A stretch of 42,002 bases of DNA from a virus (Duplodnaviria; Heunggongvirae; Uroviricota; Caudoviricetes): IMG/VR virus record IMGVR_UViG_2563366918_000005. The stretch is one strand, 5' to 3'. This document shows positions 1 through 42,002 of the stretch, piece by piece; the first letter of the stretch is position 1; every line of letters starts with the position of its first letter. The notes under the pieces were generated by a model. The model ran no database searches. It had not been told where the DNA came from and saw nothing but the letters and a program-made list of their open reading frames with translations. The translations under genes and the position numbers were made by a program.

Positions 1-516
1 ATGAAATTTAAAAAATGTCTTCTGCCTGTGGCAACGTTAGCGTCATTCACTCTGGCAGGATGCCAGTCAAATGCTGATGATCATGCCGCCGATGTTTATC
101 AAACCGATCAACTGAATACCAAACAAGAAACTAAAACCGTTAATATTATTTCCATTCTTCCCGCAAAAGTTGCCGTAGACAACTCCCAAAATAAACGAAA
201 CGCACAAGCCTTCGGCGCGCTTATTGGTGCAGTCGCTGGCGGTGTTATTGGCCACAACGTCGGGTCTGGCAGCAATTCCGGAACGACGGCAGGTGCAGTT
301 GGCGGCGGAGCTGTTGGCGCGGCAGCGGGTTCTATGGTGAATGATAAAACCTTAGTGGAAGGTGTTTCTTTAACGTATAAGGAAGGCACCAAAGTGTATA
401 CCTCCACCCAGGTGGGTAAAGAGTGCCAGTTTACGACAGGTTTAGCCGTTGTTATTACCACGACGTATAACGAAACGCGTATTCAGCCAAATACGAAATG
501 TCCTGAAAAGAGCTAA
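1..516 (+). CDS. yfgH: glycine-zipper outer-membrane lipoprotein (YfgH-like)
   Basis: 171-aa ORF. Lipoprotein signal with lipobox LAGC (MKFKKCLLPVATLASFTLAGC). Gly/Ala zipper AFGALIGAVAGGVIGHNVGSG. Recognised from memory as E. coli YfgH, upstream neighbour of yfgI. Confidence 0.8.
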   Translation: MKFKKCLLPVATLASFTLAGCQSNADDHAADVYQTDQLNTKQETKTVNIISILPAKVAVDNSQNKRNAQAFGALIGAVAGGVIGHNVGSGSNSGTTAGAVGGGAVGAAAGSMVNDKTLVEGVSLTYKEGTKVYTSTQVGKECQFTTGLAVVITTTYNETRIQPNTKCPEKS

Positions 517-531
517 TGATCAGGAGGAGTC

Positions 532-1071
532 ATGAAGAAAGTTTTTCTTTGCGCCATCTTAGCCTCCTTAAGCTATCCGGCTATCGCCTCATCATTGCAG
601 GATCAACTCTCTGCTGTCGCAGAAGCGGAACAGCAAGGTAAAAATGAAGAGCAAAGGCAGCATGACGAATGGATCGCGGAGCGCAACAGGGAAATCCAGC
701 AAGAGAAGCAACGTCGCGCAAACGCCCAGGCCGCCGCTAACAAAAGAGCGGCAACGGCAGCGGCAAATAAGAAAGCTCGTCAGGATAAACTGGATGCCGA
801 AGCCACTGCGGACAAAAAACGCGATCAAAGTTATGAAGATGAGCTACGCAGCTTAGAGATTCAGAAACAAAAACTGGCGCTGGCGAAAGAAGAAGCCCGC
901 GTTAAGCGCGAAAACGAATTTATCGATCAGGAACTGAAGCACAAAGCTGCGCAAACCGATGTGGTGCAATCTGAAGCTGACGCAAACAGGAATATGACTG
1001 AGGGCGGTCGCGATCTGATGAAAAGCGTGGGCAAAGCAGAAGAGAACAAATCGGACAGCTGGTTTAACTAA
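532..1071 (+). CDS. yfgI: secreted, highly charged coiled-coil protein (YfgI-like)
   Basis: 179-aa ORF with SD AGGAGGAG 5 nt upstream. Signal peptide MKKVFLCAILASLSYPAIA. Lys/Glu/Ala/Gln-rich remainder. Size and neighbourhood match my recollection of E. coli yfgI. Confidence 0.75.
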   Translation: MKKVFLCAILASLSYPAIASSLQDQLSAVAEAEQQGKNEEQRQHDEWIAERNREIQQEKQRRANAQAAANKRAATAAANKKARQDKLDAEATADKKRDQSYEDELRSLEIQKQKLALAKEEARVKRENEFIDQELKHKAAQTDVVQSEADANRNMTEGGRDLMKSVGKAEENKSDSWFN

Positions 1072-1104
1072 GCGATGTCAGTAACTTCAAGCCTATGATT
1101 CGTG

Positions 1105-1825
1105 AGTATAATAAATATCCTCCGGCATAGCCGGAGGTTTTTCAAATGCGCCTATAAGGCTCTCTTACCAGCCGCGCCCTAACAGGCGCACACGATCTGA
1201 CATTTGCATCCAACTTCGTTACTTACGGCCCGTAAACGGGCTGCCCGGATAGGGAATCGATAACTGCTCTCCCATTTTATCCTCTTCAAGCTGGTGCTTT
1301 ATGTAATCCTGTATCTTCGCCGTGTTCTTACCCACTGTATCGACGTAGTACCCTCTGCACCAGAACTCCCTGTTCCTGTATTTGAATTTCAAATCACCAA
1401 ACTGCTCGTAAAGCATCAGACTGCTTTTCCCTTTCAGATATCCCATAAACCCGGATACGCTCATTTTAGGCGGGATCTCCACAAGCATATGGATATGATC
1501 TGCACAGCATTCAGCTTCCAGAATCCGTACGCTTTTCCACTCACACAGCTTTCTCAAAATACTGCCTATTGCTCTACGCTTCTCTCTGTAGAACACCTGT
1601 CTTCGGTATTTTGGCGCAAAAACTATGTGATATTTACAGTTCCATCGGGTGTGCGCTAAGCTCTTTTCGTTCCCCATTGGGACCCCCTTTTGATTTCTTG
1701 TTTGACACTTGCAGTTGCCAGACCGCAAGGTGTTTTAACAAATCAAAAGGGGTTTTAATAACTGGCTCAAAGCTGAAAGCTTTCCGGAACCCCCAGCCTA
1801 GCTGGGGGTTTTCTGTGCACAAAAA
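1105..1825 (-). mobile_element. IS200 (IS200/IS605 family) insertion sequence; ends approximate
   Basis: Contains the Y1-transposase gene. Two subterminal 8-bp-stem/3-nt-loop hairpins show compensatory changes: 1119-1137 CCTCCGGC-ata-GCCGGAGG and 1790-1808 CCCCCAGC-cta-GCTGGGGG. A long stem (approx. 1682-1752, CCCCTTTTGATTT / AAATCAAAAGGGG) occludes the tnpA RBS, as known for IS200. The expected ~707-bp size fits. Exact termini not determinable by eye. Confidence 0.8.
1219..1677 (-). CDS. tnpA: IS200 transposase TnpA (Y1 HUH transposase)
   Basis: 152 aa from MGNEKSLAHTRWNCKYHIVFAPKYRR. HUH motif (ADHIHMLV) and C-terminal YIKHQ. The longer 169-aa ORF start (1728) is rejected because canonical IS200 TnpA starts at MG(D/N)EKSLAHTRW. 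Confidence 0.93.
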   Translation of the reverse strand: MGNEKSLAHTRWNCKYHIVFAPKYRRQVFYREKRRAIGSILRKLCEWKSVRILEAECCADHIHMLVEIPPKMSVSGFMGYLKGKSSLMLYEQFGDLKFKYRNREFWCRGYYVDTVGKNTAKIQDYIKHQLEEDKMGEQLSIPYPGSPFTGRK

Positions 1826-1850
1826 ACCCTCTGTAGTAACAGAGGGTTTT
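1819..1850 (-). terminator. rho-independent terminator downstream of the guaA stop (bidirectional shape)
   Basis: Stem AACCCTCTGT / ACAGAGGGTT (1825-1834 / 1839-1848), 4-nt loop. T-run follows on the - strand (A-run 1821-1826 on +). Lies 25 nt downstream (- direction) of the IEWE-stop fragment. Confidence 0.7.
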
Positions 1851-1874
1851 GTTCATTCATAGTGCAGGGTCAAA

Positions 1875-1889
1875 TCATTCCCACTCAAT
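1875..1889 (-). other. displaced 3-prime terminal fragment of guaA (ATT GAG TGG GAA TGA = IEWE-stop); probable attL core
   Basis: The reverse complement reads IEWE-stop, which I recall as the GMP synthase C-terminus. The codon upstream (ATA, preceded by in-frame TAA) no longer matches guaA, so homology ends near 1890. A 9-bp inverted repeat CACTCAATT (1882-1890) / AATTGAGTG (1910-1918) straddles the junction. Confidence 0.6.
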
Positions 1890-1999
1890 TATTTACGGAT
1901 ACCATAACCAATTGAGTGATAACATTTTTCCAAATCTCAATTTTTACCGTACCGTTTTATATACCGTCACCGGAAATCAGTACCATGAAAAATGCCATG

Positions 2000-2482
2000 C
2001 TATCTGGTCAGGGTGTCGTACTGTTTTTCACAGACTCTTCCGGCTTCGGCTGCCCGGTCAGCATACTCTGCCAGTTGTCTGTTTCTCTCGAGAGATTTAC
2101 TGAGCACGTCGGCAAGCAAAACTCCGGTGTCTGCGGCTGACGTCCCAGCGCCGACAATGGCGTTATACTGCCTGAGCTGCTCACGGATGGCAACGAGCTG
2201 TTGCTGCAACCGGCCAGCGCGAGCGGCAGCATCAAGAGCATCATTGCGCGCCTGGTCGATCCTCTGCTGCGCTTCACGTTCATTGATCGATTTCTCCTGT
2301 TCGTAGTGCTGACGAACTCTCTCATCTTCGGTTTTGCGGTCTTCTTTCGCCTGTGCATACCCGGCGTCGTACTGACGACTACCGTGTACATTCCAGGCAA
2401 CAACCCCTGATATGACCAGAACAGCAAGCACCGCCACGATAAGCAACTGTTTCCAGTATGCTTTTACGAATGCCCAGATCAT
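2000..2482 (-). CDS. i-spanin (Rz-like, N-terminal TM anchor plus coiled coil)
   Basis: 160 aa. N-terminal [21 protein letters not shown] followed by a charged coiled coil. Last gene of the lysis cassette. ATGA overlap with the endolysin stop (2479-2482). Confidence 0.85.
2008..2283 (-). CDS. o-spanin (Rz1-like lipoprotein) embedded in the +1 frame of the i-spanin gene
   Basis: Internal start [26 protein letters not shown], with lipobox LAGC preceded by a positive n-region. SD GGAGA 9 nt upstream of the ATG at 2283. Pro/Ser-rich mature part. Fully embedded, as in lambda Rz/Rz1. Confidence 0.75.
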   Translation of the reverse strand: MNVKRSRGSTRRAMMLLMLPLALAGCSNSSLPSVSSSGSITPLSALGRQPQTPEFCLPTCSVNLSRETDNWQSMLTGQPKPEESVKNSTTP

Positions 2483-3108
2483 ACCGCCAGCACCTTACTG
2501 GCAGTGATGTACCGCGCTCTCCGGTCGTCGATGCCGTTCCTGCCACCATTGATAATCAAAGTTACACGTGCAATATCGCCGGTATACTTCATGCAACCTT
2601 TGCTGGAGAAGAACCACGCCGCGCTACGAGCCGCATATTCGTCCTGCGCTAACAGTTCAGGATTCTCCAGCAGGTCCACTTTCAGGCCGTTTCCGCAGTC
2701 ACGATAGTTATTCAAACCGGTAATCTGGATAAGTCCACGGCCTCGGTAATTCCAGCCGTCACCAGGGGAATTGTTCCCCATGCGTTTGCTGTACACCAGA
2801 TTGGCGATCGCTCGCTGGCGCTCGAGTGGCAATGGTGGTTCACCAGCACGGCGACCCAGTGCATTAGCCTGCCCCTGAGTGAGACGCCCAGCCCGAACGA
2901 AGTTAGCCAGACCGCTGACACTGTAGTTGAAATTCTCCTGCAATCTGGTGAAGCCCACAGATTCATGCCCGACCTGAGCAATAAACATTGCCAGATCTTC
3001 TGGTTTGCTGATACCAAACTCTTTCATCGCAGAAGTTATATGCGAGAACCAGCGTGCGGCCAGCGCCTCGCTAATACCAGCAGCTCGCTGGAATTGTTTA
3101 ATCTCCAT
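2479..3108 (-). CDS. endolysin, glycoside-hydrolase family 19 (chitinase-like) type
   Basis: 209 aa from [12 protein letters not shown]. Motifs [12 protein letters not shown] and [12 protein letters not shown] are typical of GH19 phage lysozymes. The 286-aa ORF extension would overlap the upstream holin gene and is rejected. Confidence 0.88.
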
Positions 3109-3406
3109 GTTTAGACCTCGATATTTTGAAAATCTGAACAACGTTACCGCGTGTTTTAATAACCGCGGCAAGCATGACAGCGTTGATAATGACCTCAGAT
3201 AAATCCACAGCCATTGGCGTGCGTAACCAGATTGCATAGACGACACGAACAGGAATACTGGCCGCAGCAACAATAAGGAAATAAGCAAGCCACCCTCCCC
3301 ATCTTCGATGTTGAGAGCCGTTACGCCGGAATGTGACAACGCGAATTGCTATGCCAGTACAAATAACTGCATTGGTGATAAGCAAAAAAAACTCATGCGT
3401 TACCAT
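3098..3406 (-). CDS. holin-like small membrane protein
   Basis: 102 aa with hydrophobic helices ([43 protein letters not shown]) and a charged C-tail. SD GGAG 8 nt upstream. Overlaps the endolysin start by 11 nt. Confidence 0.7.
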
Positions 3407-3809
3407 CGTCTTTTCTCCCCGGAATTAAATCGCGTGGATTGTCTGAACGGTGGTAGAGCCATATACCAATACGCACAGCGACAATTGCTGACACGAATGC
3501 GCCAGCAGAGAAAACAATACCTTTTTCAAAAGAGTCCTGCGTGATGGTAGGGATCAGGCTGGCTATGCCGATAAGAATTGATGCTGCTGGTTTGTAGAAA
3601 AGAAGTCCGCAGAGAAAGCTGAGCATCGACAAGAGTACGCGACGACGAATTGGATACTCTACCGCAGAGGTAACAAAAATTACCGCGCCAGCAAGAGCAC
3701 CGAGCGCCACCTCTGGCGGAACGCCTACGATAACCGCAGCAAGAGAGCTCACACTAAGCCATTGATTTAAAGACTCAGTTGTTATGTTAACCGACATAGC
3801 ACACACCAT
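3393..3809 (-). CDS. holin-like membrane protein (first gene of the lysis cassette)
   Basis: 138 aa with about four hydrophobic segments and a charged C-terminus. Two closely spaced Met codons (MVCAM; alternative start 3797). Confidence 0.65.
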   Translation of the reverse strand: MVCAMSVNITTESLNQWLSVSSLAAVIVGVPPEVALGALAGAVIFVTSAVEYPIRRRVLLSMLSFLCGLLFYKPAASILIGIASLIPTITQDSFEKGIVFSAGAFVSAIVAVRIGIWLYHRSDNPRDLIPGRKDDGNA

Positions 3810-3972
3810 TTTTTTTGTACATATCGAACCTCTTCACTTACAGATCACCACACACAACAAACCATATATGTTTAACCATCAGATATTCTGAAATAACTAT
3901 CAATTCATTGGTTTTTGATGACAATATTCATAAACAACCATAAATGTAAGGCGGTTTATTAGTTGCCAAAAT

Positions 3973-6579
3973 TTATTTCCTGCAAACTCCAGATGATGTT
4001 AATCCATCAAAAATAACCTGCACTCTGGCAATAACAACATCAACTCCAGAAGTCGTTTCACTTGCATAACCAAGTTTTATTTTAGATACAATATCCTGAG
4101 TAAGTTCAGATATTTCAGTTTCTGCAATGTTACCAGAGGCCATGTGATTATCGTATGCCATAGAATGAATTCCATTATTGACATCGATTGAACTAGTATG
4201 TTTGTGAAAAATAGATGGGTTTACCTGAAACGAATTTGAACCGATAAGATCAGAATATACTCCATTCATCACTGCAGTACAGCGTGGAATATTATTATCG
4301 GTTATTGTCATATGCAGACGGTTACCAGTTAACCCCTCACCAAGTGTGACATAATACGCCAATTCTCCACCTGCATATTGTTTCCCCTCAACAATAACAG
4401 TAATCCCTCTTAATTTCTGATTAGCTAGCAAAAACTTATTACTGTCTATATAGCATTTATTTGCGGAACCAAAAACAGCCCCTTCTAAAATATCTGATGA
4501 ATAGGAATAAATAAGGTCACCTGAAACAAAGGAAAGAATATCAGATACGTTTCCTTTTTTAGATAAGTTAGGAGAATAGCTATTAACTATTTCATATTGT
4601 CCTGTGATAAAATCAAGGTAAACGCCATCAGTTTTCATCTCTTTAAAGAAAATGCTATTAAAGCATCCATCAAGAACCGGTGGATATATTCTAGAGCTTG
4701 CATAAGCTGTTGGGTGATTCTTATTATTACCACTACCAGGCGAATAAACATCTTCGTTAGTCATTGACTTTTTAAGCTTAACAGGAATCATCGGCTGCAT
4801 ATCAATTTTGCAGTTCCCTGAACCACCGATGCGAGGATAAAATAAACCACCAAACCTTACAATATTACTACTGAATAGTATTTCGTTATCGTTAAGTGTT
4901 ATCTCAACGAAGTTTCCAATAAGTTTAAATTCAACTGAAAACAAACCAAGTGGAGCAGATAATTTAACAATATTGCGCATAAAAACACCTACAGTCCCTG
5001 TTGATGCAGTATAGTGTGTGGTTTCAAAGGCAGAGCCTGTATATTTCAAGTTAATGAAATTATTATGGTATGAAGACAATTGAAATTGAATCCCAGAACT
5101 AAGGATTTCAATATCTACAAATTGAATCCTTACGGAGTAAGCATATGATAAATCTTCATATTCATAAGGCAATGTAACATCTTTTGAAATAGTTGCCCTC
5201 ACATAATTACCAGAAACCACATCAATCCCATCACGTACAGCATTAAAGTAACGATTAAAATCAATAAGCCCAGCGCCAACATACTGCGCATATGACCGAG
5301 TCCATCCTGCCATTGCGTTTCGTCCATTCTGAGCTTCTAAACTGCTAAATTCAGAGTCACTTGTGGTACTTGATGGGAGGATATTTGTACAAAAAATAAT
5401 TTCAGGCATTGAAGTAATATCATTCAGTTCAGCCATCAATTTAAAAAAAGTTTTCTGCGGGAAGTTACCAACATCCCAACCATCTCCGTCATTCATGCCA
5501 AAAGCAATAATAACAACATCAGGGTTAATATCACGAATGTAATCAATCCAGCGTCTGTTCGTGTCTGAATACCATGGGTACTGTGAGTTATAAGAAGTAA
5601 TTGCTGGTGTATCTTTTCCAAGGTCATAGTACCTCATTCCACCAATTGCTCTGTTAAATAAAGTAGAACTTGGGAATTTCTCTTGCAAAACTCTCTTAAG
5701 ATGAGCGGCAAAAATGCTTGATCGATCCACTGTGCTTATATTATATGGGGCACTTAAGCTGTCACCAACTAACACTATTTTTGAGTTAGGCCTTGATAAT
5801 CTCTCAAGTGTTTTAGATGTGACTAAACTGCAGGAATTAATGAACTGAGTACTATTTAGCATCTGTTCAAGTGTATCACCAAATCTGGTACCAACGTATG
5901 ATGATCCGTTGACACTTGCTAGCTTAAGGCATAAATCAGCAGTATCTGTAATTGAAAAAATAGGAACAGGACGTCCTAAACTGTCATACCCCTGAATTGA
6001 GTTTGCCCTAGAAGATGCTGATGCCATTTCGCTTACTATCTCAGGGAAGCGGAGTGTTTTAGATATGTTGCTGTTAATAACTCCTTTGATAGATGAGTCT
6101 GTATATTTCTTCGTGGAAGCGTCCTGAGGAAATAATGGATCATCAAGGTTACGAATACGATTGCCGAGTGCATCGTAGTAAGTGGCACTAAATGATGGTT
6201 TACGAAGAGCCAGCCGAGCCATGCTTTTGACTAACTGGATCAGCATCGTTAGCTTATCAAAAGCATCCTCATGCACTTCCGCAAAGAACTTACCCTGATT
6301 GCGCAGATCAGTTTCCTGTGTAACCGGTAGCTCTCGTGATATAGAAATCTTATAGCCATTGGCCAACGCCTTCGACAATATTACATTTCCACCATTGTAT
6401 CCTCCGGCCCCGGTAACTATATAATCAGTATCAAGAGTCAGTACGGTGATATTTTCATGAATATCAACAACCTGCACAATCAAATCAGATTTATTGAAAA
6501 CCCTAAAGGCATACGGAAACGATGTCGTAACGCCGTTACCGGTGTATTCGTTGTGGTCAACTTCGGTTGAGACCGTCAT
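3973..6579 (-). CDS. tailspike / tail fibre with conserved N-terminal adaptor domain, central SGNH (GDSL) esterase-like domain and C-terminal beta-rich modules
   Basis: 868 aa. N-terminal ~155 aa (MTVSTEVDHNEYTGNGVTTSFPYAFRVF) resembles podovirus tailspike head-binding domains. SGNH blocks: KIVLVGDSLS (aa 267-276), AIGGMRY (aa 311-317), IIAFGMNDGDGW (aa 357-368). GC drops sharply below ~6100. Confidence 0.8.
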   Translation of the reverse strand: MTVSTEVDHNEYTGNGVTTSFPYAFRVFNKSDLIVQVVDIHENITVLTLDTDYIVTGAGGYNGGNVILSKALANGYKISISRELPVTQETDLRNQGKFFAEVHEDAFDKLTMLIQLVKSMARLALRKPSFSATYYDALGNRIRNLDDPLFPQDASTKKYTDSSIKGVINSNISKTLRFPEIVSEMASASSRANSIQGYDSLGRPVPIFSITDTADLCLKLASVNGSSYVGTRFGDTLEQMLNSTQFINSCSLVTSKTLERLSRPNSKIVLVGDSLSAPYNISTVDRSSIFAAHLKRVLQEKFPSSTLFNRAIGGMRYYDLGKDTPAITSYNSQYPWYSDTNRRWIDYIRDINPDVVIIAFGMNDGDGWDVGNFPQKTFFKLMAELNDITSMPEIIFCTNILPSSTTSDSEFSSLEAQNGRNAMAGWTRSYAQYVGAGLIDFNRYFNAVRDGIDVVSGNYVRATISKDVTLPYEYEDLSYAYSVRIQFVDIEILSSGIQFQLSSYHNNFINLKYTGSAFETTHYTASTGTVGVFMRNIVKLSAPLGLFSVEFKLIGNFVEITLNDNEILFSSNIVRFGGLFYPRIGGSGNCKIDMQPMIPVKLKKSMTNEDVYSPGSGNNKNHPTAYASSRIYPPVLDGCFNSIFFKEMKTDGVYLDFITGQYEIVNSYSPNLSKKGNVSDILSFVSGDLIYSYSSDILEGAVFGSANKCYIDSNKFLLANQKLRGITVIVEGKQYAGGELAYYVTLGEGLTGNRLHMTITDNNIPRCTAVMNGVYSDLIGSNSFQVNPSIFHKHTSSIDVNNGIHSMAYDNHMASGNIAETEISELTQDIVSKIKLGYASETTSGVDVVIARVQVIFDGLTSSGVCRK

Positions 6580-6682
6580 GTTAAATCTCCAGATAGTCGC
6601 AGCACCCGTTGCGCCGCATATCTGGTTATTCTATTACCTGAAAAACCATATATGTATAGAAAGACTATAAATACCAATAGAT

Positions 6683-6699
6683 ATTACCTTTATGGTAAT
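6683..6699. promoter_or_regulatory. 17-bp palindromic operator ATTACCTTTATGGTAAT (perfect)
   Basis: Member of the WTTACC-N5-GGTAAW family. Lies in the divergent region between tailspike (-) and the SOS-boxed gene (+). Half-site ATTACC also at 6633. Confidence 0.7.
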
Positions 6700-6716
6700 T
6701 TGCAAAACGTGCTGGA

Positions 6717-6753
6717 TAGCAAACAAATTATTTGATACTGTATAAATATACAG
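6717..6753 (+). promoter_or_regulatory. SOS-regulated promoter: LexA box TACTGTATAAATATACAGTT (core CTGT-N8-ACAG 6738-6753) overlapping a TATAAAT -10
   Basis: Matches the consensus TACTGTATATATATACAGTA at 18/20 positions. -10 TATAAAT at 6741-6747, SD GGAG at 6763-6766, ATG at 6775. Confidence 0.85.
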
Positions 6754-6774
6754 TTATTGCATGGAGAAGATAAG

Positions 6775-7032
6775 ATGCAGCGGTATCACTATCCACTGGA
6801 AGACGGATTTACCGAAAGGATTCACACGCCGGGAGGCGTCAGGTCACTGGTGGAGGGATCGCACTTGATGAAATTACTCCGGGATCTCGATAAGGATGGA
6901 TTTAATGTCGATGGCCCACTTGCCGAACTGACTGCACTGATTAACTACGTCACCAGCTCACAGATGTCTATGCGGGATCTGCAAACACATCTCGACTATT
7001 GTGCCGAACAATTACGAAAACAAACCAGATAA
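6775..7032 (+). CDS. small LexA-controlled protein, candidate antirepressor (paralog of the Bro-N protein C-terminus)
   Basis: 85 aa from MQRYHY (GGAG 8 nt upstream; the TTG at 6757 is less likely). Residues HTPGGVRSLVEGSHLMKLLRDLDKDGFNVDGPLAELT...MRDLQTHLDY align with HSPSGVLGLTENSLLMNLLNQLQEDGHDVSGAAAELT...LRDIQTHAEY of the 7347-8039 product. Confidence 0.7.
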   Translation: MQRYHYPLEDGFTERIHTPGGVRSLVEGSHLMKLLRDLDKDGFNVDGPLAELTALINYVTSSQMSMRDLQTHLDYCAEQLRKQTR

Positions 7033-7062
7033 GGTTTGCAATTACCAAGTGGAGTGCTTATA

Positions 7063-7079
7063 TTTACCTTTGAGGTAAA
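7063..7079. promoter_or_regulatory. 17-bp palindromic operator TTTACCTTTGAGGTAAA
   Basis: Same family. Nested between the 7-bp inverted repeats GGAGTGC (7051-7057) and GCACTCC (7088-7094). A weaker neighbour lies at 7041-7057. Confidence 0.6.
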
Positions 7080-7172
7080 TTTACATCGCACTCCTCTTGT
7101 GCCATAGTAATCGGGCACTGGCAAAATCCAGTGCCGGGATTGGTCTCCCGGATTACTACAGAGGCACATATG

Positions 7173-7192
7173 CCGCATAAGCGGTTTTTTTT
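7173..7192 (+). terminator. probable rho-independent terminator (short stem, U8 tail)
   Basis: CCGC-ataa-GCGG followed by TTTTTTTT (7185-7192). The stem is only 4 bp, so strength is uncertain. Confidence 0.45.
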
Positions 7193-7346
7193 ATGTGTAA
7201 AGCGCACCTATTCTATGGTGGGCTGTGTGGGGGCACCGAAAGGTGCGCCGGGTTCCTTTGTAGCCGGTAAGACCAACTCTGCACAGTTCACCACCATCTG
7301 ATTGGTCTCAGCGGTGGTGATTAACCTAACTACAAAGGTGATCGCC

Positions 7347-8039
7347 ATGAATACCAAACCTTCCATCTTTTCCTTTGAGTCATCCTGCCAGATCCGTATG
7401 TTCATGATTGACGGAGAACCTTGGTTTGTCACCAAAGATGTGTGCAATGCTTTGAATATTGATGTTACACAAGCGAGAAAACTTGATAAAAAAGGCTGGA
7501 ACAAAAAGGGGCTGTATTCAATACAGACCCCTGGTGGAATACAAGAACTATCCATCGTTTCAGAATCAGGTCTCTACATCCTTATTCTGCGTTGCAAAGA
7601 GGCAATGACTGAGGGAACGAGAGCATTCAGATTTCTTGAATGGGTTACAGGCGAGGTTCTTCCTCAGATCCGCCGCACCGGAAGTTACATTAAAAACTCG
7701 CTACCGCAGGAAGAACGCATAAAGATGGTTGCCGACCAGGTAGCCAACGCCACGGCGTCAGCAGTAATGCAGGCGATGAAGATAGAGAACAAAACCTACA
7801 ACGCCCCGCTGAAGCCCGGCTACCGCAGCCTGATTCATTCCCCGTCTGGTGTTCTCGGCCTGACGGAGAACTCACTGCTGATGAATCTGCTGAACCAGTT
7901 ACAGGAAGACGGGCACGACGTATCGGGCGCGGCGGCGGAGCTGACCACCATGTTCTGCTACATCGTCGGTGTGAGCAAATGCCTGCGTGATATCCAGACG
8001 CACGCGGAGTACATCAACGACAAAGCAGGGTTCTTCTGA
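7347..8039 (+). CDS. Bro-N domain antirepressor-like protein
   Basis: 230 aa from MNTKPSIFSFES (SD AAGGTGA). N-terminal Bro-N signature (IRMFMIDGEPWFVTKDVCNALNI ... ESGLYILILR ... FLEWVTGEVLPQIRRTGSY). C-terminal ~70 aa paralogous to the 6775-7032 product. Confidence 0.8.
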   Translation: MNTKPSIFSFESSCQIRMFMIDGEPWFVTKDVCNALNIDVTQARKLDKKGWNKKGLYSIQTPGGIQELSIVSESGLYILILRCKEAMTEGTRAFRFLEWVTGEVLPQIRRTGSYIKNSLPQEERIKMVADQVANATASAVMQAMKIENKTYNAPLKPGYRSLIHSPSGVLGLTENSLLMNLLNQLQEDGHDVSGAAAELTTMFCYIVGVSKCLRDIQTHAEYINDKAGFF

Positions 8040-8103
8040 CGGGCGGCGGCACAGGGATGTGCCTTTAAATAATTCTGTACAGATTGCAGGTGAATAGCTT
8101 ACT

Positions 8104-8120
8104 ATTACCTCACGGGTGAT
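8104..8120. promoter_or_regulatory. operator ATTACCTCACGGGTGAT with candidate -35 TTGCAG (8084-8089)
   Basis: One mismatch in the right half-site. Spacing to the TTGCAG hexamer resembles the 25615 promoter/operator arrangement. Confidence 0.55.
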
Positions 8121-8207
8121 CCATAGCGATTAGGCACCGATACAGGAGGAGCCCACATGAGAAAATTTGACGAGTACGAAGGCGTTTAACATTCGGATAG
8201 TTTAATG

Positions 8208-8230
8208 ACGGGGCCATTAGGCCCCGTTTT
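8208..8230 (+). terminator. rho-independent terminator
   Basis: ACGGGGCC-atta-GGCCCCGT followed by TTTC. Sits 18 nt upstream of the GTG start at 8249. Confidence 0.7.
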
Positions 8231-8248
8231 CATGTCTGGAGACAGTTT

Positions 8249-8788
8249 GTGTTAAGTGAAGAAATGCAATTTGCCATGGCTGTGGCTCAAATCGTAAGTG
8301 CAGTCGCGGTTTCGCTTGGCTTGTTCATAGCTATCGCTACTATTATTTATAATGTAAATACAGCGAGAAAAGTACACACTTCAGTATTCCTTGGTGAAAG
8401 CAGGTTTGATGTAGATTATAAGAAAGGCCTATCTACTATGCGCCGCATTCACGAATCGAACAAATCATTCCGCTCTTATATGTATCCAAGCAATGGGCAG
8501 GCTGATCTTACGGATGAAGAAAAGACAGAGAAGAGAGAAATAATTTACTGTCTAGGTTTCTACGAACGCATGGCTGTGAGCGTGAAGCGGAAAACTTATG
8601 ATGAGACCATGATTAAGGAAGTATTTTACAGCTCCGTTGTAAATAACTATCAGATTGCGCTACCTCTTATACAAGCCATTAGAGAAAAAGAAAACATAAA
8701 CACATATTTTAAAGAATATGAATGGTTGGCCACACGATGGAAGGATTGCCCATTGAAGGATAAATCCCCGTGGTACAAGTTTTGGTAA
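8249..8788 (+). CDS. N-terminally membrane-anchored moron protein (resembles DUF4760-type proteins; from memory)
   Basis: 179 aa with GTG start and GGAG 7 nt upstream. Single TM helix AVAVSLGLFIAIATIIYNV, then a soluble domain. AT-rich. Flanked by its own terminators (8208-8230, 8789-8810). Confidence 0.7.
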   Translation: MLSEEMQFAMAVAQIVSAVAVSLGLFIAIATIIYNVNTARKVHTSVFLGESRFDVDYKKGLSTMRRIHESNKSFRSYMYPSNGQADLTDEEKTEKREIIYCLGFYERMAVSVKRKTYDETMIKEVFYSSVVNNYQIALPLIQAIREKENINTYFKEYEWLATRWKDCPLKDKSPWYKFW

Positions 8789-8810
8789 GCCAGCGCTGCG
8801 GGCTTTTTTT
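8789..8810 (+). terminator. rho-independent terminator
   Basis: GCCaGC-gct-GCgGGC followed by T7, immediately after the stop at 8786-8788. Confidence 0.6.
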
Positions 8811-8882
8811 GTGGACGAAACAAAAGTCAGTGCTACACTCATTGACGCCACATTGAGGTGGCTTATAGATGGAAATTTCACA

Positions 8883-9044
8883 ATGAAAAAAGCATTTGCT
8901 GCACTGTTCGTTTTGTTGTCTCTGGTAGCTTCAACTCAGGCTTTTGCCGGTCGTTGTCAGCACGACAGCGATACTGCCGCTGACGGCTCCCGCTGCGGTG
9001 GGCGTTCTGCGGATTCCCGCCCGGGTGGCGGTGGCATTCGTTAA
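8883..9044 (+). CDS. small secreted Gly/Arg/Asp-rich peptide
   Basis: 53 aa from MKKAFAALFVLLSLVASTQAFA (classic Sec signal, AFA cleavage motif). Mature ~31 aa with 2 Cys. Candidate promoter TTGACG-16-TATAGA at ~8842-8869. The longer ORF start 8811 is rejected. Confidence 0.55.
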   Translation: MKKAFAALFVLLSLVASTQAFAGRCQHDSDTAADGSRCGGRSADSRPGGGGIR

Positions 9045-9050
9045 AAACAA

Positions 9051-9066
9051 GGCCGCGAAAGCGGCC
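9051..9066. terminator. GC hairpin between convergent genes; T-tract on the - strand ends the virion operon
   Basis: GGCCGC-gaaa-GCGGCC. On the - strand it is followed by TTGTTTTT. Confidence 0.65.
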
Positions 9067-9075
9067 TGTGACATG

Positions 9076-9372
9076 TCACGTCCCTTTTCTGAATGATAGC
9101 CATTCGAAAAATGATGACATTCCACCGCAGACAACAGCAAAGATGATCCCACCAAAGAAGAGAATGCCAGCCTGCCACCACTCCCACCGCCATACATCCA
9201 CAGCGCCAACCATACCAACAATCGCTCCAACAAATGGAATATAGCTCACGATGAAAGCAATGGGGGCTGCAATTATCCAGTGCAATCCCCACCATGATTC
9301 AAGCCCAGCCATAATTGCTGCCAACTGAAAAAGACCAACGACGATATAAACAATGAATCCTATAGCTTGCAT
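9076..9372 (-). CDS. small polytopic inner-membrane protein (last gene of virion operon)
   Basis: 98 aa, 3-4 hydrophobic helices, Trp-rich (WRWEWWQ). SD GGTGA upstream of the ATG at 9372. Confidence 0.65.
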   Translation of the reverse strand: MQAIGFIVYIVVGLFQLAAIMAGLESWWGLHWIIAAPIAFIVSYIPFVGAIVGMVGAVDVWRWEWWQAGILFFGGIIFAVVCGGMSSFFEWLSFRKGT

Positions 9373-9384
9373 GTAGTCACCTAT

Positions 9385-9558
9385 TTACCCAGTAAAAATC
9401 AGAGGCCTCCCCTCAATAAGGCTTGCAACAAGAACTATTCCCTGCACAACAAAGATGAACCAGCAAATAGCTTGAGTCTGAGGGTTAAGAAAATATTTGT
9501 AGCGGTCAATAAATAACAACCCACCAAAAATTATCACACTCAAAATAATTAAAAACAC
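9385..9558 (-). CDS. unlisted 57-aa two-helix membrane peptide
   Basis: Below the ORF-track cutoff. GTG start with GGAAG 4 nt upstream. Hand translation: MFLIILSVIIFGGLLFIDRYKYFLNPQTQAICWFIFVVQGIVLVASLIEGRPLIFTG. Fills the gap between the 824-aa gene and the 98-aa membrane gene. Confidence 0.45.
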   Translation of the reverse strand: MFLIILSVIIFGGLLFIDRYKYFLNPQTQAICWFIFVVQGIVLVASLIEGRPLIFTG

Positions 9559-9567
9559 AACACTTCC

Positions 9568-12042
9568 TTATTGCGGAGTGACATCCTGAGGTCGCCACCA
9601 GTATGTCTGGTTAAACTCTTTCTTCGAACGTTGCTCCATTTTACGCAAATAACCTGGTGAAAAATACTCCTGCATCTGGTTAAAGATCATGTGATCGAGA
9701 GCCGCCTTTAAGTACCAGAGATTCGCACCTGGCATCAGACCTTTCCCCAGCTTGACCAGATCACCACCAGTCTGCTCATTCTTCCCTTCCACAGCATTTA
9801 ACGGTATGCCCTGAGCAATCTTCACTACGTCATCAACCAGACCAGCTACCGGGCCAAGCATCGACGCCAGCGCGCCGCTTCCGTACCTAGTGTGATCTGA
9901 CAATAAAAAGTCACCGTAAAGGCCAAGACCACCACCTTTCAGTAGAGCACCAAGCCAAAATTTAGCAGCATCTTCTCCTGTCATCTCACGAGGATTACGA
10001 CCAGACGCAAGGTCGTTAAGTTGCTGCGACAAAGCGCCAAGAATGGTCGTACTGGCAATAAACGTCGCAATATATGCCGCACGCCCACCAGCAGACGGCA
10101 TACCCATAGCGCGTGACCAGTGACGCATAACCACCGAGATAGGGAACGATTTAAACAGGAAAACACTTCTCGTTAATTCACCTTTCCATGTTCCACGCTG
10201 AATACCAGAACCGGTTATCAGTTGCTCACGTGCTCCCGGTGTAATAACAGCCATATCAACTTCTTCAGTTACGGCACCGAGCAGTTTACGCATTGCCTCA
10301 AATTTCACGCGTTCAGGCTCACCAAGATGTTTAACTGCTGAATCAGGGATACGCATAATGCTTTCCGGTGTCAGCATCGTATTATTACCGTTCCCCCAGT
10401 CCTCCTGTTGCGCCAGCTTCCATACGCTCCAGTCTGTGTCAGTAATTCCTTTGCTTTTCAGGATACGAAAATCAGAGTCATCGAGGCTACGAAGGTCTGG
10501 TGTCCGTGACACTACTTCTCCCAGGCTTCCCATCATGGTTACGCCATAGGCGCGCTTGTGCGCATCTGACCATGCTGTAAGCCCACTGGCACGCATTACC
10601 GCCGTTGCCGCCCAGCGAGACACTGACGGCCCCATATTATCCATCGCCCAGCGGTTAACGCTGCCAAGTAGAGATTCCATCGCCAGACCAGCGCGGCGCG
10701 CCCGCGCAAGTTCTGTACGGTTCGTTGGGTCCATAGCTTCAAGCTGGTTGCGGAATAACTGGTTCATTGGAAGGTTGGTAACCTTCGCAGACAGATACAT
10801 GGTTCCAAGATCAGAGAACGATGACAGCAACGCGGATCCGAGTCTGCTGGCAACCAGCCAGTTGCGGATATTGTCAGACCATCGCGCGATGTGCGGATTT
10901 GCTACAGGCTGTGTCTTTCCGGAAATAAAGTTGTACAGATTCTCTGTGTTGTTCGCCAGCCGCTCGACTTTACCGGTTTTACTCGGGTTAGCTGTTGCCG
11001 TTTCTGCCTTCACCTGATCAAGAAGAGAGCGGAAAACATGATCTGGGTTTGGGCCATATGTTTCCACCAGTGCAATATCTTTACTGATACCTTCCAGGTG
11101 ACCGACCATGATTTCCCATAGAGAGCGATCGCCATAAAGTTGCTGATATTGCAGATAGGAATCTGCATCTTTGAAATGTATCTGTCGTGATGCATTACCA
11201 CGGTTAGCACGTGCGCCGGAAATTCGCATTCCGGTATCAGTAAGCTTATTCAGCCCACCAGTAGCGATCGTGTTATAAGCCTCTCCAAGAAATGCAGACA
11301 ACTCGGCATCGTTCATCAGTTGTCCATCGGCTCGGATATAATATTTGCGATCCAGCTTACCTATAACATCGCTAACCCACTTATCCTTTGATACCGCCCC
11401 AACCTTTTCCATAGAATGATGTTGAGGGATCCCCCAGTTTTCGAGATAGCCAATGTCCCCGCCAGCATCATTAAACCGGCGGCGCAGTAGATCTGTCACT
11501 TCTCTCCACGCCTTAGCACCTTTTCTTGCTTTAGCATTGCCAGTATTTTGTCCTCGCATTTCATATACCAGGTCACGCACGCCAGCTTCATCTTCAAACA
11601 GGCCAAAAAAGCGAGGATCAACTGCTTCAAATGCCTCCTGCAATTGACTCAATGCATAATCACGAGTGGCTTTTGTTCTGGACTCAACAGAGAGGAAATT
11701 CGATTTACCGTCTGCATTAAAAGCAATAGTACGGTTAAGAGCGCCAAGTTTCCCATCAGCCCCTTGATAGCTATTGATAAATTTATCCAATCTCTGACGT
11801 GCGGCTATAGTGAGGGCCACACGACGTTTCTTTAATGCCGCTTCTCGCTGTAATTCTTCAGATGCCAATTGTGCTGCTCGATATAGCCGCTCTGATTCGG
11901 AAAGTTGTCTCCACGACATCGGGTCATCACGAGCAATGGAGCGCATATTTCGATAAATGCGGTCTTCAATGTTCTGTATTTCTCGCGCCGTTAACGTGCG
12001 CTGCGCCGCCTGCTGAACCGCTTGTATACATTCCTGTCTCAT
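9568..12042 (-). CDS. large virion-associated (internal/ejection or tail-hub) protein
   Basis: 824 aa. Position after the other large internal proteins in a podovirus structural operon. Hydrophobic Gly-rich segment near the C-terminus (AAYIATFIASTTILGALS ... GGGLGLYGDFLL). No family recognised. Confidence 0.55.
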   Translation of the reverse strand: MRQECIQAVQQAAQRTLTAREIQNIEDRIYRNMRSIARDDPMSWRQLSESERLYRAAQLASEELQREAALKKRRVALTIAARQRLDKFINSYQGADGKLGALNRTIAFNADGKSNFLSVESRTKATRDYALSQLQEAFEAVDPRFFGLFEDEAGVRDLVYEMRGQNTGNAKARKGAKAWREVTDLLRRRFNDAGGDIGYLENWGIPQHHSMEKVGAVSKDKWVSDVIGKLDRKYYIRADGQLMNDAELSAFLGEAYNTIATGGLNKLTDTGMRISGARANRGNASRQIHFKDADSYLQYQQLYGDRSLWEIMVGHLEGISKDIALVETYGPNPDHVFRSLLDQVKAETATANPSKTGKVERLANNTENLYNFISGKTQPVANPHIARWSDNIRNWLVASRLGSALLSSFSDLGTMYLSAKVTNLPMNQLFRNQLEAMDPTNRTELARARRAGLAMESLLGSVNRWAMDNMGPSVSRWAATAVMRASGLTAWSDAHKRAYGVTMMGSLGEVVSRTPDLRSLDDSDFRILKSKGITDTDWSVWKLAQQEDWGNGNNTMLTPESIMRIPDSAVKHLGEPERVKFEAMRKLLGAVTEEVDMAVITPGAREQLITGSGIQRGTWKGELTRSVFLFKSFPISVVMRHWSRAMGMPSAGGRAAYIATFIASTTILGALSQQLNDLASGRNPREMTGEDAAKFWLGALLKGGGLGLYGDFLLSDHTRYGSGALASMLGPVAGLVDDVVKIAQGIPLNAVEGKNEQTGGDLVKLGKGLMPGANLWYLKAALDHMIFNQMQEYFSPGYLRKMEQRSKKEFNQTYWWRPQDVTPQ

Positions 12043-12047
12043 TTAAT

Positions 12048-13850
12048 TTAACCTCTCAAGAAACACGCCACAGCGACATCAAACAGGCTGGAATCCTGTA
12101 TTGCCTGCTCACTTTCCATGTTCGCTTCATCCAGTACTTCACGCGCACTGCGCGATTGTGGATTACCATCATCATCCAGCACGGTGATTATCATGTCAGG
12201 TGATTCAAGCAGCGAGTCTTCAGCTATGCGCAGATCAATATCTCCTGCCTGATCTGACATCATTTTTTGTTCTGCCTGTTGCAATATTTTATCAGCCTCA
12301 AAAGGAGCTACTTCGTCTGGCGTCCTGACCTCTGCTGTTTTATAGAATGAAACAGCCTGAGCATTAAGTTCACTTTCAGCCTGCTGTCTCCGTGCCAGTT
12401 CTGCTCGAGCTTCAAAAAACTGACCGCCAGGCTCATGCGGTGCCAACACGTTACGGGAAAATTCCAGGCGTTCTTGTGCCTGCCGGATTCGTTGGTCAAT
12501 ATCGCGAAGTCTGGCCTGTTTATCTGATCGAGCACGAGATAAAGCCTTACCGCTACCGGTTGGCTCTTCTGCAAGAATTTGTGCGCGCTGTTCAGTGAGA
12601 TTTTCAATAATTCGTTGGCTATTAGCGATTTCAGACTGGTAAACCTGTCTATCGCCACGCGACAAAAGCTGCGCGGCCTGTTCTTCAAGCAACCGATTTT
12701 CTATAGCGCGCGCCGTTACTCCATCATCTACAGATGACAGAGCCTCATTAACTGCCTGAGACAGCAGACTCTTGCGCCCAGGAATTTCACTGAAAGATGC
12801 AGACTCAACAATGCTGGCAACGTCTACAGGTCTCCCCTGGCTAACATCAGACATGGCTTTTCGCAGAGCCTGAATGTGCGAATTACGCGAAAGCACGTTG
12901 ATCGGAACGCCGGGAGCAATATCAATTTCAGCATGATGAGCGGCATTCGCCGCCAGTGCAGCATCAATATCAACTGGTGAAAAATTTGGTGCGCTTGTAG
13001 ACTCGCCGCGAGAGTTAATAAATCTGCCGACACCACCAAACGCCACCCCAAGAACAGCATCAATAGCAATTGCCTGTCGATCCAACACATCATACTGGTT
13101 AGCCATTTCGCTATAGCCACCATCACGAAGCGTTTTTGCAGTAAGCCCACGCTGTGCCATACCGAACGCAATATTTGTACCTGCGGCATAGGCAATATCT
13201 GGCGTTGCACGTACTGCTGTTGCTGCGGCGCGTCGCACTGAACTTTCACCCGTCCGCGCAAGCTGAGCCGCCACACCTTCCGCCAGCGCACCACCAGCAC
13301 GTAACCCGAGGCTCATAGGGATCAGTGTTCCGGCACCAGCAGTAATACCCTGCACTAATCCCGCTTCCTGCGCCGTCCTGAAATCAACACCCTGTGCTGT
13401 CAGCCGTTCAAACTCAGAAAAACCCTGTAGAGAAGTTACCGCCGCAGCACCTCCGACCGGACCACCGAGCGTTGTACCGACAACAGCCTGCCCGCCCATA
13501 TCGAACAACCCATAAAGGACCTGCCCGGCGGTTCCGGTTGTCGCGGCATCAGGCGTCAGCCGCTTAACCTGCTGCTCTGCTAGTTTTCTCTGCTCAGCAA
13601 TGTATGAAACTGAAGTGTCATTGAGCGAGGTGTTTTCGTTAACAAGCTGAGCAATCGGGGATACGATTTTATCCATCCCTGCCCATAGCAACTGATCTGG
13701 CTTTGCCACCAGCCCGGAGTACAAACCAGACAATGCCGCTCCTACAGCATTGTCGAAAAAACCAACATCGCTGTTAAAGCCAGCTGGATTTGATGCTGCT
13801 TCGTCAAGCTGCTGATTCTGGTTTACTGGATTAAGGCCAAAGTAACTCAT
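12048..13850 (-). CDS. internal virion / DNA-ejection protein with Gly/Ala-rich membrane-active segments and C-terminal coiled coil
   Basis: 600 aa. Segments GTTLGGPVGGAAAVTSL and GITAGAGTLIPMSLGLRAGGALAEGVAA. Position analogous to the T7 gp15/gp16 class. Confidence 0.55.
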   Translation of the reverse strand: MSYFGLNPVNQNQQLDEAASNPAGFNSDVGFFDNAVGAALSGLYSGLVAKPDQLLWAGMDKIVSPIAQLVNENTSLNDTSVSYIAEQRKLAEQQVKRLTPDAATTGTAGQVLYGLFDMGGQAVVGTTLGGPVGGAAAVTSLQGFSEFERLTAQGVDFRTAQEAGLVQGITAGAGTLIPMSLGLRAGGALAEGVAAQLARTGESSVRRAAATAVRATPDIAYAAGTNIAFGMAQRGLTAKTLRDGGYSEMANQYDVLDRQAIAIDAVLGVAFGGVGRFINSRGESTSAPNFSPVDIDAALAANAAHHAEIDIAPGVPINVLSRNSHIQALRKAMSDVSQGRPVDVASIVESASFSEIPGRKSLLSQAVNEALSSVDDGVTARAIENRLLEEQAAQLLSRGDRQVYQSEIANSQRIIENLTEQRAQILAEEPTGSGKALSRARSDKQARLRDIDQRIRQAQERLEFSRNVLAPHEPGGQFFEARAELARRQQAESELNAQAVSFYKTAEVRTPDEVAPFEADKILQQAEQKMMSDQAGDIDLRIAEDSLLESPDMIITVLDDDGNPQSRSAREVLDEANMESEQAIQDSSLFDVAVACFLRG

Positions 13851-16360
13851 TGCGGAATATCTCCGGAGAATCTCTGACGCTTCTGTGTCAGATCAAGAAC
13901 AACAGGAGAACCATCATCTTTCAGCAGATAACCAGTACCAAGTTTCACCAGGTACTGACTATCGCCGTAACTTTGCAAACCATACTGACCAGGCGGTGTT
14001 TTTATCCCGGTGCCGACAACTTGTTCATTCCAAGCCTGATTAACCTGCTTATCGAATTGCTCTGCAGACATTCCCCACGGCAAAAGAACATTCCCCATTC
14101 CGTTATAGTCATGCACGCCACCTGTAGCTACGTTAACAGCCTGTTTCCAGATATCATTGTCAATTTCGCCTGATACCACGCCTTTTTTCGCCATCACACC
14201 AGCGTAATAGTCCTTTGCGATCTCGTATGCCATTGATGCCCCCTGAGCATCACCAGCAAATGCATCCTTCACCATGTCAGAAAACTCAAGGCGAAGATCA
14301 GCATCTTTAGGCATCGGAATACCTTTCGCGTCATCAGTACCTTTACGAGCCGCCGCGCCAGCAAGAATTGTCTGCGCAGCGGTTTCAGGAGACACGGAAA
14401 CATCCGGATTAAACCAGTTTTTTTCTGCCAAAATACCACCAGGCTTGTCCATCAGTATCCCGGCAACGGCAGCAGATGGAGCGTTGGCACTGATCTGCTG
14501 TAGTGCTGACATATACACCTGCCCACCACCAGTGCTCTGCCTGATGGTATCGAGATATGCTGCCTGTTGGGAAACGGGCGCATCACGAAAGAAAACACCG
14601 ATCTGATTGGCCTCGTCTTTGGAAAAGAACGTCAGTGGAGTGCCATATGACTTAGCAAGGTCACTGACCTGAGCAGCACGCAAGGCAACGCTCTGTCCAA
14701 AGTTATCCTTATTGCTCATGTCGATAGGCTTTGCCTGTCCGGCGGCAAGAGAGAACTGTACAGGATCAGCCTGTCTCTGCTTTATCACCTGACTTGCAGC
14801 CGACACAACGTTGTCATAAAGAGCGGCTCGTGCCGCATAACCCTCCCCTGTCTCACCAGTATCCGGGCGTAATTGCTCAACATATGCTGTAATGCTGCTT
14901 GTCGGCATGTTGCGGAAAGAGCCTATATACTGTCCGGCGATTTGCGTATTTCTGAACTCGGTATATCGCAGGTTTCCTTCTCTGACTCCATAAGCTGCAA
15001 TAAAATCAGCCTCACCAGGTGGGTTAGGAAATTCAACGCCACGCATATACGCAGCTGTCGCATCGCGAACTTGGCTGTCAATCATCGTTTTATATTCAGC
15101 CTGCTGCTGCCGACGCAGTTGATCCGCCTGTCGCATAAAACTTGCCTGCGCCTCAGGAGATGCCGCATCGAATGCTGCATTACCGGTATAGCGTTTGGTG
15201 TTGGTTGGAATTGTTGATAAACCAAGTGCTGCACTGACACCAGCAGTTAACTGCTGATCACTGTATGGCTGGCTACCGTTCTCATGATGGATAATGGCTG
15301 CACAAAGCGCCTTCAGGGTATCAGGATTAGATGCATCGAGAGGCTCATCAGCAGAAACGCCAAGTTGTTCGCACACTGCTTTGATATACGACATAGTGTC
15401 ATTTTTATCAGTAGGCGGTGCCCAGCGATTAATTATCTCGCTGACGGTATCAATACCCTGCCTCTGATACGACATCAGGTTCCGCCCTAATGCACGAATC
15501 CCGTGTTCAGGTGTTTCGAATTTAGCAAATCGACCATCATCACCGGTCTGGCCTACCCACGGATTGGTTTTGCTGTATTCGAGATTTCCTGGGTTATTGT
15601 TGCGTATGCCACGGGCACGCTCGGAAGAATCACTATCTGCTACAGCACGGCGAGCTCCAGCAGCAGTATCACTTAACTCGCCATTACTTTGGATGAATGC
15701 GGTCGCATTGTTTGCCGACCACTGGGACAATGCTGCATCAGCAACCTTCTCTTTAAACTCGATTTTCTTGGCCTGGATTTGCTCGTCGCTCCAGCCATGC
15801 GCAATGCCGTAATCCTCAATTTGCTGGAAAGTTTGCTTATTAGCCAATACGTATGCGGCGTTGTCGCCATACAATGCTGCGGCATTTTTACCATTGTTCA
15901 GCAGCGTCGCCTGAAACTGGCCTTCTTCGTAGGCATTTATTTGCCATATCTCGTGCCGCCCGGCCTGCGTAGTGAACTGAATGCGCTGCTGCTGCGCCTG
16001 CTGCATGAAAGCATTACGAGCCTGTTCATCCGGCAGCGACATAGCCAGTTGCTCGACCTGGGCATCAAACTGCTGCGTATACTCCTGACCTTTTCCAATA
16101 GCATTTTTCCCTTTCAGGTTAAGCAAACCTGTTTCAGGGTTATTCAGCAGATCGCTGCTTATCTGACTGAGGTTAAGGGATGCCTCCTGTGCCAGAGCGA
16201 TATTGGCACGCTGTTTTGCCTGACCAAAAACATCAATTGCCTCTGTCCCTGCCCGAACAAAAGCATCACCAATACCAGGCTGAGAAAACGTCTGCAAGCC
16301 TGCTGACTGAACGCCACGGCTCTGAACCTGACGGCCGGATACTGTTGGTACGACTGGCAT
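13847..16360 (-). CDS. large internal virion protein with conserved NNPGN-motif domain
   Basis: 837 aa from MPVVPTVSGRQ. SD GGAGGA; TAATG overlap with the upstream stop at 16360. Central motif ARGIRNNNPGNLEYSKTNPWVGQ...FETPEHGIRALGRNL...RWAP is seen in many phage structural proteins; its function is not known to me. The 862-aa start at 16435 is rejected. Confidence 0.6.
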   Translation of the reverse strand: MPVVPTVSGRQVQSRGVQSAGLQTFSQPGIGDAFVRAGTEAIDVFGQAKQRANIALAQEASLNLSQISSDLLNNPETGLLNLKGKNAIGKGQEYTQQFDAQVEQLAMSLPDEQARNAFMQQAQQQRIQFTTQAGRHEIWQINAYEEGQFQATLLNNGKNAAALYGDNAAYVLANKQTFQQIEDYGIAHGWSDEQIQAKKIEFKEKVADAALSQWSANNATAFIQSNGELSDTAAGARRAVADSDSSERARGIRNNNPGNLEYSKTNPWVGQTGDDGRFAKFETPEHGIRALGRNLMSYQRQGIDTVSEIINRWAPPTDKNDTMSYIKAVCEQLGVSADEPLDASNPDTLKALCAAIIHHENGSQPYSDQQLTAGVSAALGLSTIPTNTKRYTGNAAFDAASPEAQASFMRQADQLRRQQQAEYKTMIDSQVRDATAAYMRGVEFPNPPGEADFIAAYGVREGNLRYTEFRNTQIAGQYIGSFRNMPTSSITAYVEQLRPDTGETGEGYAARAALYDNVVSAASQVIKQRQADPVQFSLAAGQAKPIDMSNKDNFGQSVALRAAQVSDLAKSYGTPLTFFSKDEANQIGVFFRDAPVSQQAAYLDTIRQSTGGGQVYMSALQQISANAPSAAVAGILMDKPGGILAEKNWFNPDVSVSPETAAQTILAGAAARKGTDDAKGIPMPKDADLRLEFSDMVKDAFAGDAQGASMAYEIAKDYYAGVMAKKGVVSGEIDNDIWKQAVNVATGGVHDYNGMGNVLLPWGMSAEQFDKQVNQAWNEQVVGTGIKTPPGQYGLQSYGDSQYLVKLGTGYLLKDDGSPVVLDLTQKRQRFSGDIPQ

Positions 16361-16905
16361 TATAATCCTCCGGGTAATCTGGTTCCTGCTGCTGCCCCGA
16401 TTGGCGCAGGGGTGCTTTGAGTAAACGGACTCCACGTCCCACCAAACATCTGGTACGCACCGTATGCCTTCAGAGGCGCAGTGAGCAATGTTGTTGCTGC
16501 TCCCACATTCCCCTGTTTACGGGCTGAACTGGCTTCTGCTTTATAGTTGGCAGCCTGAACCTGATAACCGTAAGCCTCGCGTTGCGCGTTATTCGCCGTC
16601 GTCAGAGAATCAAGAGCGCCAAACTGGGCAGTGTCGCCAAATATATCCAGCGCGTTACCTGTAGATAAATCAGCGCCGGTAGCCCCCATTGTCGCCGCCT
16701 GTGTACCAAGCCGCTGTCGGGTCTCTCTGCGCCGTTGCTCAGCTTCAGCGTTACCTCTGTTTATTGCATCATTTGCCTGAGCTGTGGCTATATCTGCGTT
16801 CGCTTCTGCAACCTTCGAGGCATACTTTCCCTGTTGGTACTGGGTGTATGCCTGAATGCCACTCATGGCGAGCATTGCGCCACCAGCAATAACCGGATCG
16901 CACAT
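16360..16905 (-). CDS. internal virion protein (T7 gp14-position analogue)
   Basis: 181 aa, Ala/Gly/Gln-rich, N-terminal hydrophobic stretch VIAGGAMLAMSGI. Assigned by gene order. Confidence 0.5.
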   Translation of the reverse strand: MCDPVIAGGAMLAMSGIQAYTQYQQGKYASKVAEANADIATAQANDAINRGNAEAEQRRRETRQRLGTQAATMGATGADLSTGNALDIFGDTAQFGALDSLTTANNAQREAYGYQVQAANYKAEASSARKQGNVGAATTLLTAPLKAYGAYQMFGGTWSPFTQSTPAPIGAAAGTRLPGGL

Positions 16906-17369
16906 TATTTTCTCTCCATGTGAAATCTGTGGAAATTAAGACCAAGAGCACCATAAGGCGCGGCTTCTTCAAGCCTGAATCCAAGCCAGTGCAGCCATGC
17001 TTTGGCAACATGGTTTCGCTCGTCGACATAGTTTTCCAGGCGCGGATAAACTGCCAGCATCTGCTGCAATACAGGGCGGCAGTGGCGAAGAAATGTCTTC
17101 TGATATTTTTCGATACGGCTGGTTCCGACCAGCCATGGCGTACCATTGCCACCGATCATTGACGCCGGAGATACGCCAAACATGGTTACCAGTTCTCCGT
17201 TCGCGAACCCTGACCAGGCCATAGTCGCAGTGCGAAGACCAACACGCAGCGCATCTTCGGTAGTCATCAGCGATACCGCATACAGTTCGTCAATATCAGC
17301 CTGACGAACATCCGGCAAAATCATCTGAAGATGCTCTTTGGTGGCGGGAATAATTCGAACATCGATCAT
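16905..17369 (-). CDS. small virion-associated protein (T7 gp13-position analogue; fold unknown)
   Basis: 154 aa, translationally coupled on both sides. Assignment is by position only. Confidence 0.4.
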   Translation of the reverse strand: MIDVRIIPATKEHLQMILPDVRQADIDELYAVSLMTTEDALRVGLRTATMAWSGFANGELVTMFGVSPASMIGGNGTPWLVGTSRIEKYQKTFLRHCRPVLQQMLAVYPRLENYVDERNHVAKAWLHWLGFRLEEAAPYGALGLNFHRFHMERK

Positions 17370-19840
17370 CAGAATCCCCCAACAGTAAGACGAGGAATAA
17401 CGGCAAGAACAGACAGCGGCAACGGATCGAGCTGACGGATTTTTACACGTCCGTTTTTGCCCCAGTTACTGTCCAGTTTCACTTCTACTTTTCCGGTAGC
17501 GTCATCAACAGGATCATCGTAGAACTCGAATTCACGCTGTGGATATTCGTACCATTTACCGCCGGGCGTAGTCGCCCAGATGCCGCGACTGGCATTCACA
17601 ACAAGAGTAACGGACGGGATCACCTGTTTTTTGTCCAGCAGCGTTTCCTGTCCGTTAATGTTGATATCCAGTGTTTCGAATTCAGCAGTTATTGGCAGGC
17701 CGATGTGCACAACAGCCCCAGGTGATTCCAGCGTGACGGCACCTCCGGAAACCACTTTCTGTGGTTCCACGTTCGCATCAGAGAGAATGTTTACGGTCTG
17801 GCCTTCAAGATGAGACAGGCCTCCAAATGTCCGGCGCGCCATCTGCCAGTTCGTGGTAGCCACATTCCTGAGGGATGGCGGGACGTTCCTGTTAGCACGA
17901 ACCACTACAGCGGTATTGCTGGTTACAGAAATGATGTCGCAACGTAATTCTTTTGACACTTCATCGCCAGTATCAGGATCAGTTCCGGTATAAGGGAACT
18001 GTAGTTGAGCACCGGCATCACTACTGGTGAAGTACGCACCACCAGAAACACTGATTGTATATTCCGCGCGGTAATCCCATTCGCCAGAACCACCAGTGAT
18101 GATCATCGTTCTGTCAGACGTATTTCTTCCATCATAGCTAAGGCCAGAATCAACAAAGAAAGCATCTTCATCGCTGGTAAATAAACGGCTGGACAGTCGC
18201 TCGATGTATCTCACTGTTTGCCCGTTAACGGTTCGGTTAACGACGAAATACACCGCATCTTCATTGCCTTCGCTGATACTGCATGTGCTTTCATATTTTC
18301 CGGTACTGGATTGTGGTGCCCATGCAAAAACCTGCTGATCACGCAAATAGGTCATCACCAGTAATTTACCGTCATCACGAATGCAGAATGCGCTGGAGTA
18401 AGGAACAATCGAGAAGCACCAGTCAACAATGCTGTGCTTCTGAAAAAGATGATTGGCAAGGATGGTCAGGTCGTTCCCCTGATAGCCGTCAACATCGAAT
18501 GAGTAGGCCAGATCACGGACAACACTGCCTTTCTCTTGGACGAACAGAGCAATATTCGCTACGGCAATTGGTGGGACATTACTCGAGCCATTTGATCCCT
18601 GAGAGCTGAATGCAAATGATGATGGGGTTAACACTTTGTTCTGGTCGCCGGTGATGACGTACTCACCTCCGGAAGTCAGCGCCACCAGAGAACCAACATC
18701 AATCAGGTGACGGATCTCATTAACCTGACGCCCGGCATAGGTGTAGATAATTCTGTCGTCATCCTGCGTAGGATTGCTTTTGCCAAAATCCTTATAATCC
18801 CCGGTACGGCTGGCCCAGATAGTCTGAGGGAACGCAGTCGATGCGGCGAAGTAAAGACGTTGTTGATAATAAACAACAGTGCCAGGATAACCATTAACAC
18901 TGTTCCAGGCATATTTAGCCCATTTATAGCTGGCATTATCCTCGCCCACGACCTGCGAAGGGATATAGGAAATCACCTCGGCAGTTGCAGTAGTTCCATT
19001 TGCAGCAGTGATACGGGCAATGCCAAAACCACTGTGCAGATATTCCCACTCAATGCCAGTATCATCATCACCGGATCCGCCCCAGCCATCCCATGATGTG
19101 CCTTCTGTATGCGAAGGGCGCAAAGTACCTGTTTTGCCTGCTGTAACGGCGCGATAGTAGTTACTGTCTGCACGGCGAATATCGCCAATCGACGTACTCT
19201 TACTGGTTTCCCATACCGGCACAGAATCCACTGCAGGCTGTTCCAGATAGAACAATTTGCCTGCCTGCTCCGCGCCAAAAATAGAGGCGCTTGCCGTTAA
19301 CGTAATTGTCCCGGTGCTGGCGCTGGCATAAACCGTCACTGACTCATCAATATTGATATCTTCAAATGGCCCGTTCTTCGTTACCACATCAACCAGTTGC
19401 CAGTTGTCATGCGCATAGCGGCGCAGCTCTTTCGGCGGGTATGCCGGGTGAACCAGCGTAAGCACGTCGGCGCTTTGCGTGAATTTAATTCGGAACAGAT
19501 CGGCTTCAGTATATGGCGTGGCAATTTCATAAATAACATTGCTGCTGTTCAGCACCAACGCACCATCTTTGATAACGCGCATGTACTGGTGTCCGAACTC
19601 CAGAGCATAGGTCTGAACCGTCGAGAACTGGAACGGGATCAGGCGGCATTTCCGATTTGGGTATTTGGCGGCACCGACAAAACGCGTACCAGGTCGATTC
19701 TCAACGCCGCCATACTGCCGCACGATAAAGTTATCGCACTTGCGCAATGCCACCTGGTACTTCGCCATGTCGATACGACCGTACAACGACGGTCCAATCT
19801 CACCACCGGCAAAGCTGGGCTGGATCCAACTGATAGCCAT
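17369..19840 (-). CDS. tail tubular protein B-like (nozzle; T7 gp12 class)
   Basis: 823 aa. N-terminus MAISWIQPSFAGGEIGPSLYGRIDMAKYQVALRKCDNFIVRQYGGVENRPGTRF follows the gp12-type pattern (GGIS..P......Y......N......G...RPG). Directly follows the gp11-like gene. Confidence 0.7.
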   Translation of the reverse strand: MAISWIQPSFAGGEIGPSLYGRIDMAKYQVALRKCDNFIVRQYGGVENRPGTRFVGAAKYPNRKCRLIPFQFSTVQTYALEFGHQYMRVIKDGALVLNSSNVIYEIATPYTEADLFRIKFTQSADVLTLVHPAYPPKELRRYAHDNWQLVDVVTKNGPFEDINIDESVTVYASASTGTITLTASASIFGAEQAGKLFYLEQPAVDSVPVWETSKSTSIGDIRRADSNYYRAVTAGKTGTLRPSHTEGTSWDGWGGSGDDDTGIEWEYLHSGFGIARITAANGTTATAEVISYIPSQVVGEDNASYKWAKYAWNSVNGYPGTVVYYQQRLYFAASTAFPQTIWASRTGDYKDFGKSNPTQDDDRIIYTYAGRQVNEIRHLIDVGSLVALTSGGEYVITGDQNKVLTPSSFAFSSQGSNGSSNVPPIAVANIALFVQEKGSVVRDLAYSFDVDGYQGNDLTILANHLFQKHSIVDWCFSIVPYSSAFCIRDDGKLLVMTYLRDQQVFAWAPQSSTGKYESTCSISEGNEDAVYFVVNRTVNGQTVRYIERLSSRLFTSDEDAFFVDSGLSYDGRNTSDRTMIITGGSGEWDYRAEYTISVSGGAYFTSSDAGAQLQFPYTGTDPDTGDEVSKELRCDIISVTSNTAVVVRANRNVPPSLRNVATTNWQMARRTFGGLSHLEGQTVNILSDANVEPQKVVSGGAVTLESPGAVVHIGLPITAEFETLDININGQETLLDKKQVIPSVTLVVNASRGIWATTPGGKWYEYPQREFEFYDDPVDDATGKVEVKLDSNWGKNGRVKIRQLDPLPLSVLAVIPRLTVGGF

Positions 19841-20445
19841 CAGGACAACCTCGCAATGGTAAACTCGTCAACCGGTGGCTGTGGTTCCTGTGATTCATTC
19901 TGGCTATGCGAGCCAGCACTAAGAATCACGCGATTGTACATATTGAGGGCAAACGTACCGAGGTCTGCATTCCCAGTCAGCGCCATGTTAATAGCTGCCG
20001 CAAGACGCCAGGCCAACGCCTCCATAAAAATGGCATCAAACATGTTCACATCTGAAACGCGAGAGACATACTTGAGCCATGCCTGAGGCTGGTCTGTGTA
20101 GATCAACTTTCCTGTTCCGTTGGTGTCTGCACCAACTTCGTACTGAACGCGCATTGATGCTGTTGGATTGCGTACACCAGGAAGCATAATTTCAGTAATG
20201 CGCAGACAATCTGACGGGTACTGGTACGCATATTCCCAGTCAGGCGGTGGATTGCTCGTATCTGCAAGCGCCACGCGTTTGGTAGCAAAGTTCCAGTCAA
20301 AATCAGAAAGCACAGCATCACGGCAGGCCTCAAAGTGCAGCGAACATTCCCCCGCTTCCTTGCTGGCTTCCGTCAGGCTGTTAATGCTGCGGCTGTTGCC
20401 AATATTGGACAGCGCACGATTGCAGATCTCTACTACAGAGGCCAT
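19840..20445 (-). CDS. tail tubular protein A-like (adaptor/gatekeeper; T7 gp11 class)
   Basis: 201 aa from MASVVEICNRALSNIGNSRSINSL (SD GGAGGTGA). The pattern N.AL..IG .... W.F is typical of gp11-like proteins. Confidence 0.65.
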   Translation of the reverse strand: MASVVEICNRALSNIGNSRSINSLTEASKEAGECSLHFEACRDAVLSDFDWNFATKRVALADTSNPPPDWEYAYQYPSDCLRITEIMLPGVRNPTASMRVQYEVGADTNGTGKLIYTDQPQAWLKYVSRVSDVNMFDAIFMEALAWRLAAAINMALTGNADLGTFALNMYNRVILSAGSHSQNESQEPQPPVDEFTIARLS

Positions 20446-20768
20446 CACTCACCTCCGTTACCGTACAGAGTTTCAGCCGCTGATTTTTCTACATCCCCGG
20501 AAACAGGAGCGATCGCCATATCAGTGATCTGCAGATCGGCGCTGCGATTAACGCCATCGTCAGTTTCTCTGGCAGACAGGCCTCGAATAACAGCCTTTGC
20601 AGTTATCATCACTTCTGTTCCGACGCCCTGAGGTTGCGCCTTCAGCTTATTCAATGTGTCGTTATTCAGCGTGATGCACAGCCCCCACGGGTATTCATCG
20701 CGAGTTCTGGTTTCTCCGCTCTCATCCTGGTAGCTGTCAGTGCCGGTTTTGAGGTTTACGAGTTCCAT
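20445..20768 (-). CDS. head-tail joining region hypothetical protein
   Basis: 107 aa from MELVNLKTG (AGGAG 5 nt upstream; the GTG at 20774 is less likely). Confidence 0.55.
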   Translation of the reverse strand: MELVNLKTGTDSYQDESGETRTRDEYPWGLCITLNNDTLNKLKAQPQGVGTEVMITAKAVIRGLSARETDDGVNRSADLQITDMAIAPVSGDVEKSAAETLYGNGGE

Positions 20769-20784
20769 ATACACTCCTGCAATA

Positions 20785-20802
20785 AAGGGGCCGAAGCCCC
20801 TT
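20785..20802 (-). terminator. intra-operon hairpin / partial terminator after the capsid module
   Basis: On the - strand: AAGGGGC-ttcg-GCCCCTT followed by TATT. Confidence 0.5.
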
Positions 20803-20818
20803 GTCTCATCCGCGAGGC

Positions 20819-21154
20819 TTACACGCCCAGTTCTTTACGCTTATCTGCGATCTTCTCGCGGAGCGTTTCTGCTTTGGCGTTATGGTGTGGCTTCTCGTTA
20901 AAGAGCAATTCGTACTCTTCACGGAGCTTATCCAGTTCACCATCATCTGACACATCGTTGATGATTTTGGTGCTGGTTGCTGCCATAGACACCTTTCCTG
21001 CTACCTTTGCTTTTGCCTGTCTGGCTGCATCGTTAACAGGTTCCAGTGCGCTACCAGGCTCACCTTCGTATTCGATTTCTGCCCCCTCCTGCCACAGTGT
21101 GTTATGGATATGAGAGAGGCGCAGAACGCGGTATCTTGGTTTCTCACCTGACAT
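20819..21154 (-). CDS. hypothetical structural-module protein
   Basis: 111 aa from MSGEKPRYRV (AAGGTGA 5 nt upstream). Acidic, helical C-terminal half. Confidence 0.55.
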   Translation of the reverse strand: MSGEKPRYRVLRLSHIHNTLWQEGAEIEYEGEPGSALEPVNDAARQAKAKVAGKVSMAATSTKIINDVSDDGELDKLREEYELLFNEKPHHNAKAETLREKIADKRKELGV

Positions 21155-21164
21155 CGATATCACC

Positions 21165-21602
21165 TTAACCAGTTACTTTTGAGCGGATCGGGTACGGTGT
21201 ATTGGCATCAACATCCAGACTGATACCCGCAGTGAATTTGCCGGCCGTTAGTGGGCCAGTTGCGACGGAGTAGTTAACACGCAGATATCGCTGAACACCG
21301 GCAGGCACCTTTGCAGAAACAACTCGTTTACCTGCTTTCAGGGTAGCCTTTGCCAGTTCGCCACTATCATAAATAGTGGACCATGAGCTGTTATTCTCAC
21401 TCGTCTGCAACTGGATGTTTACAGTTGCCTCACCACTTGCCGTGGCGGCTTCGTTAACCAGCGCCCAAAACTCAAGCGGGTAACCCACGCCGATATCGCG
21501 ACGATTTCCATCAATTGGACCGAGATCGATTACGTCAGTAGAAGCCGCGGTATTCGTAACCGCCTGAGCTTCGGAGAACATCAACAGTTTGTCGGTGATC
21601 AT
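21165..21602 (-). CDS. probable capsid decoration / cement protein
   Basis: 145 aa, beta-rich, immediately downstream of the major capsid gene. GGAG 7 nt upstream. Resembles the cement/staple protein position of epsilon15/BPP-1-type phages (recollection). Confidence 0.5.
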   Translation of the reverse strand: MITDKLLMFSEAQAVTNTAASTDVIDLGPIDGNRRDIGVGYPLEFWALVNEAATASGEATVNIQLQTSENNSSWSTIYDSGELAKATLKAGKRVVSAKVPAGVQRYLRVNYSVATGPLTAGKFTAGISLDVDANTPYPIRSKVTG

Positions 21603-21653
21603 CTTCTTTCTCCATTAGTGGGTCTGTTACGACCAACAGGTTAATAACAGGCG

Positions 21654-22640
21654 TTACACCACGCGGGCTTCTGTTTCCAGAAGCGCATCAGTTTCACGGA
21701 TTGGTACACCACGGAATGAAGTCCACCACTCGCCTTCAGTCTCTTTTACGCTGATAGCCAGAGATGTTTTCTCCAGAGACTGCAGATCAAGAGCCTGGCC
21801 TACAGTGCGGTTCATGTAGAACACCGGGCGGCCCATGCCACGGTTTGGAATGCGATGCAGTGCTTTAACCATCAACTTCGCAATATTTGCGGCAGAGGAA
21901 GGTTCTGAAAGATTGCTGACATCGATGTTTGCAATGCGAACAACATAACGCCAGTCACGCAGAGCAAGTCCGTTGTCCCATTTGTAATGGGTACGGTAGC
22001 CTTCGTACTTGCCGCCATTAACATCTTTCAGTGTCACCTGGCCTTTATCTTCCATCTGGATGCCAGCCTTCTGCCCTTTCGGGAAGATGCCATGCACGGT
22101 GTTTTCGCCCCACACCACTAACCAGATTGAGGTGTTATCTGTACCCGTGCCACCAGCATCAATGATGTTCTGAGCATTACCCGCAGACAGGCTGGAATAG
22201 CGGGAGGACAGTCCCATAAACTGCTGAGGGTTAACGCTGGAATCACCATAAAACAACGTCTGCGCCATCTGCTGATTCATCGCTTCAATAAATGCGCGGT
22301 CTTCAGACAGGCGGAATTCGGCGGTATTACCGTTCAGATCAGCCAGTGACTTATCGACTTCAGCATAGGTTTCCAGCATTCCAACGGAATCGGTGACCTG
22401 CACTGTGGTTGATTTGCTTGGCTGTACGCCATAGTTCAGCAAACGCCAGGTGGCCGAAGGTAAACCAGAACGAATGGTGGTTCGGTGTCCGGTAGGAAGG
22501 TTCCCTTCGACAAAAGGCATATCCTGAAGGATCGGGTTAGTTTGACCGAGAAGCTCGATAATCTTATCGACTTTCCCGTTTGGATCGACGCGCTTACCCC
22601 AGTCAGCCAGCGTTAGCGCAGTTAAGCCTTTAACAGACAT
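21654..22640 (-). CDS. major capsid protein (HK97 fold class)
   Basis: 328 aa from MSVKGLTALTLADWGKR. The second ATG has proper SD spacing to GAGAGGAA; the first ATG at 22646 abuts the SD. Size, position after the scaffold gene and composition are typical. Confidence 0.8.
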   Translation of the reverse strand: MSVKGLTALTLADWGKRVDPNGKVDKIIELLGQTNPILQDMPFVEGNLPTGHRTTIRSGLPSATWRLLNYGVQPSKSTTVQVTDSVGMLETYAEVDKSLADLNGNTAEFRLSEDRAFIEAMNQQMAQTLFYGDSSVNPQQFMGLSSRYSSLSAGNAQNIIDAGGTGTDNTSIWLVVWGENTVHGIFPKGQKAGIQMEDKGQVTLKDVNGGKYEGYRTHYKWDNGLALRDWRYVVRIANIDVSNLSEPSSAANIAKLMVKALHRIPNRGMGRPVFYMNRTVGQALDLQSLEKTSLAISVKETEGEWWTSFRGVPIRETDALLETEARVV

Positions 22641-22654
22641 TGTCATTTCCTCTC

Positions 22655-23350
22655 TTATTTGCCATAGAGCACTTCGGCCGCACTACGCTGGCCTTCATTA
22701 CCACCGGTGACCATGCCATCTTCAGACATCGCCTTTCCGATTTTCACGAACGTTTTGACCAGATCAGGGTGATTACCCAGCCCGGTGGTGTTCAGATATT
22801 CTTTGAGCTCAGGTGTCCCGAACTGGTCAAGCGCACGCTGTGCGGCGCTAAGGTTAGAAATCAACTTGTCGCCACCGATTTCTTTGTCAGCTTTTACATC
22901 CGCAGCCCACTGCTCGGTTGTTTTCTGCCAGGCTTCTGCCTGGCGCTGCTGAACACCTGCCAGAATCTTCGGATAAGCATCAACCAGCTTTTGCGCTTGC
23001 TCGTTGGTCAGGTTAAGTTCTCGCGCCACAGGCTCGAATTCCTTCAACGCTTCTGTATCCAGCTCTACGCCTTCGGCAGCCTGAAACTCGTACTTCTCAG
23101 GCGCACCCTCTGGTTTATTGCCGTCCTTTTTTTCATCCTGCTTATCGTTTTCAGGCTTTTTGTCATCAGCAGGTTTATCGCCATCAGCAACAGGTTGTGG
23201 CTTATCACCTTCCTGTTGTGATGGATCACCAACTGGAGCAGGGTTATCACCTGCAGGCGCTGACGGTTCTGACGCAGCCGGAGCTGCTCCACCATCGACT
23301 GGTTGCTCATTGCAAAGACGGCGATACAGCAAACGCTCAAATAAATTCAT
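22655..23350 (-). CDS. scaffolding protein
   Basis: 231 aa from MNLFERLL (AGGAG 5 nt upstream). Acidic Pro/Asp/Lys-rich low-complexity N-half, helical C-half. Lies between portal and capsid genes. Confidence 0.7.
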   Translation of the reverse strand: MNLFERLLYRRLCNEQPVDGGAAPAASEPSAPAGDNPAPVGDPSQQEGDKPQPVADGDKPADDKKPENDKQDEKKDGNKPEGAPEKYEFQAAEGVELDTEALKEFEPVARELNLTNEQAQKLVDAYPKILAGVQQRQAEAWQKTTEQWAADVKADKEIGGDKLISNLSAAQRALDQFGTPELKEYLNTTGLGNHPDLVKTFVKIGKAMSEDGMVTGGNEGQRSAAEVLYGK

Positions 23351-23352
23351 GA

Positions 23353-23649
23353 TCACTCCTGTTCACTGGCCTCTTTGGCCATCTTCAAATACTGTTCAGG
23401 GCAATGCGCCATAACGCGCTGAAACAGTTCCAGCGCCAGATTGCGTTGCCCCTCATTAAACGCCATTGCCATAGCGTCCATCGGTGAGATAGCGGAAAAC
23501 ACACGGCCTTTCTCCAGCACCGACCAGACAACGCGACGCCCCTGTTCACTGCTCATGACAAAGCGAATGTCATCAATTTCACGCTGCGCCATGTCACGTT
23601 GCTTACGGGCGTTTTCTTCTTTCAGTTGATCGTCTTCGTAATCTGTCAT
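23353..23649 (-). CDS. hypothetical protein between portal and scaffold
   Basis: 98 aa. ATGA coupling to the portal stop. Confidence 0.55.
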   Translation of the reverse strand: MTDYEDDQLKEENARKQRDMAQREIDDIRFVMSSEQGRRVVWSVLEKGRVFSAISPMDAMAMAFNEGQRNLALELFQRVMAHCPEQYLKMAKEASEQE

Positions 23650-25325
23650 TGTGATTGCCCACCCTGACCACTAACTGCATTCGCCATAGCTGACAACACA
23701 CTCGGATCCGAAGTTTTAGCTTCGCTTAGCGTCTTGGCACCCTGTGCCGCAGCCATCCCCATCGCCATCATTTGTTGCTGCTGTTGCTGCTGTGCCCGTT
23801 GCTGGCGAGCCTGCTCAACCTGTTCCTGCGGAACAATGACGGTTGGAGACACTCCAGACATATCAGCGAATGCATCGATTGCCTGATCAACGTTGAGTTT
23901 GTCGAGAGCTTCTGGTTTCGCTTGCGCAAGTTGACCAATGAAGTTGACCGTAGACGCCAGACTGGACAGGCCGATAGACTTCTGCGCCTGAGCCATGACG
24001 GAAATGTATTCGACCTTCAGGGGCATACCTTCCATCGCGTCAGGCGGGGGCGGCAGCATGTTTTTACGCACCATCATCGAGAAAGAGCGGTCAATGAGAG
24101 GATTAAGACATTCGTCGTTCAGACGCTCCAGAACCGGCCCCAACATCAGAAGTTTTTCTTCTTTCATTTCGATCACCGCTTCAACAGGCATCGAGCGGGT
24201 ATTGATGTTCTGCAACATCATGAACAGATCGACAAAGTAGGCGCTGTTAATGATTTGACGAGTGTCCTGAATGTCTGCCACCAAATCTGCTGTACTGGGG
24301 TTAACCAGATAAGCAGGCCTGAAGCCATCCTGACCAGTAATCTGATCGATATACGTGATGTCGCCAGGAAGAAGGGAGGCGCGCTGATTCTTGAGGGAAG
24401 TCGGAGCAACCATCGGCGGATTGGTGGCTTTATCAATCAACTGCGACTTGCGCTTCTGGAGAAGCTGCAATGCCTTAACAGATCCAAGCGCCAGCATACC
24501 CGGGCATGATGATCCATAAACATCTTCGCCGTTAACTTCCCAGCGCGGAGCCATAATTGGAAACTCATCGAATCCGGACTCACGCAACAACTTGTCGTTA
24601 TCGCCACCAACCTCGTAATAAACCGATTTGAATGGCTTGTTCTTGCTATCCAGCTTCGATGTATCGCGGTCAATGTTCGGGTAAACCGAATGCATCACTT
24701 CAATCCACTTCTCGTAGGTGCCGCTTTCCCACATGCTTTTTACGGATTCGCTGACGTTATTTAGCCCGAACTCCTGAACAAGCTGACGAACAGTCATAGA
24801 GAACTTGCGAAAACAGGTGTCCACACTGCCACGAGGTGAGTTAGCCAGGTAGTAACTGCCTATCGGGAATGGCATTGTGCGAATGATGTCCTCGTCATCC
24901 TCCAGCACTGCCATTGCACCAGTGCTGTATGTGCCGAGGCTTCCGTATAACTGCGGCAGCGACTGATAGAGATTCGACTTATTGAACATATCGTTCATGC
25001 GGTTCTGCACCGCCTCAAGCCACAACTTAACAGGGCCATAATCCATCATTTCAGGATCTGGCGTAGCCAGGCGAAACCACGGACGCGCGGGGCTTGTGAT
25101 GCCTGACATCATGCCGCTGGCGAGAGTGCGCGCCGCCATAGTCCCGGTCGAATCAATAATGCGTGTATTGCGTCGATCGTTACGGTTGACCTCAGAAGTC
25201 AGAAAGCGGGAACCACGTGGGTTGATGTAATCACTCAACTCGCGCCAGTGCGGCTCGAACGACTGACGCTCGCTTTCAAGTTGTGCGAACTGTTTGTTCA
25301 ATCGCTCTTTAGTTGTTTCCGCCAT
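23646..25325 (-). CDS. portal protein (podovirus head-to-tail connector type)
   Basis: 559 aa. Position and size fit. Gln-rich C-terminus (QQRAQQQQQQQMMAMGMAAAQG) is typical of T7-like connectors. Confidence 0.8.
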   Translation of the reverse strand: MAETTKERLNKQFAQLESERQSFEPHWRELSDYINPRGSRFLTSEVNRNDRRNTRIIDSTGTMAARTLASGMMSGITSPARPWFRLATPDPEMMDYGPVKLWLEAVQNRMNDMFNKSNLYQSLPQLYGSLGTYSTGAMAVLEDDEDIIRTMPFPIGSYYLANSPRGSVDTCFRKFSMTVRQLVQEFGLNNVSESVKSMWESGTYEKWIEVMHSVYPNIDRDTSKLDSKNKPFKSVYYEVGGDNDKLLRESGFDEFPIMAPRWEVNGEDVYGSSCPGMLALGSVKALQLLQKRKSQLIDKATNPPMVAPTSLKNQRASLLPGDITYIDQITGQDGFRPAYLVNPSTADLVADIQDTRQIINSAYFVDLFMMLQNINTRSMPVEAVIEMKEEKLLMLGPVLERLNDECLNPLIDRSFSMMVRKNMLPPPPDAMEGMPLKVEYISVMAQAQKSIGLSSLASTVNFIGQLAQAKPEALDKLNVDQAIDAFADMSGVSPTVIVPQEQVEQARQQRAQQQQQQQMMAMGMAAAQGAKTLSEAKTSDPSVLSAMANAVSGQGGQSQ

Positions 25326-25339
25326 TTCAATGACTCCGG

Positions 25340-25546
25340 TTACTGACCAAGCAGCGTTTTACCGCTGGTATTAGCGGTTGATGTGTCGCCCTGAGAACCG
25401 GTAAGCAGCGTAGAACTACGACCAGCAGCAGCGCGACGGCGACGAGTTTCTTCGTCGCGGGCATCAACAACGGCGGCATCCTGCTCCTGTGGTGCTGCCT
25501 GAACTTCTGGTGTTGCAGGCACTGATGGTGAGCTACCCATGCACAT
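25340..25546 (-). CDS. small hypothetical protein upstream of portal
   Basis: 68 aa. SD GGAG with the same 12-nt initiation region (CGGAGTCATTGA) as the portal gene. Confidence 0.45.
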   Translation of the reverse strand: MCMGSSPSVPATPEVQAAPQEQDAAVVDARDEETRRRRAAAGRSSTLLTGSQGDTSTANTSGKTLLGQ

Positions 25547-25614
25547 ATCAATGACTCCGTACGCAATTAAATTATTACCAATTTAACCACATATGATTTA
25601 TTTATCGTAGATAG

Positions 25615-25652
25615 TTGACATTTAACGCACAAATTATTACCTTTCAGGTAAG
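25615..25652 (+). promoter_or_regulatory. candidate sigma70 promoter TTGACA-17-TACCTT overlapped by operator ATTACCTTTCAGGTAAG (25636-25652)
   Basis: Perfect -35 at 25615-25620. The -10 keeps only T1, A2 and T6. The operator covers -10/+1. Points towards the tRNA and the IS1-split gene. Confidence 0.55.
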
Positions 25653-25973
25653 CAAAGAGTTCATTCCGGTTATTAACCTGACTGGCTTGTCGTTAAATTG
25701 AACAGGTGGAGTGAGCTTTTATTTTGAGCAGTACGGCGTATGGCACATGCGCCGATAGCGGTCTGGATACGTTTAAGGGGCACCCTCCCTTGCTCGGGCA
25801 AACGAACCAGGTAGCCGGAATGTGCAAGTCGAGCGGTTTTATTCCGCGCACGGGGATTCACCATCCCGGCGATTCGGTGTGACGCCTCGGAAGAGACGAG
25901 GGTACAACGATGAGAGCATTTATGGAGCCGCGACAAAGTGTGGCGCCTTAACAGGCTAAGTGCTCTCAGCGTT

Positions 25974-26050
25974 GTGGCATTAGCTCAGTTGGACAGAGCA
26001 ACCGCCTTCTAAGCGGTTGGTCGCAGGTTCGAATCCTGCATGCCACGCCA
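25974..26050 (+). tRNA. tRNA-Arg (anticodon UCU, reads AGA)
   Basis: 77 nt. Acceptor GTGGCAT/ATGCCAC, D-arm GCTC/GAGC, anticodon stem ACCGC/GCGGT with loop CTTCTAA (TCT at 26008-26010), T-arm GCAGG-TTCGAAT-CCTGC, discriminator G, encoded CCA. Resembles E. coli argU. Confidence 0.93.
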
Positions 26051-26093
26051 GAATCACGCCTAAGGACCGTGATGCCAGAAGTTCCAGGTGCTT

Positions 26094-26135
26094 GGCGGTG
26101 ATAGTTTCCCTTGAAGGACTATCACCGCCCTTTTT
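26094..26135 (+). terminator. strong rho-independent terminator after the tRNA
   Basis: 12-bp stem GGCGGTGATAGT / ACTATCACCGCC, 12-nt loop, then CTTTTT. Confidence 0.8.
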
Positions 26136-26213
26136 ACAGCAGGACGCCATTGCGATGACTTCATGCTGTAAACCCGTGCAGCCACGGAAGGCATAACTCA
26201 TTGCTTCCAGTTC

Positions 26214-26237
26214 GCCCGGTTCGCCGGGCATTTTTTT
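26214..26237 (+). terminator. second rho-independent terminator
   Basis: GCCCGG-ttcg-CCGGGC-A-TTTTTTT. Confidence 0.7.
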
Positions 26238-26252
26238 GCTTGATGACCGCAA

Positions 26253-26269
26253 ATTACCTTAAAGGTATA
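26253..26269. promoter_or_regulatory. operator-like site ATTACCTTAAAGGTATA overlapping a TATAAT hexamer (26266-26271)
   Basis: Left half perfect, right half GGTATA. -35-like ATGACC at 26243-26248, 17-nt spacer. Confidence 0.5.
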
Positions 26270-26551
26270 ATCATGAAAAACTTCAAGGTAATTAGCATGT
26301 TTGAATCGTTCAAAGAGCTGTTTTTATCTACTGCCAATACTGCCGTGAATCGAGCCAAAAACCCTGTGCTTGGTGCTTTTGTTATGTCCTGGTGCGCCTT
26401 CAACTGGAAATCAATTCTTTATCTATTTTTTAGCAAATCAAACATAATAGATAAAATTTCATATATCTCAGATAACAGCACATGGAAAACTGTTATGTTT
26501 TATCCATGCTTATCTGTAATTGCTATCTGCTGCCTAGGTAATGACTCCAAC

Positions 26552-27055
26552 TTACTGATAGTGTTTTATGTTCAGATAATGCCCGATGACCTTGTCATGC
26601 AGCTCCACCGATTTTGAGAACGACAGTGACTTCCGTCCCAGCCTTGCCAGATGTTGTCTCAGATTCAGGTTATGCCGCTCAATTCGCTGAGTGTAACGCT
26701 TGCTGATTACGTGCAGCTTTCCCTTCAGGCGGGATTCATACAGCGGCCAGCCATCCGTCATCCATACCACGACCTCAAAGGCCGACAGCAGGCTTAGAAG
26801 ACGCTCCAGTGTGGCCAGAGTGCGTTCACCGAATACGTGCGCAACAACCGTCTTCCGGAGCCTGTCATACGCGTAAAACAGCCAGCGCTGGCGCGATTTA
26901 GCCCCGACGTATCCCCACTGTTCGTCCATTTCCGCGCAGACGATGACGTCACTGCCCGGCTGTATGCGCGAGGTTACCGACTGCGGCCTGAGTTTTTTAA
27001 ATGGCGGAAAATCGTGTTGAGGCCAACGCCCATAATGCGGGCGGTTGCCCGGCAT
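26552..27055 (-). CDS. insB: IS1 InsB reading frame (expressed as InsAB-prime by -1 frameshift)
   Basis: 167-aa ORF with ...[21 protein letters not shown]...[11 protein letters not shown]..., recognised as IS1 InsB. Confidence 0.93.
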
Positions 27056-27249
27056 CCAACGCCATTCATGGCCATATCAATGATTTTCTGGTGCGTACCG
27101 GGTTGAGAAGCGGTGTAAGTGAACTGCAGTTGCCATGTTTTACGGCAGTGAGAGCAGAGATAGCGCTGATGTCCGGCGGTGCTTTTGCCGTTACGCACCA
27201 CCCCGTCAGTAGCTGAACAGGAGGGACAGCTGATAGAAACAGAAGCCAC
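26974..27249 (-). CDS. insA: IS1 InsA
   Basis: 91 aa [43 protein letters not shown]..., recognised as IS1 InsA. Confidence 0.95.
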
Positions 27250-27864
27250 TGGAGCACCTCAAAAACACCATCATACACTAAATCAGTAAGTTGGCAGCAT
27301 CACCTGCTGCCTATTACCATGGGTAAACAATATCATTAACGTATGGCAAGCAAAGCCTCTTGATAATAATGACTCAATCGAAAATCACCTGAAGGCAAGA
27401 AAAATCCAGCGTGAAACAAGACTGCAGAGGTTATTGGCTAAAAAAGATGTTACATACGACAAAGTTAAGACTGGCGCGGAAAAAGACATCCAAGAGATGA
27501 AAGAAGAGATTATTCGATCAAAGAATAGTATGGGGGAATTGACTGCCGAGTTGAAAGCTAAAGATGACGAATTGAGATCCGCCAGTGCTCAGTTAGCAGC
27601 TCTAAATCATTCATTAAAAGAGATATCGGAAACTCTTGGAAGAATGAATGAGGCATATAAGACCCTCCAAAATGATTTCGACGAATACAAACTCAAATAC
27701 CCTGAAAAATCTCAAATAAAAAGCCTTGAACTTGGCAACGGCCAAACAATTAGCAACTTTTTGGAGCAACACAACTTATCCGGATTAAAATCTGGTAAGC
27801 CAAACGTTTTTAATAACTTTGGTGTTCTATCTGGATTATCAGGTTTCGAGGATAAAAATAAAGA

Positions 27865-29340
27865 CTAAGCATATGGATCGTACTCGGTAAGCGCCTTGCC
27901 TTGCTGGTTCTGCTGCCCGGGAAGTCGCAGGCGCTTTGACACCGGGAAAGCAAACGTCAGCAGTAGCGCATCGCCTTTACCAGGCGAACGCCCAAGTCGT
28001 TCTTTGATATCTTCCTTCGGTTCGATAACGATTTTACCGTCCACGCGAACTTTGTACTCTGCCGCCGACAGATCGTCCGCTGTTTCCTGGTCATCCAGCA
28101 TCCCGCCCAACCTCAGCCATGTCTTGCATGAGTTGAACATCTCCCCGCGCTTGTTGAGCATCTGAGGGTCAGTTGACGCACCACCGAACGGAACAAGTTG
28201 CCATGTGCGCCCCCAGCCGTCACCGATTGACTTCAGACCGGTTCCGTAACCGAAGTCGATGAACACCGCGTCAGCCTGATACTGGTCTTCAAAGTCAGCG
28301 ATACGCTTCGCCATAATCAGATCGTCAGTGGTCTTGTTGCCAGTCCATAGCACCTTACTATGCAACCCCTGCCGCAGGTATATCACCGCGTCATCAACGC
28401 CTGAATATGCCGGGTCAACACCGATTATCACCGGAGCATGTGCCACCTGCGCAGCGGTTACCACCCGTTTCATTGCCTCATCAGTAAGACCGGTAGGGAT
28501 AAACTGCAATTCAGATGCATCAGGGAATATGCCGCGCACACGGATTTTAACGAAGTCGCTGTCTTCCCCGTAGTCATCAACCCATTTCTGCAACTGCTGT
28601 TTGTTAGTACCTTCCACCGTCCGGCTGTCAATCTGCGCAGTTTTCCAGCGGTGTTTGTATTTGCGGAAACATTCGCGAAAACGCCCGGTATTACGTGTAG
28701 GGTTTCCGAACGCCACCCAGATAATCTCAGTGTCTTCGTCCGTAAGCGCACCCTCAGCAACTTCCCACACCAGATCCGCAATGTTCGACGCTTCATCGAA
28801 TACCACGATGATGCGTTTGCGCTCGTTGTGTAGTCCGGCGAATGCCTCAGTGTTGTGCTCAGACCAGGGGATTGCGTCAGCTCGCCACCGCTTGTCGTGC
28901 CCAGGATCATTGCTGTACATCGCGGTAGCGGTACAGGTAAACCAGTCTTTCGTGATAGCAAGGTTCGACCACTTGATAATTTCCGGCCAGGTCTTCGTTC
29001 GTAGCTGGTTGTCGGTGTTGGCGGTCACCACGACCTTACAATCCTCGCAAGTGGACATGCCCCAGTTGATCAGCATTGAGATGAATGCGGATTTACCAAT
29101 ACCGTGACCAGAAGCACGTGCCAGCATAAGCGGCTGATAACGCGTCTCTGGATTCTGCAGGTGATCACGTATCTCTCGGAACGCATCGGCCTGCCACTGA
29201 CGTGGGCCGGTAGCATGTGCCAGTTCAGTCCCCTCTTCCCCCCACGGGAACGCATAGAGGGCATAGCCAAGCGGATCGTGAGTGAACCCTGCAATATCCT
29301 CGATTAACTGCTCTTCAGGAGATAACGCTGTATCTGTCAC
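27865..29340 (-). CDS. terminase large subunit
   Basis: 491 aa, GTG start. Walker A SGHGIGKS. Acidic motif IIVVFDEAS. Follows the small-subunit gene with a 4-nt overlap. Confidence 0.88.
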   Translation of the reverse strand: MTDTALSPEEQLIEDIAGFTHDPLGYALYAFPWGEEGTELAHATGPRQWQADAFREIRDHLQNPETRYQPLMLARASGHGIGKSAFISMLINWGMSTCEDCKVVVTANTDNQLRTKTWPEIIKWSNLAITKDWFTCTATAMYSNDPGHDKRWRADAIPWSEHNTEAFAGLHNERKRIIVVFDEASNIADLVWEVAEGALTDEDTEIIWVAFGNPTRNTGRFRECFRKYKHRWKTAQIDSRTVEGTNKQQLQKWVDDYGEDSDFVKIRVRGIFPDASELQFIPTGLTDEAMKRVVTAAQVAHAPVIIGVDPAYSGVDDAVIYLRQGLHSKVLWTGNKTTDDLIMAKRIADFEDQYQADAVFIDFGYGTGLKSIGDGWGRTWQLVPFGGASTDPQMLNKRGEMFNSCKTWLRLGGMLDDQETADDLSAAEYKVRVDGKIVIEPKEDIKERLGRSPGKGDALLLTFAFPVSKRLRLPGQQNQQGKALTEYDPYA

Positions 29341-29933
29341 TGATTACCATCCTGACGTTCTTTGAGTCGCTTCCTGGCTGCTGCTATGCGATCAGCAATT
29401 GTCACATTCACATTAACATCCAGACGTTCTTTGAACGCGTTGACATCAACATGCTTACCAATCAGCTCAAGGTTCTTCACCTTGTCAGGCCATTTAATTT
29501 TTTTGAGGATTGTCTCTATCGAATCCTCGTTCATGTTCATGATGGTCGATGACAAATCAAAGCCACTAAGCGTAGTGCGCCAGATTTTCGGCCACTCACG
29601 GATTGGTTTAAGGCTCCCATCGTCGTTGAGGATGTCGATCACGTCCATCTGGTCGATCTGCACCAGGCGCATGAGAACGTAATCAGCACTGACGCGCATT
29701 CGTTTGTTGCGCTCCTCCATCAACTCGGCAATCCGTTTTTGAATGCGTTCATCGCGCATCATGACACTGGCTTTAACTGCCGCTGTATTTGGGGAGAATC
29801 CTGCGTTAATCGCTGCCTGAGTCTGGTTTTCAGGCGTTTTGATGTATGACTGGCAATAAGCCTCCTGCATTGCTGTTAGTGGCTTAAATTGCGTTGATTT
29901 GCGTTTATAGGTTTTAGGTTCAGCAGGCATCAT
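29337..29933 (-). CDS. terminase small subunit
   Basis: 198 aa from MMPAEPKTYKRKSTQFKPLTAMQEAYCQSYIKTPENQTQAAINAGFS (HTH-like N-terminus typical of the Terminase_2 family). The longer TTG start at 30011 would run through the operators and terminator and is rejected. Confidence 0.8.
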   Translation of the reverse strand: MMPAEPKTYKRKSTQFKPLTAMQEAYCQSYIKTPENQTQAAINAGFSPNTAAVKASVMMRDERIQKRIAELMEERNKRMRVSADYVLMRLVQIDQMDVIDILNDDGSLKPIREWPKIWRTTLSGFDLSSTIMNMNEDSIETILKKIKWPDKVKNLELIGKHVDVNAFKERLDVNVNVTIADRIAAARKRLKERQDGNQ

Positions 29934-29966
29934 AACCACCGTGGTAATAGTTACCGTTGTGGTAAT
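29932..29966. promoter_or_regulatory. two abutting operators ATAACCACCGTGGTAAT (29932-29948) and GTTACCGTTGTGGTAAT (29950-29966) over the terS start
   Basis: Same 17-bp family, 1-bp gap. The first overlaps the terS ATG ATG. Confidence 0.65.
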
Positions 29967-29976
29967 AGTACCATGC

Positions 29977-30002
29977 AAAATAAAGCCGCCATAGTTGGCG
30001 GC
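29977..30002 (-). terminator. rho-independent terminator between early-left genes and terS
   Basis: On the - strand: GCCGCC-aactat-GGCGGC followed by TTTATTTT. Confidence 0.7.
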
Positions 30003-30051
30003 AGTATTCAAAACCCATCAAATTCATCATGCATAATCTACTCGTGACATG

Positions 30052-30390
30052 TCACACTATTAATTTCGTTTCATGCCAGCCTTTAGTCACCCAGCATTGC
30101 GAGTCACCATTACACGGGCATGAATTAACTGGAACTCTCTCGCCGCACTTACCGCAACATTTTCTGCTGATCGATTTTATACGCCCGCGCACGCGTGCAT
30201 CATCCTGGCGGATCAGTAACGCTATATACTCACCAAATTCGTAAGGCGCACGCCCGGGGCGACGCGTGGCACAGTTACGCTCCAGCATTTCAATTTCCTG
30301 AGCATCAAGCACAATTTCCAGCTTACGCACACCAGATGCAGCTTGTCTGGCTCTCTGAGCGGCTTTGCGCTCTGCTGCTGATTTAGCCAT
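30052..30390 (-). CDS. hypothetical protein with basic helical N-terminus and Cys-rich C-terminus (candidate regulator)
   Basis: 112 aa. N-terminus MAKSAAERKAAQRARQAASG. C-terminal CCGKCGERVPVNSCPCNGDSQC. Last early-left gene before the late terminator. Confidence 0.55.
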   Translation of the reverse strand: MAKSAAERKAAQRARQAASGVRKLEIVLDAQEIEMLERNCATRRPGRAPYEFGEYIALLIRQDDARVRGRIKSISRKCCGKCGERVPVNSCPCNGDSQCWVTKGWHETKLIV

Positions 30391-30736
30391 TCTGATTTTC
30401 CTGCATCATGAGGAAGACAATCATGGCGGCGCGGAGAACATTTTCATGCTCATGCTCCCAAATATGGTTGGCAGAAGCACCGTGCAAACCGCTTTCGTTC
30501 CAGTCCCAGAGAATGTTAACTCCGTTATCAGCAATAATCGGCCATGAGGCGCTCGGATCATTGCAGTAGTCAGGTAAAGGGTTTAATGGCTCGAAAGTTG
30601 TATCAGCATTTCCGTAATACCATTTGTTGGTGTTATTCCCTGACGTTTCCGGTTTACATGCCCAAAGGCCTTTAAAAATTATGTCTCCTACCATTCTGTT
30701 AATTTCAAAATCACTTAACTGTGAATAGTCCATCAT
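30383..30736 (-). CDS. NinX-like (DUF2591-type) phage protein
   Basis: 117 aa. N-terminus MMDYSQLSDFEINRMV recalls the NinX/DUF2591 family (memory). Confidence 0.55.
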   Translation of the reverse strand: MMDYSQLSDFEINRMVGDIIFKGLWACKPETSGNNTNKWYYGNADTTFEPLNPLPDYCNDPSASWPIIADNGVNILWDWNESGLHGASANHIWEHEHENVLRAAMIVFLMMQENQNG

Positions 30737-31437
30737 TTCGCCACCTTCGGAGGTTCTGGTAGCGGCATCCAGTGGGTTACACCGCCAATTGGCTCATCGT
30801 CGTCGTACTCCAATGCGGCTATATAGAACCCGTCACGACGAGAATAAGAAATCCCTGACATTACAATGCCATCCGAAACAACAATAATGTCACCCGTTTC
30901 TTCCGGCATTCTCTCACTACAGCTTATCCAACCATCCGGAGTTACCGGAGAGTTGCCCGACAGCTTGTTCAACTTGTAAGTCTGGCTTACAGGTTTGGCA
31001 CCATGAAGCATGGCGTCGCTCCGCTCTATGCCATCCAGCGCGATTCGCAGTGCCTGAATTGTGGTAATGCTATCGTTTGGGGCTATTCCATATCGCTCGA
31101 ATACAGCGATATGACCGCGCATAATCTCAGGCGTAAGCTCTTTGTAAGCATAAGCAAGCGACCCTGATGCCTCATCCGGCACAACCGACGCAGGCGCGGC
31201 AGCATAAACAGGAATAACGTCCGCTTGCTCTTTATTGCTTTCATCCGTTAAAGCCCAGAATAATTTCCCGGCCGGATGTTTGAAAATATAAGCAACTGGT
31301 TCTGCTTCCAGCGATGCCAGAGCAATTCGTGCCAGTTCTTCCGCTTCTTCTGCTGGCAGTACAACGTTGCTACCAGGTCCGTATGTTTCGCGCCACTGTT
31401 TGATTGTCAGTAGTCGCTCTTTGGTAATAGTGGTCAT
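30733..31437 (-). CDS. hypothetical early protein with DUF551-like C-terminal domain
   Basis: 234 aa. C-terminal WISCSERMPEE...GVTHWMPLPEPP pattern is typical of DUF551 (memory). Confidence 0.5.
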   Translation of the reverse strand: MTTITKERLLTIKQWRETYGPGSNVVLPAEEAEELARIALASLEAEPVAYIFKHPAGKLFWALTDESNKEQADVIPVYAAAPASVVPDEASGSLAYAYKELTPEIMRGHIAVFERYGIAPNDSITTIQALRIALDGIERSDAMLHGAKPVSQTYKLNKLSGNSPVTPDGWISCSERMPEETGDIIVVSDGIVMSGISYSRRDGFYIAALEYDDDEPIGGVTHWMPLPEPPKVAK

Positions 31438-31439
31438 AG

Positions 31440-31631
31440 CTATTTCACCTTAATCTCAACATTTCGCAGCTTTAGCTCTACTGGCAGGTCTGACTTTCCG
31501 GTTAATGCTAATGCGAGATTTTCTGGAGTAATGAGAGCCGTTATTGTTTTCCCCATCGCCAGACGAATAGTCATTCGTATCTCGCGATCGTCACATGCTC
31601 CCGGTCGAACAATTGAGATTTGTCCGTTCAT
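31440..31631 (-). CDS. small hypothetical protein
   Basis: 63 aa from MNGQISIVRPG (AAGGAGAG SD; start 1 nt after the upstream TGA). The longer start at 31664 is rejected. Confidence 0.5.
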   Translation of the reverse strand: MNGQISIVRPGACDDREIRMTIRLAMGKTITALITPENLALALTGKSDLPVELKLRNVEIKVK

Positions 31632-31632
31632 A

Positions 31633-32118
31633 TCACTCTCCTTTGATGCGAATGCCTGTTGCAATGCTGTTTATGATGCTGTCAGTGCATGGGGTAGAAA
31701 GCTGGGCATCTCCAACAATTTTCATGACCTCAACATCTGCATATCGAATACCGAGGTGTATCAGACCGGCTATGCCTGACTTAAGCCGAGCATTTTCCAT
31801 AAATAGAACTTTTGCCCGCTGTTTTTCTGCTTCAAGCTCAACGCGCAGCTTCCCTACCGTTAGCGCAATTTCCTCGTTCTCCTGGTCGCGGCGTTTGATG
31901 TATTGCTGGTTTCTTTCCCGTTCATCCAGTAGTGCCAGCACGGTTTCTGGTCCGGCCAGAAATTTGAAGGCGTTGAGCGCATCAATATCCACACCGTAAT
32001 CTTTAAGTTCCTGTTCGCTTATCAGATCATCATCAACTGGCAACATTAACAGGCGTTCCATTGCCGGAATTGCACGTTCTGCCGCCTCACGCAGTGCCTG
32101 ATAGTTAATTTTGGTCAT
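31633..32118 (-). CDS. Ead/Ea22-like early protein
   Basis: 161 aa. MTKINYQALREAAERA ... PETVLALLDERE pattern and coiled coil are typical of the Ead/Ea22 family (memory). Confidence 0.5.
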   Translation of the reverse strand: MTKINYQALREAAERAIPAMERLLMLPVDDDLISEQELKDYGVDIDALNAFKFLAGPETVLALLDERERNQQYIKRRDQENEEIALTVGKLRVELEAEKQRAKVLFMENARLKSGIAGLIHLGIRYADVEVMKIVGDAQLSTPCTDSIINSIATGIRIKGE

Positions 32119-32119
32119 A

Positions 32120-32419
32120 TCACATCACCCTGAAGCCGTTGCATTTACGTAAAAAATCGCAGATATAGCCCTTCATTTTTTTATGCCAATCTCGATCATT
32201 CCCATTGCACCAACCATCAGGTGGAGTCCAGTTTTCTATCAGAGCAGCCATTTTCTTTGCTTTCGCCGGAGTAGCTGTTGCGGTATCGCAGTAATGACGA
32301 GTGTCAACCAACGCATCCATACCATCGATATCAAGTACGCAAAACCATGTGTGATTCGGAATTCCTACAGGTGGTATTTGTTGCCCACGTCGGCGTTTAT
32401 CAATGAGATATACACTCAC
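32120..32419 (-). CDS. hypothetical early protein
   Basis: 99-aa ORF, tightly packed in the operon. Confidence 0.5.
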   Translation of the reverse strand: MSVYLIDKRRRGQQIPPVGIPNHTWFCVLDIDGMDALVDTRHYCDTATATPAKAKKMAALIENWTPPDGWCNGNDRDWHKKMKGYICDFLRKCNGFRVM

Positions 32420-33000
32420 TGGTTGCCTCCTTTGCGAAGCTGGGCAGCAAAGTCACGGATAGTGTCATCAAGGTCTGGGCACAACAGATGGTCAGCAAAC
32501 ATCTCTACCCCCTGCGCACGTACTTCAGCCAGAAAAGTGTCGGTGGCTGGGGTTTCGATATTAGGTAGAAGCGCATAATCGCAAATCGTATCGATCGCAG
32601 GATCACAACAGTCATCCTCGTTGCGTGGTCGTTCGCCAACCTTCGTTGACGATTGCATGATGATTCCCCAGCAAATACTATCGACCTCTTCGCTCCATCC
32701 ATCGCAAGCATCACCGCGATAGTCGTCGATTGCAGCCTCAGCCGATTCGATAGCTTCCTCAGCAGTTTTGTGCCATTCGAAATTATGCTCAGAGCCATAT
32801 GAGAAATATGAATGTCCCGCCTTCAGCCCCGCATTCTCCGCTGCCATCGCATTAGCACGCACCAGTTGCACTTCCAGTTGCGTTGCCAAATCGCTGATCA
32901 GCTTTGCCACACTACGCATATCAACGGCACCACATTCTGCTTTCAGTTCCGAAGCCATCTCATGCCCGGCGGCAACTAACCCTTTGATATTACTTTCCAT
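32416..33000 (-). CDS. hypothetical early protein (Ea22-like N-terminus)
   Basis: 194 aa, acidic, Cys/Asp-rich centre. ATGA coupling downstream. Confidence 0.5.
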   Translation of the reverse strand: MESNIKGLVAAGHEMASELKAECGAVDMRSVAKLISDLATQLEVQLVRANAMAAENAGLKAGHSYFSYGSEHNFEWHKTAEEAIESAEAAIDDYRGDACDGWSEEVDSICWGIIMQSSTKVGERPRNEDDCCDPAIDTICDYALLPNIETPATDTFLAEVRAQGVEMFADHLLCPDLDDTIRDFAAQLRKGGNQ

Positions 33001-33061
33001 CTTTACCCTCGCTTATCCACATAACTTATTGATTACATTGATAACTAAAAAGATCGTCGAT

Positions 33062-33406
33062 TCAGAACTCTTCGATGTTCCAGCCACCACCTGCTTTCTT
33101 TGGTTTAACCGTTACCCCGATGATTCGGAACGGATACTGATCTGCGGCGACTTTGGTTTTCACCCTGGCGTCGTCGGTCCAGAAACCTTTCACTTCGTGC
33201 AGTTCCATCTCGCCGGTGGCGAGCATCACAGCAAAATCGGGCGTATAGAACGTGTTGTCAGCTAACCGCAGCTTGATACCCTCAAATCGATACCAGACGA
33301 TTTCTCCTGCACGTTTACGCAGCTCAAGGTGCTGGCAATACGCAGATTCTGTTTTGTTCATCTGTCCTGTTTTGAGTCGACCAAGAGCCTGTATCTGTTT
33401 TCTCAT
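33062..33406 (-). CDS. DUF1064-like protein, probable PD-(D/E)xK nuclease
   Basis: 114 aa. YTPDF ... ELHEVKG fits a PD...ExK motif. Confidence 0.55.
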   Translation of the reverse strand: MRKQIQALGRLKTGQMNKTESAYCQHLELRKRAGEIVWYRFEGIKLRLADNTFYTPDFAVMLATGEMELHEVKGFWTDDARVKTKVAADQYPFRIIGVTVKPKKAGGGWNIEEF

Positions 33407-33408
33407 GA

Positions 33409-33487
33409 TTTACCCCTGAGGTAATTAAAAACCACATAAGACACGAAATCAATAGATTTTAGAATATTTTATTACCTAACAGGTAAT
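33409..33487. promoter_or_regulatory. two operators TTTACCCCTGAGGTAAT (33409-33425) and ATTACCTAACAGGTAAT (33471-33487)
   Basis: Same family, 62 bp centre-to-centre. The first abuts the DUF1064-like start codon. Confidence 0.65.
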
Positions 33488-33498
33488 TATCGAAACGT

Positions 33499-33518
33499 AA
33501 AAAAATGCGCTATCGCGC
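33499..33518 (-). terminator. short GC hairpin plus T7 after the P-like gene
   Basis: On the - strand: GCGC-gata-GCGC-A-TTTTTTT. The stem is only 4 bp. Confidence 0.45.
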
Positions 33519-33523
33519 TGGTA

Positions 33524-34309
33524 TTACTTGATAAATCCTGCCGCCTTTCCTCGCCTGTATTCCTCCATCAGCCACTGCGCCGGTGTTATTCCCCCAAGGG
33601 TGGCGGCGTTAGGCATGCACCCGAAACTTCGCCCTGGTGGATGGTAAACGTCTCTCCCTGTGTCCGGAGGCGTACTCATGGGTTCTGGCTTTGCCTGTAT
33701 GCTGATCACCGGATCGGGTATCTGCTGTCCGGAAGCCACCTTTTTCGCCCAATCATCGAGCAGCCTGCGCGCGTGTTTCTCAACCTCTATCTCGCTAAGC
33801 TGGCGCTGATACATTGCACGGCGGGTATCACATACGACCCAGTACATAACCGGATGCCGCCACGGGAATCTTTCGGGACCACCAGGATATAAACTTTTTT
33901 CCTTGCTGTACCGGTGAAACTCCGTCATCACATCGTCAATGGTGACGCCAAGAACCATCTTGCTGTCTTTGCACCACTTGATGAATTGCCCTGGCGACGG
34001 CCAGAACGGAGAATCACTGGCGCGGGCGTGGCGCATACCAGCAGAAACCTGTTCACGGGTTCGGATCCCCCCTTCGGCAAACGCAGCAATCCACTGCTGT
34101 TTTGCAGCAACTTCCTGCTCTGGCGTCTTCAGGTTGGTTACCACTGCCGCCGGAAACAGTTGTTTCAACTGTTTGAAAAGGGCATCAACAAGCCTCTCTG
34201 CTGACATGTTCACTACGTTGTCATTGTTGACGTACTGATGCTCATAACCTGACATGCGAGAAAGGGCTTCTCCGTCACGGTTTTGTATTGCGGTAAAAAC
34301 GTTGTTCAC
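33524..34309 (-). CDS. lambda P-like replication (helicase-loader) protein
   Basis: 261 aa from GTG 34309. SD GGGAGGA 6 nt upstream; GTGA overlap with the O-like stop. Aligns by eye with lambda P (…WIAAFAEGGIRTREQVSAGMRHARASDSPFWPSPGQFIKWC versus lambda …WVLAFRENGITTMEQVNAGMRVARRQNRPFLPSPGQFVAWC). ATG 34324 is the alternative start. Confidence 0.85.
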   Translation of the reverse strand: MNNVFTAIQNRDGEALSRMSGYEHQYVNNDNVVNMSAERLVDALFKQLKQLFPAAVVTNLKTPEQEVAAKQQWIAAFAEGGIRTREQVSAGMRHARASDSPFWPSPGQFIKWCKDSKMVLGVTIDDVMTEFHRYSKEKSLYPGGPERFPWRHPVMYWVVCDTRRAMYQRQLSEIEVEKHARRLLDDWAKKVASGQQIPDPVISIQAKPEPMSTPPDTGRDVYHPPGRSFGCMPNAATLGGITPAQWLMEEYRRGKAAGFIK

Positions 34310-35097
34310 AAGAAATCCTCCCATGCTTCAGGGCTGTTCCAGTGCGGAACGTTGTTATCAGGTAATGTTGATTGCTTCTGTCTGCTAATCTGCAGCCGCC
34401 TTGCCAGCTTCTGCTCCCACTGCGCCTGATGGTATGCCTTACCCTCAGCCATCCAGTAAATTCTGAACTCTGCAAGTTCCTGTGCCGTTGGCAGACTGTC
34501 CAGGTAGATCCCCTGCAATGAGCTTTTCCGAAGAAAGTCATCTGATGGTTGCCATTGTTCATGCATGACAAATTTGCCTAATTGCCCTGGCCCACCAGGA
34601 GGAACAAAGTTATTCATCACGGCGTTGTTTGCGCCGGGGTCATGAGGCACAGAATCCCCGCTTTTTGTCCTGCTCTCCCTCTCTTGGTTAAATGACTGGT
34701 TATATGACTGGTTCTGGATCCCGTTTTTGGGATCATTCAACATCCCGTTTTTGGGTATATTCCCGTTTTCGGTAACATTACCGTTTTCGGGTTCATTACC
34801 CCCTTCCCGGTTGCCTTTAATGTTCCCGTTTTTGGTTATATTAAGAGAGAAAACCCGCACTCTTTTCGTCGCTCCCTTTCTCTCTCCGGTATCTGAAATA
34901 AGCCCCATTTTCATGAGCGATATAAGCCCGGCCTGCACGGTTTTTTTATTCAGGCAAGTGTCTTTAACGAGGCGTTCTATGCTGGGGTAGCAGAGGTTAT
35001 ATTCATCGGCTCTGTCAGCCATCGAGAGCAGTATGAGCTTTAATGACGAGCTACCTGGATCTGTCTCCCAGGCCCAATCTGTTGCATGTCTGCTCAT
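34306..35097 (-). CDS. replication initiator (lambda O-like role; winged-helix N-terminus, iteron-encoding middle)
   Basis: 263 aa. N-terminal HTH-like LKLILLSMADRADEYNLCYPSIERLVKDTCLNKKTVQAGLISL. Repeated NG/PKNG peptide encoded by the iterons. Immediately upstream of the P-like gene. Confidence 0.75.
   Translation of the reverse strand: MSRHATDWAWETDPGSSSLKLILLSMADRADEYNLCYPSIERLVKDTCLNKKTVQAGLISLMKMGLISDTGERKGATKRVRVFSLNITKNGNIKGNREGGNEPENGNVTENGNIPKNGMLNDPKNGIQNQSYNQSFNQERESRTKSGDSVPHDPGANNAVMNNFVPPGGPGQLGKFVMHEQWQPSDDFLRKSSLQGIYLDSLPTAQELAEFRIYWMAEGKAYHQAQWEQKLARRLQISRQKQSTLPDNNVPHWNSPEAWEDFL
34719..34835. repeat. origin iterons: 5-6 copies of TCCCGTTTT(T/C)GG(G) at 18-24 bp spacing inside the initiator gene
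   Basis: Copies at 34719, 34743, 34761, 34779, (34805, degenerate) and 34824. Adjacent direct repeat ATGACTGGTT x2 (34692-34714). Confidence 0.75.
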
Positions 35098-35112
35098 GAT
35101 TAATCTCCGCTA

Positions 35113-35313
35113 TCAGCTTGAATGTTGTGGGGAGGAATTAATCATGATCTGCTTAATCTCTGCCCTGATACGACGGTTTGATTCCATGGTGCACTCAACA
35201 CAGTGTCCGTTGTAAACCCAGCGTTCACTGTCATGTCCGTGCTTACATGTTTTTCCGGTGTAGTAGCGTTTAAGTCCGCGCTTTGCGGCATCAATACGTG
35301 TAATGATTTCCAT
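35113..35313 (-). CDS. small Cys/His-containing early protein (start uncertain)
   Basis: 66 aa from MEIITRIDAAKRGLKRYYTGKTCKHGHDSERWVYNGHCVECT (CxHxH...CxxC). No strong SD. Longer alternatives up to 35376. Confidence 0.5.
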   Translation of the reverse strand: MEIITRIDAAKRGLKRYYTGKTCKHGHDSERWVYNGHCVECTMESNRRIRAEIKQIMINSSPQHSS

Positions 35314-35392
35314 GGTAAGCCCTGTTATTAGTATTGGGATTACGGTCATTTTGTGCTGACACAAAAAAAATATCAACCAGATTTGGTTTTTT

Positions 35393-35409
35393 ATTACCTT
35401 TGAGGTACG
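35393..35409. promoter_or_regulatory. operator ATTACCTTTGAGGTACG
   Basis: Same family. Just downstream (- direction) of the terminator at 35419-35442. Confidence 0.55.
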
Positions 35410-35418
35410 AATAGATAT

Positions 35419-35442
35419 GAAAAGACCGCCGGGTGGCGGTCT
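35419..35442 (-). terminator. rho-independent terminator after the Cro-like gene
   Basis: On the - strand: AGACCGCC-accc-GGCGGTCT followed by TTTTCAT. Confidence 0.7.
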
Positions 35443-35463
35443 ACAGAGGGTTGTGGCTGGATA

Positions 35464-35694
35464 TCATGAGTAGAAGAAGTATGCCAGTTCTGCTTTTGAG
35501 CGCAGCCATTGTCTTGTTTTACAGGCTTTAAAAAGCCCATTCATCAATACTTTACCTGGCATTTTGCGCTTACCTGTTAAGTGAGTCTGGATATAGTGAC
35601 TCGTCGTTCCGGCTTCCTGTGCGAAGGCTTCACGCTCATCCGGAGTAAGTGCAAGCCAGTGCTTTTTGAAATCGAAATGTCCGTTATCGCTCAT
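35464..35694 (-). CDS. Cro-like HTH regulator
   Basis: 76 aa. First gene of the leftward early operon, divergent from the repressor. HTH-like EAFAQEAGTTSHYIQTHLTG. Confidence 0.65.
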   Translation of the reverse strand: MSDNGHFDFKKHWLALTPDEREAFAQEAGTTSHYIQTHLTGKRKMPGKVLMNGLFKACKTRQWLRSKAELAYFFYS

Positions 35695-35729
35695 AGCTAT
35701 TGCCTGATATTTATTTCAGATAATAAATA

Positions 35730-35794
35730 TTCACCCATAAGGTAACAAAAATCAAGGATAGTTACCTATGAGGTGCATTTACCTGTTGGGTAAT
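35730..35794. promoter_or_regulatory. immunity operator cluster: TTCACCCATAAGGTAAC (35730), GTTACCTATGAGGTGCA (35761), TTTACCTGTTGGGTAAT (35778)
   Basis: Three sites in the 154-bp divergent region. The last two abut directly. Candidate leftward promoter TTGATT-17-GAATAT overlaps the first site. Confidence 0.7.
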
Positions 35795-35848
35795 ATTGCT
35801 TTAAATTGAATCATCTACTGATTCATATATGAGGCGATTTTCCAGAAA

Positions 35849-36433
35849 ATGAAAAGTATCCAGGACGTCCGCAGGCAAAATCTCAACGACTTGATCGACC
35901 GTGAATTCAATGGTGTTCAGACGCGGATGGCAGAAAAACTTGGAACTCAGGCAAATCTGGTAAACCGCTGGGCTCTTGGCAAGAAGGTTATCGGCGACCA
36001 GGTTGCACGAAAAATTGAAGCTGCCGCCAATAAACCCCGTAACTGGCTTGATATTGATCGCTCGCTTTCTCAGGAGGGTTTTCAGCCTGTCGGCCCGAGC
36101 GATATAGGTCAGCTGGCGGCTCACAACCTGGAACGCTGGATGAGCGAAAGCCGCGACCTTTCAACGCAGGGAAAACTACACCGCGCATCCGGCGTCGCCC
36201 AGGTGACAATCAGCCGCCTGTTAAACAATGAGGTCAGCGTTTCCATTTCCACCCTGGAGAATGTTGCATCCGCATTCGGGCGTCACGGCTATGAATTACT
36301 GATTCACCCGCACGACCCTGCGACCATCAACTATGATCGCTCGCGCTACGCATTGTTACCCGAAACCGAGAAAGCAAAGATCGAAAGTTACATTGAATTT
36401 GTCATCAACCAGAACGAAAAAAACAAACAATAA
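35849..36433 (+). CDS. prophage repressor with two tandem HTH (XRE-type) domains and no S24 peptidase domain
   Basis: 194 aa. HTH 1 is TRMAEKLGTQANLVNRWALG. HTH 2 is KLHRASGVAQVTISRLLNN. Only ~35 aa follow the second HTH. No SD before the ATG (possibly leaderless). Confidence 0.75.
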   Translation: MKSIQDVRRQNLNDLIDREFNGVQTRMAEKLGTQANLVNRWALGKKVIGDQVARKIEAAANKPRNWLDIDRSLSQEGFQPVGPSDIGQLAAHNLERWMSESRDLSTQGKLHRASGVAQVTISRLLNNEVSVSISTLENVASAFGRHGYELLIHPHDPATINYDRSRYALLPETEKAKIESYIEFVINQNEKNKQ

Positions 36434-36453
36434 AATCATATTTTTCAGTAAGT

Positions 36454-36478
36454 AAGCCGCCAGAAGGCGGCTTTTTTA
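36454..36478 (+). terminator. rho-independent terminator after the repressor gene
   Basis: AAGCCGCC-agaa-GGCGGCTT followed by TTTTATT. Confidence 0.8.
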
Positions 36479-36489
36479 TTGCCTATTCG

Positions 36490-36568
36490 ATTACCTAATG
36501 GGTAATTTTTTTAACTCATATCTATTGACATCAAACCAGATACGCATAATTATTACCTCAACGGTAAC
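36490..36568 (+). promoter_or_regulatory. rightward early promoter region: operator ATTACCTAATGGGTAAT (36490), -35 TTGACA (36525-36530), operator ATTACCTCAACGGTAAC (36552)
   Basis: Perfect -35. The -10 is ambiguous (TAATTA / AATTAT, 36547-36553). Operators flank the promoter. Confidence 0.6.
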
Positions 36569-36586
36569 AGACCGAGGTAACAAGTT

Positions 36587-36739
36587 ATGCAGTGGAAAAT
36601 CATCAACGGTTGGTACTGCGTTACTGCATGCGGATTCATGAGCTGGAAGTTCCGCACCTTACAGGAAGGCATTAAGTGGGCTTTCGTCAGCAAAGAAGCT
36701 CGCGATGTGGCCAACGATAACGAGATATGGGAGGGCTGA
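36587..36739 (+). CDS. unlisted 50-aa early protein
   Basis: Below the ORF-track cutoff. GAGGT 8 nt upstream. MQWKIINGWYCVTACGFMSWKFRTLQEGIKWAFVSKEARDVANDNEIWEG. Its stop is 2 nt before the next ATG. Confidence 0.5.
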   Translation: MQWKIINGWYCVTACGFMSWKFRTLQEGIKWAFVSKEARDVANDNEIWEG

Positions 36740-36741
36740 TA

Positions 36742-37041
36742 ATGAACGTTAATCAGCAGAAAAATCTTCAAAAAATCATGCTGGCATTCGACAAGGACTA
36801 CCGCCTGTCAGAACAGCTATATGACCGACAAGTTGAACTGATTGAGAGTATCCGGCTTCATCAACTGGCATCAACTTTCGACGTTGTAACAGTTAAAGGC
36901 GTTCGCCAGGAAGTACTGGAGGCCGCTAAAGACAGCCCTGAGTTCGAAGAACTAATGGATGCCTACCGGCGCGAGGCAATGGCAATTATCGCCCGCTGGG
37001 ATCTGGCTGATCAGATTGATGGGCAGAGGGACGCGGCATGA
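36742..37041 (+). CDS. hypothetical early protein preceding the recombination genes
   Basis: 99 aa from MNVNQQKN (GGGAGGG SD). Confidence 0.55.
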   Translation: MNVNQQKNLQKIMLAFDKDYRLSEQLYDRQVELIESIRLHQLASTFDVVTVKGVRQEVLEAAKDSPEFEELMDAYRREAMAIIARWDLADQIDGQRDAA

Positions 37042-37859
37042 ATCCGGGAATTTATTTCGATATCAGCAACGAGGACTACCACGCCGGTGACGGCGTGAGT
37101 AAGTCGCAGCTAGATATGGTGGCTAAGAACCCTGCCCTTCTGAAATGGGTGAAGGCTGCTCCGGAAGACGAAGAGAAGAAGTCTGCACTGGACATGGGTA
37201 CTGCTCTGCACTGTCTGCTTCTGGAACCTGGAGAGTTTGACAAACGCTTCATCGTTTCACCGAAATTCGATCGTCGGACAAAACAAGGTAAAGCTGACGA
37301 AGAGGCATTTATTCGTGATGTAGCGGATATGGGGATTTCGGTACTTGATGCAGAGCAGTGGCGAAAACTGGAGCTGATGCGTGATAGCGCAATGGCTCAC
37401 CCGGCGGCACGCTGGATGTTGGAAGCACCTGGTTACTGCGAAGCATCAATGTACTGGAACGATGAAGATACGGGTGAGTTGTGCCGAATTCGTCCAGACA
37501 AATGGCTGAACGAGCACAACGTGATCGTCGACGTGAAAAAGGTTGCAGATATGGACCGTTTTGCACGCCACATCGAGGAGTTCCGCTACCACGTGCAGGA
37601 CGCAATGTACCGCGAAGGCGCAATGAGGGTTACTGGTCAGCCACATGGTTTTTTCTTTCTTGCCGTGAGCGAAAGCATTGATTGTGGTCGGTATCCGGTA
37701 CGCGTGTTCGAGCTGGATGCGCCGGATGTCGATGCCGGGCACGCTCTGTTCCGCCGGGATCTGAATACCTATCACGAATGCCGCATCAACGATGAGTGGG
37801 GCGGAGTGGAAATTATTAAACGCCCTGACTGGGCACGTAAACAGGATATGTACGTATGA
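37038..37859 (+). CDS. PD-(D/E)xK exonuclease (RecE-C-terminal / exonuclease VIII-like)
   Basis: 273 aa. N-terminal ISNEDYHAGDGVSKSQL, later IRPDK ... IVDVKK motif. Partnered with the annealase gene. Confidence 0.7.
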   Translation: MNPGIYFDISNEDYHAGDGVSKSQLDMVAKNPALLKWVKAAPEDEEKKSALDMGTALHCLLLEPGEFDKRFIVSPKFDRRTKQGKADEEAFIRDVADMGISVLDAEQWRKLELMRDSAMAHPAARWMLEAPGYCEASMYWNDEDTGELCRIRPDKWLNEHNVIVDVKKVADMDRFARHIEEFRYHVQDAMYREGAMRVTGQPHGFFFLAVSESIDCGRYPVRVFELDAPDVDAGHALFRRDLNTYHECRINDEWGGVEIIKRPDWARKQDMYV

Positions 37860-38737
37860 GCAATGATATCGCAATCACATCACAACCAGGCGCAACTGTA
37901 GGTACTGCTGCGGCAATCTTCAGCCCGGAGGGCATGAATCAACTGGTGCGTTTCGCGGAGTTGATGTCACAAAGCAAAGCGACTGTACCGAAACATCTTG
38001 AAGGCAAACCTGCCGATTGTCTGGCGGTGACCATGCAGGCGGCACAGTGGGGAATGAATCCTTTCGCCGTGGCGCAGAAAACGCATGTGGTAAACGGAAC
38101 GTTAGGCTACGAAGCACAGTTGGTAAACGCGGTCGTATCCTCTTCCAGCCTGCTAGCGACACGCCTGAATTATCGCTGGAGCGGTGACTGGTCGAATGTT
38201 AACGGCAAAACAGATAAATCACCGAATCTGACGGTAACTGTGTCAGCAGTTCTTAAAGGAGAAGCAGAACCCCGTGAGCTTACCATCAGTATGGCGCAAG
38301 CCGGAGTGCGTAACTCTCCATTGTGGGAACAGGATCCGCGCCAGCAGCTTGCCTATCTTTGCACGAAACGATGGGCTCGCCTGCACGCTCCTGATGTACT
38401 TCTCGGTGTTTACACCCCTGACGAATTACAGGAAACGGCACCGCGCGTTGAGCGAGACATTACTCCGCAAACGACCACTGCTGCGGGAATGAACAGTCTG
38501 ATCAACGCTAAACCAGCGAAAAAGCCTGATGAGCAAACGCGTAAAGCGGATAGCCGTGATCCAGAAGAAATGCTGATGGCCTTTACCAGCGCAGCGATGA
38601 ATTACAGCACTGTCTCCGAACTGGATAAGGCTTACAAATACATTGCACAAAAACTTTCAGATGATGACGAACTGCTGGCAAAAGCCACCGACGTTTACAG
38701 CGTTCGTCGGGAAGAATTAAACGAAACATCTATGTAA
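37856..38737 (+). CDS. RecT/Red-beta family single-strand annealing protein
   Basis: 293 aa. AAQWGMNPF core. The ERDITPQT segment recalls lambda Bet ERDITPVN. Confidence 0.75.
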   Translation: MSNDIAITSQPGATVGTAAAIFSPEGMNQLVRFAELMSQSKATVPKHLEGKPADCLAVTMQAAQWGMNPFAVAQKTHVVNGTLGYEAQLVNAVVSSSSLLATRLNYRWSGDWSNVNGKTDKSPNLTVTVSAVLKGEAEPRELTISMAQAGVRNSPLWEQDPRQQLAYLCTKRWARLHAPDVLLGVYTPDELQETAPRVERDITPQTTTAAGMNSLINAKPAKKPDEQTRKADSRDPEEMLMAFTSAAMNYSTVSELDKAYKYIAQKLSDDDELLAKATDVYSVRREELNETSM

Positions 38738-38786
38738 CCACCACCGCGGCGCCACGCGCGCCGCACTGCAACCAAGAGAGGTATTT

Positions 38787-39035
38787 ATGAAAGGTGCATT
38801 AGGTAAGAAGGAACTCCTGGCGGTGGTGCCACTGTCATGGAGCACTATCGACCGTATGGAGCGCGCAGGGGAATTTCCTAAACGCTGGTATATCACCGAT
38901 AAACGCTGCGCATGGAACCGTGATGAAGTTGAGCGTTGGCTTGATGAACGTCAGGCAGCAAGCCCGGCAGAGTTCCAGGGTAAAAAACCTCCTGTTCAGC
39001 AACGTGTATATCGTCCCGTGAGCAACGCGGCATGA
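38787..39035 (+). CDS. AlpA/Xis-like small HTH protein (probable excisionase)
   Basis: 82 aa. LSWSTIDRMERAGEFPKRWYITDKRCAWNRDEVERWL is typical of the AlpA/MerR-type excisionase family. Confidence 0.65.
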   Translation: MKGALGKKELLAVVPLSWSTIDRMERAGEFPKRWYITDKRCAWNRDEVERWLDERQAASPAEFQGKKPPVQQRVYRPVSNAA

Positions 39036-39192
39036 GTGTGCTGCTAAGGCACTGGAGCAAATGGTCAGGATGGTACTTATTCCTGGCCTCTGTTTCTGCA
39101 TGGCTTTATCTGCTGGCATTAATTTTCAGAGAGGGTTGGATTAAGTGAGAAAGTTAAGCCGACTTGAAAAATATCACATGAACAAGGTTTCA

Positions 39193-39444
39193 ATGCGCAG
39201 CCCTTCAAAGGTTGTTGCCGTTACTCCTGCGGCGATAGAGATCGAAAAACGCGCGATTGAAAGAGAGAAAAAAGGGCAGTTCCGCATTGCCGCCCACCTT
39301 TGGCTTCAGTGTATGGATGTTGCTTCTGGTGATGTTGAGCGTGCAAGGATCGCGGTTCGCAGGGACCAATGTATCACAAAAGGTAACGGCCTTCGCCGTG
39401 GCGACTATAGCGGCATAGGATGTTGCGGGGTGGTTTATGACTAA
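39193..39444 (+). CDS. PerC-family transcriptional activator-like protein (start uncertain, 39145-39193)
   Basis: EKKGQFRIAAHLWLQCMDVASGDVERARIAVRRDQC matches the PerC/Pch pattern (G.YRRAA..W..........ER......R...C) from memory. AAGG SD before the ATG at 39193. Confidence 0.55.
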   Translation: MRSPSKVVAVTPAAIEIEKRAIEREKKGQFRIAAHLWLQCMDVASGDVERARIAVRRDQCITKGNGLRRGDYSGIGCCGVVYD

Positions 39445-40087
39445 GAAATACACACTAATCTATGCAGATCCACCCTGGGTATACCGGGACAAAGCCGCAG
39501 ATGGTAATCGCGGTGCCGGTTTTAAATATCCGGTTATGAGTGTGCTGGATATCTGCCGCCTTCCTGTGTGGGATTTGGCCGATGAAAACTGTCTGTTGGC
39601 CATGTGGTGGGTGCCAACACAACCACTCGAAGCACTAAAAGTTGTTGAAGCCTGGGGATTCCGTCTGATGACCATGAAGGGCTTCACGTGGATAAAATGT
39701 GGTAGTCGACAACCAGATAAACTGGTTATGGGTATGGGACACATGACTCGCGCCAATAGTGAAGATTGCCTGTTTGCAGTAAAGGGAAAACTACCTCCGC
39801 GCATTAATGCAGGGATCGTTCAGTCATTTACCGCACCGCGGCTTGAGCATTCAAGAAAACCAGATGTCGTTCGTGAAAAACTTGTGCAATTGTTAGGCGA
39901 TGTTTCTCGCATTGAACTGTTCGCCCGCCAGTCGTCTCATGGCTTCGATGTTTGGGGTAATCAGTGCGAAGACCCGGCAGTGCAACTACACCCTGGATAC
40001 GCATTGGATATTGCCAGATTAACAAATGCATTCAGCAATGCTCAGGTGTCACCAATAGACAACCAGGGGCGGGAGCGTGCAGCATGA
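39437..40087 (+). CDS. MT-A70 family N6-adenine DNA methyltransferase
   Basis: 216 aa. Catalytic DPPW ([10 protein letters not shown]). Confidence 0.8.
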
Positions 40088-40743
40088 ACCTATATCAACG
40101 CATCAATGGCGCTGACTGGTGCAATATCTTCGTCGTCGGCGATCTGCATGGGTGCTACACGCTGCTGATGAACGAACTCGACAAAGTTTCATTCGACCCG
40201 GCGCGCGATTTACTTATTTCCGTTGGTGACCTTGTTGACCGCGGCGCTGAAAACGTCGAATGCCTGGATTTGATTACTATGCCGTGGTTCCGAGCTGTTC
40301 GTGGCAACCATGAGCAGATGATGCTGGATGCACTGGTCAACGGCGGAAGTTTCGGACATTGGATGTCAAACGGCGGTGGATGGTGGCACCAACTTGATTC
40401 TGAGCAGGATGTGCAACTCAAATACCTTCTGCCAAAGATTACCAACCTCCCGATGATTATCGAACTGGTTACCGGCAATAAGAAGGTCGTCATCTGTCAC
40501 GCAGACTACCCGCACAACGAATACGCATTCGATAAGCCAGTACCAGAAGAAATGGTGATATGGAATCGTGAGCGGGTTAGCGACGCGCAGGACGGTATTG
40601 TCTCGGAGATAACCGGTGCCGATTTGTTCATCTTCGGTCATACGCCAGCACATCACCCACTGGTGTATGCAAACCAGATGTACATCGACACCGGCGCAGT
40701 GTTCTGCGGAAATCTGACGCTTACCAAAGTCCAGGAAGGATAG
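40084..40743 (+). CDS. lambda-type Ser/Thr protein phosphatase (metallophosphoesterase)
   Basis: 219 aa from MNLYQRI (ATGA overlap with the methylase stop). Motifs GDLHG, GDLVDRG, GNHE. Confidence 0.85.
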
Positions 40744-40745
40744 AA

Positions 40746-42002
40746 TTATTTATTACTGTCTTCCATCCACCTCTCAAACTTCGACGGGGAGAACGGAATC
40801 AGATCCGTATGCTCCCCGTTAATCCAGGAATCAATCATATCGGCCCACTGCTGCAACATGTAGGCGCGCTGTCTGGCGTATTCCGCTTTGTTATATACGG
40901 CGCGCACACCTTTCTGCTCATGTGCCAGAGCCTTTTCAATCCAGTCTGAAGGATAACCAGCCTCATGCAACAACGTACTGGCTGTACGGCGCATATCATG
41001 TACGGTGAAGTCCTGAATATGCTCACCATCTTCATTTATTATTTTCACCGTTCTGTCGATCAGAGAGTTCAGCGCGGCATTAGATAATGGCTTCCGGAAG
41101 TTGTAACGACCAGGAACCAGATATTCACTTCCACCAGCGCACATCTGCAACCCGACCAATATATCCTGTGCCTGTTTAGGCAGGTAAATAACATGCGCCC
41201 GGCTTCCCTTCATGCGGTCTGAAGGAATTGTCCATGTCCATTTTTTAAAATCTATTTCGTCCCACGTTGCATTGGTGAATTCGCCTTTACGAACCATAGT
41301 GATAAGCACCAGCTTTAAAGCCATTTTCATAGTGCCCATAGCACCAATGGCATCCAGCGTGCGGAAGAACAGGCCAATTTCTTCTGGTGTCAGTGTTCGC
41401 TCTCGTGGTTTAAATATGGCGATAGACGAAGGTTTAATGTCAGCCGCAGGATTAAACAAACCATGACCACGGTCATTGGCGTGACGGTATACGCTGCTGA
41501 TGATCTCCCTGGCCTGCACTGCTGTTGCCCGACCACCGCGTTCGACAATCCGGTCACACAAATCACGAACCATCGATGTGGTAATTTCAGTCATCATTTT
41601 GTTGCCAAGAAACGGAAGTATGTCACGGTCGATCACCGCCTGCTTCATTGCGCGGGTACTGTCAGCCAGGATGACATGTTTCATATAACTGTCGGTATGT
41701 ACCGCAAACGTCTCGGCACCACGAATCTTTTTGATACCGTCACGTTTAGCCGCAGCCGGTGACTGGCCTGCTTTAAGCAGCTTCTTTGCAGCAATCAGTT
41801 CTTCTCGCGCTTCTGCCAGGCTGATACCGTCACGCCCATACTGCCCGATTACCAGTGTTTCGCGGCGACCGTTGATACGGTAGTCATAGCGAAACGAGAC
41901 CGTGCCTGACGTAAGCACAGCTACATACAGCCCGTCACGATCGGAGACCTTGTACAGTTTGTCCTGCGGCTTGAGGTTTTTTAATTTTGTATCGGTAAGC
42001 AC
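40746..42002 (-). CDS. int: tyrosine integrase, P4-type (N-terminal DUF4102-like arm-binding domain); 5-prime end at the window edge
   Basis: 418 aa read. N-terminus LTDTKLKNLKPQDKLYKVSDRDGLYVAV. Catalytic HDMRRT and terminal Tyr region (VRAVYNKAEY). The first codon in the window is GTG, so the true start may be at or just beyond 42002. Confidence 0.85.
   Translation of the reverse strand: MLTDTKLKNLKPQDKLYKVSDRDGLYVAVLTSGTVSFRYDYRINGRRETLVIGQYGRDGISLAEAREELIAAKKLLKAGQSPAAAKRDGIKKIRGAETFAVHTDSYMKHVILADSTRAMKQAVIDRDILPFLGNKMMTEITTSMVRDLCDRIVERGGRATAVQAREIISSVYRHANDRGHGLFNPAADIKPSSIAIFKPRERTLTPEEIGLFFRTLDAIGAMGTMKMALKLVLITMVRKGEFTNATWDEIDFKKWTWTIPSDRMKGSRAHVIYLPKQAQDILVGLQMCAGGSEYLVPGRYNFRKPLSNAALNSLIDRTVKIINEDGEHIQDFTVHDMRRTASTLLHEAGYPSDWIEKALAHEQKGVRAVYNKAEYARQRAYMLQQWADMIDSWINGEHTDLIPFSPSKFERWMEDSNK

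Follow-up and report, generated by a model that had tools for sequence, protein, structure and literature searches.

A recent IS1 insertion in an accessory gene of an epsilon15-like E. coli prophage, and the membrane/coiled-coil family to which the gene belongs

An IS1 element has almost certainly inserted very recently into a single accessory gene (moron) of an E. coli prophage, and the interrupted gene is a member of a large family that has no name. The window, which is the whole 42,002-nt stretch of DNA analysed here, carries an epsilon15/BPP-1-like podovirus that lies beside guaA and is otherwise intact. A role in phage exclusion or abortive infection is plausible for the product, as judged from the context of the gene. 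The whole statement, that a recent IS1 sits in a moron of this family and that the moron encodes a one-protein exclusion or abortive-infection factor, has in our estimate somewhat less than an even chance of being correct. The value of the IS1 event is that it flagged a large gene family unrecognised by domain, defence or structure libraries.

The IS1 insertion and the restored gene

A preliminary description of this DNA had placed an IS1 of exactly 768 bp at 26537-27304, with a perfect 9-bp duplication, and both direct reading and scripted reconstruction agree with it. The disrupted locus contains the following features.

26297-26536, plus strand: first fragment (5') of the interrupted gene, with codons 1-80 of a product that probably has 264 aa, covering the predicted N-terminal helix, TM1 and most of TM2
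26528-26536: left copy of the 9-bp target-site duplication, TGCTGCCTA
26537-27304, minus strand: IS1, 768 bp, in the same orientation as the prophage late genes
26552-27055, minus strand: insB', an intact 167-aa ORF that overlaps insA
26974-27249, minus strand: insA, an intact 91-aa ORF within IS1
27305-27313: right copy of the 9-bp target-site duplication, TGCTGCCTA
27314-27868, plus strand: 3' part of the disrupted gene, codons 81-264 and the stop, covering the predicted end of TM2, the long helix/coiled coil and the disordered Gly/Ser/Asn tail

The terminal inverted repeats of the element are GGTAATGACTCCAACTTACTGAT and GGTGATGCTGCCAACTTACTGAT; they match at 18 of 23 positions and are thus imperfect. 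The A6C frameshift motif TTTAAAAAAC is found at position 303 of IS1. The duplication TGCTGCCTA is perfect on both sides and occurs as a single copy in the intact allele. All features that define the IS1 family are therefore present: the length and inverted repeats, insA and insB' with a -1 frameshift at A6C, and a duplication of 8-9 bp. From its sequence, this IS1 copy looks functional. IS1 insertion mutations in E. coli and Shigella share with it the 768-bp length, the ~23-bp imperfect terminal inverted repeats, the insA/insB' pair with its A6C site, the 9-bp duplication and the AT-rich target, and it differs from textbook cases only in the target gene and in the location within a prophage late operon. 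The insertion has no unusual features and the event itself is routine; IS1 matches number in the thousands across E. coli genomes.

Joining 26273-26536 to 27314-27868 gives 819 nt, or 272 codons, and scripted reconstruction finds no stop in the restored frame. Six complete E. coli chromosomes carry an intact gene that is identical to the restored DNA at 819 of 819 nt (100%), so the gene can be reconstructed exactly, as had been proposed. RefSeq lists the intact allele as WP_102779111.1, hypothetical protein, and begins its ORF at 26273. The restored product ends in KNKD, and the 3' end of the gene overlaps the terminase stop by 4 nt. The fusion protein had been given as ~272 aa. The frame is indeed open over 272 codons, but the conserved start makes a product of 264 aa more likely. 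The ATG at 26273 is peculiar to this allele, while in a 12-locus alignment the ATG at 26297 is conserved and has AAGG before it. The -10 hexamer of a promoter-like site has its last base at 26271, and residue 9 of the 272-aa version is where PHROG 4780 and most homologues start. The true start is therefore probably 26297. The N-terminal half of the gene has a dN/dS ratio of ~0.05, and the C-terminal half one of ~0.15-0.5. Values well below 1 indicate, at the level of sequence evolution, a real gene that is under purifying selection and normally maintained; together with hundreds of homologues they rule out the reading that it is not a real gene.

The prophage type is defined by the gp10 staple, Bbp16 cement, Bbp19, portal and T7 gp14-like core proteins, and its holins and endolysin are located at the far end. 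Strain WP8-S17-ESBL-12 has an IS1-free copy of the prophage, and over the full 42 kb the two are 99.8-100% identical. Positions 1-25000 of the window are 100% identical to NZ_AP022222.1, and positions 27314-42002 are 99.8% identical. Because the rest of the window is so close to an IS1-free epsilon15-like prophage, the insertion is recent. The junction formed by this IS1 is absent from all 5,426 complete RefSeq E. coli genomes, which also bears out the earlier suggestion of a recent event.

The same description had offered selection against a costly gene as a possible cause. On such a reading, a costly or toxic gene would have burdened the host and its disruption would have been favoured. This part does not stand up well, and we give it little credence. 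The 90%-identity cluster around this allele does include truncated forms of 57, 70, 110, 143, 163 and 181 aa as well as chimeras, and one viral contig (L084) carries a split allele. However, many of the short forms are contig-end partials and intact alleles dominate, with one intact variant alone present on 354 contigs, whereas any given truncated form is seen on 1-7. In complete genomes, all 39 records with a near-full-length copy of at least 99% identity align uninterrupted and undisrupted, and the low dN/dS argues for normal maintenance. The gene is also the most AT-rich stretch of its neighbourhood, with a GC content of 0.36 (0.36-0.41) against ~0.52 in the flanks, and IS1 is reported to favour AT-rich targets (PMC5009759). 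Because IS1 prefers such DNA, selection against a costly gene is unsupported, and a neutral insertion accounts for the data equally well.

The cargo slot between tRNA-Arg and the large terminase gene

The gene occupies an interval that is bordered by a tRNA gene and the late operon, with the following features.

23646-25325: portal gene, in the late operon after the terminase; IS1 now interrupts the operon upstream of it
25974-26050, plus strand: tRNA-Arg (anticodon UCU), left border of the cargo slot
26094-26129 and 26214-26229, plus strand: two terminator-like hairpins, both with a T run behind them, that separate the tRNA from the gene
26243-26271, plus strand: promoter-like site ATGACC-17-TATAAT, directly 5' of the gene
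27865-29340, minus strand: large terminase subunit gene, right border of the cargo slot and part of the late operon

Promoter and terminators were called from consensus and conservation. Across 10-12 diverse loci, among them unrelated Klebsiella prophages, the promoter-like site is conserved alongside the gene. Within this site lies the palindrome TACCTTAAAGGTA (26255-26267), which overlaps the -10 region and could be a repressor site. The two hairpins appear to insulate the gene as a separate transcription unit, and since they intervene, expression of the gene from the tRNA-Arg promoter is unlikely. As a side observation, AGA is used for 4 of the 8 Arg codons of the moron.

The gene has the properties of a moron. 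It lies between genes that are adjacent in related phages, has its own predicted promoter and terminator, and deviates in base composition. Opposite-strand ORFs flank it on both sides in 59 of 66 scorable viral-contig loci, and its GC content in scorable loci is 0.33-0.45 against 0.47-0.57. In strain 07_3636 the slot is empty. The slot is found in 506 of 5,426 complete E. coli genomes (~9%) with inserts of ~140 to 976 nt. Identity in the flanks is 97-98% and extends to the very start and stop codons; the gene between them is 67% identical and then becomes unalignable. Other cargoes include a Tad2-like (PF11195) gene, a gp49_66-family gene, small ORFs and a 23%-identical member of the same family (hhalign E=1.3e-41). 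One Klebsiella prophage carries in its slot a 26%-identical member in place of a 58%-identical one. Besides the present allele, types of 246 aa and 296 aa occupy the tRNA-Arg/terminase slot. These comparisons indicate that the tRNA-Arg(UCU)/large terminase interval is a cargo hotspot with cassette exchange.

Prophage morons and cargo hotspots of lambdoid phages and the P2/P4 defence hotspots show the same features: a promoter and terminators of their own, a GC content below that of the flanks, transcription against the lytic genes, a patchy distribution among near-identical phages, and many alternative cargoes in one slot. The slot differs from the named hotspots in that its cargo mixes a Tad2-like, anti-defence-like gene with a coiled-coil family that is uncharacterised. 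Because of this mixture the hotspot is a compact place for mining phage conflict genes. No earlier description of a tRNA-Arg/terminase-portal hotspot in epsilon15-like prophages was found.

Predicted architecture and family of the protein

Two hydrophobic segments, a heptad region and a Gly/Ser/Asn-rich tail had been noted before, and all three are found on the restored protein; Gly, Ser and Asn make up 37.5% of the last 56 residues. From 43 close sequences, AF2 produced a model of low quality (pLDDT 67). With a 133-sequence alignment the pLDDT is 82.8, and the helix spanning residues 63-208 exceeds 90. The model predicts a short N-terminal helix followed by a two-helix membrane hairpin with both ends cytoplasmic. 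TM2 is predicted to run on as one helix of ~145 residues that forms a cytoplasmic coiled-coil stalk, roughly 18 nm long as estimated from helix length, and the C-terminus is predicted to be hypervariable and partly disordered. From the distribution of charges, a cytoplasmic location is favoured for both termini. The two-TM topology is given as a prediction because TM1 is only moderately hydrophobic (Kyte-Doolittle about 1.1-1.2) and has polar residues in mid-segment, an invariant Asn-Trp and frequent Lys. The predicted periplasmic portion comprises only ~20 residues, and the diversifying part is predicted to be cytoplasmic. It is the membrane module, not the tail, that is conserved in the family. 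Residues R19, P23, G26, W32, N36, W37, P70 and P82 are near-invariant, and mean pairwise identity falls from 77% in the N-terminal part to 17% in the C-terminal part.

At E<=1e-10 the family has 299 cluster representatives, and at the looser E<=1e-3 it has 1,763. It forms hundreds of 50%-identity clusters and is restricted to mobile elements; distant members also occur outside phages, where they adjoin ParA-like or resolvase genes on other mobile elements. No conserved partner gene was found across the diverse contexts examined. The only catalogued family that contains the protein is PHROG 4780, with a full-length match (E=7.5e-137; residues 9-272 against profile positions 1-267 of 275); PHROGs 13369 and 35327 are related. 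PHROG 4780 has no functional annotation and therefore provides a label and no mechanism.

The preliminary description had recognised no family, and this view held across named families in Pfam, NCBIfam, PADLOC, PDB and BFVD. Pfam, NCBIfam and PADLOC scans of the restored protein and 105 diverse relatives, with PADLOC serving for the defence models, returned coiled-coil noise only. In PADLOC-DB v2.0.0 the matches were confined to coiled-coil segments of DndD, LmuB, JetC and PbeC, with a best E=1e-4 for the restored protein. The N-terminal module gave no match to PADLOC or to any Pfam family, including SLATT_1-6, in the 105 members. In a profile search of PDB no match reached an E below 0.036 and all matches were coiled coils, and Foldseek gave no match at E<=0.001 against PDB and BFVD. 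A literature search for a described homologue found none, and the family motifs and WP_102779111 are absent from the DefensePredictor supplements.

Possible function in phage conflict

The context is consistent with a conflict gene: the moron occupies a cargo hotspot, is read against the lytic genes and encodes a C-terminus that is hypervariable. An exclusion or defence function is on this basis a serious possibility, which we hold with slightly more doubt than belief. The family as a whole is widespread and unstudied, and it is probably used in phage-versus-phage conflict.

A block at entry, in which the protein would passively obstruct the DNA-ejection conduit of related podoviruses without cell killing, as in P22 SieA, is one way to exclude phages. 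SieA is a small stand-alone inner-membrane protein of 162-164 aa, expressed from the prophage, with 3 TM helices and no coiled coil. Its family exists in several highly divergent types of ~160-200 aa, which have three TM helices (four in types B and C) and the conserved cytoplasmic motif FxRYPxEAxxFNK (PMC10883804). The present protein resembles it as a predicted stand-alone inner-membrane protein of a podovirus prophage, likewise with highly divergent sequence types and encoded on the putatively lysogen-expressed strand, and its conservation is concentrated in the membrane module. It differs in having two hydrophobic helices with a long coiled coil and 264 aa, and no homology to SieA is detectable. 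The SieA motif is absent in 319 family sequences, which together with the topology rules out membership of that family. Ejection proteins act in the periplasm, where only the ~20-residue portion is predicted to lie, whereas the diversifying part would be cytoplasmic. We consider an entry block of this kind unlikely.

SLATT-type and other 2TM effectors of CBASS, retron and Pycsar systems have a similar layout, with an N-terminal two-helix membrane module containing conserved polar residues, an attached cytoplasmic helical region and carriage on mobile elements. In contrast to these effectors, no model match was obtained in 105 members and no signal-generating enzyme or partner gene is present. 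The sensor, if there is any, would be the variable C-terminus of the protein itself. A class II (two-TM) holin is ruled out, as the product has 264 aa rather than under ~150 aa and its gene, which has terminase and portal as neighbours and is read from the other strand, is far from the endolysin.

Residence in the hotspot cannot separate defence from counter-defence, because a Tad2-like anti-defence gene shares the slot. The protein could accordingly be a factor that benefits the phage against host immunity or competing elements. The Tad2-like (PF11195) and gp49_66-family genes occupy the slot in the same orientation, and rapid diversification of the C-terminus also fits an inhibitor that tracks a host target. 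Known anti-defence proteins are mostly small and soluble, however, and a 264-aa membrane-anchored protein with a stalk of ~18 nm would be atypical. The distant members next to ParA-like or resolvase genes, outside phages, also argue against such a function, which we regard as quite improbable.

Lysogenic conversion apart from phage conflict, for example by a tethered coiled coil that modulates envelope stress, cell division or membrane organisation, appears improbable as well. A TM anchor with a cytoplasmic coiled coil recalls scaffolding and division proteins, there are weak matches to PorL/GldL, TraP, the RNase Y N-terminus and similar proteins, and no defence model matches the protein. But these matches involve the coiled coil only and fall far below curated cut-offs, and the extreme turnover of alleles at one locus among near-identical prophages is more typical of conflict genes.

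If the protein is a one-protein exclusion or abortive-infection factor, it would be made from the prophage in the lysogen, as orientation and promoter suggest, and would oligomerise through the coiled-coil stalk. Recognition of an incoming or competing phage, through one of its components, would fall to the variable cytoplasmic end. The response would then come from the conserved membrane module, which would either permeabilise or depolarise the inner membrane or obstruct a step of infection that takes place at the membrane. More speculatively, and rather doubtfully, the family may represent an undescribed single-protein immune module of mobile elements, composed of a two-helix membrane executioner with the invariant Asn-Trp in TM1, a coiled-coil stalk and an exchangeable C-terminal sensor. 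Its alleles would be swapped as hotspot cassettes, changing which phages are excluded. An exclusion or abortive-infection role, if true, would add a simple one-gene membrane system, and the natural allele series, with the same membrane module and different C-termini, would be well suited to mapping how specificity is encoded.

In the present prophage the protein is abolished, because IS1 cuts it after residue 80, within the predicted TM2. The element also lies inside the late operon, between terminase and portal, and may for this reason lower expression of the downstream virion genes; polarity on downstream genes is classical IS1 behaviour.

The IS1 insertion and the restored gene

The window is one complete prophage, with yfgH/yfgI at one border and integrase and guaA at the other. 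It is of the epsilon15/BPP-1-like podovirus type and encodes a gp10 capsid staple, the Bbp16 cement protein, Bbp19, a T7 gp14-like core protein, portal and the small and large terminase subunits. The features around the interrupted gene are:

25974-26050, tRNA-Arg(UCU), left border of the slot that holds the gene
26528-26536 and 27305-27313, 9-bp repeat TGCTGCCTA, one copy on each side of IS1
26537-27304, minus strand, IS1, exactly 768 bp by direct reading
27865-29340, large terminase, right border of the slot

The insertion event itself is ordinary. IS1 has its usual imperfect inverted repeats at the termini, an intact InsA (91 aa), an intact insB' frame and the frameshift site TTTAAAAAAC. 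Removal of IS1 and one repeat fuses 26273-26536 to 27314-27868 in frame and gives 819 nt, or 272 codons, with no stop. Six complete E. coli chromosomes have an unbroken gene that matches the restored DNA at 819/819 positions, and 39 records match it at 99% identity or more; RefSeq labels the product hypothetical protein WP_102779111.1. The IS1 length, the 9-bp duplication and the in-frame restoration given in the preliminary description are thus confirmed by direct reading and by intact alleles. Its product of ~272 aa stands as an open frame, but the product is most likely 264 aa, because an ATG at 26297 preceded by AAGG is common to twelve diverse loci, and PHROG 4780 and the majority of homologues begin at residue 9. 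The ATG at 26273 is found in the present allele alone and directly adjoins a -10-like TATAAT. In the 264-aa product, IS1 breaks the frame exactly after codon 80.

Strain WP8-S17-ESBL-12 (NZ_AP022222.1) carries the same prophage without IS1, with 100% identity over window 1-25000 and 99.8% over 27314-42002, and IS1 is the sole sizeable difference. The gene/IS1 junction was not found in any complete RefSeq E. coli genome. These two comparisons indicate that the insertion is recent, as first proposed. In WP8-S17-ESBL-12, a gene for an IS200C transposase is found beside yfgI where prophage meets host (40576-41034 of its locus, L008; window 1219-1728 region), and the window matches this border region with 100% identity.

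The preliminary description also took the insertion as selection against a costly gene. Several other truncated alleles in the 90%-identity cluster would fit, but they are rare relative to intact ones, many are contig-end partials, and among complete-genome copies of the present allele none is disrupted. The gene is also the most AT-rich local target, and IS1 prefers AT-rich DNA (PMC5009759). The case for selection is therefore thin and was not upheld; a neutral, recent insertion is the simpler account. Independently truncated or chimeric alleles in this cluster have 57, 70, 110, 143, 163 and 181 aa (proteins P0027, P0306-P0318). One carries a fusion to antisense sequence from the tRNA region, and a viral contig (L084) holds a split allele.

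IS1 lies within the late operon (window 23646-29340), between terminase and portal and oriented as late transcription. Since IS1 insertions are classically polar, this one may lower portal, capsid and tail gene expression and so cripple the prophage and disable virion production.

A moron in a cargo hotspot

The restored gene is on the strand opposite to all structural genes of the prophage. Its GC content is 0.36-0.41 against ~0.52 in the flanks, and two terminator-like hairpins followed by a promoter-like site lie upstream. This site is kept alongside the family gene even in unrelated Klebsiella prophages. Opposite-strand ORFs flank the gene on both sides in 59 of the 66 scorable viral-contig loci, with GC 10-20 points below the flanks. 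By its sequence context, the gene is shown to be a moron in a cargo hotspot, with its own putative promoter and antisense to lytic genes.

The tRNA-Arg/terminase hotspot is newly delineated. With a probe built from both flanks, the slot was detected in 506 complete E. coli genomes. Its inserts measure ~140 to 976 nt, and in some genomes it is empty. Other cargoes are a Tad2-like (PF11195) gene, an N4 gp49/Sf6 gp66-family gene and two small ORFs. A counter-defence role for the moron, as for its Tad2-like slot-mates, appears quite improbable. All cargoes of the slot (window 25974-27868; loci L088-L091, L096) have one common orientation, and the Tad2-like cargo is anti-Thoeris-like. The slot also holds other members of the present family, one just 23% identical (hhalign E=1.3e-41). 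Between two prophages compared, the flanks are 97-98% identical as far as the start and stop codons of the gene, and the gene is 67% identical and then unalignable. Klebsiella prophages carry the family in another slot, between nin-like and replication genes and again on the opposite strand, where one position is held by a 58%-identical or a 26%-identical member. These alignments show the family gene to be swapped as a cassette.

Rare AGA encodes 4 of the 8 arginines of the moron (window 26297-27868), and six structural genes use it for 16 of 195; tRNA-Arg(UCU), the reader of AGA, is directly upstream on the same strand. A 13-nt palindrome, TACCT-N3-AGGTA, in many cases extended to ATTACCTnnnAGGTAAT, is present 9 times in the window at ≤2 mismatches (0.92 expected), with sites at 6685, 7065, 25638, 26255, 33473, 35395 and 36554 among them. 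On the ORF map seven of the nine appear intergenic. One extends into the -10 of the moron promoter and accompanies the gene into unrelated Klebsiella prophages. The palindrome may serve as an operator or form an RNA hairpin.

A membrane protein family with a variable end

The interrupted gene comes from a large, uncharacterised family of mobile-element membrane proteins and offers a good candidate for testing. A first search gave 177 matches, all from Enterobacteriaceae and all annotated hypothetical. When 1.8 billion cluster representatives were searched exhaustively with a profile, 1,763 of them matched at E≤1e-3 and 299 at E≤1e-10; the alignments mostly begin at residue 1. Judged from gene neighborhoods, the family is shown to be restricted to mobile elements: members lie in prophages or other such elements, close to ParA-like, resolvase, HTH or TIR genes. 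No conserved partner gene was found across the Escherichia, Klebsiella and distant contexts examined. The preliminary description recognized no family, and Pfam, NCBIfam and PADLOC scans of the restored protein and 105 diverse relatives agree, with sub-threshold coiled-coil matches only. A PDB sequence-profile search and Foldseek against PDB and BFVD gave nothing significant.

The common N-terminal module begins with a short helix. R19-x-K-N-P23 then leads into hydrophobic helix TM1, where G26, F28, S31, W32, N36 and W37 are 98-99% conserved and K38 is usual. A loop of ~20 residues with a small helix (K53) connects to TM2, a clearly hydrophobic second helix bracketed by P70 and P82. Basic residues are concentrated before TM1 and after TM2 and the loop is net acidic, which favors both termini being cytoplasmic. 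In the AlphaFold model (133 sequences, pLDDT 82.8), TM2 runs on as a single helix over residues 63-208, most of it above pLDDT 90, and the last 56 residues, rich in Gly/Ser/Asn, are disordered. The hydrophobic N-terminal helices, heptad region and Gly/Ser/Asn-rich tail first described are all borne out.

In the close family, residues 1-160 have a mean pairwise identity of 77%, and the rest of the protein 17%; more distant members have entirely different C-terminal modules. For 264-aa alleles that align co-linearly, the N-terminal half has a dN/dS of ~0.05 and the C-terminal half one of 0.15-0.5. These values mark a protein-coding gene that is maintained and whose tail evolves fast.

Possible function

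The pattern of a conserved membrane module with a variable, predicted cytoplasmic end leads us to propose, tentatively, a single-protein exclusion or abortive-infection factor. It would be expressed from the prophage, oligomerize through its coiled-coil stalk, recognize a phage component by its variable C-terminus and act on the inner membrane through its conserved hairpin. A passive, SieA-like block of phage entry is unlikely, being weakened by the predicted topology, with the variable part cytoplasmic and almost nothing facing the periplasm. Somewhat less likely again is a lysogenic-conversion role with no link to conflict.

Among the inner-membrane exclusion proteins of podoviruses, SieA of P22 is the best studied; it possesses three TM helices and the motif FxRYPxEAxxFNK (PMC10883804). 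Neither feature is found in the restored protein, and kinship with SieA is rejected.

Although the C-termini are hypervariable, many members (alignments A1 and A3) finish with a short motif rich in Lys, Asp and Asn (KNKD, KDKDKD, NKKD, KKDK, RNQ/HNQ), which hints at a conserved linear motif at the terminus, for example a degron or docking site.
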